Part shown: in pieces, positions 1 through 64,000 of the stretch | How positions within the stretch are numbered: position 1 is the first letter of the stretch | How the letters are laid out: each line of letters starts with the position of its first letter | Source of the DNA: an uncultured Gemmatimonadales bacterium | GTDB lineage: Bacteria; Gemmatimonadota; Gemmatimonadetes; Gemmatimonadales; GWC2-71-9 | Direction of reading: 5' to 3' | DNA: 64,000 nucleotides | NCBI GenBank assembly: GCA_963779755.1 | Contig: CAVZZO010000003.1 | Coordinates: forward strand, 672,001-736,000 | Position numbers and translations under genes: made by a program | The notes under the pieces: model-generated | What the model saw: only the letters and a program-made list of their open reading frames with translations | Databases searched by the model: none | Told to the model about the DNA's origin: nothing

Positions 1-1079
1 TCGGCCAGCGCCGCGCCCGCCCGTTCGGCGGAGGCGAAACTCAGACCGTCGGGGGTATCGCGCGGGGTATGCAGCAGCCGCAGCGTTTGCCAGTCCAGGC
101 GCGCCAGCGTCAGCGCCGGAAGGCCGGCACGGGCGAACGGCAGGCTGTCGACGAAGATGCCCAGCGGCAGCCGGTGCAGCCGCACCCCGTCCTCCCCCGG
201 GAGGCGCCGGGCCAGCCTCCGAGCCAGCGGCGCGCCGGCGGGCCCGTGCCGCACCACCCGCCAGGGGCCGCGCTCATCGACCGTGTCCACATTGAGAATG
301 CTGGCGCCCGCCAGCTGGGCTTTCATGGTCTGGAGAAAATACCGGGCACCCACCAGGCCGAACTCCTCGGCGCCGGTGATCAGCACCCCCACCGCCGGAT
401 CCTGCACCCGGGCCGCCGCCCCCAGGACCGCCGCCACCCCGCTGCCGTTGTCTCGAGCGCCCGGCGATTTCCCTCGCAAACGGCCCCGGTGCGCCAGCGC
501 CCCCGCCGCCAGCCCCAGGGCGGCGACCACCGCGAGCGCCGGCAGGGTCAGCGGCGCCCACAACCGGGCGACCGCCGCTCCCAGTGCCCCTCCCACGGCC
601 AGAATGACCACCCAGACGGCGATCAGCCGCCCGGCCATCGAGTGCCCCTGCGCCTTGGAATCGGCGTGCGCCACGAGCCAGTAGCGCACGGTGGCCCCGG
701 GCCGGGTGGCGATCAGATTGGCATCCTCGCGCGGCGGCTGGCCCATGGCGGACCACCCCAGCCCCATGCCGGCGGCCAGCAGCGCCAGACCGGCCAGGCC
801 GGGCAGGAGGACGGCAAGCGCGGCCCAGCCCGGAACGGCGGGAACGGCGAGCAGGGGCAGCTCCAGCAGGCCCAGCCAGCCCAGACCGGCGCCGAAGAGC
901 GGAAAGGCGTTGAGCCCCGCGGCGGCGAAGGCAAAGGGCTGCTCGCGTACCTGGTAGCCCAGCCCGGAGAGATGACGGGCCAGGAGCGTGCGGGCGGCCT
1001 CCGCTTCGGGAGTCCCCGCCTCGCGCGGCGTCCGGACCAGCTGCCGGGTGGTTGCGGTGGCCGGGTCCTCCGGGCTCAT
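1..1079 (-). CDS. M28 family metallopeptidase with internal TM segments (partial, runs off window start)
   Basis: Not in the ORF track; translated by hand from ATG 1079, which overlaps the pilT stop (ATGA): MSPEDPATATTRQ... It has M28 motifs VAHADS, GARDNGSG, AEEFGLVGA, NVD and HTPRDT, with hydrophobic helices between them. Confidence 0.85.
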   Translation of the reverse strand, partial: MSPEDPATATTRQLVRTPREAGTPEAEAARTLLARHLSGLGYQVREQPFAFAAAGLNAFPLFGAGLGWLGLLELPLLAVPAVPGWAALAVLLPGLAGLALLAAGMGLGWSAMGQPPREDANLIATRPGATVRYWLVAHADSKAQGHSMAGRLIAVWVVILAVGGALGAAVARLWAPLTLPALAVVAALGLAAGALAHRGRLRGKSPGARDNGSGVAAVLGAAARVQDPAVGVLITGAEEFGLVGARYFLQTMKAQLAGASILNVDTVDERGPWRVVRHGPAGAPLARRLARRLPGEDGVRLHRLPLGIFVDSLPFARAGLPALTLARLDWQTLRLLHTPRDTPDGLSFASAERAGAALA

Positions 1080-2182
1080 CCCTTGTTCTTGCGGGATTTG
1101 CCCTTGCCGGGCTCCGGCAGCGTCAGAGCGGCGGAATCGTTGGCGGCGGCCCGGCCGGTTTCGACGGTGATGGTGCCGGCCTCGACCAGGTCGGAGAGAT
1201 GCTGCTCCAGGCGCTGGGTCTCGTACTCTTCCCGGCCGGCCGCCAGCAGCGAGGGAATTTCATCCAGCAGATCGGGGTCCTTCAGGGCATCGCGCACGGG
1301 AGGAGTGTCGAGCAGGATCTCCAGGGCGGCGACCCGGCCGTCCTCGTCCTTGCGGGGCAGCAGCCGTTGGGAGATGACCGCCCGGAGTGAGCCGGCCAGG
1401 CGGAGCCGTCCGATCTGGCGCTCGTCGGCCGCGATCATGGCCAGCAGGCGCGAGAAGGTGGCCCGCACATCCGGAGCGGGCAGGGCGGAAAGCACCAGGT
1501 GGCCCAGCTCGGCGGCCTTGATGGCGCGATCGAGTGTGATCGCGTCGGGAATTTCGCTCAGCGCGATCACGTCGGGATCCTGGCGCAGCGCGGCGCTCAG
1601 CCCGACGGCGAAGGAGTCGGTATCCACCCCGACCTCCCGCTGCGTCACCGAGGCCTTGAGGTCGCGGTGCAGGAACTCGATGGGGTTTTCGATCGTGATG
1701 ATGTGCTTGGGCAGGTTGCGGTTGATGTGGTTGATCAGGGCCGCCAGCGTGCTGGTCTTGCCGCTGCCCGAGACGCCGGTCACCAGCACCAGGCCGCTCT
1801 CCGCCTCCGCCACCCGGCTCAGCACGGCGGGCAGCTGCAGCGACTCGATGGTGGGCACGTCGAACGGGATCACCCGCATGACGATCATGAAGCTGGACCG
1901 CTGCCGCAGCACGTTCACCCGGAACCGCCCCACGCCCGCCATCCCCCAGGAACAGTCGAAATCGTGCAGGCGCTCGAGCCGGCCCCGGTCTTCCTCGCCC
2001 ACCAGCTTGAGGGCAATGGCGCGGGTCTGATCGGGGGTCAGCCGCTGTTTGGTGAGCGGTACCAGCTTGCCGTTGATACGGGCGCGGAAGACGTCGCCCG
2101 CTTTCATCAGGACGTCGGAGGCGCCGCGGCTGACGGCCGCCTTGATGATCTTCTCGATCGGGTGGGCCCCGCTGCCGGTCAT
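1076..2182 (-). CDS. PilT/PilU family type IV pilus ATPase (degenerate motifs)
   Basis: GRFRVN, Walker A GVSGSGKTS, ALRQDPDVI, VISQRLLP. Confidence 0.9.
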   Translation of the reverse strand: MTGSGAHPIEKIIKAAVSRGASDVLMKAGDVFRARINGKLVPLTKQRLTPDQTRAIALKLVGEEDRGRLERLHDFDCSWGMAGVGRFRVNVLRQRSSFMIVMRVIPFDVPTIESLQLPAVLSRVAEAESGLVLVTGVSGSGKTSTLAALINHINRNLPKHIITIENPIEFLHRDLKASVTQREVGVDTDSFAVGLSAALRQDPDVIALSEIPDAITLDRAIKAAELGHLVLSALPAPDVRATFSRLLAMIAADERQIGRLRLAGSLRAVISQRLLPRKDEDGRVAALEILLDTPPVRDALKDPDLLDEIPSLLAAGREEYETQRLEQHLSDLVEAGTITVETGRAAANDSAALTLPEPGKGKSRKNKG

Positions 2183-3189
2183 GATGGGGTCCGCGGGCTC
2201 GGCGCCGGCTGGAGGAATCCCATGCGCTCGCGCACCTCCTGCATGGTCTCCCGCGCGATCGCCCGGGCGCGGGCAGCGCCATCGGCCAGAATTTCGTCGA
2301 CCCGGCCCGCGTGGGCGCGCAGCTCCGCCGCGCGCTCGCGGATCGGCGCCAGGGCGGCGGCCATGTTATCGGCCAGCACCCGCTTGCAGTCGAGACAGCC
2401 CCACCTGGCGCCGCGGCAATTCACCGCCACCTGCTCCACCGTCGCGGGCGGCGAGAAATACTTGTGCAGCGAATAGATGTTGCAGATCTCCGGGTTGCCC
2501 GGATCCTTCCTGGTGACCCGGGCGGGATCGGTCACCGCCGGCCGGAGCTTCTGCCAGATCTCCTCGGGGGAATCGAGCAGCCCGACGGTATTCCCCAGGG
2601 TCTTGGACATCTTGGCCTGCCCATCGAGGCCCAGGATGCGCCGGGCCTCGGTGAGCAGCGGCTGCGGCTCGGGCAGATAATCCTCGCCCCGCCCGAACTC
2701 CGCGTTCCAGCGCCGCGCGATCTCGCGGGCCAGTTCCAGATGCTGGGTCTGGTCTTCGCCCACCGGCACCAGGTCCGCCCGGTAGAGGAGAATGTCCGCC
2801 GCCATCAGCACCGGGTAGTTCAGGAGCCCGGCCGGCACGCTCTCCATCCGCTGCGATTTATCTTTGTACTGCGTCATGCGTTCCAGCTCGCCCACCGGCG
2901 CGACGGCGTTGAGCAGCCACTGCAGCTCGGCATGCTCGGGCACATGGGACTGGACGAACAGAATGGCGCGTTCCGGATCGATCCCCGCTGCCAGCAGGCC
3001 GAGCGCCATCTCGCGGGTACGCTCCGCCAGGCGGGCAGGTTCGTACGGCATGGTGAGGACGTGCAGGTCCACCACGCAGATCAGGCACTGGTGGATCTGC
3101 TGCAGCCGGACCCAGTTCTGGACCGCCCCCAGCCAGTTCCCGATGTGGAGCTCGCCGGACGGTTGGATCCCGGAGAATATGCGAGGCAT
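2179..3189 (-). CDS. trpS: Tryptophan--tRNA ligase
   Basis: SGIQPSG, HIGN, YPVLMAADILLY, VPVGEDQ, KMSKT. Confidence 0.97.
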   Translation of the reverse strand: MPRIFSGIQPSGELHIGNWLGAVQNWVRLQQIHQCLICVVDLHVLTMPYEPARLAERTREMALGLLAAGIDPERAILFVQSHVPEHAELQWLLNAVAPVGELERMTQYKDKSQRMESVPAGLLNYPVLMAADILLYRADLVPVGEDQTQHLELAREIARRWNAEFGRGEDYLPEPQPLLTEARRILGLDGQAKMSKTLGNTVGLLDSPEEIWQKLRPAVTDPARVTRKDPGNPEICNIYSLHKYFSPPATVEQVAVNCRGARWGCLDCKRVLADNMAAALAPIRERAAELRAHAGRVDEILADGAARARAIARETMQEVRERMGFLQPAPSPRTPS

Positions 3190-3225
3190 GCGCGCAAGCT
3201 ACCTCCCCACCACCGGAGCCGCAAG

Positions 3226-4008
3226 ATGGCCTCTGCCTTAGACTTACTCGATCGGGCCGAGGCGGCTGCGCAGCAGGCGGCGGCCTGGCTGCGGCGGGCC
3301 CCGCGACCCGGTCCTGCCGACTGGGATCGCAAGGGACGAAACGATTTCGTCTCGGATGCCGATCGGGGAGCCGAACGGATCATCCACGAAGCCCTCGCGG
3401 CGGGGCCGCCGGGCCGGATCATCGGTGAGGAGCTGTCGCCGGAGCTGGTTGGCGAGGGGCTGGTGTGGATCGTGGACCCGATCGACGGCACCACCAACTT
3501 CCTGCACGGATTCCCCGCCTGGTGCGTGTCAATTGCGGCGGCGGTCGACGGCGTGCTGGAGGCGGGGGTGGTGCTCGAGGTTCCGGCGGGCCGGGTGTAT
3601 CGCGCCTGGCGGGGCGGCGGCGCCTGGCGGGACGGCGAGCGGCTGCGGGTTTCTCCCATCACCGACCCGGCCGAGTCGCTGATCGGCACCGGGTTTCCGT
3701 TCCGCGAGGGCGAGCCGCTGGACCGCTATTTCGTCCAGTTGCGCCGGATCGTAGAGCGGACGACCGGCGTGCGCCGCCCGGGCTCGGCCGCGCTCGACCT
3801 GGCCACCGTCGCCGCCGGCGGCTTCGAGGGGTTCTGGGAGCACCGGCTCTCGGCCTGGGACATCGCCGCGGGCACGCTGCTGATCCGGGAAGCGGGTGGG
3901 AAGGTGACGGATTTCCAGGGACGGGATCTGGGAATCGAGCACGGGCCGGTGCTGGCCGGGAATCCGGCGATTCACGCGTGGCTGATGAACACCCTGCAGG
4001 ACGGGTAG
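3226..4008 (+). CDS. Inositol monophosphatase family protein (SuhB-like)
   Basis: GEE, WIVDPIDGTTNF, RRPGSAALDL and WDIAAG motifs. Start placed at ATG 3226 inside the longer listed ORF. Confidence 0.92.
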   Translation: MASALDLLDRAEAAAQQAAAWLRRAPRPGPADWDRKGRNDFVSDADRGAERIIHEALAAGPPGRIIGEELSPELVGEGLVWIVDPIDGTTNFLHGFPAWCVSIAAAVDGVLEAGVVLEVPAGRVYRAWRGGGAWRDGERLRVSPITDPAESLIGTGFPFREGEPLDRYFVQLRRIVERTTGVRRPGSAALDLATVAAGGFEGFWEHRLSAWDIAAGTLLIREAGGKVTDFQGRDLGIEHGPVLAGNPAIHAWLMNTLQDG

Positions 4009-4099
4009 GCGCATCACGCCGCGGGGGGTGGCATGTCACGCCGTAGGGGCGTGGGAGCCACGCCGTAGGGGCGTGGCATGCCACGCCCCTACGGCGTGG
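4005..4099. repeat. GTAG-type REP-like palindromic repeat cluster
   Basis: About 22-bp units of GTAGGGGCGTGGCATGCCACGCC type, 3-4 copies. A perfect 42-bp palindrome at 4058-4099 lies between convergent genes and overlaps the map stop codon. Confidence 0.8.
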
Positions 4100-4841
4100 T
4101 CAGGATCCGCGCTCCGTCCTTGAGCACCACCACCGTGTGCTCGAAATGGGCCGAGAGGAGGCCGTCGGCGGTCACGACGGTCCATTTGTCGGTGAGGGTC
4201 CGGGTGGCGGGGCTTCCCTGGGTGATCATCGGCTCGATGGCGATGGTCATGTTCTCGGCCAGCCGGGGCCCCCGCCCGGGGCGGCCGTAGTTGGGGATCT
4301 GGGGCTCCTCGTGGAACGAGGTGCCGATCCCGTGACCCACCAGCTCCTTTACCACGCCGAAATCCGCCCTTTCGGCCACCTGCTGTACCGCGTGGCCGAT
4401 ATCGCCTACATGATTCCCCGCGCGCACCGCGCCGATCCCGGCCGCGAGGCATTCCTGGGTCACCCGGAGCAGCCGGGTGGCCTCGGGGGAGATCTCGCCC
4501 ACGGGAAGCGTGGTGGCGCTGTCGGCATGGAGCCCGTCGATGCAGACCCCCACGTCCACGCTGACGACGTTGCCCTCCCGCAGCACGCGGCGCCCTGAGG
4601 GGATCCCGTGGACGATCTCTTCGTTGATCGAGGTGCAGAGTGTGGCTGGAAAGCCGTAGAGGCCCTTGAAGGACGGCATGGCGCCCGGATGGCTGCGGAT
4701 GAACTCCTCCGCGACCTGGTCGAGATCGGCGGTGCTGAGCCCGGGACGGACGGTACGAGCCAGCAGGTTCAGCGTGGCGCCCACGATGCGGCCGGCCTGG
4801 GCCATCGCCTCCAGCTCGCGCGGAGACTTGATGGTGATCAC
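4089..4841 (-). CDS. map: Methionine aminopeptidase type I
   Basis: CTSINEEIVHGIP, DVG...DSA, GHGIG..FHEEP, IAIEPM, SAHFEHT; GTG start. Confidence 0.97.
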   Translation of the reverse strand: MITIKSPRELEAMAQAGRIVGATLNLLARTVRPGLSTADLDQVAEEFIRSHPGAMPSFKGLYGFPATLCTSINEEIVHGIPSGRRVLREGNVVSVDVGVCIDGLHADSATTLPVGEISPEATRLLRVTQECLAAGIGAVRAGNHVGDIGHAVQQVAERADFGVVKELVGHGIGTSFHEEPQIPNYGRPGRGPRLAENMTIAIEPMITQGSPATRTLTDKWTVVTADGLLSAHFEHTVVVLKDGARILTTP

Positions 4842-5404
4842 TACCGGCCCAGCACCTGCCGTACGCGGCCGGCGATCTCCTCCACGCTGCCCACGGCATC
4901 GATGACGTCCACCGTCCCGTGACGGCGGTACCAGTCCAGCACCGGAGCGGTCTGCGCCCGGTAGGCCTTGAGGCGGGTGGCCACCGCGTCCGGGTCGTCG
5001 TCGGCGCGGCCCTCCTGCGCGCGGCGCTTCTCCAGCCGGTCGATGATCTCCTGGTCGGGAACATCGAAGAACAGGATGTGATCCATCTTCCGCCCGCTTT
5101 CTCCCAGCAGCTGCTCCACCCCCTCGGCCTGCGCCACGGTGCGCACCACCCCGTCAAGGATAACGCCCTGGCGGGCGCCATCCTTGGAGAGCTCATCCCG
5201 CACCACCCCCAGGATGAGATCGTCACTGACCAGGTGGCCCGCCTCCATCACCGCCTTGACCTTCCGGCCGATGGGCGTGCCCCGCTTCACCGCGTCCCGC
5301 AGCAGATCACCGGTGGCGAATTTCGGAAGGCCGAGGCGCCGGGCGAGGAGGGCGCCCTGGGTGCCCTTGCCGGCGCCGGGGGGACCGAGGAGGAGGATGT
5401 CCAT
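4841..5404 (-). CDS. adk: Adenylate kinase (short-LID type)
   Basis: GPPGAGKGTQ P-loop, TGDLLR, short LID ending GRADD; sits after secY. Confidence 0.96.
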   Translation of the reverse strand: MDILLLGPPGAGKGTQGALLARRLGLPKFATGDLLRDAVKRGTPIGRKVKAVMEAGHLVSDDLILGVVRDELSKDGARQGVILDGVVRTVAQAEGVEQLLGESGRKMDHILFFDVPDQEIIDRLEKRRAQEGRADDDPDAVATRLKAYRAQTAPVLDWYRRHGTVDVIDAVGSVEEIAGRVRQVLGR

Positions 5405-5406
5405 GG

Positions 5407-5484
5407 AGTCGCTGGTCGCTAGTCGTTAGTCGTTGGCCGCCGGGGAATGACTCGCTAGCGACTAATGACTAGTGACTAGCGACG
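5407..5484. repeat. Inverted heptamer tandem-repeat element (AGTCGYT)n ... (ARYGACT)n
   Basis: agtcgct ggtcgct agtcgtt agtcgtt ... agcgact aatgact agtgact agcgacg, between secY and adk. Confidence 0.85.
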
Positions 5485-5488
5485 ATCG

Positions 5489-6799
5489 TCAGATATACCG
5501 CTGCCGCCCCCGGAACTTCACCCGGCCGGTCTTCATGAAGCTGTCGTACTTGCGCAGCTGCCGGTGCTGTTCCACCTGGGCAATGGTATCGAGGAGGGTG
5601 CCGACGACGATCAGGACGCTGGTGCCGCCGAACACGGCCTGGATGCCCAGCTTGCTGCTCACCAGGATGGGGACCAGGGCTACCACGGCCAGGAAGATGG
5701 CGCCGGGGAAGGTCACCCGCCCCAGCACGGCGTCGATGTAATCGGCGGTGCTGGCGCCCGGCTTCACCCCGGGAATGAACCCGCCCTGCTTCTTCAGGTT
5801 TTCCGCCAGGTCCACCGAATTGAAGATGATGGACGTGTAGAAATAGCTGAACAGCAGGATCATGATGGTGAAGATGATGATGTACGGCAGATCGCCCGGG
5901 CGGAAGAAATCGGCCATGCTGGTCAGAACGTCGTTCTTGGTGACGCTGGCCAGGGTTCCCGGAACGATGATGATCGTCTGGGCAAAGATGATCGGCATGA
6001 CGCTCGCCGTCAGGAGCCGGATGGGGATGAAGGTTTTCTGGCTCTCCCGCACCCGCCCGCGGCCCATGACCTTCCGGGGGATCTGGATGGGGATCCGCCG
6101 GGCGGCGATCGTCATGGCGGTGGTCGCCGCCACGATGACGATGATGAGGGCGATGAAGCCCAGCGCCCCGAACAGCGACATGGCGCCGGCGCGGATGTAC
6201 TGGAACATGTTGACCAGCCCGGGCCAGAGCCGGTCGAGAATCGAGAAGGTAATGAGCAGGCTCATGCCGTTCCCGATGCCCCGTTCGGTAATCTGCTCGC
6301 CCAGCCACATCACGAAGATGGCCCCGGTGGTCAGGGTCACCATCATCAGGATGCGGAAGCCGAAGTCGGGGTTGGCCACCGCCCCCGGAATGGACTCGGT
6401 AAAGAGAGCGAAGGTATAGGCCTGGGACGCCGCGATGAGGATCGTGATGTAGCGCGTCCACTGCGTCAGTTTCTTCTTGCCCTCTTCATCCTGCTGCATT
6501 TTGCCCACCGACGGCATGACCCCGCCCGCCAGCTGGAAGACGATGCTGGCGGAGATGTAGGGCATGATGCCCAGGGCGAACACCGTGGCGCGGGAGAGCC
6601 CGCCGCCCAGCATGTCGTAGAGCCCGAAGAAGCCGGCGGCGGCCGAATTCCGGAGGTAGTCCGCCAGCGCGGTCGCGTTCACCCCGGGAGCCACGATATG
6701 GGCGCCGACCCGGTAGATCACCAGGGTCAGCAGGGTGAACAGGAGCTTGCGCTTGAGCTCGTCGTCGATCGCGAGCCCGGGAACGCGGGGTGCCGTCAC
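5489..6799 (-). CDS. secY: Preprotein translocase subunit SecY
   Basis: FALGIMPYISASI, WLGEQITERGIGNG, GGFIPGVKPG, GGTSVLIVV. Confidence 0.98.
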   Translation of the reverse strand: MTAPRVPGLAIDDELKRKLLFTLLTLVIYRVGAHIVAPGVNATALADYLRNSAAAGFFGLYDMLGGGLSRATVFALGIMPYISASIVFQLAGGVMPSVGKMQQDEEGKKKLTQWTRYITILIAASQAYTFALFTESIPGAVANPDFGFRILMMVTLTTGAIFVMWLGEQITERGIGNGMSLLITFSILDRLWPGLVNMFQYIRAGAMSLFGALGFIALIIVIVAATTAMTIAARRIPIQIPRKVMGRGRVRESQKTFIPIRLLTASVMPIIFAQTIIIVPGTLASVTKNDVLTSMADFFRPGDLPYIIIFTIMILLFSYFYTSIIFNSVDLAENLKKQGGFIPGVKPGASTADYIDAVLGRVTFPGAIFLAVVALVPILVSSKLGIQAVFGGTSVLIVVGTLLDTIAQVEQHRQLRKYDSFMKTGRVKFRGRQRYI

Positions 6800-7258
6800 T
6801 TAGGCCTCGACGCTGCCGCCGGCGGCTTCGATCTTGGCGCGGGCGGAGGCGGAGACCGGCACGCCGCTGACGGCGTAGGCCCGGTCCGCATCGCCGGTGC
6901 CGAGGATCTTCACCGGGTCGGACGGCCTGGCGATCAGGCCGGCAGCGGCCAGCGTATCGGGAGTCACCTCGGTGCCTCCCAGCTGCCGCAGGGCCTGCAG
7001 ATTCACGGGTTGGGCCCGTTCCCTGAACGGGTTGGTAAAGCCGCGCTTGGGCAGCCGCCGGTAGATCGGCATCTGCCCGCCCTCGAAGCCGGGGTTGGTG
7101 GAGCCGCCGGTCCGGGCCTTGTGACCCTTGTGCCCGCGGCCCGCCGTCTTGCCCAGGCCGCTGCCGGGCCCCCGCCCCACCCGCTTGCGCGGCTGGGTGG
7201 AGCCGGGCGCCGGCCGCAGGTTCGAGAGGGTGATCGGCGTTCTGGTTTCGTCCGCCAT
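6800..7258 (-). CDS. rplO: 50S ribosomal protein L15
   Basis: RVGRGPGSGLGKTAGRGHKG, FEGGQMPIYRRLPKRGF. Confidence 0.98.
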   Translation of the reverse strand: MADETRTPITLSNLRPAPGSTQPRKRVGRGPGSGLGKTAGRGHKGHKARTGGSTNPGFEGGQMPIYRRLPKRGFTNPFRERAQPVNLQALRQLGGTEVTPDTLAAAGLIARPSDPVKILGTGDADRAYAVSGVPVSASARAKIEAAGGSVEA

Positions 7259-7465
7259 TTATCGATTCTCCGCCGGCGTCACCTGCACCAGGTGGCGCAC
7301 CTTGAACAACATGCCGCGAATGGAGGGCGTGTCCGACACCTCCACCGTCTGCTGATGATGCCGCAGCCCCAGCGCCCGCAGGGTGCGCCGGTAGGTCTCG
7401 GCGTGGCCGATCTCCGAGCGCACCTGCTTCACGCGTAGCCGCGCCGCCGCCGTCTGCTCAGGCAT
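7259..7465 (-). CDS. rpmD: 50S ribosomal protein L30
   Basis: QVRSEIG...TLRALGL...IRGM; operon position. Confidence 0.95.
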
Positions 7466-8153
7466 TGGCGACCTCCTGCCGTCCCCGGAAGGGGATCTGG
7501 TCGAGCTCCAGCCCGCGCTCCCGCGCCACCTGCCGCGCGGTGATCAGGCTGGTGAGCCCGTCCATGGTGGCGCGCACCATGTTGTGCGGGTTGGTCGAGC
7601 CCAGGCACTTGGTGAGGATATCGGTGATGCCGGCGCAGACCAGCACCGCGCGCACCGGGCCTCCCGCGATAATGCCGGTCCCGCTGGCGGCCGGCTTGAG
7701 CAGCACCCGGCCCGCGCCATGATGGCCCAGGATCTCGTGCGGGATGGTGGCGCCCACCCGGGGCACCTCGGTCATTCCCCGCCGCGCTCCCTCGACCGCC
7801 TTGCGCACCGCCTCGGAGACCTCATTCGCCTTGCCGGTGGCAATCCCGACCCGGCCGCGCCCGTCGCCCACCGCCACCAGCGCGTTGAACGAGAACCGGC
7901 GCCCGCCCTTGACCACCTTGGCCACGCGATTGATGGCGATCACGTTTTCGATCAGATCGCTGCCATGTTCCCGGTCGCGGTCGCGCCGGCCGCCCCGGCC
8001 GCGGTCACCCCGCTGCCGCCCGCGCCCCCGGCCCCCGCCGCCGCCGCCTTCCCGCTGCTGCGCCGGCGGCGCCGACGGTGTCGACTGCGCCTCCCGCTCG
8101 GGCGACGCTTCGGTGGGCGTCTCTGCCGCTGGGGTCTTCTGCTCTTCGGCCAT
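7458..8153 (-). CDS. rpsE: 30S ribosomal protein S5 (N-terminal low-complexity extension)
   Basis: [28 protein letters not shown]. Confidence 0.98.
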
Positions 8154-8155
8154 CG

Positions 8156-8527
8156 TCAGAACTCCAATCCGCCGGCGCGGGCGCCGTCTGCGACGGCCCG
8201 CACGCGCCCATGATATCGATATCCGCCGCGATCGAACACGACCGGGCCGTAGCCTGCCGCCTTCGCCTTGCTGGCCAGGAGCTGCCCGACCGCCTTGGCC
8301 CGGGCCACCTTGCCGGCGCCTTCCACGGCCAGCCCCTCGCTGGTGTCCGCCACCCCCAGCAGGGTCACGCCCCGCTCGTCGTCCACCAGCTGGGCATAGA
8401 TGTGCTTGAGGCTGCGGAAGACGGCCAGCCGGGGGCGGGCCGCCGTCCCGGCGACCTTCTTCCGGACCCGGAGGTGACGGCGATAGCGCCGCTCCGGCCG
8501 CGTCTTGGGTGCATGAATCCCGCGCAT
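8156..8527 (-). CDS. rplR: 50S ribosomal protein L18
   Basis: [25 protein letters not shown]. Confidence 0.98.
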
Positions 8528-8530
8528 CGG

Positions 8531-9070
8531 TTACTTCGCTCCTGTCTTGCCGGCCTTCCGGCGCACCTGTTCACCCTGGTAGCGGACGCCCTTGCCCTTG
8601 TAGGGTTCGGGGGGCCGCACCGCCCGCAGCTCCGCGGCCACCTGGCCCACCAGTTCCTTGTCGGCTCCGTCGATGCGGACCACCGTATTGTTGTCGACCG
8701 TGATCTTGATCCCGGCGGGGGCCTTGTAGGCCACCGGATGGGAAAACCCGACCACGAGATTGACGCCGTAGGGCCGGGGCTCCGCCTTGTAGCCGACGCC
8801 CTGGATCTCCAGGGTGCGGCTGAAGCCGGTGGCCACGCCGTCGACCATGTTCTGCACCAGGGTGCGGGTGAGCCCGTGCAGCGCCTTGTGCCGCTGCTCC
8901 TCGCTGGGCCGCTGGACCGTGACCTGGCCGTCCGCCATGCCGACGATCATGTCCCGGTGCAGGGTCCGCCGCAGCTCGCCCCGGGGGCCCTTGGCGGTGA
9001 CCGTATGCCCGTCGATGGTGAGGGTCACCCCTGGGGGGATGACGACGGGCTTCTTGCCGATACGCGACAT
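8531..9070 (-). CDS. rplF: 50S ribosomal protein L6
   Basis: MSRIGKKP start at 9070; [12 protein letters not shown]. Confidence 0.98.
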
Positions 9071-9078
9071 GCTCGCTC

Positions 9079-9474
9079 CTACCAGACGACGGCGAGCAGT
9101 TCGCCGCCGAGATGGGCCGACCGGGCGTCGCGGTCGCTCATGAGCCCGCGCGAGGTCGAGACGATCGCCATCCCCAGGCCGTTCTTGACCCGGGGCAGGT
9201 CGCGGCACTTCACGTAGCGCCGCAGGCCGGGCGTGCTCACGCGCCGCAGCTCCCGGATGACCGGCGATTCGTTGTGATACTTCAGGTAGACCCGGAGCAC
9301 GCCGTGCGCACCGTCATCGAGGAGCTTGAAGTCCGCGATGTAGTGGTTGTCGCGCAGCAGCCGGGCGAACTCGGTGCGCAGTTTCGAGACCGGCATGTCC
9401 ACTCTCCGGTGGCCTGCATCGCAGGCGTTCCGGATGCGGGTCAGCATGTCCGCTACGGGATCCGTCATGCTCAT
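9079..9474 (-). CDS. rpsH: 30S ribosomal protein S8
   Basis: DPVADMLTRIRNA, STPGLRRY, GGELL. Confidence 0.98.
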   Translation of the reverse strand: MSMTDPVADMLTRIRNACDAGHRRVDMPVSKLRTEFARLLRDNHYIADFKLLDDGAHGVLRVYLKYHNESPVIRELRRVSTPGLRRYVKCRDLPRVKNGLGMAIVSTSRGLMSDRDARSAHLGGELLAVVW

Positions 9475-9488
9475 ACGTCGACCGCTCC

Positions 9489-9674
9489 TTACCAGCTGGC
9501 CTTGCGCACGCCCGGGATTTCTCCCCGCAGCGCGAGCTCACGGAAGCAGATGCGGCAGAGACCGAACCGGCGCAGATACGCCCGCACCCGGCCACACCGC
9601 TGACAGCGCCGCACCGTCCGCGAGGAGAATTTGGGGGTGCGCTTGGCTTTTTCGATCCAACAGGTCTTGGCCAT
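9489..9674 (-). CDS. rpsN: 30S ribosomal protein S14 type Z (Zn-binding)
   Basis: 61 aa, CQRC...[15 protein letters not shown]. Confidence 0.97.
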
Positions 9675-9704
9675 GATTCCTCAAGTTCCTTCAGTTCATG
9701 TACC

Positions 9705-9770
9705 GGGAAGAGGGAAAGGGGAACGGGGAAAAGGCCTGCCGGTTCCCACTTCCCTGTTCCCCGTTTCCCG
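9705..9770. repeat. Inverted heptamer tandem-repeat element (GGGAAnn)4 ... (TTCCCnn)4
   Basis: gggaaga gggaaag gggaacg gggaaaa / ttcccac ttccctg ttccccg tttcccg, between rplE and rpsN. Confidence 0.85.
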
Positions 9771-9773
9771 CCG

Positions 9774-10436
9774 TTACCCCACCACCGCCGGCGTTTCGCC
9801 CCGGAAGGGCCAGCCGAATCCGCGCAGCAGGGCCAGGCCCAAGTCGTCCCTCGTCGCCGAGGTGACCAGGGTGATGTCCATGCCGTGGATCTTCTCCACC
9901 CGGTCGAAATCGATCTCGGGGAAGATCATCTGCTCCTTCACGCCGAAGGAGTAGTTGCCCCGCCCGTCGAAACTCTTGTTGGGCAGCCCGCGGAAATCGC
10001 GCGTGCGCGGCACCGCGATATTGATGAACCGGTCGAGGAACTCGTACATCCGGGCGCCCCGCAGCGTGACCGTCACTCCGACCGGCATGCCCGCCCGCAA
10101 CCCGAAGTTGGAGATCGCCTTCTTGGCGCGGGTGATCACCGCCCGCTGGCCGGCGATGGCGGTGACTTCCTCCACCACCGTCTCCAGCAGCTTGGGGTTC
10201 TTCGACGCCTCGCCCAGGCCGACGTTGAGAACGACCTTCACCAGCCGGGGAATCTGGTGCGGATTGCGCAGGCCGAAGTCGCGCGCCAGCGCCGGGCGGA
10301 CCACCTGGTCGTAGTGCGTCCGCAGCCGGGGCACGCCCTCGGAAGCCTTCGGCGCCGCGTCGGTGTTCGCGGCGGCGGCCTTGTCCCGGTTCTTCTTGCC
10401 GCCCGCGGACGGCTTCTGTTCCTTCACCTTCGCCAT
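9774..10436 (-). CDS. rplE: 50S ribosomal protein L5
   Basis: [31 protein letters not shown]. Confidence 0.98.
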
Positions 10437-10439
10437 GGC

Positions 10440-10826
10440 TTATCGGCTCCTCGGGACCGGTTGTCCCGACTTCACCGCGATCCGCTCCACGGTTCCGTCC
10501 GCGTCCTTGCGGCGCCGGACCCGGGTCGGCTCGCCCGTCTTGGGATCGATCAGCATCGCCTTCGAGTGATGAATCGGCGCGGGGAACTCGATGATCCCCG
10601 CCTCCGCATTGGCCGTGGCGCTGCGATGGCGCTTCACCACGTTCACCCCTTCCACCACGATGCGGCCCTTGCGCGGCAATACCCGCAGCACCGTGCCCCG
10701 GCGGCCCTTCGCTTCGCCGGAGATGATCTGCACGGTGTCGCCCTTCGTCATGGGCAGCTTCATCGGCTGCGGCGCCGGCTTCCGCCGGCGCTGGCCGCGC
10801 GTCTTCTTGTAGACCAGCGGCTTCAT
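10440..10826 (-). CDS. rplX: 50S ribosomal protein L24
   Basis: [21 protein letters not shown]. Confidence 0.96.
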
Positions 10827-10827
10827 A

Positions 10828-11196
10828 TCAGAGCACCTCCGGCGCCAGCGAGACGATCTTCATGTATTTCTTCTCGCGCAGCTCCCGCGCGACCGGCCCG
10901 AAGATGCGGGTGGCCCGCGGCTCGCCGTTATCGGTGATCAGGACCGCGGCGTTCTCGTCGAACCGGATGTAGGTCCCGTCCCGCCGCCGTGTTTCCTTGG
11001 CCGTGCGCACGATGACCGCCTTGGCCACGTCGCCCTTCTTCACCTGCCCGGCCGGGATGGCGTCCTTGATGGCCACCACCACGCGATCGCCCACGCCGGC
11101 GTAGCGGCGCTTGCTGCCGCCCAGCACCCGGATGATGAGCGCTTTCCGCGCGCCGGAATTGTCCGCGATCTTGACGATCGACTCTTGCTGAATCAT
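10828..11196 (-). CDS. rplN: 50S ribosomal protein L14
   Basis: MIQQES...[25 protein letters not shown]. Confidence 0.99.
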
Positions 11197-11262
11197 GACC
11201 GAATTCTCGGTTAGTGCCTTCGGTTACCGCCGGCGTGCTCCGGGCCCGGCGGGCGTTTCGCG

Positions 11263-11550
11263 CTACTTCGCCCGCTCCACCACCTCGACCACCCGCCAGC
11301 TGACCGTCTTCGCCAGCGGCCGCGTTTCCATGATCCGGACGGTATCGCCCGTGTGGGCATCCATCTCGTTCCGCGCCTTGACCCGCTTGGTCCGCAGCAC
11401 CTGCTTGCCGTAGATCGGGTGGGCGAAGCGCCGGGTCAGCTCGACCGTCACGGTCTTGGTCATCTTATCGCTCACCACCAGGCCCACGCGCGCCTTGCGA
11501 TGGCTGCGGGTGGCGGTGGCCTGCTCGTCGGACTGCGTCTTCTCTGCCAT
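11263..11550 (-). CDS. rpsQ: 30S ribosomal protein S17
   Basis: GLVVSDKMTKT, HPIYGK, ETRPLAKT. Confidence 0.97.
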   Translation of the reverse strand: MAEKTQSDEQATATRSHRKARVGLVVSDKMTKTVTVELTRRFAHPIYGKQVLRTKRVKARNEMDAHTGDTVRIMETRPLAKTVSWRVVEVVERAK

Positions 11551-11568
11551 GTCGGTCTCCGTCTCCGG

Positions 11569-11760
11569 TTACTGGGCCGCCCGCTCGCGCAGGATCGTGC
11601 GGATCCGCGCCACGTCCCGCCGCATCAGCCGGAAGCGGGCGGTATTGCCCACGTCTTCCGTCGCCGAGCGGAACCGGAGGCGGAACCGCTCCTCGGTGAT
11701 CTCCGCGAGCTTGGCCTTCAGCTCTTCGTCCGCCAGCTCCCGCAGTTCCTGGGGCTTCAT
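11569..11760 (-). CDS. rpmC: 50S ribosomal protein L29
   Basis: ELREL...FRLRF...RRDVARIRT; operon position. Confidence 0.96.
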
Positions 11761-11764
11761 CGCG

Positions 11765-12178
11765 TCAACCCTCCATCCGCTTCACGAAGCGGGTCTTCAC
11801 CGGCAGCTTGGCCGCGGCCAGGTCCAGCGCCTTGCGGGCCAGCCCTTCGGTGACGCCCTCCACTTCGAACATGACCCGGCCCGGCTTCACCACCGCCACC
11901 CAGCCCTCGGGATTGCCCTTGCCCTTCCCCATGCGGGTCTCGGCCGGCTTCTTGGTGATCGGCTTGTCCGGGAAGATCCGGATCCAGACCTTGCCGCCGC
12001 GCTTCATTTCGCGCGTCATGGCGACACGGGCCGCTTCGATCTGCCGGTTGCTGATCCAGCCCGGATCGAGCGTCATGAGCCCGTACTCGCCAAAGGCGAC
12101 GGTATTCCCCCGGGTGGCCAGCCCCCGGGTGCGGCCCTTGAACCGCTTGCGAAATTTGACCCGTTTCGGCGCCAGCAT
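11765..12178 (-). CDS. rplP: 50S ribosomal protein L16
   Basis: [18 protein letters not shown]. Confidence 0.99.
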
Positions 12179-12181
12179 GCC

Positions 12182-12841
12182 TTACGCTCCCGTGCTGTAC
12201 GTGCGGCCGGAGAGGTCTTCGACGATCTCGCCCTTGAAGATCCAGACCTTGATCCCGATCGCCCCGTACGTCGTCTTGGCCGTGGACACCGCGTAGTCGA
12301 TGTCGGCCCGCAGCGTGTGCAGGGGTACCCGGCCTTCGTGATAGCCTTCCGTCCGCGCGATCTCGGCGCCGCCCAGGCGGCCCGACGCGCGGACCTTGAT
12401 GCCCTGCCCGCCCATCCGCATGGTGCTCTGCACCGCCCGCTTCATGGCGCGGCGGAACGAGATCCGCTGCTGGATCTGGTGGGCAATATTGTCGGCGACC
12501 AGCTGGGCCGAGAGCTCGGGCCGCTTGATCTCTTCCACATTGACCGCGGCTTCCTTCCCGGTCAGCTGGGCCAGCTCGTCGCGCAGCTTGTCCACCTCGG
12601 CGCCCCGCTTGCCGATCACCACCCCGGGCCGCCCGGTATGGATGGTTACCGTCACCTTGCCCGGCCGCCGGTCGATGTGCACCTCGGCGATCGCCGCATG
12701 GCCCAGCCGCGCCTTGATGTACTTGCGGATGAGCTCGTCTTCCTTGAGCAACGCCGGCATGTCGCGGGTGGCGTACCAGCGCGACTTCCAGGGCTTGACG
12801 ATGCCCAGCCGGAAGCCGATCGGATGCGTTTTCTGACCCAT
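12182..12841 (-). CDS. rpsC: 30S ribosomal protein S3
   Basis: [37 protein letters not shown]. Confidence 0.99.
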
Positions 12842-13197
12842 TAGTCGCTCTCTCTCATGCCCACCGTGATCTCCACGTGGCTGGTCCGCTTCCGGATCGG
12901 GGTGGCCCGCCCCTGCGCCGCCGCGGTAAACCGCTTGAGCGGCTGGCCCATATTGACGATGGCGCGGGTGACCACCAGCTCGTCCACGTCAAACCGCTCG
13001 TTCGACTGCATGGCCTTCTGCTCGGCGTTGGCCACCGCGCTGCGCAGCGTCTTGGCGATCTGCCGCGCCGCCAGCTTCTTGCTGAACTTCAGAATGGCGT
13101 AGGCCTCGTTCACGTCCTTGCCCCGGATCTCGTCGATCACGAGCCGCATCTTGCGCGGGGACTGGCGCACCATTCGCTGGATTGCTCTGGCTTCCAT
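12841..13197 (-). CDS. rplV: 50S ribosomal protein L22
   Basis: [20 protein letters not shown]. Confidence 0.97.
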
Positions 13198-13225
13198 ATC
13201 TGTTCTCAGTCCTCGTGACCGCCGG

Positions 13226-13516
13226 TTACGCGGGCTTGGCTTTCTTGTCGGCCACCAGCTTGCCGCTGTGGCCCCGGAACAGCCGCGTGGGGGCGAACTC
13301 GCCCAGCTTGTGCCCCACCATGTTCTCGGTGACGTACACCGGCACGAACTTGTTGCCGTTGTGCACCGCGAAGGTGTGACCCACGAACTCGGGCAGAATG
13401 GTGCTCGCCCGGCTCCAGGTCTTCACCACCCGCTTCTCGTTCTTCGAGTTCAGGATCTGCACTTTGGTGAGCAGAGCCGTCTGCACGAAGGGGCCTTTCT
13501 TGATGCTGCGTGACAT
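13226..13516 (-). CDS. rpsS: 30S ribosomal protein S19
   Basis: [11 protein letters not shown] start at 13516 (the listed ORF is extended by repeat-derived codons); [11 protein letters not shown]. Confidence 0.98.
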
Positions 13517-13541
13517 ATCGCCAATCTCGGTTGTGAGCCTT

Positions 13542-13621
13542 ACCTCGACCCTCTCGACCCTCTCGACCTTCTCGACCACTCAGCCAGGTCGAGGAGGCTG
13601 AGGGGGCCGAGGTGGTCAAGG
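13542..13621. repeat. Inverted nonamer tandem-repeat element (nnCTCGACC)4 ... (nGGTCGAGG-like)4
   Basis: acctcgacc ctctcgacc ctctcgacc ttctcgacc / aggtcgagg aggctgagg gggccgagg tggtcaagg, between rplB and rpsS. Confidence 0.85.
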
Positions 13622-13645
13622 CCAGGCGAGAAAGCCGCTCCCCCG

Positions 13646-14485
13646 CTACTTCGTCGCCTTCCCGCGCTTCCGGCCCCGTACGATGAGCCGGTTGGTGTTC
13701 TTCTTCGGGTGCCGCGTCTTCCGCCCCTCGGCCTTGCCCCAGGGCGAGACCGGCGGGCGCCCGCCGCTGCTCTTGCCCTCGCCGCCACCCAGCGGGTGAT
13801 CCACCGGGTTCTTGGCCACGCCGCGGACCTTGGGCCGCTTGCCCAGCCAGCGCTGCTTGCCCGCCTTGCCCACCGCGATCAGCTCGTGCTCGGCGTTGCC
13901 CACCTCGCCGATGGTGGCGAGACAGCGGCCCAGCACCCGGCGCATCTCGGAGCTGCGCAGCCGCAGCGTCACGTAGTCGCCTTCCTTGGCCATGACCTGC
14001 GCGCTGGTTCCCGCGCTCCGCGCCAGCTGCCCGCCCCGGCCCAGTTTCAGCTCCACGTTATGCACCGTGGTGCCCAACGGGATCTCGACCAGCGGCATGG
14101 CGTTCCCCACCCGGATGTCGCTGCCGGGGCCGGAGACGACCGTGTCGCCCTGCTGCAGCCCCTTGGGGTGGAGGATGTAGCGCTTCTCCCCGTCGGCGTA
14201 GACCACCAGCGCAATGCGGGCGCTGCGGTTGGGATCGTATTCGATCTCCGCCACCCGGCCCGGCACGCCGTGCTTGTCGCGCCGGAAGTCGATCCGCCGG
14301 TACTGCCGCTTGTGGCCGCCGCCCCGGTGGCGCGAGGTCAGGTGCCCCTGGTTGTTGCGGCCCCCGCTGCCGCGCAACGGCTCCAGCAGCGACTTCTCCG
14401 GGGTGTCCCGGGTGATCTCGTCGAAGCCGGAGACCATCCGGAACCGCGTGCCCGCGGTGATCGGTCGGAATTGCTTGATGCTCAT
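13646..14485 (-). CDS. rplB: 50S ribosomal protein L2
   Basis: [30 protein letters not shown]. Confidence 0.99.
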
Positions 14486-14486
14486 C

Positions 14487-14774
14487 TCAGCCCTCAAAGA
14501 CCGGAATCGTGTCGCCGTCCTTCAACGTGACCACCGCCTTCTTCCACCGGGCCGTGGTCCCGTGGGTGCGCCCCCGCGAGACCAGCTTGCGCCGCATCTG
14601 CATGGTGCGCACGCTGATCACCGTCACCTGGAACAGCCGCTCCAGCGCGTCGCGGATCTGGAGCTTGCTGGCCTCGGGGTGCACCTCGAAGGTGTACACC
14701 TTGCTCGCCTGGTAGGCGGCGGAGCTCTTCTCCGTCACCACCGGCCGGACGATCGTCTGGTGCAGGGTCGGCAT
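14487..14774 (-). CDS. rplW: 50S ribosomal protein L23
   Basis: [21 protein letters not shown]. Confidence 0.97.
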
Positions 14775-15653
14775 CTACTTGCTCCCCTTCTTCTTCGCGG
14801 CCGGCTTCTTCGCCGCCTTCTTGGCCGACTTCTTCTTCGCGGCCGGCTTCTTGGCGGCCTTCTTCTTCTTCGGGGCCGCCCGGGCGGCGGGCCTGGCCGC
14901 GGCCTTCTTGCGCGTCTTCCGGGCCGGCTTCTTCTCCTCGCCCTCCGCCGCCGCCCCGGCCTTGGGGGCCTTGCGGCGCGGCTTCCGGGCTCCGCCCTGG
15001 CGCACGTCCAGCGATTCGCCGGCGTCCGTCACCTCCGGGACCTCGCCGGTGATGGCGCCCTCTTCGGCCACGATGGTTTCGGCCCAGAGAATGTCATAGG
15101 CCGCGGCCTCGGCGAAGGGCATGACCCGCACCGACTGGATGTTCCGGCCGCTCAGGTAGACCGCCTCGTTCACCCCGTGGGTGAGGATCAGCGTCTTCTT
15201 CCCGGCCAGCTCCAGCCGGGCCAGCAGCTCGGCCATCCAGGCGGTACGCGGCTTCTCGAACTGCAGGCGCTCGACCACGATGAGCCGGCCTTCGGCGGCC
15301 CGGGCGTTGAGCGCCGAATGCCGCGCCAGCTGCTTCGCCTTGCGGGGCAGCTCGGTGCGGTAATCGCGCGGGTGCGGGCCGAATACGGTGCCGCCGCCCC
15401 GCCAGTGGGGCGCCCGGATGGAGCCCTGCCGCGCGCGGCCGGTGCCCTTCTGCTTCCAGGGCTTCTGGTTGCCGCCGGAGACGAAGCTCCGGGTCTTGGT
15501 TGCGGCGGTGCCCTGGCGCTGGTTGTTCAGGTACGCGCGCACGGCCTGATGCAGCGACGGCTCGTGCACCCGCCCGTCGAAGGTTTCCGCCGGCAGGGCG
15601 AAGGCCGCGGAGCGGCGCACGCCGTGGGGCGAAAAGTGTGGCGCCTCAAGCAT
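14775..15653 (-). CDS. rplD: 50S ribosomal protein L4 with Lys/Ala-rich C-terminal tail
   Basis: RQGTAATKTRS, QKGTGRARQGS, GGTVFGP. Confidence 0.97.
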   Translation of the reverse strand: MLEAPHFSPHGVRRSAAFALPAETFDGRVHEPSLHQAVRAYLNNQRQGTAATKTRSFVSGGNQKPWKQKGTGRARQGSIRAPHWRGGGTVFGPHPRDYRTELPRKAKQLARHSALNARAAEGRLIVVERLQFEKPRTAWMAELLARLELAGKKTLILTHGVNEAVYLSGRNIQSVRVMPFAEAAAYDILWAETIVAEEGAITGEVPEVTDAGESLDVRQGGARKPRRKAPKAGAAAEGEEKKPARKTRKKAAARPAARAAPKKKKAAKKPAAKKKSAKKAAKKPAAKKKGSK

Positions 15654-16269
15654 ACCGGCTCCGTCCTCCCTGTTTCTGCACGACCACGAGGCCGTTCTTC
15701 GAGCCCGGCACCGCGCCGCGGACGAAGAGCAGGTTGCGCCCCTCGTCGATCTTCACCACCCGCAGGCCCAGCTCGGTGTGGCGCCGGTCGCCCTGGTGGC
15801 CGGGCATCTTCTTGCCCTTGATGACCCGCGAGGGATCGGTGCCGGGGCTGATCGAGCCCGGCTTCCGGTGGCGGGTATTGCCGTGGGTGGCGGGCCCGCC
15901 GCCGAACCCGTGGCGGTGCACTACGCCCTGGAACCCCCGGCCCTTGCTGCGGCCGGTGACCTTCACCAGCTCGCCCGGGGCGAAGATGCCCACGGTGACC
16001 TCCTGGCCCGCTTCGGGGGCCTGGTCGTCCCGCGCGAACTCCCGCAGCACCGCCGGCGCCGCGTCCAGGCCCGCCGCCTTGGCGTGCCCCAGCGCGGCGC
16101 GGGTGGTCCGCTGCGGCCGGCGCGCGCCGAAGCCGAGCTGTACCGCCCGCTCGCCCACCTGCGTGACGCGGCAGGGGCCCGCTTCGATCACCGTCACCGG
16201 GATCGAGCTGCCGTCTTCCGCGAAGACGCGGGTCATGCCGAGCTTCCGACCGATCAGTCCCGTCGCCAT
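15646..16269 (-). CDS. rplC: 50S ribosomal protein L3
   Basis: GRKLGMT, SKGRGFQG, KGKKMPG, VRGAVPG. Confidence 0.98.
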   Translation of the reverse strand: MATGLIGRKLGMTRVFAEDGSSIPVTVIEAGPCRVTQVGERAVQLGFGARRPQRTTRAALGHAKAAGLDAAPAVLREFARDDQAPEAGQEVTVGIFAPGELVKVTGRSKGRGFQGVVHRHGFGGGPATHGNTRHRKPGSISPGTDPSRVIKGKKMPGHQGDRRHTELGLRVVKIDEGRNLLFVRGAVPGSKNGLVVVQKQGGRSRYA

Positions 16270-16271
16270 GG

Positions 16272-16580
16272 CTATTCGACCTTGATCTCCACGTCCACTC
16301 CCGCCGGCAGGTCGAGCTTGGTCAGCGCGTCCACCGTCTGGGGGCGGGAATCATTGATATCCAGCAGGCGCTTGTGCGTCCGCAGCTCGAACTGTTCCCG
16401 GCTCTTCTTGTCGATGTGCGGACTCCGCAACACCGTCCACCGCTCCATCTTGGTCGGGAGCGGGATGGGGCCCGACACCTGGGCGCCGGTCTTCTCGGCG
16501 GTGCGGAGAATGTCCGCGGCCGCCTGGTCCAGCACCTGGTGGTCGAAGCCCTTCAAGCGAATGCGAATGCGTCCGGCCAT
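16272..16580 (-). CDS. rpsJ: 30S ribosomal protein S10
   Basis: [26 protein letters not shown]. Confidence 0.99.
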
Positions 16581-16590
16581 GTGAATCCTC

Positions 16591-16640
16591 AGACGGCAAG
16601 ACGGCAGGGCGGCAGGGCGGCAGGTCCGCCCTCCGGCCCA
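16591..16640. repeat. Octamer tandem repeat (RGRCGGCA)4 with degenerate inverted arm
   Basis: agacggca agacggca gggcggca gggcggca ... tccgccctccggccc, between tuf and rpsJ. Confidence 0.75.
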
Positions 16641-16652
16641 CCGAGTCCGGTG

Positions 16653-17855
<1,203 letters not shown>

Positions 17856-17932
17856 GGTACGCGCTTCCTGTGTTAAGGGCTGTCTGCTGTCCGCCGTCGG
17901 CTATCCAGCCCCGTGCGGCGCGGGCCGCACGG

Positions 17933-20023
17933 TTACTTCCGGTTGATGATCTGTTCCGCGATGCTCTGCGGCACCTGCTCGTAGTGATCGAACTCCATGG
18001 AGTACACCGCCCGGCCCTGGCTCATGGAGCGCAGGGTGGTGGAGTACCCGAACATCTCCGCCAGAGGCACCGTGGCCGCCACCACCTGGGCCTCGCCCCG
18101 CTGCGTCATGCCGCCGATCTTGCCGCGCCGGCCCGAGAGGTCGCCGATGACGTCGCCCAGGTACTCGCCCGGGGCCACGACCTCGACCTCCATCACCGGC
18201 TCCAGCAGGATGGCGCCGGCCTTCCGCGCCGCGTCCTTGATCGCCATGCTGCCGGCGATCTTGAAGGCCATTTCGGAGCTGTCGACGTCGTGATAGCTGC
18301 CGTCCACCAGCTCCACTTTCACGTCCACCATGGGATAGCCGGCCAGCACGCCGCCTTCCAGCGCTTCCTTGATGCCGGCTTCGACCGGCTTGATGAACTC
18401 CCGCGGGATCACGCCGCCCACGATCTTGTCCTCGAACACGAACCCGTGGCCCGGCTCGCAGGGCTCGGCGTTGATCACCACGTGGCCGTACTGGCCCTTG
18501 CCGCCCGACTGCCGGACGAACCTGCCCTGGACGTTTTCGATCCGCTTGGTGATCGTCTCCCGGAAGGCCACCTGGGGCCGGCCCACATTGGCCTCGACCC
18601 GGAACTCCCGCTTCATCCGGTCGACGATGATCTCCAGATGGAGCTCGCCCATGCCGGCGATGATCGTCTGCCCCGTCTCGGCGTCGGTGCGCACCCGGAA
18701 GGTGGGGTCTTCCTCCGCCAGCTTCTGCAGCGCCAGCGACAGCTTTTCCTGGTCGGCCTTGGTCTTCGGCTCCACCGCCACGTCGATGACGGGGTTGGGG
18801 AACTTCATGGCCTCGAGGATGATCGGCTTGGAATCGTCGCACAGGGTGTCGCCGGTGCGCGTGTCCTTGAGGCCGATGGCGGCGGCGATGTCGCCGGCCC
18901 GCACTTCCTCGATCTCCTCCCGCTTGTTGGCGTGCATCTGCAGCAGCCGGGCGACCCGCTCCCGCTTGTCCTTGGTGCTGTTGTACACGTACGACCCCGA
19001 CTTGATGGTGCCGCTGTAGACCCGGAAATACGTCAGCCGGCCCACGTAGGGATCGGTCATGATCTTGAACGCCAGCGCGGCCAGCGGCTCCTCGTCGGAG
19101 GTGCAGCGCTCCACGCGCGTCTCGTCGTGCAGCGGCAGGTGCCCCGTAATGGCCGGCACGTCTTCCGGGCTGGGCAGAAAGTCCACCACCGCGTCCAGCA
19201 GCGCCTGCACGCCCTTGTTCTTGAAGGCGGCGCCGCAGAGCACCGGCACGATCCGCCCCGCCAGGGTGGCCTTCCGCAGGCCGCGGCGCAGCTCGTCTTC
19301 CGACAGCTCCTCGCCGCCCAGGTACTTCTCCAGCAGGGTGTCGTCGCCCTCGGCGATGGCCTCGACCAGCTCGTGCCGCAGCTCGGCCACCTTGTCCCTG
19401 AAGACGTCGGGTATCGGGCCGTCGTAAAACTTGCTGCCCATGGACTCGTCGTCGAACACCCGCTCGAACTGGCCGATCACGTCCAGGTGTCCGGTGAACA
19501 GCTCGGCCGCTCCCAGGGGCCACTGGATGGGCAGCGCGTGCGCGCCCAGGCGGTCCTTGATCATGGCCAGGCAGCGCTCGAAGTCGGCGCCGATCCGGTC
19601 CATCTTGTTGACGAAGATGATCCGCGGCACGCCGTAACGATCGGCCTGGCGCCAGACGGTTTCGGTCTGGGGCTCCACCCCGCTCACCGCGTCCAGCACG
19701 GTCACGGCGCCGTCCAGCACCCGGAGCGACCGCTCCACCTCGGCGGTGAAATCCACGTGGCCCGGGGTGTCGATCAGGTTGATCCGGTACAGCACCTCGC
19801 CCCGCTTCCAGAAGCAGGTGGTGGCGGCGGACGTGATGGTGATGCCCCGCTCCTGCTCCTGTTCCATCCAGTCCATGGTGGCCGCGCCCTCATGGACCTC
19901 GCCCATCTTGTAGTTCTTCCCCGTGTAATAGAGGATGCGCTCGGTCGTAGTCGTCTTCCCGGCATCGATGTGGGCCATGATGCCGATATTCCGATAATGA
20001 GAGAGCGGTGTTTCTCGCGCCAT
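17933..20023 (-). CDS. fusA: Elongation factor G
   Basis: [27 protein letters not shown]; start placed at MARETPL (20023). Confidence 0.99.
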
Positions 20024-20206
20024 AAACCCCAGACCAAGTGCCCAACAGAAAAGCGGGGCGACCGAACCCAGCCCGTGCTGGTGGTATCGCTCCGCGCGCA
20101 TCCGGGCCGGAGCCCTGGATGACCCTCCGCTGAGGGCACGCGTTGTCGTCAGAAGACCAGAGGTGGCGCGGGCTTGCGGGCCCGGTCACGTGATCCGATT
20201 GTTCAG

Positions 20207-20250
20207 CCTCACCCCGTTCCCCCTCTCCACGTCGCGGAGAGGGGGTCAGG
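20207..20250. repeat. CCTCACCCC...CCCCCTCTCC-N-GGAGAGGGGG palindromic element, copy 1
   Basis: cctcaccccgttccccctctccacgtcgcggagagggggtcagg; near-identical copy at 33404. Confidence 0.8.
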
Positions 20251-20721
20251 TTACCACCGGTAGTGCGCAAACGCCCGGTTGGCCTCGGCCATCCGGTGCG
20301 TGTCTTCCTTCTTCTTGATGGTGCTGCCCTCGCCCTTGGAGGCGAGGATCAACTCCGCCGCCAGCCGCTCGGACATGGACTTCTCGCTGCGCCCGCGGGC
20401 GTAATCGATGAGCCACCGCATGGCCAGCGCGCTGCGCCGCTCGGGGCGCACTTCGACCGGCACCTGGAGCGAGGCACCGCCCACCCGGCGGCTCTTGACC
20501 TCGACCATGGGCTTGGCGTTGTTCACCGCCTGCTTGAACACCGCCACCCCCGGCTGCCCCGTCCGCTCTTCGATCAGGTCCATCGCCGAGTAGAAGATCC
20601 GCTCGGCCAGGCTCTTGTTCCCCTGGTACATCAGGTTGCTGATGAACTTGGAGACCGTCTGGCTGTCGTAGCGCGGATCGGGCGGAATGGGCCGCTTGAC
20701 GGCCCGGTTGCGCCGGCTCAC
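20251..20721 (-). CDS. rpsG: 30S ribosomal protein S7
   Basis: GTG start overlapping the rpsL stop; [24 protein letters not shown]. Confidence 0.98.
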
Positions 20722-21101
20722 TTGCCACCCGCCTTGGGCCGCTTGGAGCCGTACTTGCTGCGGCTCTGCCGCCGGTCGTTCACCCCGGCCGCGTCCAGCG
20801 TGCCCCGCACGATGTGGTAGCGGACCCCGGGCAGGTCCTTCACCCGGCCCCCGCGGATCAGCACGATCGAATGCTCCTGCAGGTTGTGCCCCTCGCCCGG
20901 GATGTACGCGGTCACCTCGAAGCCGTTGGTGAGCCGGACACGCGCCACCTTGCGGAGGGCCGAGTTCGGCTTCTTGGGCGTGGTGGTGTACACGCGCGTG
21001 CACACGCCCCGCTTCTGCGGGTTCTGCTTGAGCGCCGGCGCCTTGTCCTTGGCCGCGACCGGGCGGCGCCCTCCCCGAACGAGCTGATTAATAGTCGGCA
21101 T
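20718..21101 (-). CDS. rpsL: 30S ribosomal protein S12
   Basis: MPTINQLVR start at 21101; [23 protein letters not shown]. Confidence 0.99.
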
Positions 21102-21152
21102 AACCTCTGGAACCGGATATCCAAAAAAGCTGCCAAAACTTGGCAGACCCCA

Positions 21153-21181
21153 AACATAGAGGGGGCCTGGGGTTGGGTCAA
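21153..21181 (-). promoter_or_regulatory. Sigma-70-type promoter of the str operon
   Basis: TTGACC-17 bp-TATGTT, about 50 bp upstream of the rpsL ATG. Confidence 0.7.
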
Positions 21182-21350
21182 GGCGGCCACGCCGGGGGTT
21201 CCCTACCCCGCAGACCCGGCCAGGCCGGGCTCCCCCGGGGGGGGCGGGACGGGGGGCAGCGGCCGGAAGCCGGGCAGGCTGGCGCCCGGGGCGGGAAGCT
21301 GTTTCCGTAGGAAGGCCGCCGCTCTTATCCCCCATCCCAGGAGAGCAGCA

Positions 21351-21770
21351 ATGTCCAGCGCACCGACACGCGCAGCCATGGAGCGCTACATCCAGTCGCA
21401 GCACCAGGATCTGAGCATGATGGCGGACGACGTCGTCTTCACCACCATGGCCACCGGCGAGGAGCACCGGGGCATCGAGGGGGTCCGGCGCATGTTGCAC
21501 CACATCTACCACGAGGCCTTCGACGCGCACGCCGAGGTCCGGGCGCTGATCTGCGACGACGGACACGCCGCGCTGGAGGCGACCTTCATCGGGCGGCACA
21601 CGGGCGAGTTTGCCGGAATCGCCGCCACCGGCCGGGAGGTCCGGGTCCCGCTCTGCGTCGTGTATGATGTCGACAATGGACAGATCCGCCGCGGCCGGGT
21701 CTATCTCGAAGTGCCGGTCATGCTGCAGCAGCTGGGCGCCGTGCCGGAGGCGGGGGAGGTGTCCCGATAA
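21351..21770 (+). CDS. SnoaL-like / ester cyclase family protein (NTF2 fold)
   Basis: 139 aa from ATG 21351 after [24 protein letters not shown] motif. Confidence 0.85.
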
Positions 21771-21828
21771 TCTCCGGCGGCGCGATGGGGCCCGGGCAGG
21801 AAGCCGGGCCCATTGCGCCCCCAACCCC

Positions 21829-21859
21829 AACGAAACAGGGGGCCCCAAAGGGCCCCCTG
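21829..21859 (-). terminator. Intrinsic terminator after rpoC
   Basis: 10-bp stem CAGGGGGCCC/GGGCCCCCTG with a 4-nt loop, followed by TTTCGTT on the minus strand. Confidence 0.65.
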
Positions 21860-21906
21860 CCGTGCCGTCTTCCTGCCGTCTTGCCGCCTTGCCCTCCTGC
21901 CGTCCT
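21858..21906. repeat. Octamer tandem repeat (TGCCGTCY)n
   Basis: tgccgtct tcc tgccgtct tgccgcct tgccctcc tgccgtcc, immediately after the rpoC stop. Confidence 0.75.
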
Positions 21907-21909
21907 GGA

Positions 21910-31111
<9,202 letters not shown>

Positions 31112-31288
31112 TGCGTACTCCAGCCCAGCACAAAGGGCCCCGTGCGCTCCCCTCCGCCGATTGCGGAGGGGCCTCGCGGGGCTCGCGCGTTCCTGATGTT
31201 ATCGGTTGCGTCGTCCGGTCATGTCGTCCACTGAAGAAGCGTCGGCCCGGCCCCGCTGGTCCGGATGACCAGCGGGGATGCGCCCGCG

Positions 31289-31681
31289 CTACTTCAGCTC
31301 GACGGACGCGCCCTGCTCCTCGAGCTTCTTCTTGATTTCCTCGGCCTCCGCCTTGGTGATACCCTCGCGCACGTTGCTCGGCGCGCCATCGACCAGGTCC
31401 TTGGCTTCCTTGAGCCCCAGGCTGGTGACCTCGCGGACCACCTTGATCACCTGGATCTTCTTGGCCCCGGCCTCCTTGAGCACCACGGTGAACTCCGTCT
31501 GCTCCTCGGCCGCGGCCGCCCCCGCCCCCGCGCCGGCCGCCGGTGCGGCGGCCGCGGCCACGGGCGCGGCGATGGTCACATTGAATTTGTCCTTGAAGGC
31601 CTCGATGAGCTCCGAAAGCTCCATCACGGTCTTGTTCCCGATGGCCTCGAGGATCTCCTCGTTGCTGAGCGTGGTAGGCAT
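31289..31681 (-). CDS. rplL: 50S ribosomal protein L7/L12
   Basis: [19 protein letters not shown]. Confidence 0.99.
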
Positions 31682-31698
31682 TGCTGTTCTCCGTCGTG

Positions 31699-32226
31699 TT
31701 ATGACCCAGCACCGCGCTGGCTATGGAGCGCCTCGAGGGCGCCGACTACCTGCATGAGCATCGCATTCATGGCCCCGGCAAACTCCGCCAGCGGCGCCTG
31801 CAGCGTTCCTGCCAGCTGGCTCAGCAGCGCCTCGCGCGAGGGCAGCAGCGCCAGCTGTTTTACCTGGTCGGCCGTGACCGACCGGCCCTCCACCAGCCCC
31901 ATCTTGATGGTGGGGCGGTTTTCGAACTCCCGGGCGAACTCCGTCAGCACCTTGGCCGCGACGACCGGGTCGTCGCCCGCCAGCACGAACCCGGTGGGGC
32001 CGGCCAGGAACTCCGACACGCCGCTCACCTGGTTGGCCTCGAGCGCCCGCTGGGCCAGGGTGTTCTTCACCACCAGGTAGCGCAGCCCGGCGGTCCGCAG
32101 CCGCCGCCGCAGCTCGGTCATCCGGCCGACATCCAGCCCGGTGAAGTCGGTCAGGTAGAGATTGGGAGACGTCTGGAACTGCCGCGCCAGCGTCTCGACC
32201 GTATCCTGCCGCTCGGTTCTGCTCAT
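31699..32226 (-). CDS. rplJ: 50S ribosomal protein L10
   Basis: MSRTERQ start at 32226; [18 protein letters not shown]. Confidence 0.97.
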
Positions 32227-32912
32227 CGGTACCCCGCCGTATCGAGCCGGACGCCCGGGCCCATGGTGCTCGAGACCGTGGCCGACCGGATGTACTGCCC
32301 CTTGGCCGCCGCCGGACGCGCCCGGACGATCGTATCCATGAAGATCTGCAGATTCTCCGACAGCTGATCCAGCTCGAAGGAAACCTTGCCGATGGGCGCG
32401 TGGACGTTGCCCGTCTTGTCTACCCGGAACTCGATCTTGCCGGCCTTGATCTCCCGCACCGCCTTCGCCACATCCATGGTGACGGTCCCGGCCTTGGGGT
32501 TCGGCATCAGTCCCCGGGGACCCAGGATCCGGCCCAGCTGCCCCAGCTGCCCCATGACGTCGGGCGAGGCGACGATCACGTCGCACTCGAGCCACCCGTC
32601 CTTGAGCTTCTGGATGTATTCCACCCCCACGAAATCGGCGCCGGCCGCCTCGGCCTCGCGCACCCGCTCGCCCTGGGTGATCACCAGCACCCGGACCGAC
32701 TTGCCGGTGCCGTGGGGGAGCACCACCGTGCCCCGGACCACCTGGTCGGCGTGGCGGGGATCGACGCCCAGCCGCACCGCCACGTCGACGGTTTCGTCGA
32801 ACTTGGCGAAGGCGGCCTCCTTGACCCGCAGCAGCGCGTCCCGCCCGGCGAACGACTGCCCGCCGTTCACCCGCTCCAGCGCCGCGCGAAACTTCTTCCC
32901 GTGCGCCGGCAT
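32223..32912 (-). CDS. rplA: 50S ribosomal protein L1
   Basis: [30 protein letters not shown]; start 32912. Confidence 0.98.
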
Positions 32913-33337
32913 CAGTCCACCACCTCCAGGCCCATGGAACGGGCGGTGCCCGCCACCATGCGCATGGCGCTTTCCATATTGGCCGCGTTGAGATCGGCCA
33001 TCTTGAGCTGGGCGATCTTGCGCAACGCCTCGCGGTTCACCTGCCCCACCTTGGTGCGGTTGGGCTGGGGGCTGCCCTTCTCCACGCCCGCTTCCTTGAG
33101 CAGGAGATTGGCCGCCGGCGGCGTCTTGGTAATGAATGTGAACGTCCGGTCGGCGTAGATGGTCACTACGACCGGGATGATCATGCCCGCCTGGCTCTGC
33201 GTCCGGGCGTTGAACTGTTTGCAGAAATCCATGATGTTCACGCCGTGCGGCCCCAGCGCCGTTCCCACAGGCGGCGCCGGATTGGCGGCGCCCGCCGGGC
33301 ACTGCAACTTGACCACGGCGTTGATCTTCTTCGCCAT
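32912..33337 (-). CDS. rplK: 50S ribosomal protein L11
   Basis: [28 protein letters not shown]. Confidence 0.99.
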
Positions 33338-33403
33338 GCTGCTCCCCTCAGTGCGTGGGCCGGCTTCTCCGGCCTACTGCCGCAAATCCGTGCGGTCGCG
33401 GAA

Positions 33404-33456
33404 CCTCACCCCCGTTCCCCCTCTCCACGTTGTGGAGAGGGGGCCAGGGGGTGAGG
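33404..33456. repeat. CCTCACCCC...CCCCCTCTCC-N-GGAGAGGGGG...GGGGTGAGG palindromic element, copy 2
   Basis: cctcacccccgttccccctctccacgttgtggagagggggccagggggtgagg, between nusG and rplK. Confidence 0.8.
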
Positions 33457-33457
33457 T

Positions 33458-34000
33458 CTAGTGCCCCCTCAACTGCAAATAATCCATCTCCACCGTCGTG
33501 GGGCGCCCGAACAGGCTCACCGCCACCCGGACCTTGCCCTTGTCGGCCAGGACCTCTTCCACCGTGCCGCTGAAATCGGTGAACGGGCCCTCGGTGATCT
33601 CGACCACCTGCCCCACCATGAACGGGATCTCTTCCTTGGGCGCCTCTTCGGCCACTTCCTCGGCGATGCCCAGCAGGCGGTTGACCTCGTCCTGCCGCAG
33701 CGGCTGGGGCGCCTTGCCCGATCCCACGAATTTGATCACGCCCTGGATGCTGTTGACCACATGGAGCGCTTCCTGCCCCATCTGCATTTCGACCAGGACG
33801 TAGCCCGGGTAGAGCTTCCGCTCCACCTGGACCTTCTTGCCGTTCTTGATCTCGACCACTTCCTGCACCGGCACCAGCGCCTGGCGGATCAGCTTGTCCT
33901 CCGCCGGCCGGGGATCGTCTTCGATCCGCTTGGCGATCAGGTTGCGGACCTTGTTCTCATGGCCGGCCGTGGTCTGGATCGCGTACCACCGGTAGTCCAT
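33458..34000 (-). CDS. nusG: Transcription termination/antitermination factor NusG
   Basis: WYAIQT, YPGYVLV, KOW motif GPFTDFSG, FGRPTTVE. Confidence 0.97.
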   Translation of the reverse strand: MDYRWYAIQTTAGHENKVRNLIAKRIEDDPRPAEDKLIRQALVPVQEVVEIKNGKKVQVERKLYPGYVLVEMQMGQEALHVVNSIQGVIKFVGSGKAPQPLRQDEVNRLLGIAEEVAEEAPKEEIPFMVGQVVEITEGPFTDFSGTVEEVLADKGKVRVAVSLFGRPTTVEMDYLQLRGH

Positions 34001-34004
34001 GCCG

Positions 34005-34256
34005 TTACCGCGCCAGCAGGGCCACACCGTCGACCAGGATCTTCTGCAGCAGCAGATCCATCCAGCCGATCAGGAGGCCCAGAATGATCGAGAGCACCAG
34101 GATCATCCGGGTGGCCTTGTACAGTTCCTCCCGGGTGGGCCAGGTGACTTTGTCCATCTCGGCCCGGGTCGCCCGGAAGAACTCGATCGTCCTCCGGAAC
34201 CAGGGACCGACGCCGGTGTCGGCGGCCTTGTCCTCGCCGCGCTGCGCCACGGCCAT
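34005..34256 (-). CDS. secE: Preprotein translocase subunit SecE
   Basis: EMDKVTWP followed by a TM helix. Confidence 0.96.
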   Translation of the reverse strand: MAVAQRGEDKAADTGVGPWFRRTIEFFRATRAEMDKVTWPTREELYKATRMILVLSIILGLLIGWMDLLLQKILVDGVALLAR

Positions 34257-34257
34257 C

Positions 34258-34410
34258 CTACTTCGATTCCTTGTGCAGCTGATGCTTGTTGCACCGGGGA
34301 CAGTACTTCTTCCACTCCACCCGCTCCGGATGCTTCCGCTTGTTCTTGTCCTGGAAATAGTTCCGACTATGGCAGTCGGTGCATTCCATGATGATTTTAT
34401 CTCGAGGCAT
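34258..34410 (-). CDS. rpmG: 50S ribosomal protein L33 (Zn-binding type)
   Basis: [13 protein letters not shown]...KKYCPRC...HKESK. Confidence 0.97.
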
Positions 34411-34451
34411 CGTCAGTAACCTGTGTGAGCCATGCGTCTCTGCCCTGCTCA

Positions 34452-34524
<73 letters not shown>

Positions 34525-34530
34525 GATCTC

Positions 34531-34667
34531 AGACGGCAAGACGGCAAGACAGCCAGTACAGTCCATCCCAGCATGTCCGCCGCGCGCAGCCCTGCCATCC
34601 ACGGCTCGGGCCTCCCCTGACGGACAGAATTCACCGGCCGTCCTGCCGTCTTGCCCTCCTGCCGTCT
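34531..34667. repeat. Inverted octamer arms (AGACGGCA)n ... (TGCCGTCT)n between tRNA-Gly and tRNA-Thr
   Basis: Arms at 34531-34554 and 34638-34667. Confidence 0.8.
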
Positions 34668-34671
34668 TCAG

Positions 34672-34744
34672 AGCGGGCGACGGGGCTCGAACCCGCGACC
34701 CTCAGCTTGGAAGGCTGATGCTCTACCAACTGAGCTACACCCGC
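34672..34744 (-). tRNA. tRNA-Gly(TCC)
   Basis: GCGGGTG...TCAGC-CTTCCAA-GCTGA...GGTTCGAGCC. Confidence 0.96.
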
Positions 34745-34751
34745 GAGCAAC

Positions 34752-34866
34752 GGACGACAGGACGGCCAGACGGCAGGTTCAATACAACCTCCAACCTGTT
34801 TCCCGCCGCCAGCCACCGAGGACGCCTCCCACCTGCCGTCTTGCCGTCTTGCCACCCTGCCGCCCT
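34752..34866. repeat. Inverted octamer arms between tRNA-Tyr and tRNA-Gly
   Basis: ggacgaca ggacggcc agacggca ... tgccgtct tgccgtct tgccaccc tgccgccc. Confidence 0.8.
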
Positions 34867-34868
34867 CA

Positions 34869-34952
34869 TGGTGGGGGTAGGATTCGAACCTACGTAGGGC
34901 GAAGCCCGGCAGATTTACAGTCTGCTACCATTAGCCACTCGGTCACCCCACC
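34869..34952 (-). tRNA. tRNA-Tyr(GTA)
   Basis: GGTGGGG...GCAGA-CTGTAAA-TCTGC, long variable arm. Confidence 0.96.
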
Positions 34953-35029
34953 GACAACCCTCCCGGAGAAACAGAACCCCGCCGCCTCGCGGGGTCGTCC
35001 GGTTTGCTCGCTCCGGCACTGCATCGCGG

Positions 35030-35102
35030 AGCTGACGGAGGGAATCGAACCCTCAACCTGCTGATTACAAATCAGCCGCTCTGCCAATTGAGCTACGTCA
35101 GC
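35030..35102 (-). tRNA. tRNA-Thr(TGT)
   Basis: GCTGACG...GCTGA-TTTGTAA-TCAGC...GGTTCGATTCC. Confidence 0.96.
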
Positions 35103-35128
35103 AGGCCAGCCAAAAATGACAGACCCAT

Positions 35129-35157
35129 ATAATAGACAGGGGGTTAGGGCGCGTCAA
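35129..35157 (-). promoter_or_regulatory. Sigma-70-type promoter of the tRNA-rpmG-secE-nusG operon
   Basis: TTGACG-17 bp-TATTAT, 26 bp upstream of the tRNA-Thr 5' end. Confidence 0.75.
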
Positions 35158-35203
35158 CGGGCTCAGGGCGGGAAGCTTGACGGGCGGCAGGACGGGAAGC
35201 GGT

Positions 35204-36691
35204 TCAGCCTCCCGCCTTGCCGCCTTCCCACCCTGCCACTTTCCATTTCGTCCCTCCCGGCGTGTCCTCCACCACCACCCCCCGCGCCTCCACCTCCGCC
35301 CGGAGCGCGTCGGCCCGGGCAAAATCCCGGTCTCGCCGGGCCTGCTGCCGCTGATCCAGCCGGTCCTCCACCCACCGGGCCAGCTCCGGGTCCACCGCCC
35401 GCTCGGTGGGCAGGATGTCCAGGACCTCGACCGCCAGCCAGTCGAAGCTCTCCAGCACCCCGGGCGACACCCGCGCTCCCTCATCCAGCGCCCGGTGGCC
35501 CGCGTTCACGAAGTCGAACAGGGCCGCCACCGCCCGGGGGGCGTTCAGGTCGTCGTCCAGCGCCGCCCCCGCTGCCAGGCGGAGGGTCCGGGCGGCATCC
35601 TCCAGCTCGCCCGTCGCCGCCCCGGAGCGGGCCTGCAGGTCGGCGGTGGGCGCCGGGAAGGGCTGCCCCAGCCGCTGGCGGAACTCACCCAGCCGCGCCA
35701 CCGCGCGGCCGGCCGCGGGGAGGGCCTCGTCGGTCAGGTCGAGTTTCTGACGGTAATGCGTCTGGCACATGAGCAGCCGGACCGCGGCGGCGTCGACACC
35801 GTCTTCCCGCAGGTCGCGGGCGGTGGTGATGTTGCCGAACCGCTTGGACATCTTCTGGCCACGGATGTTCAGGAACTCGCCGTGCATCCAGATCCGGGCG
35901 AATTCCGGCTGGCCGGTATAGGCGCAGCTCTGGGCGATTTCGTCTTCGTGATGGGGAAAGATCAGGTCCACCCCGCCGGCGTGGATATCGAGCACATCGG
36001 TGCCCCACTCCTTCCCCAGGAGTTCCAGTGCCATGGCCGAGCACTCCAGGTGCCAGCCGGGGCGCCCCCGGCCGAACGGGGTGTCCCACGCGGCGCCCAC
36101 GGCTTCATCTACCGGAGTGGCGGCCTTCCACAGCACGAAGTCGCGGGCGTCCTCCTTGGCGTACTCGTCGCTGCTCACCCGGCCGCTGGCCCCGGTCCGC
36201 AGCTCCCGCCGGTCGAGATGCGACAGTTTTCCGTAGGCGGGAAACCGCCCGATGGCGAAATAGACCGAGCCGTCCTCCCCCCGGTACGCGGTCCCGTTGG
36301 CCAGCAGGCCCTCTACCAGCCGCGCCATGGGCTCGATGAACCGGGTGGCGCGGGGATAGGCATGCGCCGGGCGGATCCGCAGATAGTCGCGGTCTTCCAG
36401 AAAGGCCTGGATGAAGGGCGCCACGTGCTGCTCCAGCGACACCCCGCGCTCGGCGGCGGTCTTGATGGTCCGGTCGTCCACGTCGGTCAGGTTCATGATG
36501 TGAAAGACCCGATACCCGCTGGCTTCCAGCCAGCGCCGGAGCAGGTCCTCGAAGAGAAACGTCCGGAAATTTCCGATGTGGGCGTAATTCCACACCGTGG
36601 GCCCGCAAGTGTACATCGACACCCGGCCCGGCTGCAGCGGTTCCAGCGGCACCACCGACCGCGACATGGTATTGAACAGGCGAAGCGTCAT
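35204..36691 (-). CDS. cysS: Cysteine--tRNA ligase
   Basis: MYTCGPTV, HIGN, GRPGWHLECSAM, FPHHEDE, KMSKR. Confidence 0.97.
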   Translation of the reverse strand: MTLRLFNTMSRSVVPLEPLQPGRVSMYTCGPTVWNYAHIGNFRTFLFEDLLRRWLEASGYRVFHIMNLTDVDDRTIKTAAERGVSLEQHVAPFIQAFLEDRDYLRIRPAHAYPRATRFIEPMARLVEGLLANGTAYRGEDGSVYFAIGRFPAYGKLSHLDRRELRTGASGRVSSDEYAKEDARDFVLWKAATPVDEAVGAAWDTPFGRGRPGWHLECSAMALELLGKEWGTDVLDIHAGGVDLIFPHHEDEIAQSCAYTGQPEFARIWMHGEFLNIRGQKMSKRFGNITTARDLREDGVDAAAVRLLMCQTHYRQKLDLTDEALPAAGRAVARLGEFRQRLGQPFPAPTADLQARSGAATGELEDAARTLRLAAGAALDDDLNAPRAVAALFDFVNAGHRALDEGARVSPGVLESFDWLAVEVLDILPTERAVDPELARWVEDRLDQRQQARRDRDFARADALRAEVEARGVVVEDTPGGTKWKVAGWEGGKAGG

Positions 36692-37629
36692 GCCGAGCCT
36701 CCCAGGGCCCGCGACGCGGCGCCGGTCAGGCCGCCCAGGCGCTCGTCATCCAGTCGCAGGTGCATGGTGCGTTGCGGGAAGGGGATCTCGATGCCCTCGG
36801 CGTCGAGCCGGTTCTTGATCCGGCGGCGGAACTCGCGCGCGGTTTCCCACTGGGCGCCCGGAACCGTCTGGATCATGGTCCGGATGACGACACCGCTGTC
36901 GGCCAGCGACTCCACCCCGGCGACCACCGGCTCTCCTTCGAGCCGCGGCCGCCATGCCGGATCGGCGGCCAGCCGGGCCGCCTCGTCGGCGAAGACGGTG
37001 AGTGTGCGGTCGATATCCGCCCCGTACGCCACCGCGATTTCCAGGACGGCGCGTGACCAGCCGCGGGTCTTGTTGCTGACCACGGTGATCTGGCCGTTGG
37101 GAATGGTGTGCAGCACCCCCTGCAGGTCGCGCAGCTGCACCACCCGCAGGGTCATGCGTTCCACCGACCCGCTCTTGCCGCCCGCTTCGATCACATCGCC
37201 CACCGCGAACTGGTTCTCCAGCAGGATGAAGAACCCGCTCAGCACGTCTTTCACCAGGCTCTGGGCCCCGAAGGAGATGGCCAGGCCGAGGATGCCCGCC
37301 CCGGCCAGAATGGGGGTGATCTGGATGAAGGTGTTGAGGGTAAGCAGCATCGCGAGCAGCACCACAACCACGCCGCCCACGCTGCGCAGCAGCTGGGCGA
37401 TGGTCTGGCCCCGCTTCTCCCGCAATGTGAGGGTCCCCTCGCCGGCGTGGACCGAAGCCACGATGCGCCGGGCCATCGCGCGGATGACCCACATGGCCAG
37501 CCAGGCGCTGATCCAGATCACCACCACCTGCAGTGCCCGGCCGACCAGCTGCGCGGTGTCTATCCGGAAAAAGCGGGCGAGGTTGTCGATGACATCACGG
37601 AGCGTGGGCAGGTGCGTCACGGCGGTCAT
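36688..37629 (-). CDS. Small-conductance mechanosensitive channel (MscS family)
   Basis: AGAGILGLAISFGAQSLVKD, ENQFAVGD, IPNG, GIEIPFPQ; start approximate. Confidence 0.92.
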   Translation of the reverse strand: MTAVTHLPTLRDVIDNLARFFRIDTAQLVGRALQVVVIWISAWLAMWVIRAMARRIVASVHAGEGTLTLREKRGQTIAQLLRSVGGVVVVLLAMLLTLNTFIQITPILAGAGILGLAISFGAQSLVKDVLSGFFILLENQFAVGDVIEAGGKSGSVERMTLRVVQLRDLQGVLHTIPNGQITVVSNKTRGWSRAVLEIAVAYGADIDRTLTVFADEAARLAADPAWRPRLEGEPVVAGVESLADSGVVIRTMIQTVPGAQWETAREFRRRIKNRLDAEGIEIPFPQRTMHLRLDDERLGGLTGAASRALGGSA

Positions 37630-38263
37630 ACCTGTATCGGTCGGGGAGGCCCGCGAGAGCGCGAAAACTATCCTCCGGCCCGGCACCCTCCAAGGCCGCC
37701 TCGAGCCCGGGGTAGACGACGGCGCTGGCCTCCACCCGCCAACCCGCCGCGAGCCAGGTGGAGAGGATCTCCTCCGGTCTCAGCGCCGCCAGGGGCAGTT
37801 CCGCCTCGACCCGCCCTGCCCCGAGCGGGCGCACCAGGCCGGAGCGGCCAAAGGGGGGATGCCCGGGGCCGCTCCCCACGATCCGCAGCCGGGCCGCCCG
37901 GCGCCAGGGCCGGCAGCTGGAGCGGACCAGGCCGGTGCGGCCGGGGAGGAGCAACGAGTCGCACCAGGCGACCAACGCGCGCGCCGGCCAGCCCAGCACC
38001 CCGGCTCCCGCGCCCGCCGCCAGCGCCCGCGCCCGGCAGAGCCATTCCTCGCCGGGGGGCCGGAGGACGCCGGTGAGCAGATAGCGCCGGCGGGCCCGCG
38101 GCCGCCGCAGGCGCAGCAGGTCCGGCGGGCTCAGAATGGTGAGGTCGCCGCGCGGTTCCCCGACCTGCGGAAGGACCCGAGCGGGAATCCCCAGCAGTTC
38201 CCCGGCGTGCAGGTGGGGCAGGATCGCGCGCAGCGGCAGCGGCGGAAGGAGCACAACGGCCAT
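37595..38263 (-). CDS. Hypothetical protein
   Basis: Open frame filling the gap on the operon strand; no recognisable motif; frame and boundaries uncertain. Confidence 0.4.
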   Translation of the reverse strand: MAVVLLPPLPLRAILPHLHAGELLGIPARVLPQVGEPRGDLTILSPPDLLRLRRPRARRRYLLTGVLRPPGEEWLCRARALAAGAGAGVLGWPARALVAWCDSLLLPGRTGLVRSSCRPWRRAARLRIVGSGPGHPPFGRSGLVRPLGAGRVEAELPLAALRPEEILSTWLAAGWRVEASAVVYPGLEAALEGAGPEDSFRALAGLPDRYRYDRRDAPAHAP

Positions 38264-38336
38264 CCGGGCGAAGATGGCCCCGCGGCACGAAACCGCGGCA
38301 CCACCATCGCCCGGCACACGGCAAAAGAGTGCGGTA

Positions 38337-38840
38337 CTACCAGCGCACCCGGCCTCCCGCGAGCAGGGCCATGAATGCCGGCTGCCCCGCACCGCCGCTG
38401 TTCTGCAGGCTGGCGTGCCAGCGTCCCTCCAGGATCAGGGCCCAGCCCTCTCCCGCCGGGCTCCAGGCGGCCCCCAGGCCGGCGCTGCCGCTGAAGAGGT
38501 TGATCCCCACCGGGCCGCGAAACTCGCCCTGGGCCAGGCCGCCCACGGCGTAGAGCGACGGCGCGGTGCGAAGCAGCCGCACCCGTACCACCCCGCCCAG
38601 CATGGTGGCGCGGCCGTCGCCCCCGAAGTGGTAGTAACCCACTTCCGGGCCGAGAGTGAGCGGTCCGAGGACAAAGGCAAAGCTCGCCGCCCCGCCCAGG
38701 GCGCCGCCCTGAATCGGCCCTCCGGCCGCCCCGGCGTAGCCGCCGGCAACCGACAACTCGCCGATATGCCGCTGCGCGGCCACCGAAGCCGGCAGGAGGC
38801 CGAGCAGCAGCAGGAGCGCAATCCGGCGGATGGCACTCAT
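38337..38840 (-). CDS. Putative small outer-membrane beta-barrel protein
   Basis: Signal peptide MSAIRRIALLLLLGLLPASVAA, alternating beta-strand pattern, C-terminal aromatic residue (GGRVRW). Confidence 0.7.
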   Translation of the reverse strand: MSAIRRIALLLLLGLLPASVAAQRHIGELSVAGGYAGAAGGPIQGGALGGAASFAFVLGPLTLGPEVGYYHFGGDGRATMLGGVVRVRLLRTAPSLYAVGGLAQGEFRGPVGINLFSGSAGLGAAWSPAGEGWALILEGRWHASLQNSGGAGQPAFMALLAGGRVRW

Positions 38841-39304
38841 GGGAACCGCAACCGCCAATGCGGAATGGCGGCGCCAATGACCGCGCCCACCAGGCCGCCG
38901 CCCAGCGCCCCGACCCCGACTCCCACCAGGGTCGCCCCGGCAATCTGGCAATCGGACGATTCACAGGCCACGCGGGCGACGATATTGAAGAGGACTCCGC
39001 CGCTGACGGCGCCGGCGATCCCGCCGACGATCGCGCCGGTTCTGGTGCTGCGCTCCCGGACCCACACCCGGCCGAGTTCCGCGGAGGCGACCCTGCGCTG
39101 GGCATGGTCCTGGCGAAGGGTGAGTGCCACTTGGTCCTGAGAGACCAGCAGCCCCTGAACCCGTTCCCCACCCGACAACTCCGCCCGGAGTACCGCGCCC
39201 GGGCGGAAGATGGGAACGGAATCGGCCCGCTGGGCGGACAGCGCCGCCGGAACCAGCAGCAGCAGGAGCGCCGTGGCCGGGACAGAGTGAAATGGTCGTC
39301 GCAT
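38837..39304 (-). CDS. Secreted/membrane protein with glycine-zipper helices
   Basis: Signal peptide, then GAIVGGIAGAVSGG and GVGVGALGGGLVGAVIGA flanking a CxxxxC loop; overlaps the downstream gene. Confidence 0.7.
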   Translation of the reverse strand: MRRPFHSVPATALLLLLVPAALSAQRADSVPIFRPGAVLRAELSGGERVQGLLVSQDQVALTLRQDHAQRRVASAELGRVWVRERSTRTGAIVGGIAGAVSGGVLFNIVARVACESSDCQIAGATLVGVGVGALGGGLVGAVIGAAIPHWRLRFP

Positions 39305-39358
39305 GGCATCTCCAGCCAGGGTTGGGTCGGTTTCCTGGCCCACAGTACCCGGCTGCCG

Positions 39359-40306
39359 TTACTCCGGCGTGACCTGGCGGGCCGCGGCGGGCTCCTCCCC
39401 ATGGCCGCCCATGACCAGAACGGGGACGCTGGCCCCGCGCACGACCTTGTCTGTCACACTCCCCAGCACCAGCCGGCGCATCCCCCCGGCCCCATGCGTG
39501 GCGATGGCAATGAGGTCGCACCCCGCGCGTTGGGCCTCCTGGTCGATCCGGCGCGCCACCCGGTTGTCCACCACGCACCTGGTGGTGACCACCTGTCCGT
39601 CGCAGCGGAGGGTGCCGGCCAGCCGCTCGAGATATTCCTGGCTGCATTGCTCCATGGAATCGAGCGCCTCCCGCACCAGGTCCGCCGGATAGCTGATGCC
39701 CGGGTCGCCGATGGGAACGATCGGCTCCACCACACTCAGCAGCACCAGCTCGGCCCCGGCGAGCTTCCCCAGCGCCACGGCCGGACCGATGGCCGATTCG
39801 GCCAGCGGCGAGCGATCCAGCGGCACCAGGATCCGGCGTGGCAGCGCCGTCGGGGGAAGGTGCCCGTTCCCGGAGCTGTGGATCAGCAGACGGGGAACCG
39901 TCAGATGGCGCAGGAGATAGTCGGCCACACTGCCCAGCCACATGCGGCTCAGCGGATCGCGACCGTGGGTGGTGAGCACGACCAGGTCGATGCCCAGCTG
40001 CCCGGCATGCTCGGCCAGCCGCGGCCCCGCCGGGCCGTCCAGAAGCGTGATCTGCACTCGCAGACCGTCCGACTCCAGCTCGACCGCCTTGCGCCGGAGA
40101 TAGCGCCGCTCCTCTGCGCGTTCCTGCTCTTCCAGGGCCGGATCCAGCAGCGGCACCCCCGGTACCGGCGCATACTGCAGCAGCGTCGGATGCACCCGGG
40201 CCAGATGCAGCATGGCACCGGAGCACTGCGCGATACGGCTCGCCAGCGGCAGGGCGCGCTCGGCGAACTCTGAGCCATCCAGGGGCACCAGGATATCGTG
40301 GAACAT
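39359..40306 (-). CDS. Universal stress protein (tandem USP domains)
   Basis: ILVPLDGSEFAE, DLVVLTTHGR...LGSVA; second domain ILVPLDRS...THGAGG...LGSVTDKV. Confidence 0.93.
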   Translation of the reverse strand: MFHDILVPLDGSEFAERALPLASRIAQCSGAMLHLARVHPTLLQYAPVPGVPLLDPALEEQERAEERRYLRRKAVELESDGLRVQITLLDGPAGPRLAEHAGQLGIDLVVLTTHGRDPLSRMWLGSVADYLLRHLTVPRLLIHSSGNGHLPPTALPRRILVPLDRSPLAESAIGPAVALGKLAGAELVLLSVVEPIVPIGDPGISYPADLVREALDSMEQCSQEYLERLAGTLRCDGQVVTTRCVVDNRVARRIDQEAQRAGCDLIAIATHGAGGMRRLVLGSVTDKVVRGASVPVLVMGGHGEEPAAARQVTPE

Positions 40307-40317
40307 GAGACCTCCTT

Positions 40318-41580
40318 CTACCATCCCCACCAGAGCCCCAGGCCGCTGGCGGCGATCAGCGCGATCAGGCCCACGGACGCTACCCGGCGGAATGTCGGGG
40401 CCCCGAAGACCAGGGTCAGAATCAGTTTGAGCACACCGTTCGCCAGCACGGCAACCGCGATGGCGCGAGCGGCCAGAGCCAGCATGTTGGGTACGGCCGC
40501 CAGCCGGATCATCGACAGGGTCAGCGCGTCCGTGTCGGTAAGGCCAAGCAGGGCGGCGGACGTCAGCACCCCGGAGGAACCGAAGTGCAGGCGGACCCAG
40601 GCGACGGCGATGAGCACCAGCTGGAACGCCAGCGCCATCCGGATGGCCGACCAGAACTGCAGCGGGTTGTCCAGCTCGGCGTCCTCCTGCCGGTCGCCGC
40701 CCGGCGCGCGGCGCAGCGCGAGGACCACCAGGAGCGATCCCAGCAGGAGCGGGGGCAGGAGGAACGGGATCAGGGCCGCGGCCAGCCGGGCATGGAGCAG
40801 CAGGGTCACCACCCCGATCCGGGGCAGCAGCATGGTGGAAGCCGCCAGCACCCCGAGTCCCAGGGCCGGCGCCAGGCCGGCCTGCTGGCGGCTCTGCCGG
40901 CTGAAGCTGAAGGTCACCGCGGTGGAGGAGATGAGTCCTCCCAGCAGCCCGGTGAGCCCGTACCCGCGGCCGGGACCAACCGCCCGTCGCGCCAGGTATC
41001 CGGCGAAGTTGATGCCGGTGAACAGCAGCACCACGGTCCAGAGGGCGCGGGGCCGGATGGTCCCGAAGGGGCCGAAGGGGCCGCTCGGCAGGAGGGGAAG
41101 AATGACCAGTGCCAGCACGGCGAACTGGAAGGCTGCCCGCAGTTCCATTTCGTCGATGCGCTGCAGCAGCCGGCCGACCAGGTCCTTTTCGGAGAGAGCG
41201 AAGACCATCACCGCCGCTGCGCCCCCGGCCACGCCCAGGTGTCCGAGCCCGGCCGTCGCCGCCAGGGCGATCACCGCCAGGGCCGCGGCCTCGGTAGTGC
41301 CGTCCACCCCCGCGCCGGAGCGGACCGCGACGGCATAGGCCGCGATGGCGAGGGCGGCGCCGCTCGCCAGGAGCACCGCCGCGGCTGCGGTCCAGCCCAG
41401 CGAGAGCAGCCAGCCGGCCACTCCGCCTTGCAGACCCAGAATGAAAAAAGTTCGAACGCCGGCGAAGCGGGCTAGCGGGCCGCTGGCGTGTCCCGAGCGT
41501 TCGCGCTCGACCCCGACGGCGAGCCCCACCAGTCCGGCGACCGCCAAGCGGCCGGCGGCCTCCAGCTCGATCGAGGCCAT
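40318..41580 (-). CDS. MgtC/SapB family membrane protein with DUF4010 domain
   Basis: GLAVGVERE, AGVRTF, GTTE, GGLISSTAVT, GLTDTDA. Confidence 0.88.
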   Translation of the reverse strand: MASIELEAAGRLAVAGLVGLAVGVERERSGHASGPLARFAGVRTFFILGLQGGVAGWLLSLGWTAAAAVLLASGAALAIAAYAVAVRSGAGVDGTTEAAALAVIALAATAGLGHLGVAGGAAAVMVFALSEKDLVGRLLQRIDEMELRAAFQFAVLALVILPLLPSGPFGPFGTIRPRALWTVVLLFTGINFAGYLARRAVGPGRGYGLTGLLGGLISSTAVTFSFSRQSRQQAGLAPALGLGVLAASTMLLPRIGVVTLLLHARLAAALIPFLLPPLLLGSLLVVLALRRAPGGDRQEDAELDNPLQFWSAIRMALAFQLVLIAVAWVRLHFGSSGVLTSAALLGLTDTDALTLSMIRLAAVPNMLALAARAIAVAVLANGVLKLILTLVFGAPTFRRVASVGLIALIAASGLGLWWGW

Positions 41581-41634
41581 GATCTCGCTCCCGGGGAGCG
41601 CCGGCCGGGGATGCCGGCGCTCCCTCTTGCGGGG

Positions 41635-42093
41635 TCAGTCCCCCGGCTTGGCGCCGGCACTGTCCGGTGGCGCCTGCTTCATCATGGGGCATTCCCCCAT
41701 GCCCTTCCCCCCGTCACCCATGCCCATCCCGCCGTGCATCCCCTGACCCTGCATGCCTCCCATCCCCATCCCGCCATTGCCCCCCATCCCACCCTGCCTG
41801 TGCTGCATCATCATGGCGCGCATGGCGGCCCGCTGGCTCACCAGCTCGTTGATGACCGCCGCCATGGCTTCCACCTTCTGGTTCCCGCGGGCCGCGTTCA
41901 TGGCCGCCATCTTCCCCGCCAGCACCCGATCCAGCGAGTCATGCCGCGCCATCATGCCCGCCATACCCCCACCCTGGGCCCCCGTGCCGCTCGCGGCGCA
42001 GCAACCGGCCGCCTGCGCCTGCGCCTGTCCAGCCGTTGCCGAAGCCACCAGCAGCGCCGCGGCCAGCAGCAGCCCCCGCCATTCGATTCGCAT
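41635..42093 (-). CDS. Met/Gly-rich secreted protein
   Basis: Signal peptide, 152 aa, 21 Met, CC pair. Confidence 0.75.
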   Translation of the reverse strand: MRIEWRGLLLAAALLVASATAGQAQAQAAGCCAASGTGAQGGGMAGMMARHDSLDRVLAGKMAAMNAARGNQKVEAMAAVINELVSQRAAMRAMMMQHRQGGMGGNGGMGMGGMQGQGMHGGMGMGDGGKGMGECPMMKQAPPDSAGAKPGD

Positions 42094-42112
42094 CGTGTTC
42101 CTCACCGTTGGT

Positions 42113-43153
42113 TCAGGTTGCCTGAAAAGCCAGCACGTCTTCCACCGGACGGCGGGGCGTGCCTCGCGCCTGGACTGGCGGATACCCCAGCCGCAGCACC
42201 ATCTGCGGAAAGCCACTATGTCCCAGGAGCTGCATCAGGCGCTGCCGCAGCCCGGGAACTTCCACCGGCTGGTTCAGGAAGGACGCAGCGACGCCTTCTG
42301 CCTCGGCCCGCAGCAGCACCAGCGACAGGGCGCGGCCGGTCTCCAGCCAACTCCGAGGGTCGTCGGCCGCGGTGCCCAGCACCAGCAACAGCGGGGAGTG
42401 CAGCGCGAGTTCACGGCTCTGTGCCGCGCGGCCGTCGCCCAGATCGAACGTGCGCACCACCAGCGGCGCCGCGAACGAGGCCAGGGTACCCAGGCCGACG
42501 GCGTAGCCCGGCATGCCGTCCCGGCTGCGGGTGCGGTTGGGATGCAGCCACGCCGCCAGTTCGCGGCGGAAGGCCGGGTTATCCATCTGCAGGTGATCGC
42601 CTTCCGTCACCAGGTCCGCCAGCGCCAGCCGGGCCGATTCCCGGTGCACTACATCCAGCCAGGCGCCCCGGCCGGCCGCCAGTCCGGACAGCTCCTGAAC
42701 CAGCCGCTCCGGCACCGAGCGATGCTCAAAGCTGAACCGCGCGGTATGGCGCGTCTGCATTGCGGCAAAGAGCCGGTGATCCTCCTCGTCGGGCTGCCGG
42801 AGGGAGCCCAGTTCGAAGCTGGCCACCAGATCGGGCCATGCACGATCCGGCAGGAGGGACACCTGCCCGGCGTAGCTGAAGTGGCGCGCGGCCACCTCGA
42901 GATGATGCAGCGCGCAGCCGCAGCTGATCAGCAACTCGCGGTCCTCGGGGTCGGTCACCGGCAACGCCCGGGTCCGGTCCGCGTAGAGGTCCAGCCGGTG
43001 GTTGAGAATGCGGAACAGCCAGGGTTGGCTGTTATGGCTGGAGGGCGCCAGCACCGCGGATCGCACCAGGGCCCGCAATTGCTCGGCCGGCGTGCCGGCC
43101 AGGGGAAACTCGCCAAGGGCGATGGTCCAGGGCTCAAGCATTTTCTCGGCCAT
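42113..43153 (-). CDS. Acg family FMN-binding nitroreductase-like protein
   Basis: LAPSSHNSQPW, DPEDRELLISCGCAL, RHTAR, PQMVLRLGY, TPRRP. Confidence 0.9.
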   Translation of the reverse strand: MAEKMLEPWTIALGEFPLAGTPAEQLRALVRSAVLAPSSHNSQPWLFRILNHRLDLYADRTRALPVTDPEDRELLISCGCALHHLEVAARHFSYAGQVSLLPDRAWPDLVASFELGSLRQPDEEDHRLFAAMQTRHTARFSFEHRSVPERLVQELSGLAAGRGAWLDVVHRESARLALADLVTEGDHLQMDNPAFRRELAAWLHPNRTRSRDGMPGYAVGLGTLASFAAPLVVRTFDLGDGRAAQSRELALHSPLLLVLGTAADDPRSWLETGRALSLVLLRAEAEGVAASFLNQPVEVPGLRQRLMQLLGHSGFPQMVLRLGYPPVQARGTPRRPVEDVLAFQAT

Positions 43154-43257
43154 AGAAACCTCCAACCCGCGAACGGCCCGTGCGGGGCTCAGGTTCGCAC
43201 CACGTTACCCGACGGGGATTGAGCCGAGTGTGAGCGGACTGTGAAGATCCGCTCAGT

Positions 43258-44118
43258 TCAGAGCGGAACCGTGAGGACGCAGCAGGGAGCGGTATGGACC
43301 AGGCGGCGCGCGACGCTGGTGCCGTCCAGCACGCCGGGAGGACCGCCGCGGTGATAGCCGATCACCAGCACATCCGCGTGGCTCTCCGACAACTCGGAGG
43401 CGATCTCGACCACCGGGTCGCCCCGGCGCACGTGCAGGCTGGTGAGCGGGTGTTCCGCGATCCCTACCGCGGCGCTATCCTGGTCCGGCGCCTGCCCGCG
43501 CTGCAGCAACTGGTGCAGCCGCACGGTGCGGCCGCTCGGGACCTGCCCGCCCGTGGCCGACGACTCGCCCGCCGACCGGGGCTCCACCGTAACCAGCCGG
43601 ACGTTGCGGCGCAGCATCCGCGCCAGCTCCGCGGCCCGGCGGTACACCTGGAATCCCCGGTCGGTACCGTCCAGCGCCGCGACCAGATACTCGATGGACT
43701 CGCAGTCGAGGGGCACGAAGAGACAGGGAATCCGGCTGCGCCGCGCGGCGGAGTCGGCGGTATCCCCCAGGAAGAACCGGGCCCGCTGGCTCCGCCGCTT
43801 CCGGCCCAGGATCAGCAGGTCGGCGCCGATTTCATCGGCGCACCGGGGGATTTCCACGTGTGGAAGGCCGCTGCGCACGACATATTCCACGGGGATGCCC
43901 GGCGCCTGTGCGGCAATGGCAGCGCCGAGCCACTGTTCCAGGGCGCGCCGGGCCTCCAGGAGCTCGCCCTCACTGGCGACCGGCCCCTCGAGCCCCGCTA
44001 CGACCCGGAGCACGACCAACTCGGCGCCAATCCGCGAAGCCAGCTGGGCTGCGATGCTCGCGGCATGGCGGCCCTCGTCGGATCGGTCGGCGGCGATTAG
44101 GATGGTATGTAAGGACAT
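43258..44118 (-). CDS. Universal stress protein (tandem USP domains)
   Basis: ILIAADRS, ADLLILG...FLGDTAD, ADVLVIG...SVARRLVHTAPCCVLTVP. Confidence 0.88.
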   Translation of the reverse strand: MSLHTILIAADRSDEGRHAASIAAQLASRIGAELVVLRVVAGLEGPVASEGELLEARRALEQWLGAAIAAQAPGIPVEYVVRSGLPHVEIPRCADEIGADLLILGRKRRSQRARFFLGDTADSAARRSRIPCLFVPLDCESIEYLVAALDGTDRGFQVYRRAAELARMLRRNVRLVTVEPRSAGESSATGGQVPSGRTVRLHQLLQRGQAPDQDSAAVGIAEHPLTSLHVRRGDPVVEIASELSESHADVLVIGYHRGGPPGVLDGTSVARRLVHTAPCCVLTVPL

Positions 44119-44226
44119 CCGCCTACATTCCTGGGGAAGAACACGGGGAAATCTTAGGTCCCGTGTTCTGAGCAAATCGTGAAGGCATCAGGAAGCCCCC
44201 TTCTTGCACCTGACTCGACCAGACCG

Positions 44227-45453
44227 ATGACGACCTCCGAGCCACCCTTCCCTGTCCCTCAGGAACGTCTCGAGCGGCTCCTCGACGTCAGCCGGTCGCT
44301 GACGGCGGAGATGTCGCTGGAAGGGGTGCTGCAGCACATTGTCGATGCCGCCCTCAGCGTGATCGGGGCGCGTTATGCCGCGCTGGGCGTGCTTACGCCT
44401 GACGGAAACAGCCTGGAGAATTTCGTGACCGCGGGCATCAGCCCGGAGGTCCGCCTCAAGATCGGCGCCCTTCCACGGGGCAAGGGCATCCTGGGCCTGC
44501 TCATCCGGGAACCCCGCGTCCTCCGGCTGAAGGACCTGGGCGAGCATCCCGCCTCTGCCGGGTTCCCGCCCAATCATCCGCACATGCAGGCCTTTCTCGG
44601 CGTTCCCATCCAGGGCCGCCGGGGGACGTTCGGCAATCTCTACCTGACCGAGAAGGTGGGCGCGCCGGAGTTCTCGGACGAGGATGCCCACCTGGCCCTC
44701 CTGTTCGCCCACCAGGCGGCGGCCGCGGTGGACAACGCCCGGCTCCATGAGGAGAGCGCCCGGCTGCTGGAGGAGGTGCAGCTGCTGCACCGTTCGCGGG
44801 AGCGCTTCTTCGCCATGGTAAACCACGAGCTGCGGAATGCGCTGGCCGCGACCTATGGCTGGGCCGAGATGCTGGTGCGCCGCAAGGACCCGGAAACGGT
44901 GCCGGTGGCGGCGTATGAGGTGCTGGATTCGGCGGGTCAGGCGGTGTCGCTCATCAACGACCTGCTGGACTTGAGCCGTCTGGATGAAGACCGGCTCAAG
45001 CCGGTCCTGCGGGAGGTCGATTGTACCGCGGTGATCAACCGGGCGGTGAGCCGCGCCACGCCGGGGGCCCAGGCCAAGAACGTCCGGATCGAAACCATCT
45101 TTCCCGCCGGAACCGGCAGCTGCCAGACCGACCAGCACCGCATCGAACAGATCCTGGGGAACGTGCTCAATAATGCGGTGCGGCACGCGCCCCCGGATTC
45201 CCGGGTCCAGATCGCACTGGAGCACGACAACGGCAAGGTCCGCATGGTAATCGACGACGAAGGGCCGGGGGTGAAGCTGGACGAGGTCGAACAGATCTTC
45301 GACATTTACGTTACCCGGCCGGGCGAGGAGGGCCACGGGACCGGGCTGGGCCTGCCCCTGTCCCGCCGGCTGGCCCGGCTGCTGGGGGGCGACCTGCGGG
45401 CGGTGGCCCGGCCCGGGGAGGGCGGCCGTTTCATTCTGGAGTTACCGGGGTAG
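44227..45453 (+). CDS. Cytoplasmic GAF-domain sensor histidine kinase (DosS-like GAF + HisKA + HATPase)
   Basis: GAF GFPPNHPHMQAFLGVP, H-box NHELRN, N-box NVLNNAVRH, DEGPG, GTGLGL; no TM segment. Confidence 0.92.
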   Translation: MTTSEPPFPVPQERLERLLDVSRSLTAEMSLEGVLQHIVDAALSVIGARYAALGVLTPDGNSLENFVTAGISPEVRLKIGALPRGKGILGLLIREPRVLRLKDLGEHPASAGFPPNHPHMQAFLGVPIQGRRGTFGNLYLTEKVGAPEFSDEDAHLALLFAHQAAAAVDNARLHEESARLLEEVQLLHRSRERFFAMVNHELRNALAATYGWAEMLVRRKDPETVPVAAYEVLDSAGQAVSLINDLLDLSRLDEDRLKPVLREVDCTAVINRAVSRATPGAQAKNVRIETIFPAGTGSCQTDQHRIEQILGNVLNNAVRHAPPDSRVQIALEHDNGKVRMVIDDEGPGVKLDEVEQIFDIYVTRPGEEGHGTGLGLPLSRRLARLLGGDLRAVARPGEGGRFILELPG

Positions 45454-45521
45454 CTCCGGCCTGAAGGAATCTTCATGAAAGGTTCCTCCCCGATTCACCG
45501 CGCTTTCCTAGGTTGACGATC

Positions 45522-46253
45522 ATGAAGATTCTCGTCGTGGAGGACGACCGGAAGGTCGCCGGGTTCATTGAGCAGGGGTTGAAAGAGGAGGGCTACGTGG
45601 TCGATGTCGCCCCCGACGGCGATGAGGCGACCATGCTGGCCCACGTCTACGACTACGATGTCATCCTGCTCGATGTCGTGCTGCCCAAGAAGAACGGGTT
45701 TCAGGTGGCGGCGGAGCTGCGGCGGGAAGGCCGCAATACCCCCGTCCTGATGCTCACCTCGCGAGACAGCACCGAAGACGTGGTGCGGGGGCTGGATGCG
45801 GGGGCCGACGATTACCTGGCCAAGCCGTTCAAGTTCGACGAGCTGCTGGCGCGCATCCGCGCCCTGCACCGTCGCGGCGGCGCGGCGCGGGTGGAGGTGC
45901 TGCAGTTCGGGCCCATTGCCATGGACCGCCTGCGGCATATCTGCACCGTGAACGGCCAGCAACTCGACCTGACCCCCAAGGAATTCCAGTTGATGGAGTT
46001 CTTCCTGCTCCATCCGGAGCAGGTGGTCCGCCGGACGACCTTGCTGGAGAAGGTCTGGGACATGCACTTCGATCCCGAAAGCAACGTGGTGGATGTGCAT
46101 GTCGGAAATCTGCGCCGCAAGCTGGCCCAGCTGGCCGGCCGGAATCTGATAGTGACGGTGCGTGGTGTCGGCTTCTCGCTGCGCATCGGCGCGCAATCGG
46201 GCAACGGCAGGGACGCCGCCGCAGAGGAGAGAGCGGCCGCCGCACGCAAGTGA
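45522..46253 (+). CDS. OmpR/PhoB family response regulator (CusR-like)
   Basis: ILVVEDD, LLDVVLP, GADDYLAKPF, LTPKEF, SNVVDVHV, TVRGVGF. Confidence 0.95.
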   Translation: MKILVVEDDRKVAGFIEQGLKEEGYVVDVAPDGDEATMLAHVYDYDVILLDVVLPKKNGFQVAAELRREGRNTPVLMLTSRDSTEDVVRGLDAGADDYLAKPFKFDELLARIRALHRRGGAARVEVLQFGPIAMDRLRHICTVNGQQLDLTPKEFQLMEFFLLHPEQVVRRTTLLEKVWDMHFDPESNVVDVHVGNLRRKLAQLAGRNLIVTVRGVGFSLRIGAQSGNGRDAAAEERAAAARK

Positions 46254-48082
46254 TCCGCCTGCCGCGCGCGGCGCTCTGGCCCGCCGCGGCAATCCTCTTC
46301 CTGGCCGTGGGCGCTTCCGCCTACGGCCTGTTTGCTGCCCCCGCCGCCGCGCAGCGCATCTGGCTTGCCGGGCTCATCCTGACCGGGGCCCCCGTGGTAT
46401 GGCGCACCGCCCGGGGCGTGCTGGCCGGCCGGTGGGCGGCCGACCTGGTGGCCGCCCTCGCGATCGTCGCCGCGGCCGCCATCAATCATCCCTTCCCCGG
46501 GCTGATCATCGTCCTGATGCAGACCGGCGGCGAGGCCCTGGAACGCTTTGCCGAGGGCCGCGCCTCCCGCGCCGTGCGGGAGCTGGAATCCATGGCTCCC
46601 CGTACCGCCCACCGGATGGACAGCGGCGGGGTTACCGATGTGGCGGTCGAGACGGTACAGGCCGGCGACCGGCTGCTGCTCCGGCCCGGCGAGATGATCC
46701 CCTGCGACGGCGTGGTGGTGGACGGCCGTTCCCATGTCGATGTCAGCCGCATCACCGGCGAACCGGTGCCGCTCACGGCCGTGCCGGGCGTCCGGCTGCT
46801 GAGCGGCAGCCTCAACCAGGAAGGCGCGCTCACCTTTCAGGCCACCGCCCGCGCCGGCGAGAGCCAGTACGCCCGGATTGTCGAGCTGGTGCGGACCGCG
46901 CAGGCCAGCAAGTCGCCCTTCCAGCGCATGGCGGACCGTTACGCGGTGTGGTTCACGCCGTTCACCCTGCTGGTCTGTGGCGTCGCCTACGCGCTCTCGG
47001 GCGACTGGACCCGGGTGCTGGCGGTGCTGGTGGTGGCCACGCCGTGTCCCCTGATTCTGGCGGCGCCGGTGGCCGTGATCGGGGGCATCAACCGCGCGGC
47101 CCGGCAGATGATAGTCTTTCGCACCGGCGGCGCGCTGGAGCAGCTGGGCCGGGTAACCCTGGCGGTCTTTGACAAGACCGGCACCCTGACGGTCGGCCAT
47201 CCCAGCGTCGCCAGCATCGAGCCGGCCAACGGGTTCGCCCGGGACGAGGTCCTGCGCTACGCCGCGGCCCTGGAACAGCAGTCTTCGCACGTGCTGGCCA
47301 CCCCGGTGGTCCGGGCGGCCGTGGGGATGGGCCCTCTGCCGCCGGTCCGCGAGGTACGCGAGTCTCCCGGCGAAGGCATCAGCGGCGAGGTCGAAGGCCG
47401 CCCGGTACGGGTCGGCGGCTGGGCCTTCCTGGAGCATCACGACCCGGCGGCCACCCATGCCCTGGCGGGAATGAAGGACGGGGACGGGCTCCGGGCCTAC
47501 GTCGCGATCGGCGGGCGGGCGGCCGGGGTGATCACCTACGCCGACGCCCTGCGACCGGGTCTCCCCGGGTTCTTCGCCGAGCTCCACCGGCTGGGAGTGC
47601 GCCGGACCATCCTCCTCTCGGGCGACCGGCAGGAGAACGCCGACGCCGTGGCGCGCAGCCTCGGGCTGGATGAGGCGCGGGGCAACCTGCTGCCGGCGGA
47701 AAAGGCACAGCTGGTGGGCGACCTGCAGGCAGCCGGTGACCGGGTGGTGATGCTGGGAGACGGCACCAACGACGCTCCCGCGCTCAGCACGGCCCGGGTA
47801 GGGGTGGCGCTGGCCTCCGGCGGCGGCGGCATCACCGCCGAAGCCGCCGATGTGGTCATCCTGGCGGACGATCCCACCCGCCTCGCGGCGGCGATCGCCA
47901 TCAGCCGCCGCACCCTGGGGATTGCCAGGCAGAGCCTCTGGGCCGGCATGGGACTCAGCATGGTGGCGATGCTGTTCGCCGGCGCCGGTCACATTCCGCC
48001 CACCGCGGGCGCCCTGCTGCAGGAGGCCATCGACGTGGCGGTGATCGTCAATGCGTTGCGGGCGGCGGGGTCGGGCCGGTAG
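46250..48082 (+). CDS. Heavy-metal P-type ATPase, P1B-5 subtype
   Basis: TGE, TPCP, DKTGT, GDGTND, QSLWAGMGLSMVAM (Qx4Gx3Sx3M), PPTAGALLQEAID. Confidence 0.9.
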   Translation: MIRLPRAALWPAAAILFLAVGASAYGLFAAPAAAQRIWLAGLILTGAPVVWRTARGVLAGRWAADLVAALAIVAAAAINHPFPGLIIVLMQTGGEALERFAEGRASRAVRELESMAPRTAHRMDSGGVTDVAVETVQAGDRLLLRPGEMIPCDGVVVDGRSHVDVSRITGEPVPLTAVPGVRLLSGSLNQEGALTFQATARAGESQYARIVELVRTAQASKSPFQRMADRYAVWFTPFTLLVCGVAYALSGDWTRVLAVLVVATPCPLILAAPVAVIGGINRAARQMIVFRTGGALEQLGRVTLAVFDKTGTLTVGHPSVASIEPANGFARDEVLRYAAALEQQSSHVLATPVVRAAVGMGPLPPVREVRESPGEGISGEVEGRPVRVGGWAFLEHHDPAATHALAGMKDGDGLRAYVAIGGRAAGVITYADALRPGLPGFFAELHRLGVRRTILLSGDRQENADAVARSLGLDEARGNLLPAEKAQLVGDLQAAGDRVVMLGDGTNDAPALSTARVGVALASGGGGITAEAADVVILADDPTRLAAAIAISRRTLGIARQSLWAGMGLSMVAMLFAGAGHIPPTAGALLQEAIDVAVIVNALRAAGSGR

Positions 48083-48223
48083 CAACGTCTACCCATGCGT
48101 CCCTCGGCGGGCGCGGCGATCATCGCGGCTATTGCCTGCTCCGGCCCGCGGTGGGAGATTTGCCCGCTGATACGCTGCGGAAGCCCCGGTTCACACCTTT
48201 ACTCCTTCATTCCTGAGTCTTCC

Positions 48224-48715
48224 ATGAATCTCTCCCCCGCGCATCTCCACATCATGATTAACCACCTGCCCATCATCGGGATGCCCATCGTGGTACTGAT
48301 CCTGCTGATCGGGCTGCTGCGCCAGTCGGCCGAGGTCACGAAGCTGGCGCTGGGGCTCACGGTGCTGCTCGCTCTGGGAACGATTCCCGTCTATCTGACG
48401 GGCGACCCGGCACACGAGCAGGTGGAAAATGAAGCCTGGTATCCCCGGCAGATCGTGGAGGAGCACGAAGAGAAGGCGGAAACGGCCTTCATCGCCGTCC
48501 TGGTCACCGGCGGTATCGCGGTGGTGGCGTTGTGGCTCATGTGGCGCAGCGCGCGGCTCCGGAACGGCGCCGCGCTGCTGGTCCTGGTGGCGCTCTTGGC
48601 CAGCTGCGTGCTGCTGGCCCTGGCCGCGCTGGAGGGCGGCGAGATCCGGCATACGGAGGTGAGGCCGGGAGCGGAGGCGCCGCAGGGATTGCCGCCGGCG
48701 GAACCGGCAAGCTGA
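48224..48715 (+). CDS. Four-TM membrane protein with several His (DUF2231-like)
   Basis: HLHIMINHLP, EEHEE, GGEIRH; four hydrophobic segments. Confidence 0.7.
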   Translation: MNLSPAHLHIMINHLPIIGMPIVVLILLIGLLRQSAEVTKLALGLTVLLALGTIPVYLTGDPAHEQVENEAWYPRQIVEEHEEKAETAFIAVLVTGGIAVVALWLMWRSARLRNGAALLVLVALLASCVLLALAALEGGEIRHTEVRPGAEAPQGLPPAEPAS

Positions 48716-48777
48716 GGGGTGAAGCGTCAGGGGTGAGGCGTGAGGCGTGCCACGCCTGATCCCTCACCCTTTACCCT
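48714..48777. repeat. Inverted heptamer arms (GAGGSGT)n ... (CACSCCT-like)n between convergent genes
   Basis: gaggggt gaagcgt caggggt gaggcgt gaggcgt / cacgcct gatccct caccctt taccc. Confidence 0.8.
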
Positions 48778-49837
48778 GTTGTGCCCTCCCCACCAGCATC
48801 CCGAACAGCTCCTTCCAGCGCGTGGGCGCGTAGTGGCCTCGGAGCCAGTCCCGTGCGTCGGGCGCGGCGCCCAGCCGGCGCAGGAACGCGCGGTAGCCCG
48901 TTTCGCCCAGGTGGCCGAAGACGAAGCGATTGGCGAAGGACGCGCGCAGCAGGCCGCCACAGCGGGTCTCCCACCACTCCCGGTAACGCGCGGGCTCTCC
49001 CTCCAGCAACGCGCGCGCGGCAAAATGCCCCGTGAGCATTGCCATCCGGAGCCCGAACCCCCAGAGCGCGTCCTGGAATCCGGCGGCCTCGCCCACCACC
49101 AGGCGGCCGTCCTCCCGCCAGCGGGGGGCAGACCGCACATGCCCGGTGCCGCCGAAGCGGCGCGCGCCGTCCAGGCTCACGTCCGTTCGCTCCTGGAAGA
49201 AGCGGACGGTACGATCGAGATAGACGGCGTAGCGGGCGCAGTCCTGGAAGAGGCAGGTGGCCAGCGTGGCCCGGCCGCGGCACACGACCAGATAGGCGTA
49301 CCCCTTGGGCGCCAGGCGGTCGGAGAGCACGCCCAGGACCATATCGGGCAGCGAGGTGGGAAAGAGGTACCCCACTACGATGGCGAATGAGCCCCGCGGC
49401 CCGGTGGCGAGAATGCCGGGCTGATCCGGCGGCATGGCCTCGCCGAAGCGCACCTCGACTCCGGCATCGAGCGCCTGGCGCAGCAGGCCGGCATCGAGCC
49501 GCCCCGGCTCCGCCCCGCGGCGGATCATGTAGAACAGCGGTGACGATGACCGGTAGGCCCATGCCCGTCCGCGCCCGTCATAGATGCAGGCCTCGCGGAA
49601 CGGGGTCACGTCGAAGGCGGCGGTGATCCCGATCCGTTCCAGCTCCTCCAGCGCGTCGTCGCGGGTGGAGTAGTTCTCGATGCCCTGGAAGTCGCCGTGG
49701 AAGCGGGCGGCCAGCCGGGGCCGCCGCTCGTGGATCAGCGCGGGGACGCCCGCGCGGGCGGCGGTCAGGGCCGCCGAGATGCCGGCGGGGCCGGCGCCGC
49801 CGATATGCAGCAGATCGGGCGCCGGCGCCCGCGCCAT
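48764..49837 (-). CDS. NAD(P)/FAD-dependent oxidoreductase (geranylgeranyl-reductase-like)
   Basis: GGAGPAG, GYAY, VGEAAGFQD..WGFG. Confidence 0.8.
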   Translation of the reverse strand: MARAPAPDLLHIGGAGPAGISAALTAARAGVPALIHERRPRLAARFHGDFQGIENYSTRDDALEELERIGITAAFDVTPFREACIYDGRGRAWAYRSSSPLFYMIRRGAEPGRLDAGLLRQALDAGVEVRFGEAMPPDQPGILATGPRGSFAIVVGYLFPTSLPDMVLGVLSDRLAPKGYAYLVVCRGRATLATCLFQDCARYAVYLDRTVRFFQERTDVSLDGARRFGGTGHVRSAPRWREDGRLVVGEAAGFQDALWGFGLRMAMLTGHFAARALLEGEPARYREWWETRCGGLLRASFANRFVFGHLGETGYRAFLRRLGAAPDARDWLRGHYAPTRWKELFGMLVGRAQQGKG

Positions 49838-49839
49838 GG

Positions 49840-50925
49840 TCAGGTGGTCCGGCTGAGCGAGGCCCGGCGCTCCTGGTAGGTGTCACGCGCGGCCACGATG
49901 GCATCTACCAGCGGCTCGTTGCCGAACCGGACCGGGTCGGTGGCGGGGAGTCCGGTGAGCCGGGTGGCGTCCTCGCAGGCGCGCCGCGCCTGGGCCTCGG
50001 AGAGGTCATACGTATTGAGGCTGATGCCCAGCACCCGGGATGGGTGGACCATGCCGGCCGCCTGCTCGTACCACTCGACGTAACGGTCCAGCGGCGGGAT
50101 GGCCAGCCAGGCCGCGGCACGGTAGTCGCCGATATGCTGGCGGCTGGGCTGATGGCAGAGAATCATCCCGTCGGGGCAGCTGCCGTGCAGCAGCCCCAGG
50201 GTCACACCCGAGTAGCCGGGGTGGTTGATGCTGCCTTGCCCCTCGACCAGGACGATGTCGGCGTCGCGGCTGCCTTCCAGGACCAGGCGTTCCGCCGCGC
50301 CGGCGATGAAATCGGCCACAACCGCGTCCACCGCGATGCCCCAGCCTTCGATCATGATGCCGGTCTGCCCGGTGGCCACGAACCGGGTCCTCACCTGCCG
50401 CCGGTTGAGCTCGCGGGTCAGTTGGAGCTGGGCCGTCATCTTCCCCACGTTGCAGTCGGTTCCGACGGTCAGGATCACGTAGGGGTCCACCGCCTTGGCC
50501 TTCCCCGAGGCCACCGCCAGGTCGGCCGGCGGGCGCCGCAGGTCGTGCAGGGTGACGCTCCGTTCCCTGGCGCGGCGGGCGATCTCCGCATCGTCGGCCA
50601 GGAAGGTGTGCAGCCCGCTCCACAGCTCGCAGCCGGCATCGACCGCTTCCAGCAGCCAGGCGCGCCACTGTTCCGGCAGCCGCCCGCCCACCGGCGCGAT
50701 CCCGATGAGCACCGCGGTCGGCCCCAGGGCCAGGGCTTCCTTCATGGTGGCCACCACCGGGATGGGACCGCCGAAGCCCAGCACGTCCTGCGCCGTGCGG
50801 CCCGCCTTGCCGTGATCCACCACGGCCACGACCCGGTCGGGGAGATAGCGGATGACGGAGTTGGCCGTCTTGGAGAGGAGCGGATCGAAATCGCCGTCGG
50901 CGAGGATGACGTAGCGTGGGGGCAT
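49840..50925 (-). CDS. DUF1611 domain P-loop protein
   Basis: IGIAPVGGRLP, SGLH, VGTDCNVGKM, TGQTGI, VEGQGS, GLLHGS. Confidence 0.88.
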   Translation of the reverse strand: MPPRYVILADGDFDPLLSKTANSVIRYLPDRVVAVVDHGKAGRTAQDVLGFGGPIPVVATMKEALALGPTAVLIGIAPVGGRLPEQWRAWLLEAVDAGCELWSGLHTFLADDAEIARRARERSVTLHDLRRPPADLAVASGKAKAVDPYVILTVGTDCNVGKMTAQLQLTRELNRRQVRTRFVATGQTGIMIEGWGIAVDAVVADFIAGAAERLVLEGSRDADIVLVEGQGSINHPGYSGVTLGLLHGSCPDGMILCHQPSRQHIGDYRAAAWLAIPPLDRYVEWYEQAAGMVHPSRVLGISLNTYDLSEAQARRACEDATRLTGLPATDPVRFGNEPLVDAIVAARDTYQERRASLSRTT

Positions 50926-51060
50926 GAGGGATGAGGAACCAGGCATCAGGAATCAGGGATTCACTTCGAAGCCGCAACGGGCGCAGCGGATACCGCTACC
51001 AAGATACCCCTGGCGGCAGTCCCTCGCGTCCTTCGCGGCTTCGTGGTTGGCCGTTACCCA

Positions 51061-51819
51061 CTACTTCTCTTCGTGCTCTTCTTCCACCTCGGCGTCGTGC
51101 ACGTCCTCCGCGCCCTTGCCGAGCTGCTTGGCTTTCTCGCCGCTGCTCAGCATGCCCATCTTCTGCTTGAGCTCGAGCAGTTGCTGGTCGGCGCTGCCGT
51201 GATATTCCAGCGCCTCGAATTGGCGGCTCAGCGAATCGCCGGAGAACTCTTCCTGCAGCTCCGCGGCGGCCAGCGCCTTGCGCTCGGTGGCTTCGATCTT
51301 CTCCGCCATGCGTTCGAACGATTCGAAGGCGCTCTTGTCGGAGAGGCCGGACATGGTCTCCTGGATGCGCTGCTGGGCCTCGGCTCGTCGCGCCCGCGCC
51401 ACCAGGATGTTCTTCTTGCGCTTGGCTTCCTCGATCTTGTCGTTGAGCTGGCGTAGAGAGCCCTTGAGCGCTTCGGTTTCCGCCTTGTGGCGCATCCAGG
51501 TCTCGTGCAGCTGCTGGGCGCCCTGCATGGCTTCGTTGTAGCGCAGCAGCGCCTGCTTGGCCAGATCGTCGCGGTTTTCCTGCACCGCCAGCATGGCGCG
51601 GCGCTCCCAATCGTCCGCCTGTTTCTTCATGGTGGCGGCGTCGGCCTGAAGTTTCTTTTCATCGGCGATGGCGGAGGCCACCTGTTGCTTGGCCTTGGCC
51701 AGCTGGCCCTTCATATCCACGATCAGCTGGTTCAGCATCTTCTCGGGGTTCTCGGCCCGGGAGATGAGATCGTTGAGATTCGACCGGACCATTGTCGAGA
51801 GACGGTCAAAGATCCCCAT
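51061..51819 (-). CDS. pspA: PspA/IM30 family protein (bacterial ESCRT-III)
   Basis: N-terminal amphipathic MGIFDRLSTMVRSNLN, AENPEKML, DDLAKQAL, FERMAEKI, long coiled coil. Confidence 0.95.
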   Translation of the reverse strand: MGIFDRLSTMVRSNLNDLISRAENPEKMLNQLIVDMKGQLAKAKQQVASAIADEKKLQADAATMKKQADDWERRAMLAVQENRDDLAKQALLRYNEAMQGAQQLHETWMRHKAETEALKGSLRQLNDKIEEAKRKKNILVARARRAEAQQRIQETMSGLSDKSAFESFERMAEKIEATERKALAAAELQEEFSGDSLSRQFEALEYHGSADQQLLELKQKMGMLSSGEKAKQLGKGAEDVHDAEVEEEHEEK

Positions 51820-51822
51820 GGC

Positions 51823-52218
51823 TTACTTCTCCCGGTAGGGCGCCAAGGCGCTCAGGTGCGATCCGAGGGCGAGGGTCATGGAATCGAAGCTCGCCTCGAA
51901 TTCGTTGAAGTCCAGATTTTCCAGCTCGAGGGTGTCGGTCAGCACGACCTTGTTTCCCTCCAGGCCGTAACTGCCGTGGACCAGGTCGCGGACGTTGAAC
52001 TCCAGCAGCTGGCGGTAGAGTTCGCCCCGGCGCGGCTCGCCGGCGGGGAGCTCCATGACCTGTACCCGCAGGAGCACTACCGGCGGGGCATAGTTCACTA
52101 CCACCTCGGCACCGCTCTGGGTCTTCAGCAGCCAGAGGTTGGGCTCCAGCTCCTGCACCTCCACGGTTCCGCTGTCCAGGCGGCCGAGGTAGGACTCGAG
52201 ATCATCTTTGGTGATCAT
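51823..52218 (-). CDS. CesT/YbjN-like (type III secretion chaperone fold) protein
   Basis: 131 aa, acidic, LYRQLLEFN...HGSYGL...LENLDFNEF; 3 bp upstream of pspA. Confidence 0.72.
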   Translation of the reverse strand: MITKDDLESYLGRLDSGTVEVQELEPNLWLLKTQSGAEVVVNYAPPVVLLRVQVMELPAGEPRRGELYRQLLEFNVRDLVHGSYGLEGNKVVLTDTLELENLDFNEFEASFDSMTLALGSHLSALAPYREK

Positions 52219-52318
52219 CGTTCGCGCTCCTCTACAGGATGCTGCGTATGGGCTCCGTCGGTCAGGAGAATCTAATAGGAGCCATCGGCTCCCAGCTATC
52301 AGCATCGAACGGGCGGCC

Positions 52319-52588
52319 TCAGTCCTCGGGCCTCTTCCCCGTGGTTAGCATTCGCTCGGCGAAATCCACCCGCTCCTCCAGCTCCAGCAGCCGGGCGCGC
52401 TCCGCCTCCAGCTCGGCCACCTGGCCTTCCAGGGCTGCGAGCCGCTGCTGCACCTCCGGCCCGATCTTGCCCGGCTCCCCCTTGATCCAGATGGCCCGGG
52501 TAGCGGCGATCGCCGCGTACGCGCCCACGGGAATGAACACGACCGCGACGGCGATGATCAGCAGCTTGACCAGGGTCTCGAACTCCAT
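52319..52588 (-). CDS. Small TM + coiled-coil protein, array member 7
   Basis: N-terminal TM; LEERVDFAERML. Confidence 0.85.
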   Translation of the reverse strand: MEFETLVKLLIIAVAVVFIPVGAYAAIAATRAIWIKGEPGKIGPEVQQRLAALEGQVAELEAERARLLELEERVDFAERMLTTGKRPED

Positions 52589-52592
52589 GCGT

Positions 52593-52676
52593 TCAGTCCT
52601 TCTTGCCGGCGGCGAGCAGTCGTTCGGCGAAATCGATCAGCGTGGTGGTAGCCACATCGGCCATGATGGGATCCAT
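52593..52676 (-). pseudogene. Internally deleted array paralog (27 aa)
   Basis: MDPIMADVATTTLIDFAERLLAAGKKD*: an N-terminus fused directly to the shared DFAERLL motif. Confidence 0.7.
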
Positions 52677-52679
52677 GGC

Positions 52680-53033
52680 TCACCCCTCTCCCCGGGGGAC
52701 GGCGGCGCTGTCCCGACCCCGCGCCAACAACCGCTCCGCGAAATCCACCCGCTCCTCCAGCTCGACCAGCCGGGCCCGCATGTCCTCGATTTCCGCCGCG
52801 TTCTCTTCCGGAAGCTGGCCGGCGCCTCCCCGCGCCGAGCCGTCGATCCACCGCGCCAGCGCCTTGCCTACCGGGCCGCGCAGCGTGATGGTGGCGGCAA
52901 TGGCGGCGGCGATCATGGCCGGGACCGCAAAGTCCTCGCCGATCACCACTGAAAGGGCGATGAAGGCGCCGATCAGCCCCAGCCCGATGGCACCGACGGC
53001 GAAGCCGAGTCCCGAGGGCAGTTGGCGGTCCAT
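52680..53033 (-). CDS. Small 2-TM + coiled-coil protein, array member 6
   Basis: RGPVGKALARW; LEERVDFAERLL. Confidence 0.88.
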   Translation of the reverse strand: MDRQLPSGLGFAVGAIGLGLIGAFIALSVVIGEDFAVPAMIAAAIAATITLRGPVGKALARWIDGSARGGAGQLPEENAAEIEDMRARLVELEERVDFAERLLARGRDSAAVPRGEG

Positions 53034-53049
53034 ATGCAGTCTCCGGTCC

Positions 53050-53334
53050 TCAGTCCCCGGCCTTCACGGCATTACGCGGCTGCGCCAGAAGGCGCTCGGC
53101 GAACTCCAGCCGCTCTTCCAGCTCGTAGACCCGCTGCTCCAGCCCCTGCATCGCCTCCACCCGGCCGTGCAGTTCCTCCAGCTCGGTGCTGACGGCCGGA
53201 TCGCCTCCGCCCCGCTTACCCCGCACCCAGGCCTCGACCGCCCGCCCCAGGGGGCCGCGGAGGATCAGCACCGCGGAGGCGCACACCGCAAGCATGGTGG
53301 TGACGAAGACAGGCGCGATATCTCCAGGCGGCAT
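53050..53334 (-). CDS. Small TM + coiled-coil protein, array member 5
   Basis: RGPLGRAVEAW; LEERLEFAERLL. Confidence 0.88.
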   Translation of the reverse strand: MPPGDIAPVFVTTMLAVCASAVLILRGPLGRAVEAWVRGKRGGGDPAVSTELEELHGRVEAMQGLEQRVYELEERLEFAERLLAQPRNAVKAGD

Positions 53335-53345
53335 GGGGGTTCTTC

Positions 53346-53612
53346 TCAGTCTTCGGGTTTCGTGGCCTTCGGCGGCTGTGCCAGCAGACGTTCGGCAAAT
53401 TCCAGCCGCTCTTCCAGTTCATAGACCCGCTGTTCCAGCTCCTGCACCGATTCCAGCCGGGCCCGCATGTCCTCCAGCTCCGGTTCGCTCAGGCCGGCGC
53501 CACGCTTCCGCCCGCCCAGGAGGTTCTCCAGCGCTCGGCCCAGCGGGCCCCGCAGGACCAGCACCCCCGCGGTGCACACCGCGATCAGGGCGATCACATC
53601 TCCCGGTTGCAT
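53346..53612 (-). CDS. Small TM + coiled-coil protein, array member 4
   Basis: Start MQPGDV at 53612 after AGGAGG; RGPLGRALENL; LEERLEFAERLL. Confidence 0.88.
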   Translation of the reverse strand: MQPGDVIALIAVCTAGVLVLRGPLGRALENLLGGRKRGAGLSEPELEDMRARLESVQELEQRVYELEERLEFAERLLAQPPKATKPED

Positions 53613-53628
53613 CGTTGCCCCCTCCTGA

Positions 53629-53943
53629 TCAGGGCTCGAGCTGCCTGGGCCGCGGCTCCCGGGCGAGTATCCGTTCGGCGAACTCCAGCCGCTCCTCCAG
53701 CTCGGCCACCCGCGTCTGCCCTGCTTCCAGCTGCGCCAGACGGGCCCGGAGATCTTCCAGCTCTTCCCGCACATCCTGATCGCCGGGATGCCGGCCTTCC
53801 AGCCGGCGGCCGATGGCCCGGGCGATGGGCCAGAGGATGAGCAGCCCGGCCACAATGGCCACCACGATGAGCAGGGCCGTGGTTCGCGGATCCATGGGCA
53901 GGGAGGGGACCGGCGGCACCTGAACCGTTTGCAGCGTCAGCAT
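53629..53943 (-). CDS. Small TM + coiled-coil protein, array member 3
   Basis: WPIARAIGRRL; LEERLEFAERIL. Confidence 0.88.
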   Translation of the reverse strand: MLTLQTVQVPPVPSLPMDPRTTALLIVVAIVAGLLILWPIARAIGRRLEGRHPGDQDVREELEDLRARLAQLEAGQTRVAELEERLEFAERILAREPRPRQLEP

Positions 53944-53958
53944 GTGAATCCCCCGGCC

Positions 53959-54210
53959 TCAGTCCTGCACCCCGGGGAGCTGTTCCGGCTCCCGGCGCTG
54001 GGTCAGCAGCCGCTCGGCGAAATCCATTCGTTCATGCAGTTCGTTCATCTCGCCACGCAACCGGTCCAGCTCTTCAATCACGGCGGGATCCTCCGCCGGG
54101 GTTGTCCCATGGCGAAGCCGCTCCGCCAGGGCCTTGCCCACGGGGCTGTACGCCAGAAGCAACGTGGTCCCCCCGCCGAAGATGAAGATGATCGCGAGTA
54201 TTCCTTCCAT
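53959..54210 (-). CDS. Small TM + coiled-coil protein, array member 2
   Basis: SPVGKALAERL; LHERMDFAERLL. Confidence 0.88.
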   Translation of the reverse strand: MEGILAIIFIFGGGTTLLLAYSPVGKALAERLRHGTTPAEDPAVIEELDRLRGEMNELHERMDFAERLLTQRREPEQLPGVQD

Positions 54211-54500
54211 CAGTGCGGTCCCGGAAGGCGCTCGGGCTGGGCGCGCTGCGCCAGCATCCGCTCGGTGAAATCCAGCCGTTCCTGCGTGTCGGCCAACTGT
54301 CCCTGCACGTCCTCCAGCTGTTCCCGCATCCAGGCCATTTCCTGCCGCAGCTCGTCGTCGTCCGCCGTCTTGCCCTGAAGCCTGCGGGCCAGCGCCTGAC
54401 CCACCGGGCCGGTGGCGATCTTCACCACGCCAAAGGTCAGACCGGCCATCATGAGGAGCCCGGTGATCATGCCAAAAATGGGGACCATCGCATCAGGCAT
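54210..54500 (-). CDS. Small TM + coiled-coil protein, array member 1
   Basis: GPVGQALARRL; TQERLDFTERML; preceded by GGAGG. Confidence 0.88.
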   Translation of the reverse strand: MPDAMVPIFGMITGLLMMAGLTFGVVKIATGPVGQALARRLQGKTADDDELRQEMAWMREQLEDVQGQLADTQERLDFTERMLAQRAQPERLPGPH

Positions 54501-54582
54501 CGCTCTCCTCCAGTTCCAGGACCCGCAGGAGCCCTCGGGAGGGCGGCACTCCTCCTCCCAGGGACCCCGGAACGAGGGACCA

Positions 54583-54608
54583 TACGGAAGGGTTGGTATA
54601 ATGTTTCA
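54583..54608 (-). promoter_or_regulatory. ECF sigma (sigma-W-type) promoter
   Basis: Exact TGAAAC-16 bp-CGTA, 82 bp upstream of the first array gene. Confidence 0.7.
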
Positions 54609-54625
54609 TGGAGAAACGGCCGGCG

Positions 54626-55510
54626 CTATTTCTGCCTGGAGCCCTTGAGCTGGATCAGCCGGTCTCTGGCCAGTTTCCGGCCGGTTGGGGTGGCAGCGAG
54701 CCCCCCTCCGGCCGTTTCCCGGTAGCGGACATCCATGTTCCGGCCGATTTCGCCCATGGTGTCGATCACCTCGTCCACCGGAATGGGAAATCCGATGCCC
54801 GCGAGCGCCATCTCTATGCCAGCCATGGCGATGGCTGATCCGGTCGCGTTCCGGTAGACGCAGGGGACCTCGACCAGACCACCCAGCGGATCGCAGATCA
54901 GGCCCAGGGTGCCCTGCATGGTGAGCGCGACGGCGTGGCCCGCCTGCTCCGCACTGCCGCCCAGCAGTTCGACACCGGCGGCGGCGGCCATGGCCGCCGC
55001 CGCACCCGTCTCCGCCTGGCAGCCGCCCTCGGCGCCCGAGAGGGAGGCCCGCACGGCCACCACCGCGCCCACCAGTCCGGCCGCCGCCAGGGCGAGCACC
55101 AGAGCCGTGTCGTCTGACTTCCGCTCATCCCCCAGGGCAATCAGGACCCCCGGCAGGACCCCGGCCCCGCCGGCGGTCGGGGCGGCGACGATCACCCCCA
55201 TGGCGGCATTCACCTCCTGCACCGCGAGCGCATTGGCAATCGCCCGGGTGAAGACCGTCCCGGCAAGCGGGCCACCAGGACCGCTCATCCGGGCGGCGTC
55301 GCCCCCCACCAGCCCGCTCACGCTGTAGAGATCGCCGGCCAGCCCCCGGCGAATCGCACCACGCATAACGTCCAGCGCGCGCGCCAGCCCCGCTTCCACC
55401 TCCTGGCGGGTGCGGAGGCCTTCGGCCGCCTCGGTCCGGAGGGCCAGTTCCCCGAGCGAGATCGCCTGAGCCGAGGCCTGCCCGATGGCTTCGCCCAGAG
55501 AGTCGAACAT
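54626..55510 (-). CDS. sdaAA: L-serine dehydratase, Fe-S-dependent, alpha subunit
   Basis: EVNAAMG, AAPTAG, SGAEGGCQAE, GLICDP..GLVEVPC, RETAGGGLA. Confidence 0.93.
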   Translation of the reverse strand: MFDSLGEAIGQASAQAISLGELALRTEAAEGLRTRQEVEAGLARALDVMRGAIRRGLAGDLYSVSGLVGGDAARMSGPGGPLAGTVFTRAIANALAVQEVNAAMGVIVAAPTAGGAGVLPGVLIALGDERKSDDTALVLALAAAGLVGAVVAVRASLSGAEGGCQAETGAAAAMAAAAGVELLGGSAEQAGHAVALTMQGTLGLICDPLGGLVEVPCVYRNATGSAIAMAGIEMALAGIGFPIPVDEVIDTMGEIGRNMDVRYRETAGGGLAATPTGRKLARDRLIQLKGSRQK

Positions 55511-56175
55511 CAGGCCACCCGGTCGATGGCGCGGACCACCCGGACGGCGGGAAGGTCGGCGATCGACTGCAGGGCCGCGGGAGTAAGGGGCGTGTCCATT
55601 TCGTATACGTGGATGGCTTCGCCGCCCTTCTGGCGGCGGGAAACCCGCATGGTGGCAATGTTCTCCCGTTCGCGGGACATGATCCCGCTGACGGCCGCGA
55701 CGATTCCCGGCTCGTCTTTGGCGACAAAGACCACGGTGGGAAGGGCGCCGGTGACCTCGACCGGGTAGCCATCGATACCGGTGATGACGATGCGGCCCGC
55801 CCCCACCGAGGAGCCCACCAGGGTCGAGTGGCGGCCCTCGCGGCTCACGGTCAGCCGGGCGGTGTTGGGATGATGGCTGCCCCGCAGCTTGGTGTTCGAA
55901 AAGGCCAGGTCCATCCCCGCCTCTTCCGCCAGCCGGATGCTCTCGCGCAGCCGTTCATCGTCCGGAGGGAAGCCCAGCAGGCCGCCGGCGATGGCCCGGT
56001 CGGTGCCGTGCCCCTGGCCGGTGCGGGCAAAGGAGCCGTGCAGCTCTACCCGGGCCTTCTCCGGCTGGCCGCCGGCCAGCCCCCGGGCAAAGAGGCCGAT
56101 CCGGCAGGCTCCCGCCGTATGGGACGAGGAGGGGCCGACCATGACCGGGCCAATGATGTCGAGGAGTGAGACCAT
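55510..56175 (-). CDS. sdaAB: L-serine dehydratase beta subunit (with ACT domain)
   Basis: GPVMVGPSSSHTAGA, GHGTD, HPNT, C-terminal ACT domain. Confidence 0.93.
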   Translation of the reverse strand: MVSLLDIIGPVMVGPSSSHTAGACRIGLFARGLAGGQPEKARVELHGSFARTGQGHGTDRAIAGGLLGFPPDDERLRESIRLAEEAGMDLAFSNTKLRGSHHPNTARLTVSREGRHSTLVGSSVGAGRIVITGIDGYPVEVTGALPTVVFVAKDEPGIVAAVSGIMSRERENIATMRVSRRQKGGEAIHVYEMDTPLTPAALQSIADLPAVRVVRAIDRVA

Positions 56176-56199
56176 GCCCGGAATCTAGTGCTGAACGGG

Positions 56200-56274
56200 G
56201 AGCGGTCGAGAGTCTCGAGAGGGTCGAGTAGATCGGACCTCGACCCTCTCGACCCCTTCGACCCCCTCGACCCA
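56200..56274. repeat. Inverted nonamer arms (GGTCGAG-type) ... (nnTCGACCC)4
   Basis: ggtcgagag tctcgagag ggtcgag / cctcgaccc tctcgaccc cttcgaccc cctcgaccc; same family as 13542. Confidence 0.85.
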
Positions 56275-56276
56275 GA

Positions 56277-56492
56277 CTAGATCACCTCGACCGCCCGGAC
56301 CGCGGCCAGCGACACCACGATCTCGGTCTCCTCGTCGCCCGCCGGCTTGAGATAGACCTCATGGGCGGCGACCTCAGGATCGACATTGGTGGGAACGCCG
56401 CTCACCGACTGACCGTCGGCGGTCTCAATGCGGACGGGCTGATCATTGTCACAGGCGTAGGTAAGGACGCGGATGATGTCGTCGTAGGTCAT
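56277..56492 (-). CDS. Small acidic hypothetical protein, possible Sm-like/SH3 fold
   Basis: 71 aa, GGGAGG RBS, one helix followed by beta-strand pattern. Confidence 0.65.
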   Translation of the reverse strand: MTYDDIIRVLTYACDNDQPVRIETADGQSVSGVPTNVDPEVAAHEVYLKPAGDEETEIVVSLAAVRAVEVI

Positions 56493-56515
56493 GGCGTCAA
56501 ACCTCCCGGGTTAGC

Positions 56516-56582
56516 GGGAACGGGGAAAGGGGAAAGGGGAAAGGGGAAAGGACGCTTCCCGCTTCCCCATTCCCTTTTCCCG
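56516..56582. repeat. Inverted heptamer arms (GGGAAAG)n ... (TTCCCnn)n
   Basis: gggaacg gggaaag gggaaag gggaaag gggaaag / cttcccg cttcccc attccct tttcccg; same family as 9705. Confidence 0.85.
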
Positions 56583-56586
56583 CCGT

Positions 56587-58821
56587 CTACTCCCCGCCCA
56601 GATGCTCCTCGATATATCCCGTAATCAGCTGGAAGAGGTGCACCCGGGTGTTCCCCCCGCTGATGCTGTGGGTGCGGTTGGGGTATTCCATCATCTGGAA
56701 GGGTTTGCCCGCCGCGACCAGGCTGTCTACCAGGGTCTGGGTATTCTGGTAGTGCACGTTGTCGTCGCCCGAGCCGTGGATGACCAGCAGGTCGCCCTTC
56801 AGTTGCCGCGCCAGGCCCAGCGGCGAGCCCTCCCGGTAGCCCTTGAGGTTGGTTTGCGGGAGCCCGTTGTAGCGCTCGGTGTAGACGTCGTCGTAGAAGC
56901 GCCAGTAGGTGACCGGCGCCACCGCTACCGCCATGCGGTAGACGTCGGGATGGCGGAAGATTGCGTTGAGCGTCATGAACCCGCCGTAGCTCCAGCCCCA
57001 GATGCCCACCCGGCTGGAATCCACGAAGGACCAGCGGCTGATGGCCCGCGCGGCCGCGCCCTGATCATGCGATTCGACCACGCCCATGTGGCCGTGGATG
57101 ATCTTGCGCCAGTCGCGGCCCCTGGCGCCGGTGCCGCGATTGTCCACACTGGCAACGAGATAGCCCTTCTGCGTCAGCATCAGGTGCCAGAGATATTGCT
57201 GGCCGCCCCAGGAATCCACCACCGTCTGGGAGCCGGGGCCACCGTAGACCTGGAAGAGGATGGGATACTGCTTCGTGGAATCGAAGTCCGCCGGCTTCAT
57301 GAGGTAGCCGTTGAGCCGGATGCCGCTGTCGATCGCCACCTGGAAAAACTCGGTGCTGCCCCGTTGCAGCCGGTCCAGCCGGGCGCGCAGGGTGTCGTTG
57401 GCTACCAGGGTGCGCGCCACACGGTGTTGCGGCAGCCGCACCAGCGTCAGCACCGGCGGATGTCCGAAGCTGGACCAGGTATGGAAGGCCCAGCGGCCAT
57501 CCGGCGAGATGTCATAGCCGTTGACGCCCGTCTGGTCCCGGGGAGTGACCCGTTCCGGCTTGCCCTTCCCATTGAGCCGGACCCGGTAGAGATAGCGCTG
57601 CGCCTGATTGTCCGGCGAGGCGAGGTAGTAGAGCCAGCCGGCCGTGGTATCGACGGCCTCTACCCCGAGGAGGTCTGAGGAGCCGGGAGTCAGGAGCTGC
57701 AGGGCTCCACTCTCCCTGGTCCCGAGATAGGCGTGATTCCACCCGTCGCGCTCGCTGAGCCAGAGGAAGCGTTTGCCACCCTCCAGCCAGACCATGGGAT
57801 CCACCAGCTCGACCCAGGTGGAATCGCCCTCGGTGAGGATCGGCCGGACCGGTCCGCTGGCGGCATCGGCCAGGAAGAGCACCAGGGTATCCTGCAGCCG
57901 GTTCAGCTGCTGCACGTACAGCTCGCTGGAGTTCGCGGCCCAGTCCATCCGGGCGGGATAGTGGTTGCGGGGATCGCCGGGCAGATCGAGCCAGCGGGTC
58001 TCGCCCGCCCCGTCGGCATTCACGACCCCGATACGTGCCGCCGAGTTGCTCTCGCCCGCCTTGGGGTACTGGACGGGGACGATGTAGGAATAGAGTGAAT
58101 CGGTGTTATCGATCAGGTCGAAATTGCGGACGCTGTCGGCGTTGAGCTGCCAGAAGGCGATGTGCCGCCCGTCGGGGCTCCAGCGCCAGCCGTCGCGCAG
58201 GTCCAGCTCCTCCTCATAGACCCAGTCGAAGGTGCCGTTGATGATGGTGCGCGAGCCGTCGCGGGTGAGCCGGGTGATGGCGCCGCCGGCCAGATCCTCC
58301 ACGTACAGATCGTGCGCCCGCACGTAGCCCACCCGGTTCCCGTCGGGCGAGAACTTGGCGAACATGAGGGTCGAAGGCTCGGCGTCGGGGCCGCCCAGCC
58401 GGCGCAATTTCCAGCTGCCGAGGTCCAGCACCCAGTAGTCGCCCCGGGTGTTCTGCCGCCAGACCCGCTTGGAGTTGGTGTAGACCAGAAGCCGGCTCCG
58501 GTCGGGCGACCACTGATAGCCCTGCACCTCCAGCGGGACGGAATCGCCGGCGGGAACGAGCCGGGCGGCCGGGACCAGCACCGTTCTGGCGCCCGTGGCG
58601 CTCTCGTACCGGACCAGGTCCTTGCCCTTCCCGCTGTCCGGCTTCTCCAGCGTGGTGTACGCCTTTCCCCCTTCCAGCCAGCGCGCGGGCCCGAACGACT
58701 GCGGGTTGAACTCGCTGGAGCCGTAGATGCGGGAGACGGTGAGGCGACTGGAGTCGGTCTGCTGGGCGAGTGCCGGAGCGGCGAGCAGGCAGAGAAGCGC
58801 GACGATGGTGGAGGTGCGCAT
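56587..58821 (-). CDS. S9B family dipeptidyl-peptidase IV
   Basis: Signal peptide, DWVYEEE, GWSYGG, DDNVH, HSI. Confidence 0.95.
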   Translation of the reverse strand: MRTSTIVALLCLLAAPALAQQTDSSRLTVSRIYGSSEFNPQSFGPARWLEGGKAYTTLEKPDSGKGKDLVRYESATGARTVLVPAARLVPAGDSVPLEVQGYQWSPDRSRLLVYTNSKRVWRQNTRGDYWVLDLGSWKLRRLGGPDAEPSTLMFAKFSPDGNRVGYVRAHDLYVEDLAGGAITRLTRDGSRTIINGTFDWVYEEELDLRDGWRWSPDGRHIAFWQLNADSVRNFDLIDNTDSLYSYIVPVQYPKAGESNSAARIGVVNADGAGETRWLDLPGDPRNHYPARMDWAANSSELYVQQLNRLQDTLVLFLADAASGPVRPILTEGDSTWVELVDPMVWLEGGKRFLWLSERDGWNHAYLGTRESGALQLLTPGSSDLLGVEAVDTTAGWLYYLASPDNQAQRYLYRVRLNGKGKPERVTPRDQTGVNGYDISPDGRWAFHTWSSFGHPPVLTLVRLPQHRVARTLVANDTLRARLDRLQRGSTEFFQVAIDSGIRLNGYLMKPADFDSTKQYPILFQVYGGPGSQTVVDSWGGQQYLWHLMLTQKGYLVASVDNRGTGARGRDWRKIIHGHMGVVESHDQGAAARAISRWSFVDSSRVGIWGWSYGGFMTLNAIFRHPDVYRMAVAVAPVTYWRFYDDVYTERYNGLPQTNLKGYREGSPLGLARQLKGDLLVIHGSGDDNVHYQNTQTLVDSLVAAGKPFQMMEYPNRTHSISGGNTRVHLFQLITGYIEEHLGGE

Positions 58822-58829
58822 GGTCAGGA

Positions 58830-58923
58830 AGGTCGAAGGTCGAAGGTCGAAGGTCCGAGGTCAGAGGTCTGCGCCGATCCCAGGCCGTGCTCGACTTCGA
58901 CCCTGGACCTTTGACCTTGAACC
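58830..58923. repeat. Inverted heptamer arms (AGGTCGA)n ... (TCGACYT-like)n
   Basis: aggtcga x3 aggtccg aggtcag aggtctg / tcgact tcgaccc tggacct ttgacct. Confidence 0.85.
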
Positions 58924-58928
58924 GTTTC

Positions 58929-61880
<2,952 letters not shown>

Positions 61881-61923
61881 AAGAAGGGAAACGTAGCGGT
61901 GGGATGCGATGGGATTCAAGACA

Positions 61924-62012
61924 GGCGGGGCGGCGGCGCAGGGGCGCAGCGGCGAGGCATGCCGCCCCTGCGCCCCTGCGCCGCCGCCCTCCCACCTTCC
62001 CACCCCCCCGCC
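61924..62012. repeat. Inverted octamer arms (GGCGCAGG/CCTGCGCC type) in the uvrA divergent intergenic region
   Basis: ggcggcgca ggggcgca gcggcg ... cccctgcg cccctgcg ccgccgcc. Confidence 0.7.
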
Positions 62013-62025
62013 CTATCTTGCACCC

Positions 62026-62826
62026 ATGCGACGTACCCGACATTCCCGCGCCGGCGGACGCGAGCAGGCGCTGCACGAACTCTTCTCTACCAGTGGTCTC
62101 GAGGCCGAGCCGGCCTCCCGCCAGGTGGATTCCCAGTTTTCGCTCCGGCCCTTCGCCGCCGCCACGGCGGGCGACGGGACCATGGCCCCGGAACCGGTAC
62201 CCGAAGGCAGTCCCGCCGACCAGCTCTACCAGCGCGCCCGGGATGCCGCGGCGCGGGGCCGCCGGGCCGACGCCGTCCAGCTCTATCGCGACCTGCTGTC
62301 GCTCGATCCCCGGCATCTGGGCGCCCGGAACAACCTGGCGCTCCTGTACGAGGAATCGGGCGATGCCGACCTTGCACTGGATGAGCTCAATGCGGCGGTA
62401 CGGTTCCATCCGGACCAGGTCGACCTGCTGGTCAACCGGGGGGCGATCCAGGGCGCGATGAAGCGTTACAACGAGGCCGAAGCCGATCTCCGCCGGGCGC
62501 TGCGGCTGGTGCCGGGGCACCCCGGGGCGCAGTTCAACCTGGGGCTGGTCCTCTGGCGGAAGGGCCTGGCCGAGGAAGCGGCGCTGGCGTTTCGGCGGGC
62601 GGTGGAGCTCGATGCGGGCAACCCCGCCGCCTGGTACTATCTGGGCGATGCGCTCAACCAGACCGGCGAGTTGGCCGATGCGGTGCAGGCGCTGGAACGC
62701 GCCAGCCAGCTCGATCCGCGTTCCGCCCGCCCCTACAACCTCATGGGCCGGGTACTGGATCGGATGAACCGGCCGGGAGACGCCATCGAGATGTACCGCC
62801 GCGCCCGGCAGGCCGACCACCCATGA
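62026..62826 (+). CDS. Tetratricopeptide repeat protein
   Basis: Repeated TPR consensus (ARNNLA, LVNRG, AQFNLG, AWYYLG, PYNLMG). Confidence 0.9.
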   Translation: MRRTRHSRAGGREQALHELFSTSGLEAEPASRQVDSQFSLRPFAAATAGDGTMAPEPVPEGSPADQLYQRARDAAARGRRADAVQLYRDLLSLDPRHLGARNNLALLYEESGDADLALDELNAAVRFHPDQVDLLVNRGAIQGAMKRYNEAEADLRRALRLVPGHPGAQFNLGLVLWRKGLAEEAALAFRRAVELDAGNPAAWYYLGDALNQTGELADAVQALERASQLDPRSARPYNLMGRVLDRMNRPGDAIEMYRRARQADHP

Positions 62827-63326
62827 TCGAGGTGACGGTGGATGACCTCGCATTCCTGGATGTGGAGGCCATCCTCCGTCCGGCGGGAGACCGGTTGCAG
62901 GCGGTCACCCCGGCGATCGCGCGGCTGGACGAACGGGGCGGCGAGGCGTTCGCGGGGCAGCGCCGGCTGAACACGCCGCTGGAACCGGGCGCGGCCGTGG
63001 TCACCGGCGGCGGCGACCTGACCGCCCGGCTGGTGGTACACGCCGTGGTCCAGTCCGCCGACCGTAATCCGGACCGCGACACCATCCGGCGCGCGCTGAC
63101 CTCGGCCTGGCAGCGCTGCGGCGACTGGGGCATCAGCGCCCTCGCGGTTCCCCTGGTCGGTACCGGCGCCGGCCAGCTGTCGGAAGAAGAGGCGCTGTCG
63201 CTCCTGGTCGAGACCTTCCAGAGCCACCGGCAGCGGAGCGATCACCCCGAGTCGCTCACCATCGTGGTGGAACGGGCGGACGAACGCGCCCGGCTGCTGG
63301 CTCTCCTCGAGAGGCTTCCCCTCTGA
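62823..63326 (+). CDS. Macro domain protein (divergent)
   Basis: IEVTVDDL, GAAVVTGGGDL...VVHAV, LAVPLVGTG. Confidence 0.8.
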   Translation: MIEVTVDDLAFLDVEAILRPAGDRLQAVTPAIARLDERGGEAFAGQRRLNTPLEPGAAVVTGGGDLTARLVVHAVVQSADRNPDRDTIRRALTSAWQRCGDWGISALAVPLVGTGAGQLSEEEALSLLVETFQSHRQRSDHPESLTIVVERADERARLLALLERLPL

Positions 63327-64000
63327 CCCGTCGCGCGGTCGCCCTGGTCATCCTGCTGGTGTGGGCGGCCACGCTGAGCTGGCTCACCTGGCGCACCTAC
63401 GGTCCCAACCCGATCGGGTTTGCGGCGACGCGGGGGCCCCTGCTGTCTCCCGACGCCTTCTTCTACAGCGTGCACGCGGGGCCCCGGCAGGTCGGCATCG
63501 CGTCGCTCACGGTCGACACCGTATCCGACGGCTACCGGCTGGTGGAGCGGATCGGTCTCGATCTGCCCATCCAGCCCACCAGCCCGCGCAGCCAGTATCT
63601 GCGGGAATTCACCCTCGATTCTGCCCTGGGCCTGGTTTCCTTTCGCATCGCGCGCGACCTGACGGGCGGCACCGAGACGTTGACGGGCATCCGGGTGGGC
63701 GACTCCCTGCTGGTGGTCACCTCGGAATCCTCACACGGCCGCTATACCTGGCGCGTCCCGGTGCATAACCCCATGCCCGCCATTGCCGGGCCGATGCGGC
63801 TGGCGCGGGAATCCCGGCTGCGCCGGGGCACCCACCTGCGCTACACCTATTTCGACCCGCTCGCGGTCCGGCTCCGGAGCCGGGATCTGGCGGTGACCGC
63901 CGAGTCGTCGTTCGTGGTCTCCGACAGCGCCGTGTACGACTCCGCGGCGGCCCGCTGGTTCGCCGTGCACGCCGACACTCTCCGGGCCTGGCGGGTGGAC
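63323..64000 (+). CDS. Membrane-anchored protein, partial (possibly the N-terminus of a transglutaminase-like protein)
   Basis: Frame open to the window end: (L/M)TRRAVALVILLVWAATLSWLTWR...; apparent CTG start overlapping the macro-gene stop. The product is a guess because no catalytic domain is in the window. Confidence 0.65.
   Translation, partial: MTRRAVALVILLVWAATLSWLTWRTYGPNPIGFAATRGPLLSPDAFFYSVHAGPRQVGIASLTVDTVSDGYRLVERIGLDLPIQPTSPRSQYLREFTLDSALGLVSFRIARDLTGGTETLTGIRVGDSLLVVTSESSHGRYTWRVPVHNPMPAIAGPMRLARESRLRRGTHLRYTYFDPLAVRLRSRDLAVTAESSFVVSDSAVYDSAAARWFAVHADTLRAWRVD

Follow-up and report, generated by a model that had tools for sequence, protein, structure and literature searches.

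Which function can be assigned to a tandem array of small, closely related membrane proteins encoded next to a single pspA gene in an uncultured member of the Gemmatimonadota, a little-studied but abundant soil phylum? To our knowledge, how the bacterial ESCRT-III proteins (PspA, Vipp1, LiaH) are directed to the right place on a membrane has been little clarified beyond E. coli and B. subtilis. The reading preferred here, to which we give an even chance of being right, is that the array locus represents a form of the Psp (PspA/ESCRT-III) envelope-stress system peculiar to this lineage and placed under ECF control, in which PspB-like proteins would recruit or regulate PspA.

The locus is part of a 64-kb stretch of DNA (the window), in which all the array genes, together with cesT and pspA, occupy the minus strand. 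Its features, in descending coordinates, are the following:

54583..54608, minus strand: ECF-sigma-type promoter, TGAAAC-N16-CGTA, the sole match in the 64-kb window
54210..54500, minus strand: P1, array gene of subfamily D, 96 aa, one TM helix
53959..54210, minus strand: P2, array gene of subfamily A, 83 aa, FGGG in the TM helix
53629..53943, minus strand: P3, array gene of subfamily B, 104 aa, Pro-rich periplasmic N-terminus
53346..53612, minus strand: P4, array gene of subfamily E, 88 aa from the ATG at 53612
53050..53334, minus strand: P5, array gene of subfamily E, 94 aa, local duplicate of P4
52680..53033, minus strand: P6, array gene of subfamily G, 117 aa, two hydrophobic segments
52593..52676, minus strand: relic or TM-less copy, 27 aa, retaining the ...IDFAERLL... 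motif (direct sequence reading)
52319..52588, minus strand: P7, array gene of subfamily M, 89 aa, devoid of the GP.G.A juxtamembrane segment
52269..52275, minus strand: TTAGATT, a conserved -10-like element within the 100 bp between P7 and cesT, occurring nowhere else in the window
51823..52218, minus strand: CesT/Tir-like chaperone-fold gene, 131 aa, PF22550 CesT_Tir_1
51061..51819, minus strand: pspA (PspA/IM30, ESCRT-III superfamily), 252 aa, PF04012 PspA_IM30

A sequence-only reading of this DNA had described seven consecutive same-strand paralogues of 83-117 aa, lying 0-16 bp apart, all with a conserved C-terminal motif and six of them with a juxtamembrane segment, followed by a CesT-like gene and pspA. 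The seven paralogues are readily found as minus-strand ORFs spanning 52319-54500, and the tight spacing holds for most pairs, the intervals from P1 to P6 being, in order, -1, 15, 16, 11 and 16 bp (the start of P2 and the stop of P1 overlap by 1 nt), but P6 and P7 are separated by 91 bp. This interval contains the 27-aa relic, an eighth copy that the count of seven had overlooked, and similar TM-less fragments, grouped as cluster R, are present in other arrays. For P4, a longer ORF starting from a TTG would overlap P3. All seven paralogues can be aligned, with invariant columns G, E, R, F, E, R and L from which the ER.xF.ER.L motif derives, and the juxtamembrane segment (G/S/W)P..(K/R/Q)A. occurs in six of them, P7 being the exception, in agreement with the earlier description. 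The GC3 (0.79-0.91) and GC2 (0.41-0.53) values of the array genes are like those of the flanking real genes.

The two genes following the array were also correctly recognized. The CesT-like gene matches PF22550 with 94.1 bits (cut-off 27, E 8.7e-27), and pspA, located 3 bp further on the same strand, matches PF04012 with 158.5 bits (cut-off 33.9, E 2.5e-46) over residues 2-220 of 252. The AF2 model of the CesT-like protein (pLDDT 93.2) displays the predicted alpha-beta-beta-beta-alpha-beta-beta-alpha fold, and Foldseek relates it to type III secretion chaperones and PA14_16140 with TM scores of 0.70-0.79, individual values being 0.74 for SicP (1jyo), 0.79 for VecA (9uwz), 0.73 for CesT (5z38), 0.77-0.78 for PA14_16140 (8q8o) and 0.68 for YbjN (6vu7). 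PspA itself shows a mean column identity of 79% among 60 orthologues. The CesT/Tir-PspA pair (YjfI-YjfJ type; PA3732/BacA-PA3731 in P. aeruginosa), in which a CesT-fold gene similarly stands immediately upstream of the PspA gene, is a described conserved core (PMC11237479; Ravi et al. 2024), around which larger operons with band-7/flotillin, spermine synthase or ATP-grasp genes have been reported. None of these larger operons includes a comparable series of small single-pass proteins, and the string 'Gemmatimonad' occurs 0 times in the main text and one supplement of PMC11237479; no description of the array was found in the literature. The claim of an undescribed system accordingly stands for the array and fails for the pair: what is new is the array with its two cis elements, and the CesT/Tir-PspA pair is already known.

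A profile built from the seven sequences matches at least 5203 protein clusters at E<=1e-3, which places the array far beyond chance. Among the 120 matches listed, none of the family members carries a Pfam domain and all the organism-named ones belong to the Gemmatimonadota; the source names attached to unannotated members (such as PilO, UbiJ or FtsB) are spurious. The acidic cytoplasmic helix is closed by the near-invariant ELEERLDFAERLL motif, strictly conserved in 456 of 519 copies. Across 150 members, the consensus end reads ELEERLDFAERLLAQ.R....L, and the E, ER, DF, ER and L positions are at least 90% conserved, compared with an overall column identity of 17%. A single TM helix is predicted in 422/489 copies and the positive-inside rule is satisfied in 455/488, with a net charge of -0.82 on the N side versus +2.19 in the 15 residues past the TM helix, whose distance to the motif is constant (38-50 aa). 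The AF2 model of P2 (mean pLDDT 81) comprises helices 2-21, 23-34 and 42-76. From the charge statistics and this model, the array proteins are predicted to be oriented N-out/C-in with a PspB-like architecture, as had been suggested, and both the family alignments and the subfamily comparison bear out the idea of variable membrane ends combined with a constant C-terminal motif.

The resemblance to PspB concerns the size (~75-100 aa), the N-terminal TM helix with a proline and a basic stretch after it, the cytoplasmic helix finishing in E-R-(I/L)-x-x-(L/A)-E-(R/x)-(I/L)-L, and the association with pspA. In contrast, the array motif contains DF, and the family consensus does not contain the C-terminal signature ILDAEHPxWR (...LE.ILD.E.P.WR) that the PspB alignments show. 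Moreover, PspB is a single-copy protein, for which only duplicates are mentioned as published copy variation (PMC11237479), whereas the array copies are differentiated. A kinship with PspB, as proposed by the sequence-only reading, is weakly supported by the sequence comparisons. In its favour, the PspB HMM reaches at least 12 bits with 75/486 members versus 4 reversed sequences (segment-shuffled controls 0, 0 and 2), and the family HMM does so with 24/119 PspB sequences versus 0 reversed ones (segment-shuffled 0, 0 and 1). With hhalign, subfamily A aligns to a diverse PspB profile at 69.9% over 64 collinear columns (reversed control 17.9%), the whole family reaching 19.6% (reversed control 13.2%). 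In the Atlas, the nearest named cluster to P2 and P3 is PspB (0.80 and 0.77), a value to be taken as a lead only. Against it, the array proteins fall below every cut-off of the curated PspB models (PF06667, TIGR02976 and PRK09458), the best scores among the seven being 16.7 bits for a cut-off of 51.7 (TIGR02976) and 13 for 25.6 (PF06667). PF06667 appears at E<=1 in only 8 of 150 members (best E 0.023), and the commonest weak Pfam matches are generic coiled-coil families. Filing the family as PspB was rejected, the reciprocal signal being weak and under every curated cut-off.

The organization of the canonical pspF-pspABC operon also differs, since the array genes are located upstream of pspA, and neither PspC nor PspF gave a match when 46 window ORFs outside the ribosomal-protein and RNA polymerase block were scanned against Pfam. 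To this extent their stated absence from the window is confirmed, and pspC and pspF were not found among the conserved flanks of the loci either, so that signalling cannot simply follow the scheme of E. coli.

The tight linkage of array and pspA, anticipated from the single locus, was confirmed in a survey sample of 79 species-level loci, whose related genomes share ancestry, so that locus counts do not amount to independent events. Arrays comprise 2-14 copies per locus, all on the same strand, and PspA is encoded directly downstream in 63/79 loci; 13 of the 16 others stop at a contig edge and the remaining 3 are solitary copies, two of which carry a relaxed ECF-like promoter. The order of the subfamilies is fixed (among the pair orders, 915 follow the majority direction, 34 run against it and 13 are interleaved), subfamily A being the most widespread (72/80 loci). 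The conserved flanking genes are uvrA, a DPP-IV peptidase gene, sdaAB/AA, DUF1611 and cysS. A CesT gene intervenes between array and PspA in 57/63 loci, and the 6 loci devoid of CesT retain the motif (35/49 strict matches), which indicates that the partner of the motif is not CesT alone. The arrangement is found here only in Gemmatimonadota, where it is phylum-wide.

Two cis elements accompany the locus. The -35 element of the ECF-type promoter begins 108 nt before the ATG of P1, in a window where 0.06 matches to the pattern are expected by chance and one is observed. A TGAAAC/CGTA element occurs within 300 nt upstream of 60/75 arrays (expected 0.0085) and, in a further 4, at or within an over-called first ORF, giving 60-64/75 arrays; the spacer measures 17 nt in 57 cases and 16 nt in 6. 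This pair corresponds to the -35 and -10 boxes of the ECF sigma factors that B. subtilis uses in envelope stress, and the array promoters fit the reference ECF consensus, i.e., -35 (T)GAAAC and -10 CGT(A/C) with a spacer of ~16-17 nt, as presented in PMC5758882, where the sigma-W type promoters show the same TGAAAC, CGTA and 16-17 nt spacing. Unlike sigma-W type regulons, no cognate sigma factor gene was found among the window ORFs scanned, nor any sigma, anti-sigma or other regulator gene in the conserved neighbourhood. Sigma dependence and stress induction of the array would be expected from such a promoter. In 54/61 loci the second element, TA[GC]ATT, is found no more than 120 nt upstream of cesT. 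Rare codons spell it out within the last array gene, TTA GAT TTC encoding it in 15/51 last array genes versus 3/417 other array genes. Since the 100-bp gap holds this conserved -10-like element, cesT-pspA probably also has a separate promoter, which points to an expression of PspA partly independent of the array.

Starting from this anatomy, linkage and gene order, the two elements and the predicted topology, the preferred scheme would operate as follows. The ECF-class promoter would drive the 2-14 array genes (seven here). In each predicted product, a short periplasmic N-terminus precedes a TM helix, in some cases two, after which a basic amphipathic juxtamembrane helix leads through a short linker to the acidic cytoplasmic helix ending in the motif. 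The CesT-like protein and PspA are encoded downstream, probably with the help of their additional promoter. The differentiated membrane and periplasmic ends may report on, or localize to, different membrane states, whereas the shared cytoplasmic helix would offer a common interface for the mutual association of the array proteins, and through it they would recruit or release PspA at the membrane; we infer a physical contact between them and PspA. The CesT-like protein would handle PspA as in other CesT/Tir-PspA pairs. LiaI-LiaH similarly consists of small membrane proteins co-expressed with a PspA homologue, but the array proteins match no LiaI/LiaF family in Pfam.

Other functions can be considered. 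The array proteins could act alone, as stress-induced homo- or hetero-oligomeric coiled-coil bundles that stabilize or organize the membrane and reside beside cesT-pspA merely by belonging to a shared regulon. An invariant helix would let the proteins bind one another just as well as a partner shared by all, the three solitary copies stand away from PspA, two of them with their relaxed promoter, and cesT-pspA seems to own its -10-like element. The best PDB profile match of the family, full-length KcsA (3pjs, TM2 and C-terminal four-helix bundle, E 0.0049), points in the same direction, and so do the next ones, coiled coils at the C-terminus of bacterial sodium channels that serve as parallel oligomerization modules. 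We nevertheless hold this account to be rather unlikely, taking into account the adjacency of PspA in 63 of the 66 judgeable loci, despite otherwise diverged intergenic DNA, and the PspB-like signal, which leads to a family known for acting together with PspA. The same channel match could be read as indicating that the proteins build small pores or channels, as bundles of viroporin, holin or KcsA-tail type, whose leak PspA counteracts, and the glycine-rich TM helices of subfamily A (FGGG) would agree with it. The likeness to KcsA and NaV tails, a TM helix followed by an ...ER.D..ER.L... helix with parallel oligomerization, is an analogy of weak score limited to a generic TM-plus-helix region, and the array proteins possess neither a pore domain nor pore-lining polar residues or selectivity motifs. 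A toxic function, in addition, ill suits a conserved chromosomal core module located beside housekeeping genes, and such pores appear very improbable.

The array proteins might also be signalling parts, sensing membrane or periplasmic cues and controlling an ECF sigma pathway or the polymerization of PspA, for instance through sequestration of PspA or of its chaperone. In E. coli, PspBC controls PspA-PspF and offers an analogue. The PspB-like architecture and sequence signal, the diversified extracytoplasmic and TM ends and the ECF-type promoter are all consistent with this role, which is made distinctly unlikely by the lack of any regulator gene found in the conserved neighbourhood and by copy numbers of up to 14, many for a signalling input.

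The recruiting or regulating role preferred here admits a bolder form, a tentative proposal that we would expect to fail rather than to hold. In the Gemmatimonadota, up to 14 differentiated, fixed-order, ECF-induced PspB-like single-pass proteins would constitute a combinatorial adaptor set, forming mixed coiled-coil hubs via one invariant cytoplasmic helix, and every hub would contribute a different membrane or periplasmic sensing end, nucleating or releasing PspA polymers at particular kinds of membrane damage. If true, these adaptors would add to PspA targeting a layer with several inputs, for which no Psp, Lia or Vipp1 system has a known counterpart. The present analysis defines a large, currently unannotated protein family and provides two directly testable regulatory elements, and the combination of one PspA with a variable number of helix-sharing, small partner-like proteins offers a natural variant series for the targeting and regulation of PspA.

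On the minus strand, from 54500 down to 51061, seven small genes of 83-117 aa (P1 to P7), distributed among subfamilies designated A to R, are followed by a 131-aa gene and a 252-aa gene. Together with the flanking elements, they form a conserved module of the Gemmatimonadota, in which an ECF-type (extracytoplasmic-function sigma class) promoter, 2-14 PspB-like proteins in fixed order, a -10-like element, a CesT-like gene and pspA follow one another in an operon-like arrangement.

Features of the module in the window
54583-54608, minus strand: ECF-type promoter, TGAAAC-N15-18-CGTA, single occurrence in the 64-kb window (chance 0.06)
54210-54500, minus strand: P1, array gene, subfamily D
53959-54210, minus strand: P2, array gene, subfamily A
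53629-53943, minus strand: P3, array gene, subfamily B
53346-53612, minus strand: P4, array gene, subfamily E
53050-53334, minus strand: P5, array gene, subfamily E
52680-53033, minus strand: P6, array gene, subfamily G
52593-52676, minus strand: 27-aa ORF reading ...IDFAERLL..., without a membrane helix
52319-52588, minus strand: P7, array gene, subfamily M
52269-52275, minus strand: -10-like TTAGATT, single occurrence in the window, in the 100-bp gap before cesT
51823-52218, minus strand: CesT-like gene
51061-51819, minus strand: pspA

The array of seven paralogues with its CesT-like gene and pspA, as proposed in the sequence-only reading, is borne out by the ORFs, by the alignment of the proteins and by the matches of the last two genes to PF22550 CesT_Tir_1 (E 8.7e-27) and PF04012 PspA_IM30 (E 2.5e-46), respectively. 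The codon-position GC of P1-P7 is that of real genes, with a GC3 of 0.79-0.91 in DNA of 68% GC. The spacing of 0-16 bp claimed for the array holds for the other neighbours (-1 to 16 bp) but not for P6 and P7, which are separated by 91 bp containing the overlooked 27-aa ORF, a relic or TM-less eighth array copy. Fragments akin to this ORF (cluster R) are present in at least six other arrays. Invariant columns G, E, R, F, E, R and L of the alignment form the C-terminal motif ER(L/V/M)(D/E)F(A/T)ER(L/M/I)L, which all seven proteins share as had been stated; likewise, six of the seven were counted with (G/S/W)P..(K/R/Q)A. as their juxtamembrane segment.

Depending on the subfamily, the array proteins contain one TM segment by hydropathy (422 of 489 copies) or two (66 copies, from subfamilies C and G, including P6). 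Net charge averages -0.82 on the N-terminal side of the TM helix and +2.19 over the 15 residues that follow it; in 455 of 488 copies, the charges fit a predicted N-out/C-in topology. The distance from the TM helix to the beginning of the motif is constant at 38-50 residues, and a tail of about 14 residues comes after the motif. For P2, an AlphaFold2 model based on 76 relatives consists of a TM helix (residues 2-21), a juxtamembrane helix (23-34) and a last helix (42-76), with a mean pLDDT of 81 that rises to 89-98 in the last helix. A likeness of the motif to PspA's own FERM(A/E)EK helix was dismissed on visual inspection, the two being in different registers.

With E<=1e-3 as the threshold, a profile built from the seven proteins, used to score the 8000 candidates sharing most words, retrieved at least 5203 protein clusters. 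None of the 120 matches listed carries a Pfam domain; their source names are either "hypothetical" or evidently spurious (PilO, UbiJ, FtsB, MotE), and all organism-named matches among those listed belong to the Gemmatimonadota. In contigs representing one genome per species, 474 stretches were confirmed, the best 79 of which (loci L001-L079) all come from Gemmatimonadota, mostly Gemmatimonadales. A search for longer, fused forms returned ten matches; the six examined revealed no credible domain fusion and look like read-through or frameshift joins of adjoining copies or of a neighbour. P0250 and P0249, in which a PadR or thioredoxin domain is connected to a family copy via low-complexity linkers, look like read-through calls, but hint that PadR or thioredoxin genes neighbour solitary family copies in some genomes.

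The 61 arrays whose two ends are both visible contain 2 to 14 copies, seven being the commonest number. Clustering of 519 copies yielded the subfamilies A to R, which recur across species in the same order, e.g., H J D D A A L B K E C I C N O in long arrays, A P B F or D A E G F in short ones, and D A B E E G M in the window. Where two subfamilies co-occur, their order is that of the majority in 915 cases, that of the minority in 34 and interleaved in 13, in loci that share ancestry, such that locus counts here and elsewhere do not represent independent events. Local duplicates, i.e., neighbours of the same subfamily, account for 55 of 439 adjacent pairs. Subfamily A, to which P2 belongs, is the most widespread (72 of 80 loci) and possesses a strikingly conserved TM helix, MEGILAI.FIFGGGT. 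These patterns still show the array paralogues to be old, stably inherited and non-interchangeable, rather than the outcome of a recent runaway duplication.

Six-frame ORFs of the 79 loci were searched with the family HMM and with the PspA and CesT-like proteins of the window. In 63 loci, the array is immediately followed by pspA in the same orientation; among the 16 others, 13 reach a contig edge and three (L065, L076, L078) consist of a single solitary copy. Of the 63 loci, 57 have a CesT-like gene between the array and pspA, and in the remaining six (L037, L048, L056, L064, L067, L074) the interval is too small to accommodate one. The strict motif nevertheless persists in 35 of the 49 copies of these six loci, the others being near variants, and its role thus cannot be the binding of the CesT-like protein alone. 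The model of the CesT-like protein (pLDDT 93.2) matches the folds of the type III secretion chaperones SicP, VecA, ExsC, SycT and CesT, of YbjN and of PA14_16140/BacA with TM scores of 0.7-0.79; BacA is the CesT-like protein encoded next to a PspA homologue in P. aeruginosa. Solitary copies away from PspA are recorded for L065 (3846-3872), L078 (2412-2438) and L067 (3304), two of the three with a relaxed CGAAAC-N17-CGT(A/C) upstream; an F-type copy adjoins uvrA in L078 and precedes the main array by 4.3 kb in L067.

The conserved flanks of the arrays are housekeeping genes, namely uvrA, a DPP-IV/S9 peptidase gene and a 71-aa ORF upstream, with sdaAB-sdaAA in about half of the loci, and a DUF1611 gene and cysS downstream. 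In 62 of 71 loci, the 71-aa ORF (56277-56492, minus strand in the window), which has no Pfam match, precedes the array, directly adjoining it in 33 and separated from it by sdaAB-sdaAA in 29, the window included. An Rfam search over 48000-58000 returned only sub-threshold miRNA-like matches, on both strands of one hairpin (56512-56587). The hairpin is long, separates the DPP-IV peptidase gene from the 71-aa ORF, and probably represents a terminator or some other structured element of the intergenic DNA. No regulator, PspC, PspF, LiaF-like or sigma gene was found among the window ORFs scanned, in agreement with the reported absence of pspC and pspF. The plus strand at 44179-48079 carries consecutive genes for a GAF histidine kinase, a response regulator of the OmpR type and a P-type ATPase, next to a tandem universal-stress-protein gene on the opposite strand (43261-44175), and no link between the genes of 43261-48079 and the array is evident.

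With respect to the likeness to PspB put forward earlier, the array proteins remain below the cut-offs of the curated models: TIGR02976 gave at best 16.7 bits against its cut-off of 51.7, and PF06667 gave 13 bits against 25.6. At E<=1, PF06667 matched just 8 of 150 family members and generic coiled-coil families were matched more often; the PspB ending ILDAEHPxWR is absent from the family. A diverse PspB set was assembled from 279 clusters at E<=1e-3, of which 118 full-length representatives were used along with the query. Aligned to this set by hhalign, the whole family reached 19.6% (reversed control 13.2%), and subfamily A reached 69.9% over 64 collinear columns spanning the TM helix through the C-terminal helix (reversed control 17.9%). 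At 12 bits or more, the PspB HMM recognized 75 of 486 family members vs. 4 reversed sequences and 0, 0 and 2 shuffled ones, and the family HMM recognized 24 of 119 PspB sequences vs. 0 reversed and 0, 0 and 1 shuffled; residues were permuted separately inside TM and non-TM segments. Both groups follow the pattern E-R-(I/L)-x-x-(L/A)-E-(R/x)-(I/L)-L, and certain PspB sequences read ERIEALERLLEAEHP. The nearest named neighbour in a language-model Atlas was a PspB cluster for P2 (0.80) and P3 (0.77), values that serve as leads only. An alignment to enterobacterial PspB, at 59.7% over 12 columns only, fell to 11.3% with the refined family alignment and was not relied on. From these comparisons, the likeness stands as one of design, in that the family is PspB-like but not a demonstrable member, and it is possibly a very distant relative.

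Two cis elements accompany the array genes. The first base of the ECF-type element lies 108 nt before the start codon of P1. Of the 75 arrays with enough upstream sequence, 60 have a TGAAAC/CGTA element in the 300 nt ahead of them (expected 0.0085 per 300 nt), and 60 of its 68 occurrences in 2.39 Mb, both strands considered, occupy this pre-array position; four further elements are found at or just inside an over-called first ORF, or before the main array of L067. Spacers of 17 nt (57 cases) prevail over those of 16 nt (6 cases), and the surrounding intergenic DNA is otherwise diverged among loci. TGAAAC and CGTA correspond to the -35 and -10 elements of the envelope-stress ECF sigma factors of B. 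subtilis, CGTA being typical of sigma-W (PMC5758882). A second TGAAAC-N-CGTA is located inside the array, before the last gene(s), in L048 (10794) and L064 (10818), both devoid of cesT.

The other element, TA[GC]ATT, is present in 54 of 61 loci in the 120 nt preceding cesT, in most cases at a distance of 49-67 nt to the start codon. In arrays whose last gene abuts cesT, the element falls inside the L-D-F codons of that gene, read as TTA GAT TTC with a TTA leucine codon that is rare here. This spelling is used by 15 of 51 last array genes vs. 3 of 417 other array genes, a bias that reflects selection on the DNA itself; most simply, it points to a second, internal promoter of cesT-pspA, which TTAGATT and its counterparts probably are. 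A terminator reading of the TTAGATT stretch was dropped because no consistent hairpin accompanies the motif in other loci; in the 100-bp gap itself, a consensus scan and folding (z = -0.91) gave no convincing terminator. The consensus promoter and terminator scan also returned a sigma-70-like site in P1 and a terminator-like one in P7, at or below shuffle expectation.

The best reading of the module, to which we assign about an even chance, is an ECF-induced array of PspB-like proteins that would recruit or release PspA, by a presumed contact, with the help of the CesT-like protein. An ECF sigma factor would switch on the array during envelope stress, the differentiated TM and periplasmic ends would position or tune the individual proteins, and the invariant cytoplasmic helix would offer a common interface both for mutual assembly and for the recruitment or release of PspA. 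The CesT-like protein may work on PspA, an action proposed for other CesT/Tir-PspA pairs (PMC11237479). A complex prediction of PspA with the cytoplasmic part of P2 (residues 22-83), run without controls, gave a score of 0.01 (mark 0.32) that speaks neither for nor against a contact. The main rival, possible but distinctly less probable, holds that the array proteins self-assemble and affect the membrane without contacting PspA; the best PDB profile match (E 0.0049), to the part of KcsA that comprises TM helix and four-helix bundle, weakly favours it. A signalling role of the array proteins appears unlikely, and the formation of pores very improbable, compared with the PspA-recruiting or -releasing array.

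Regarding novelty, the claim of an undescribed system must be narrowed, since the CesT/Tir-PspA pair and PspB duplicates have already been published (PMC11237479); the main text of that paper and its one text supplement do not mention Gemmatimonadota. The array itself has no description in the literature searched, which covered few subscription journals, and an earlier mention is possible. The module provides a large unannotated protein family together with two testable regulatory elements, both elements coming in addition to what the sequence-only reading had found.
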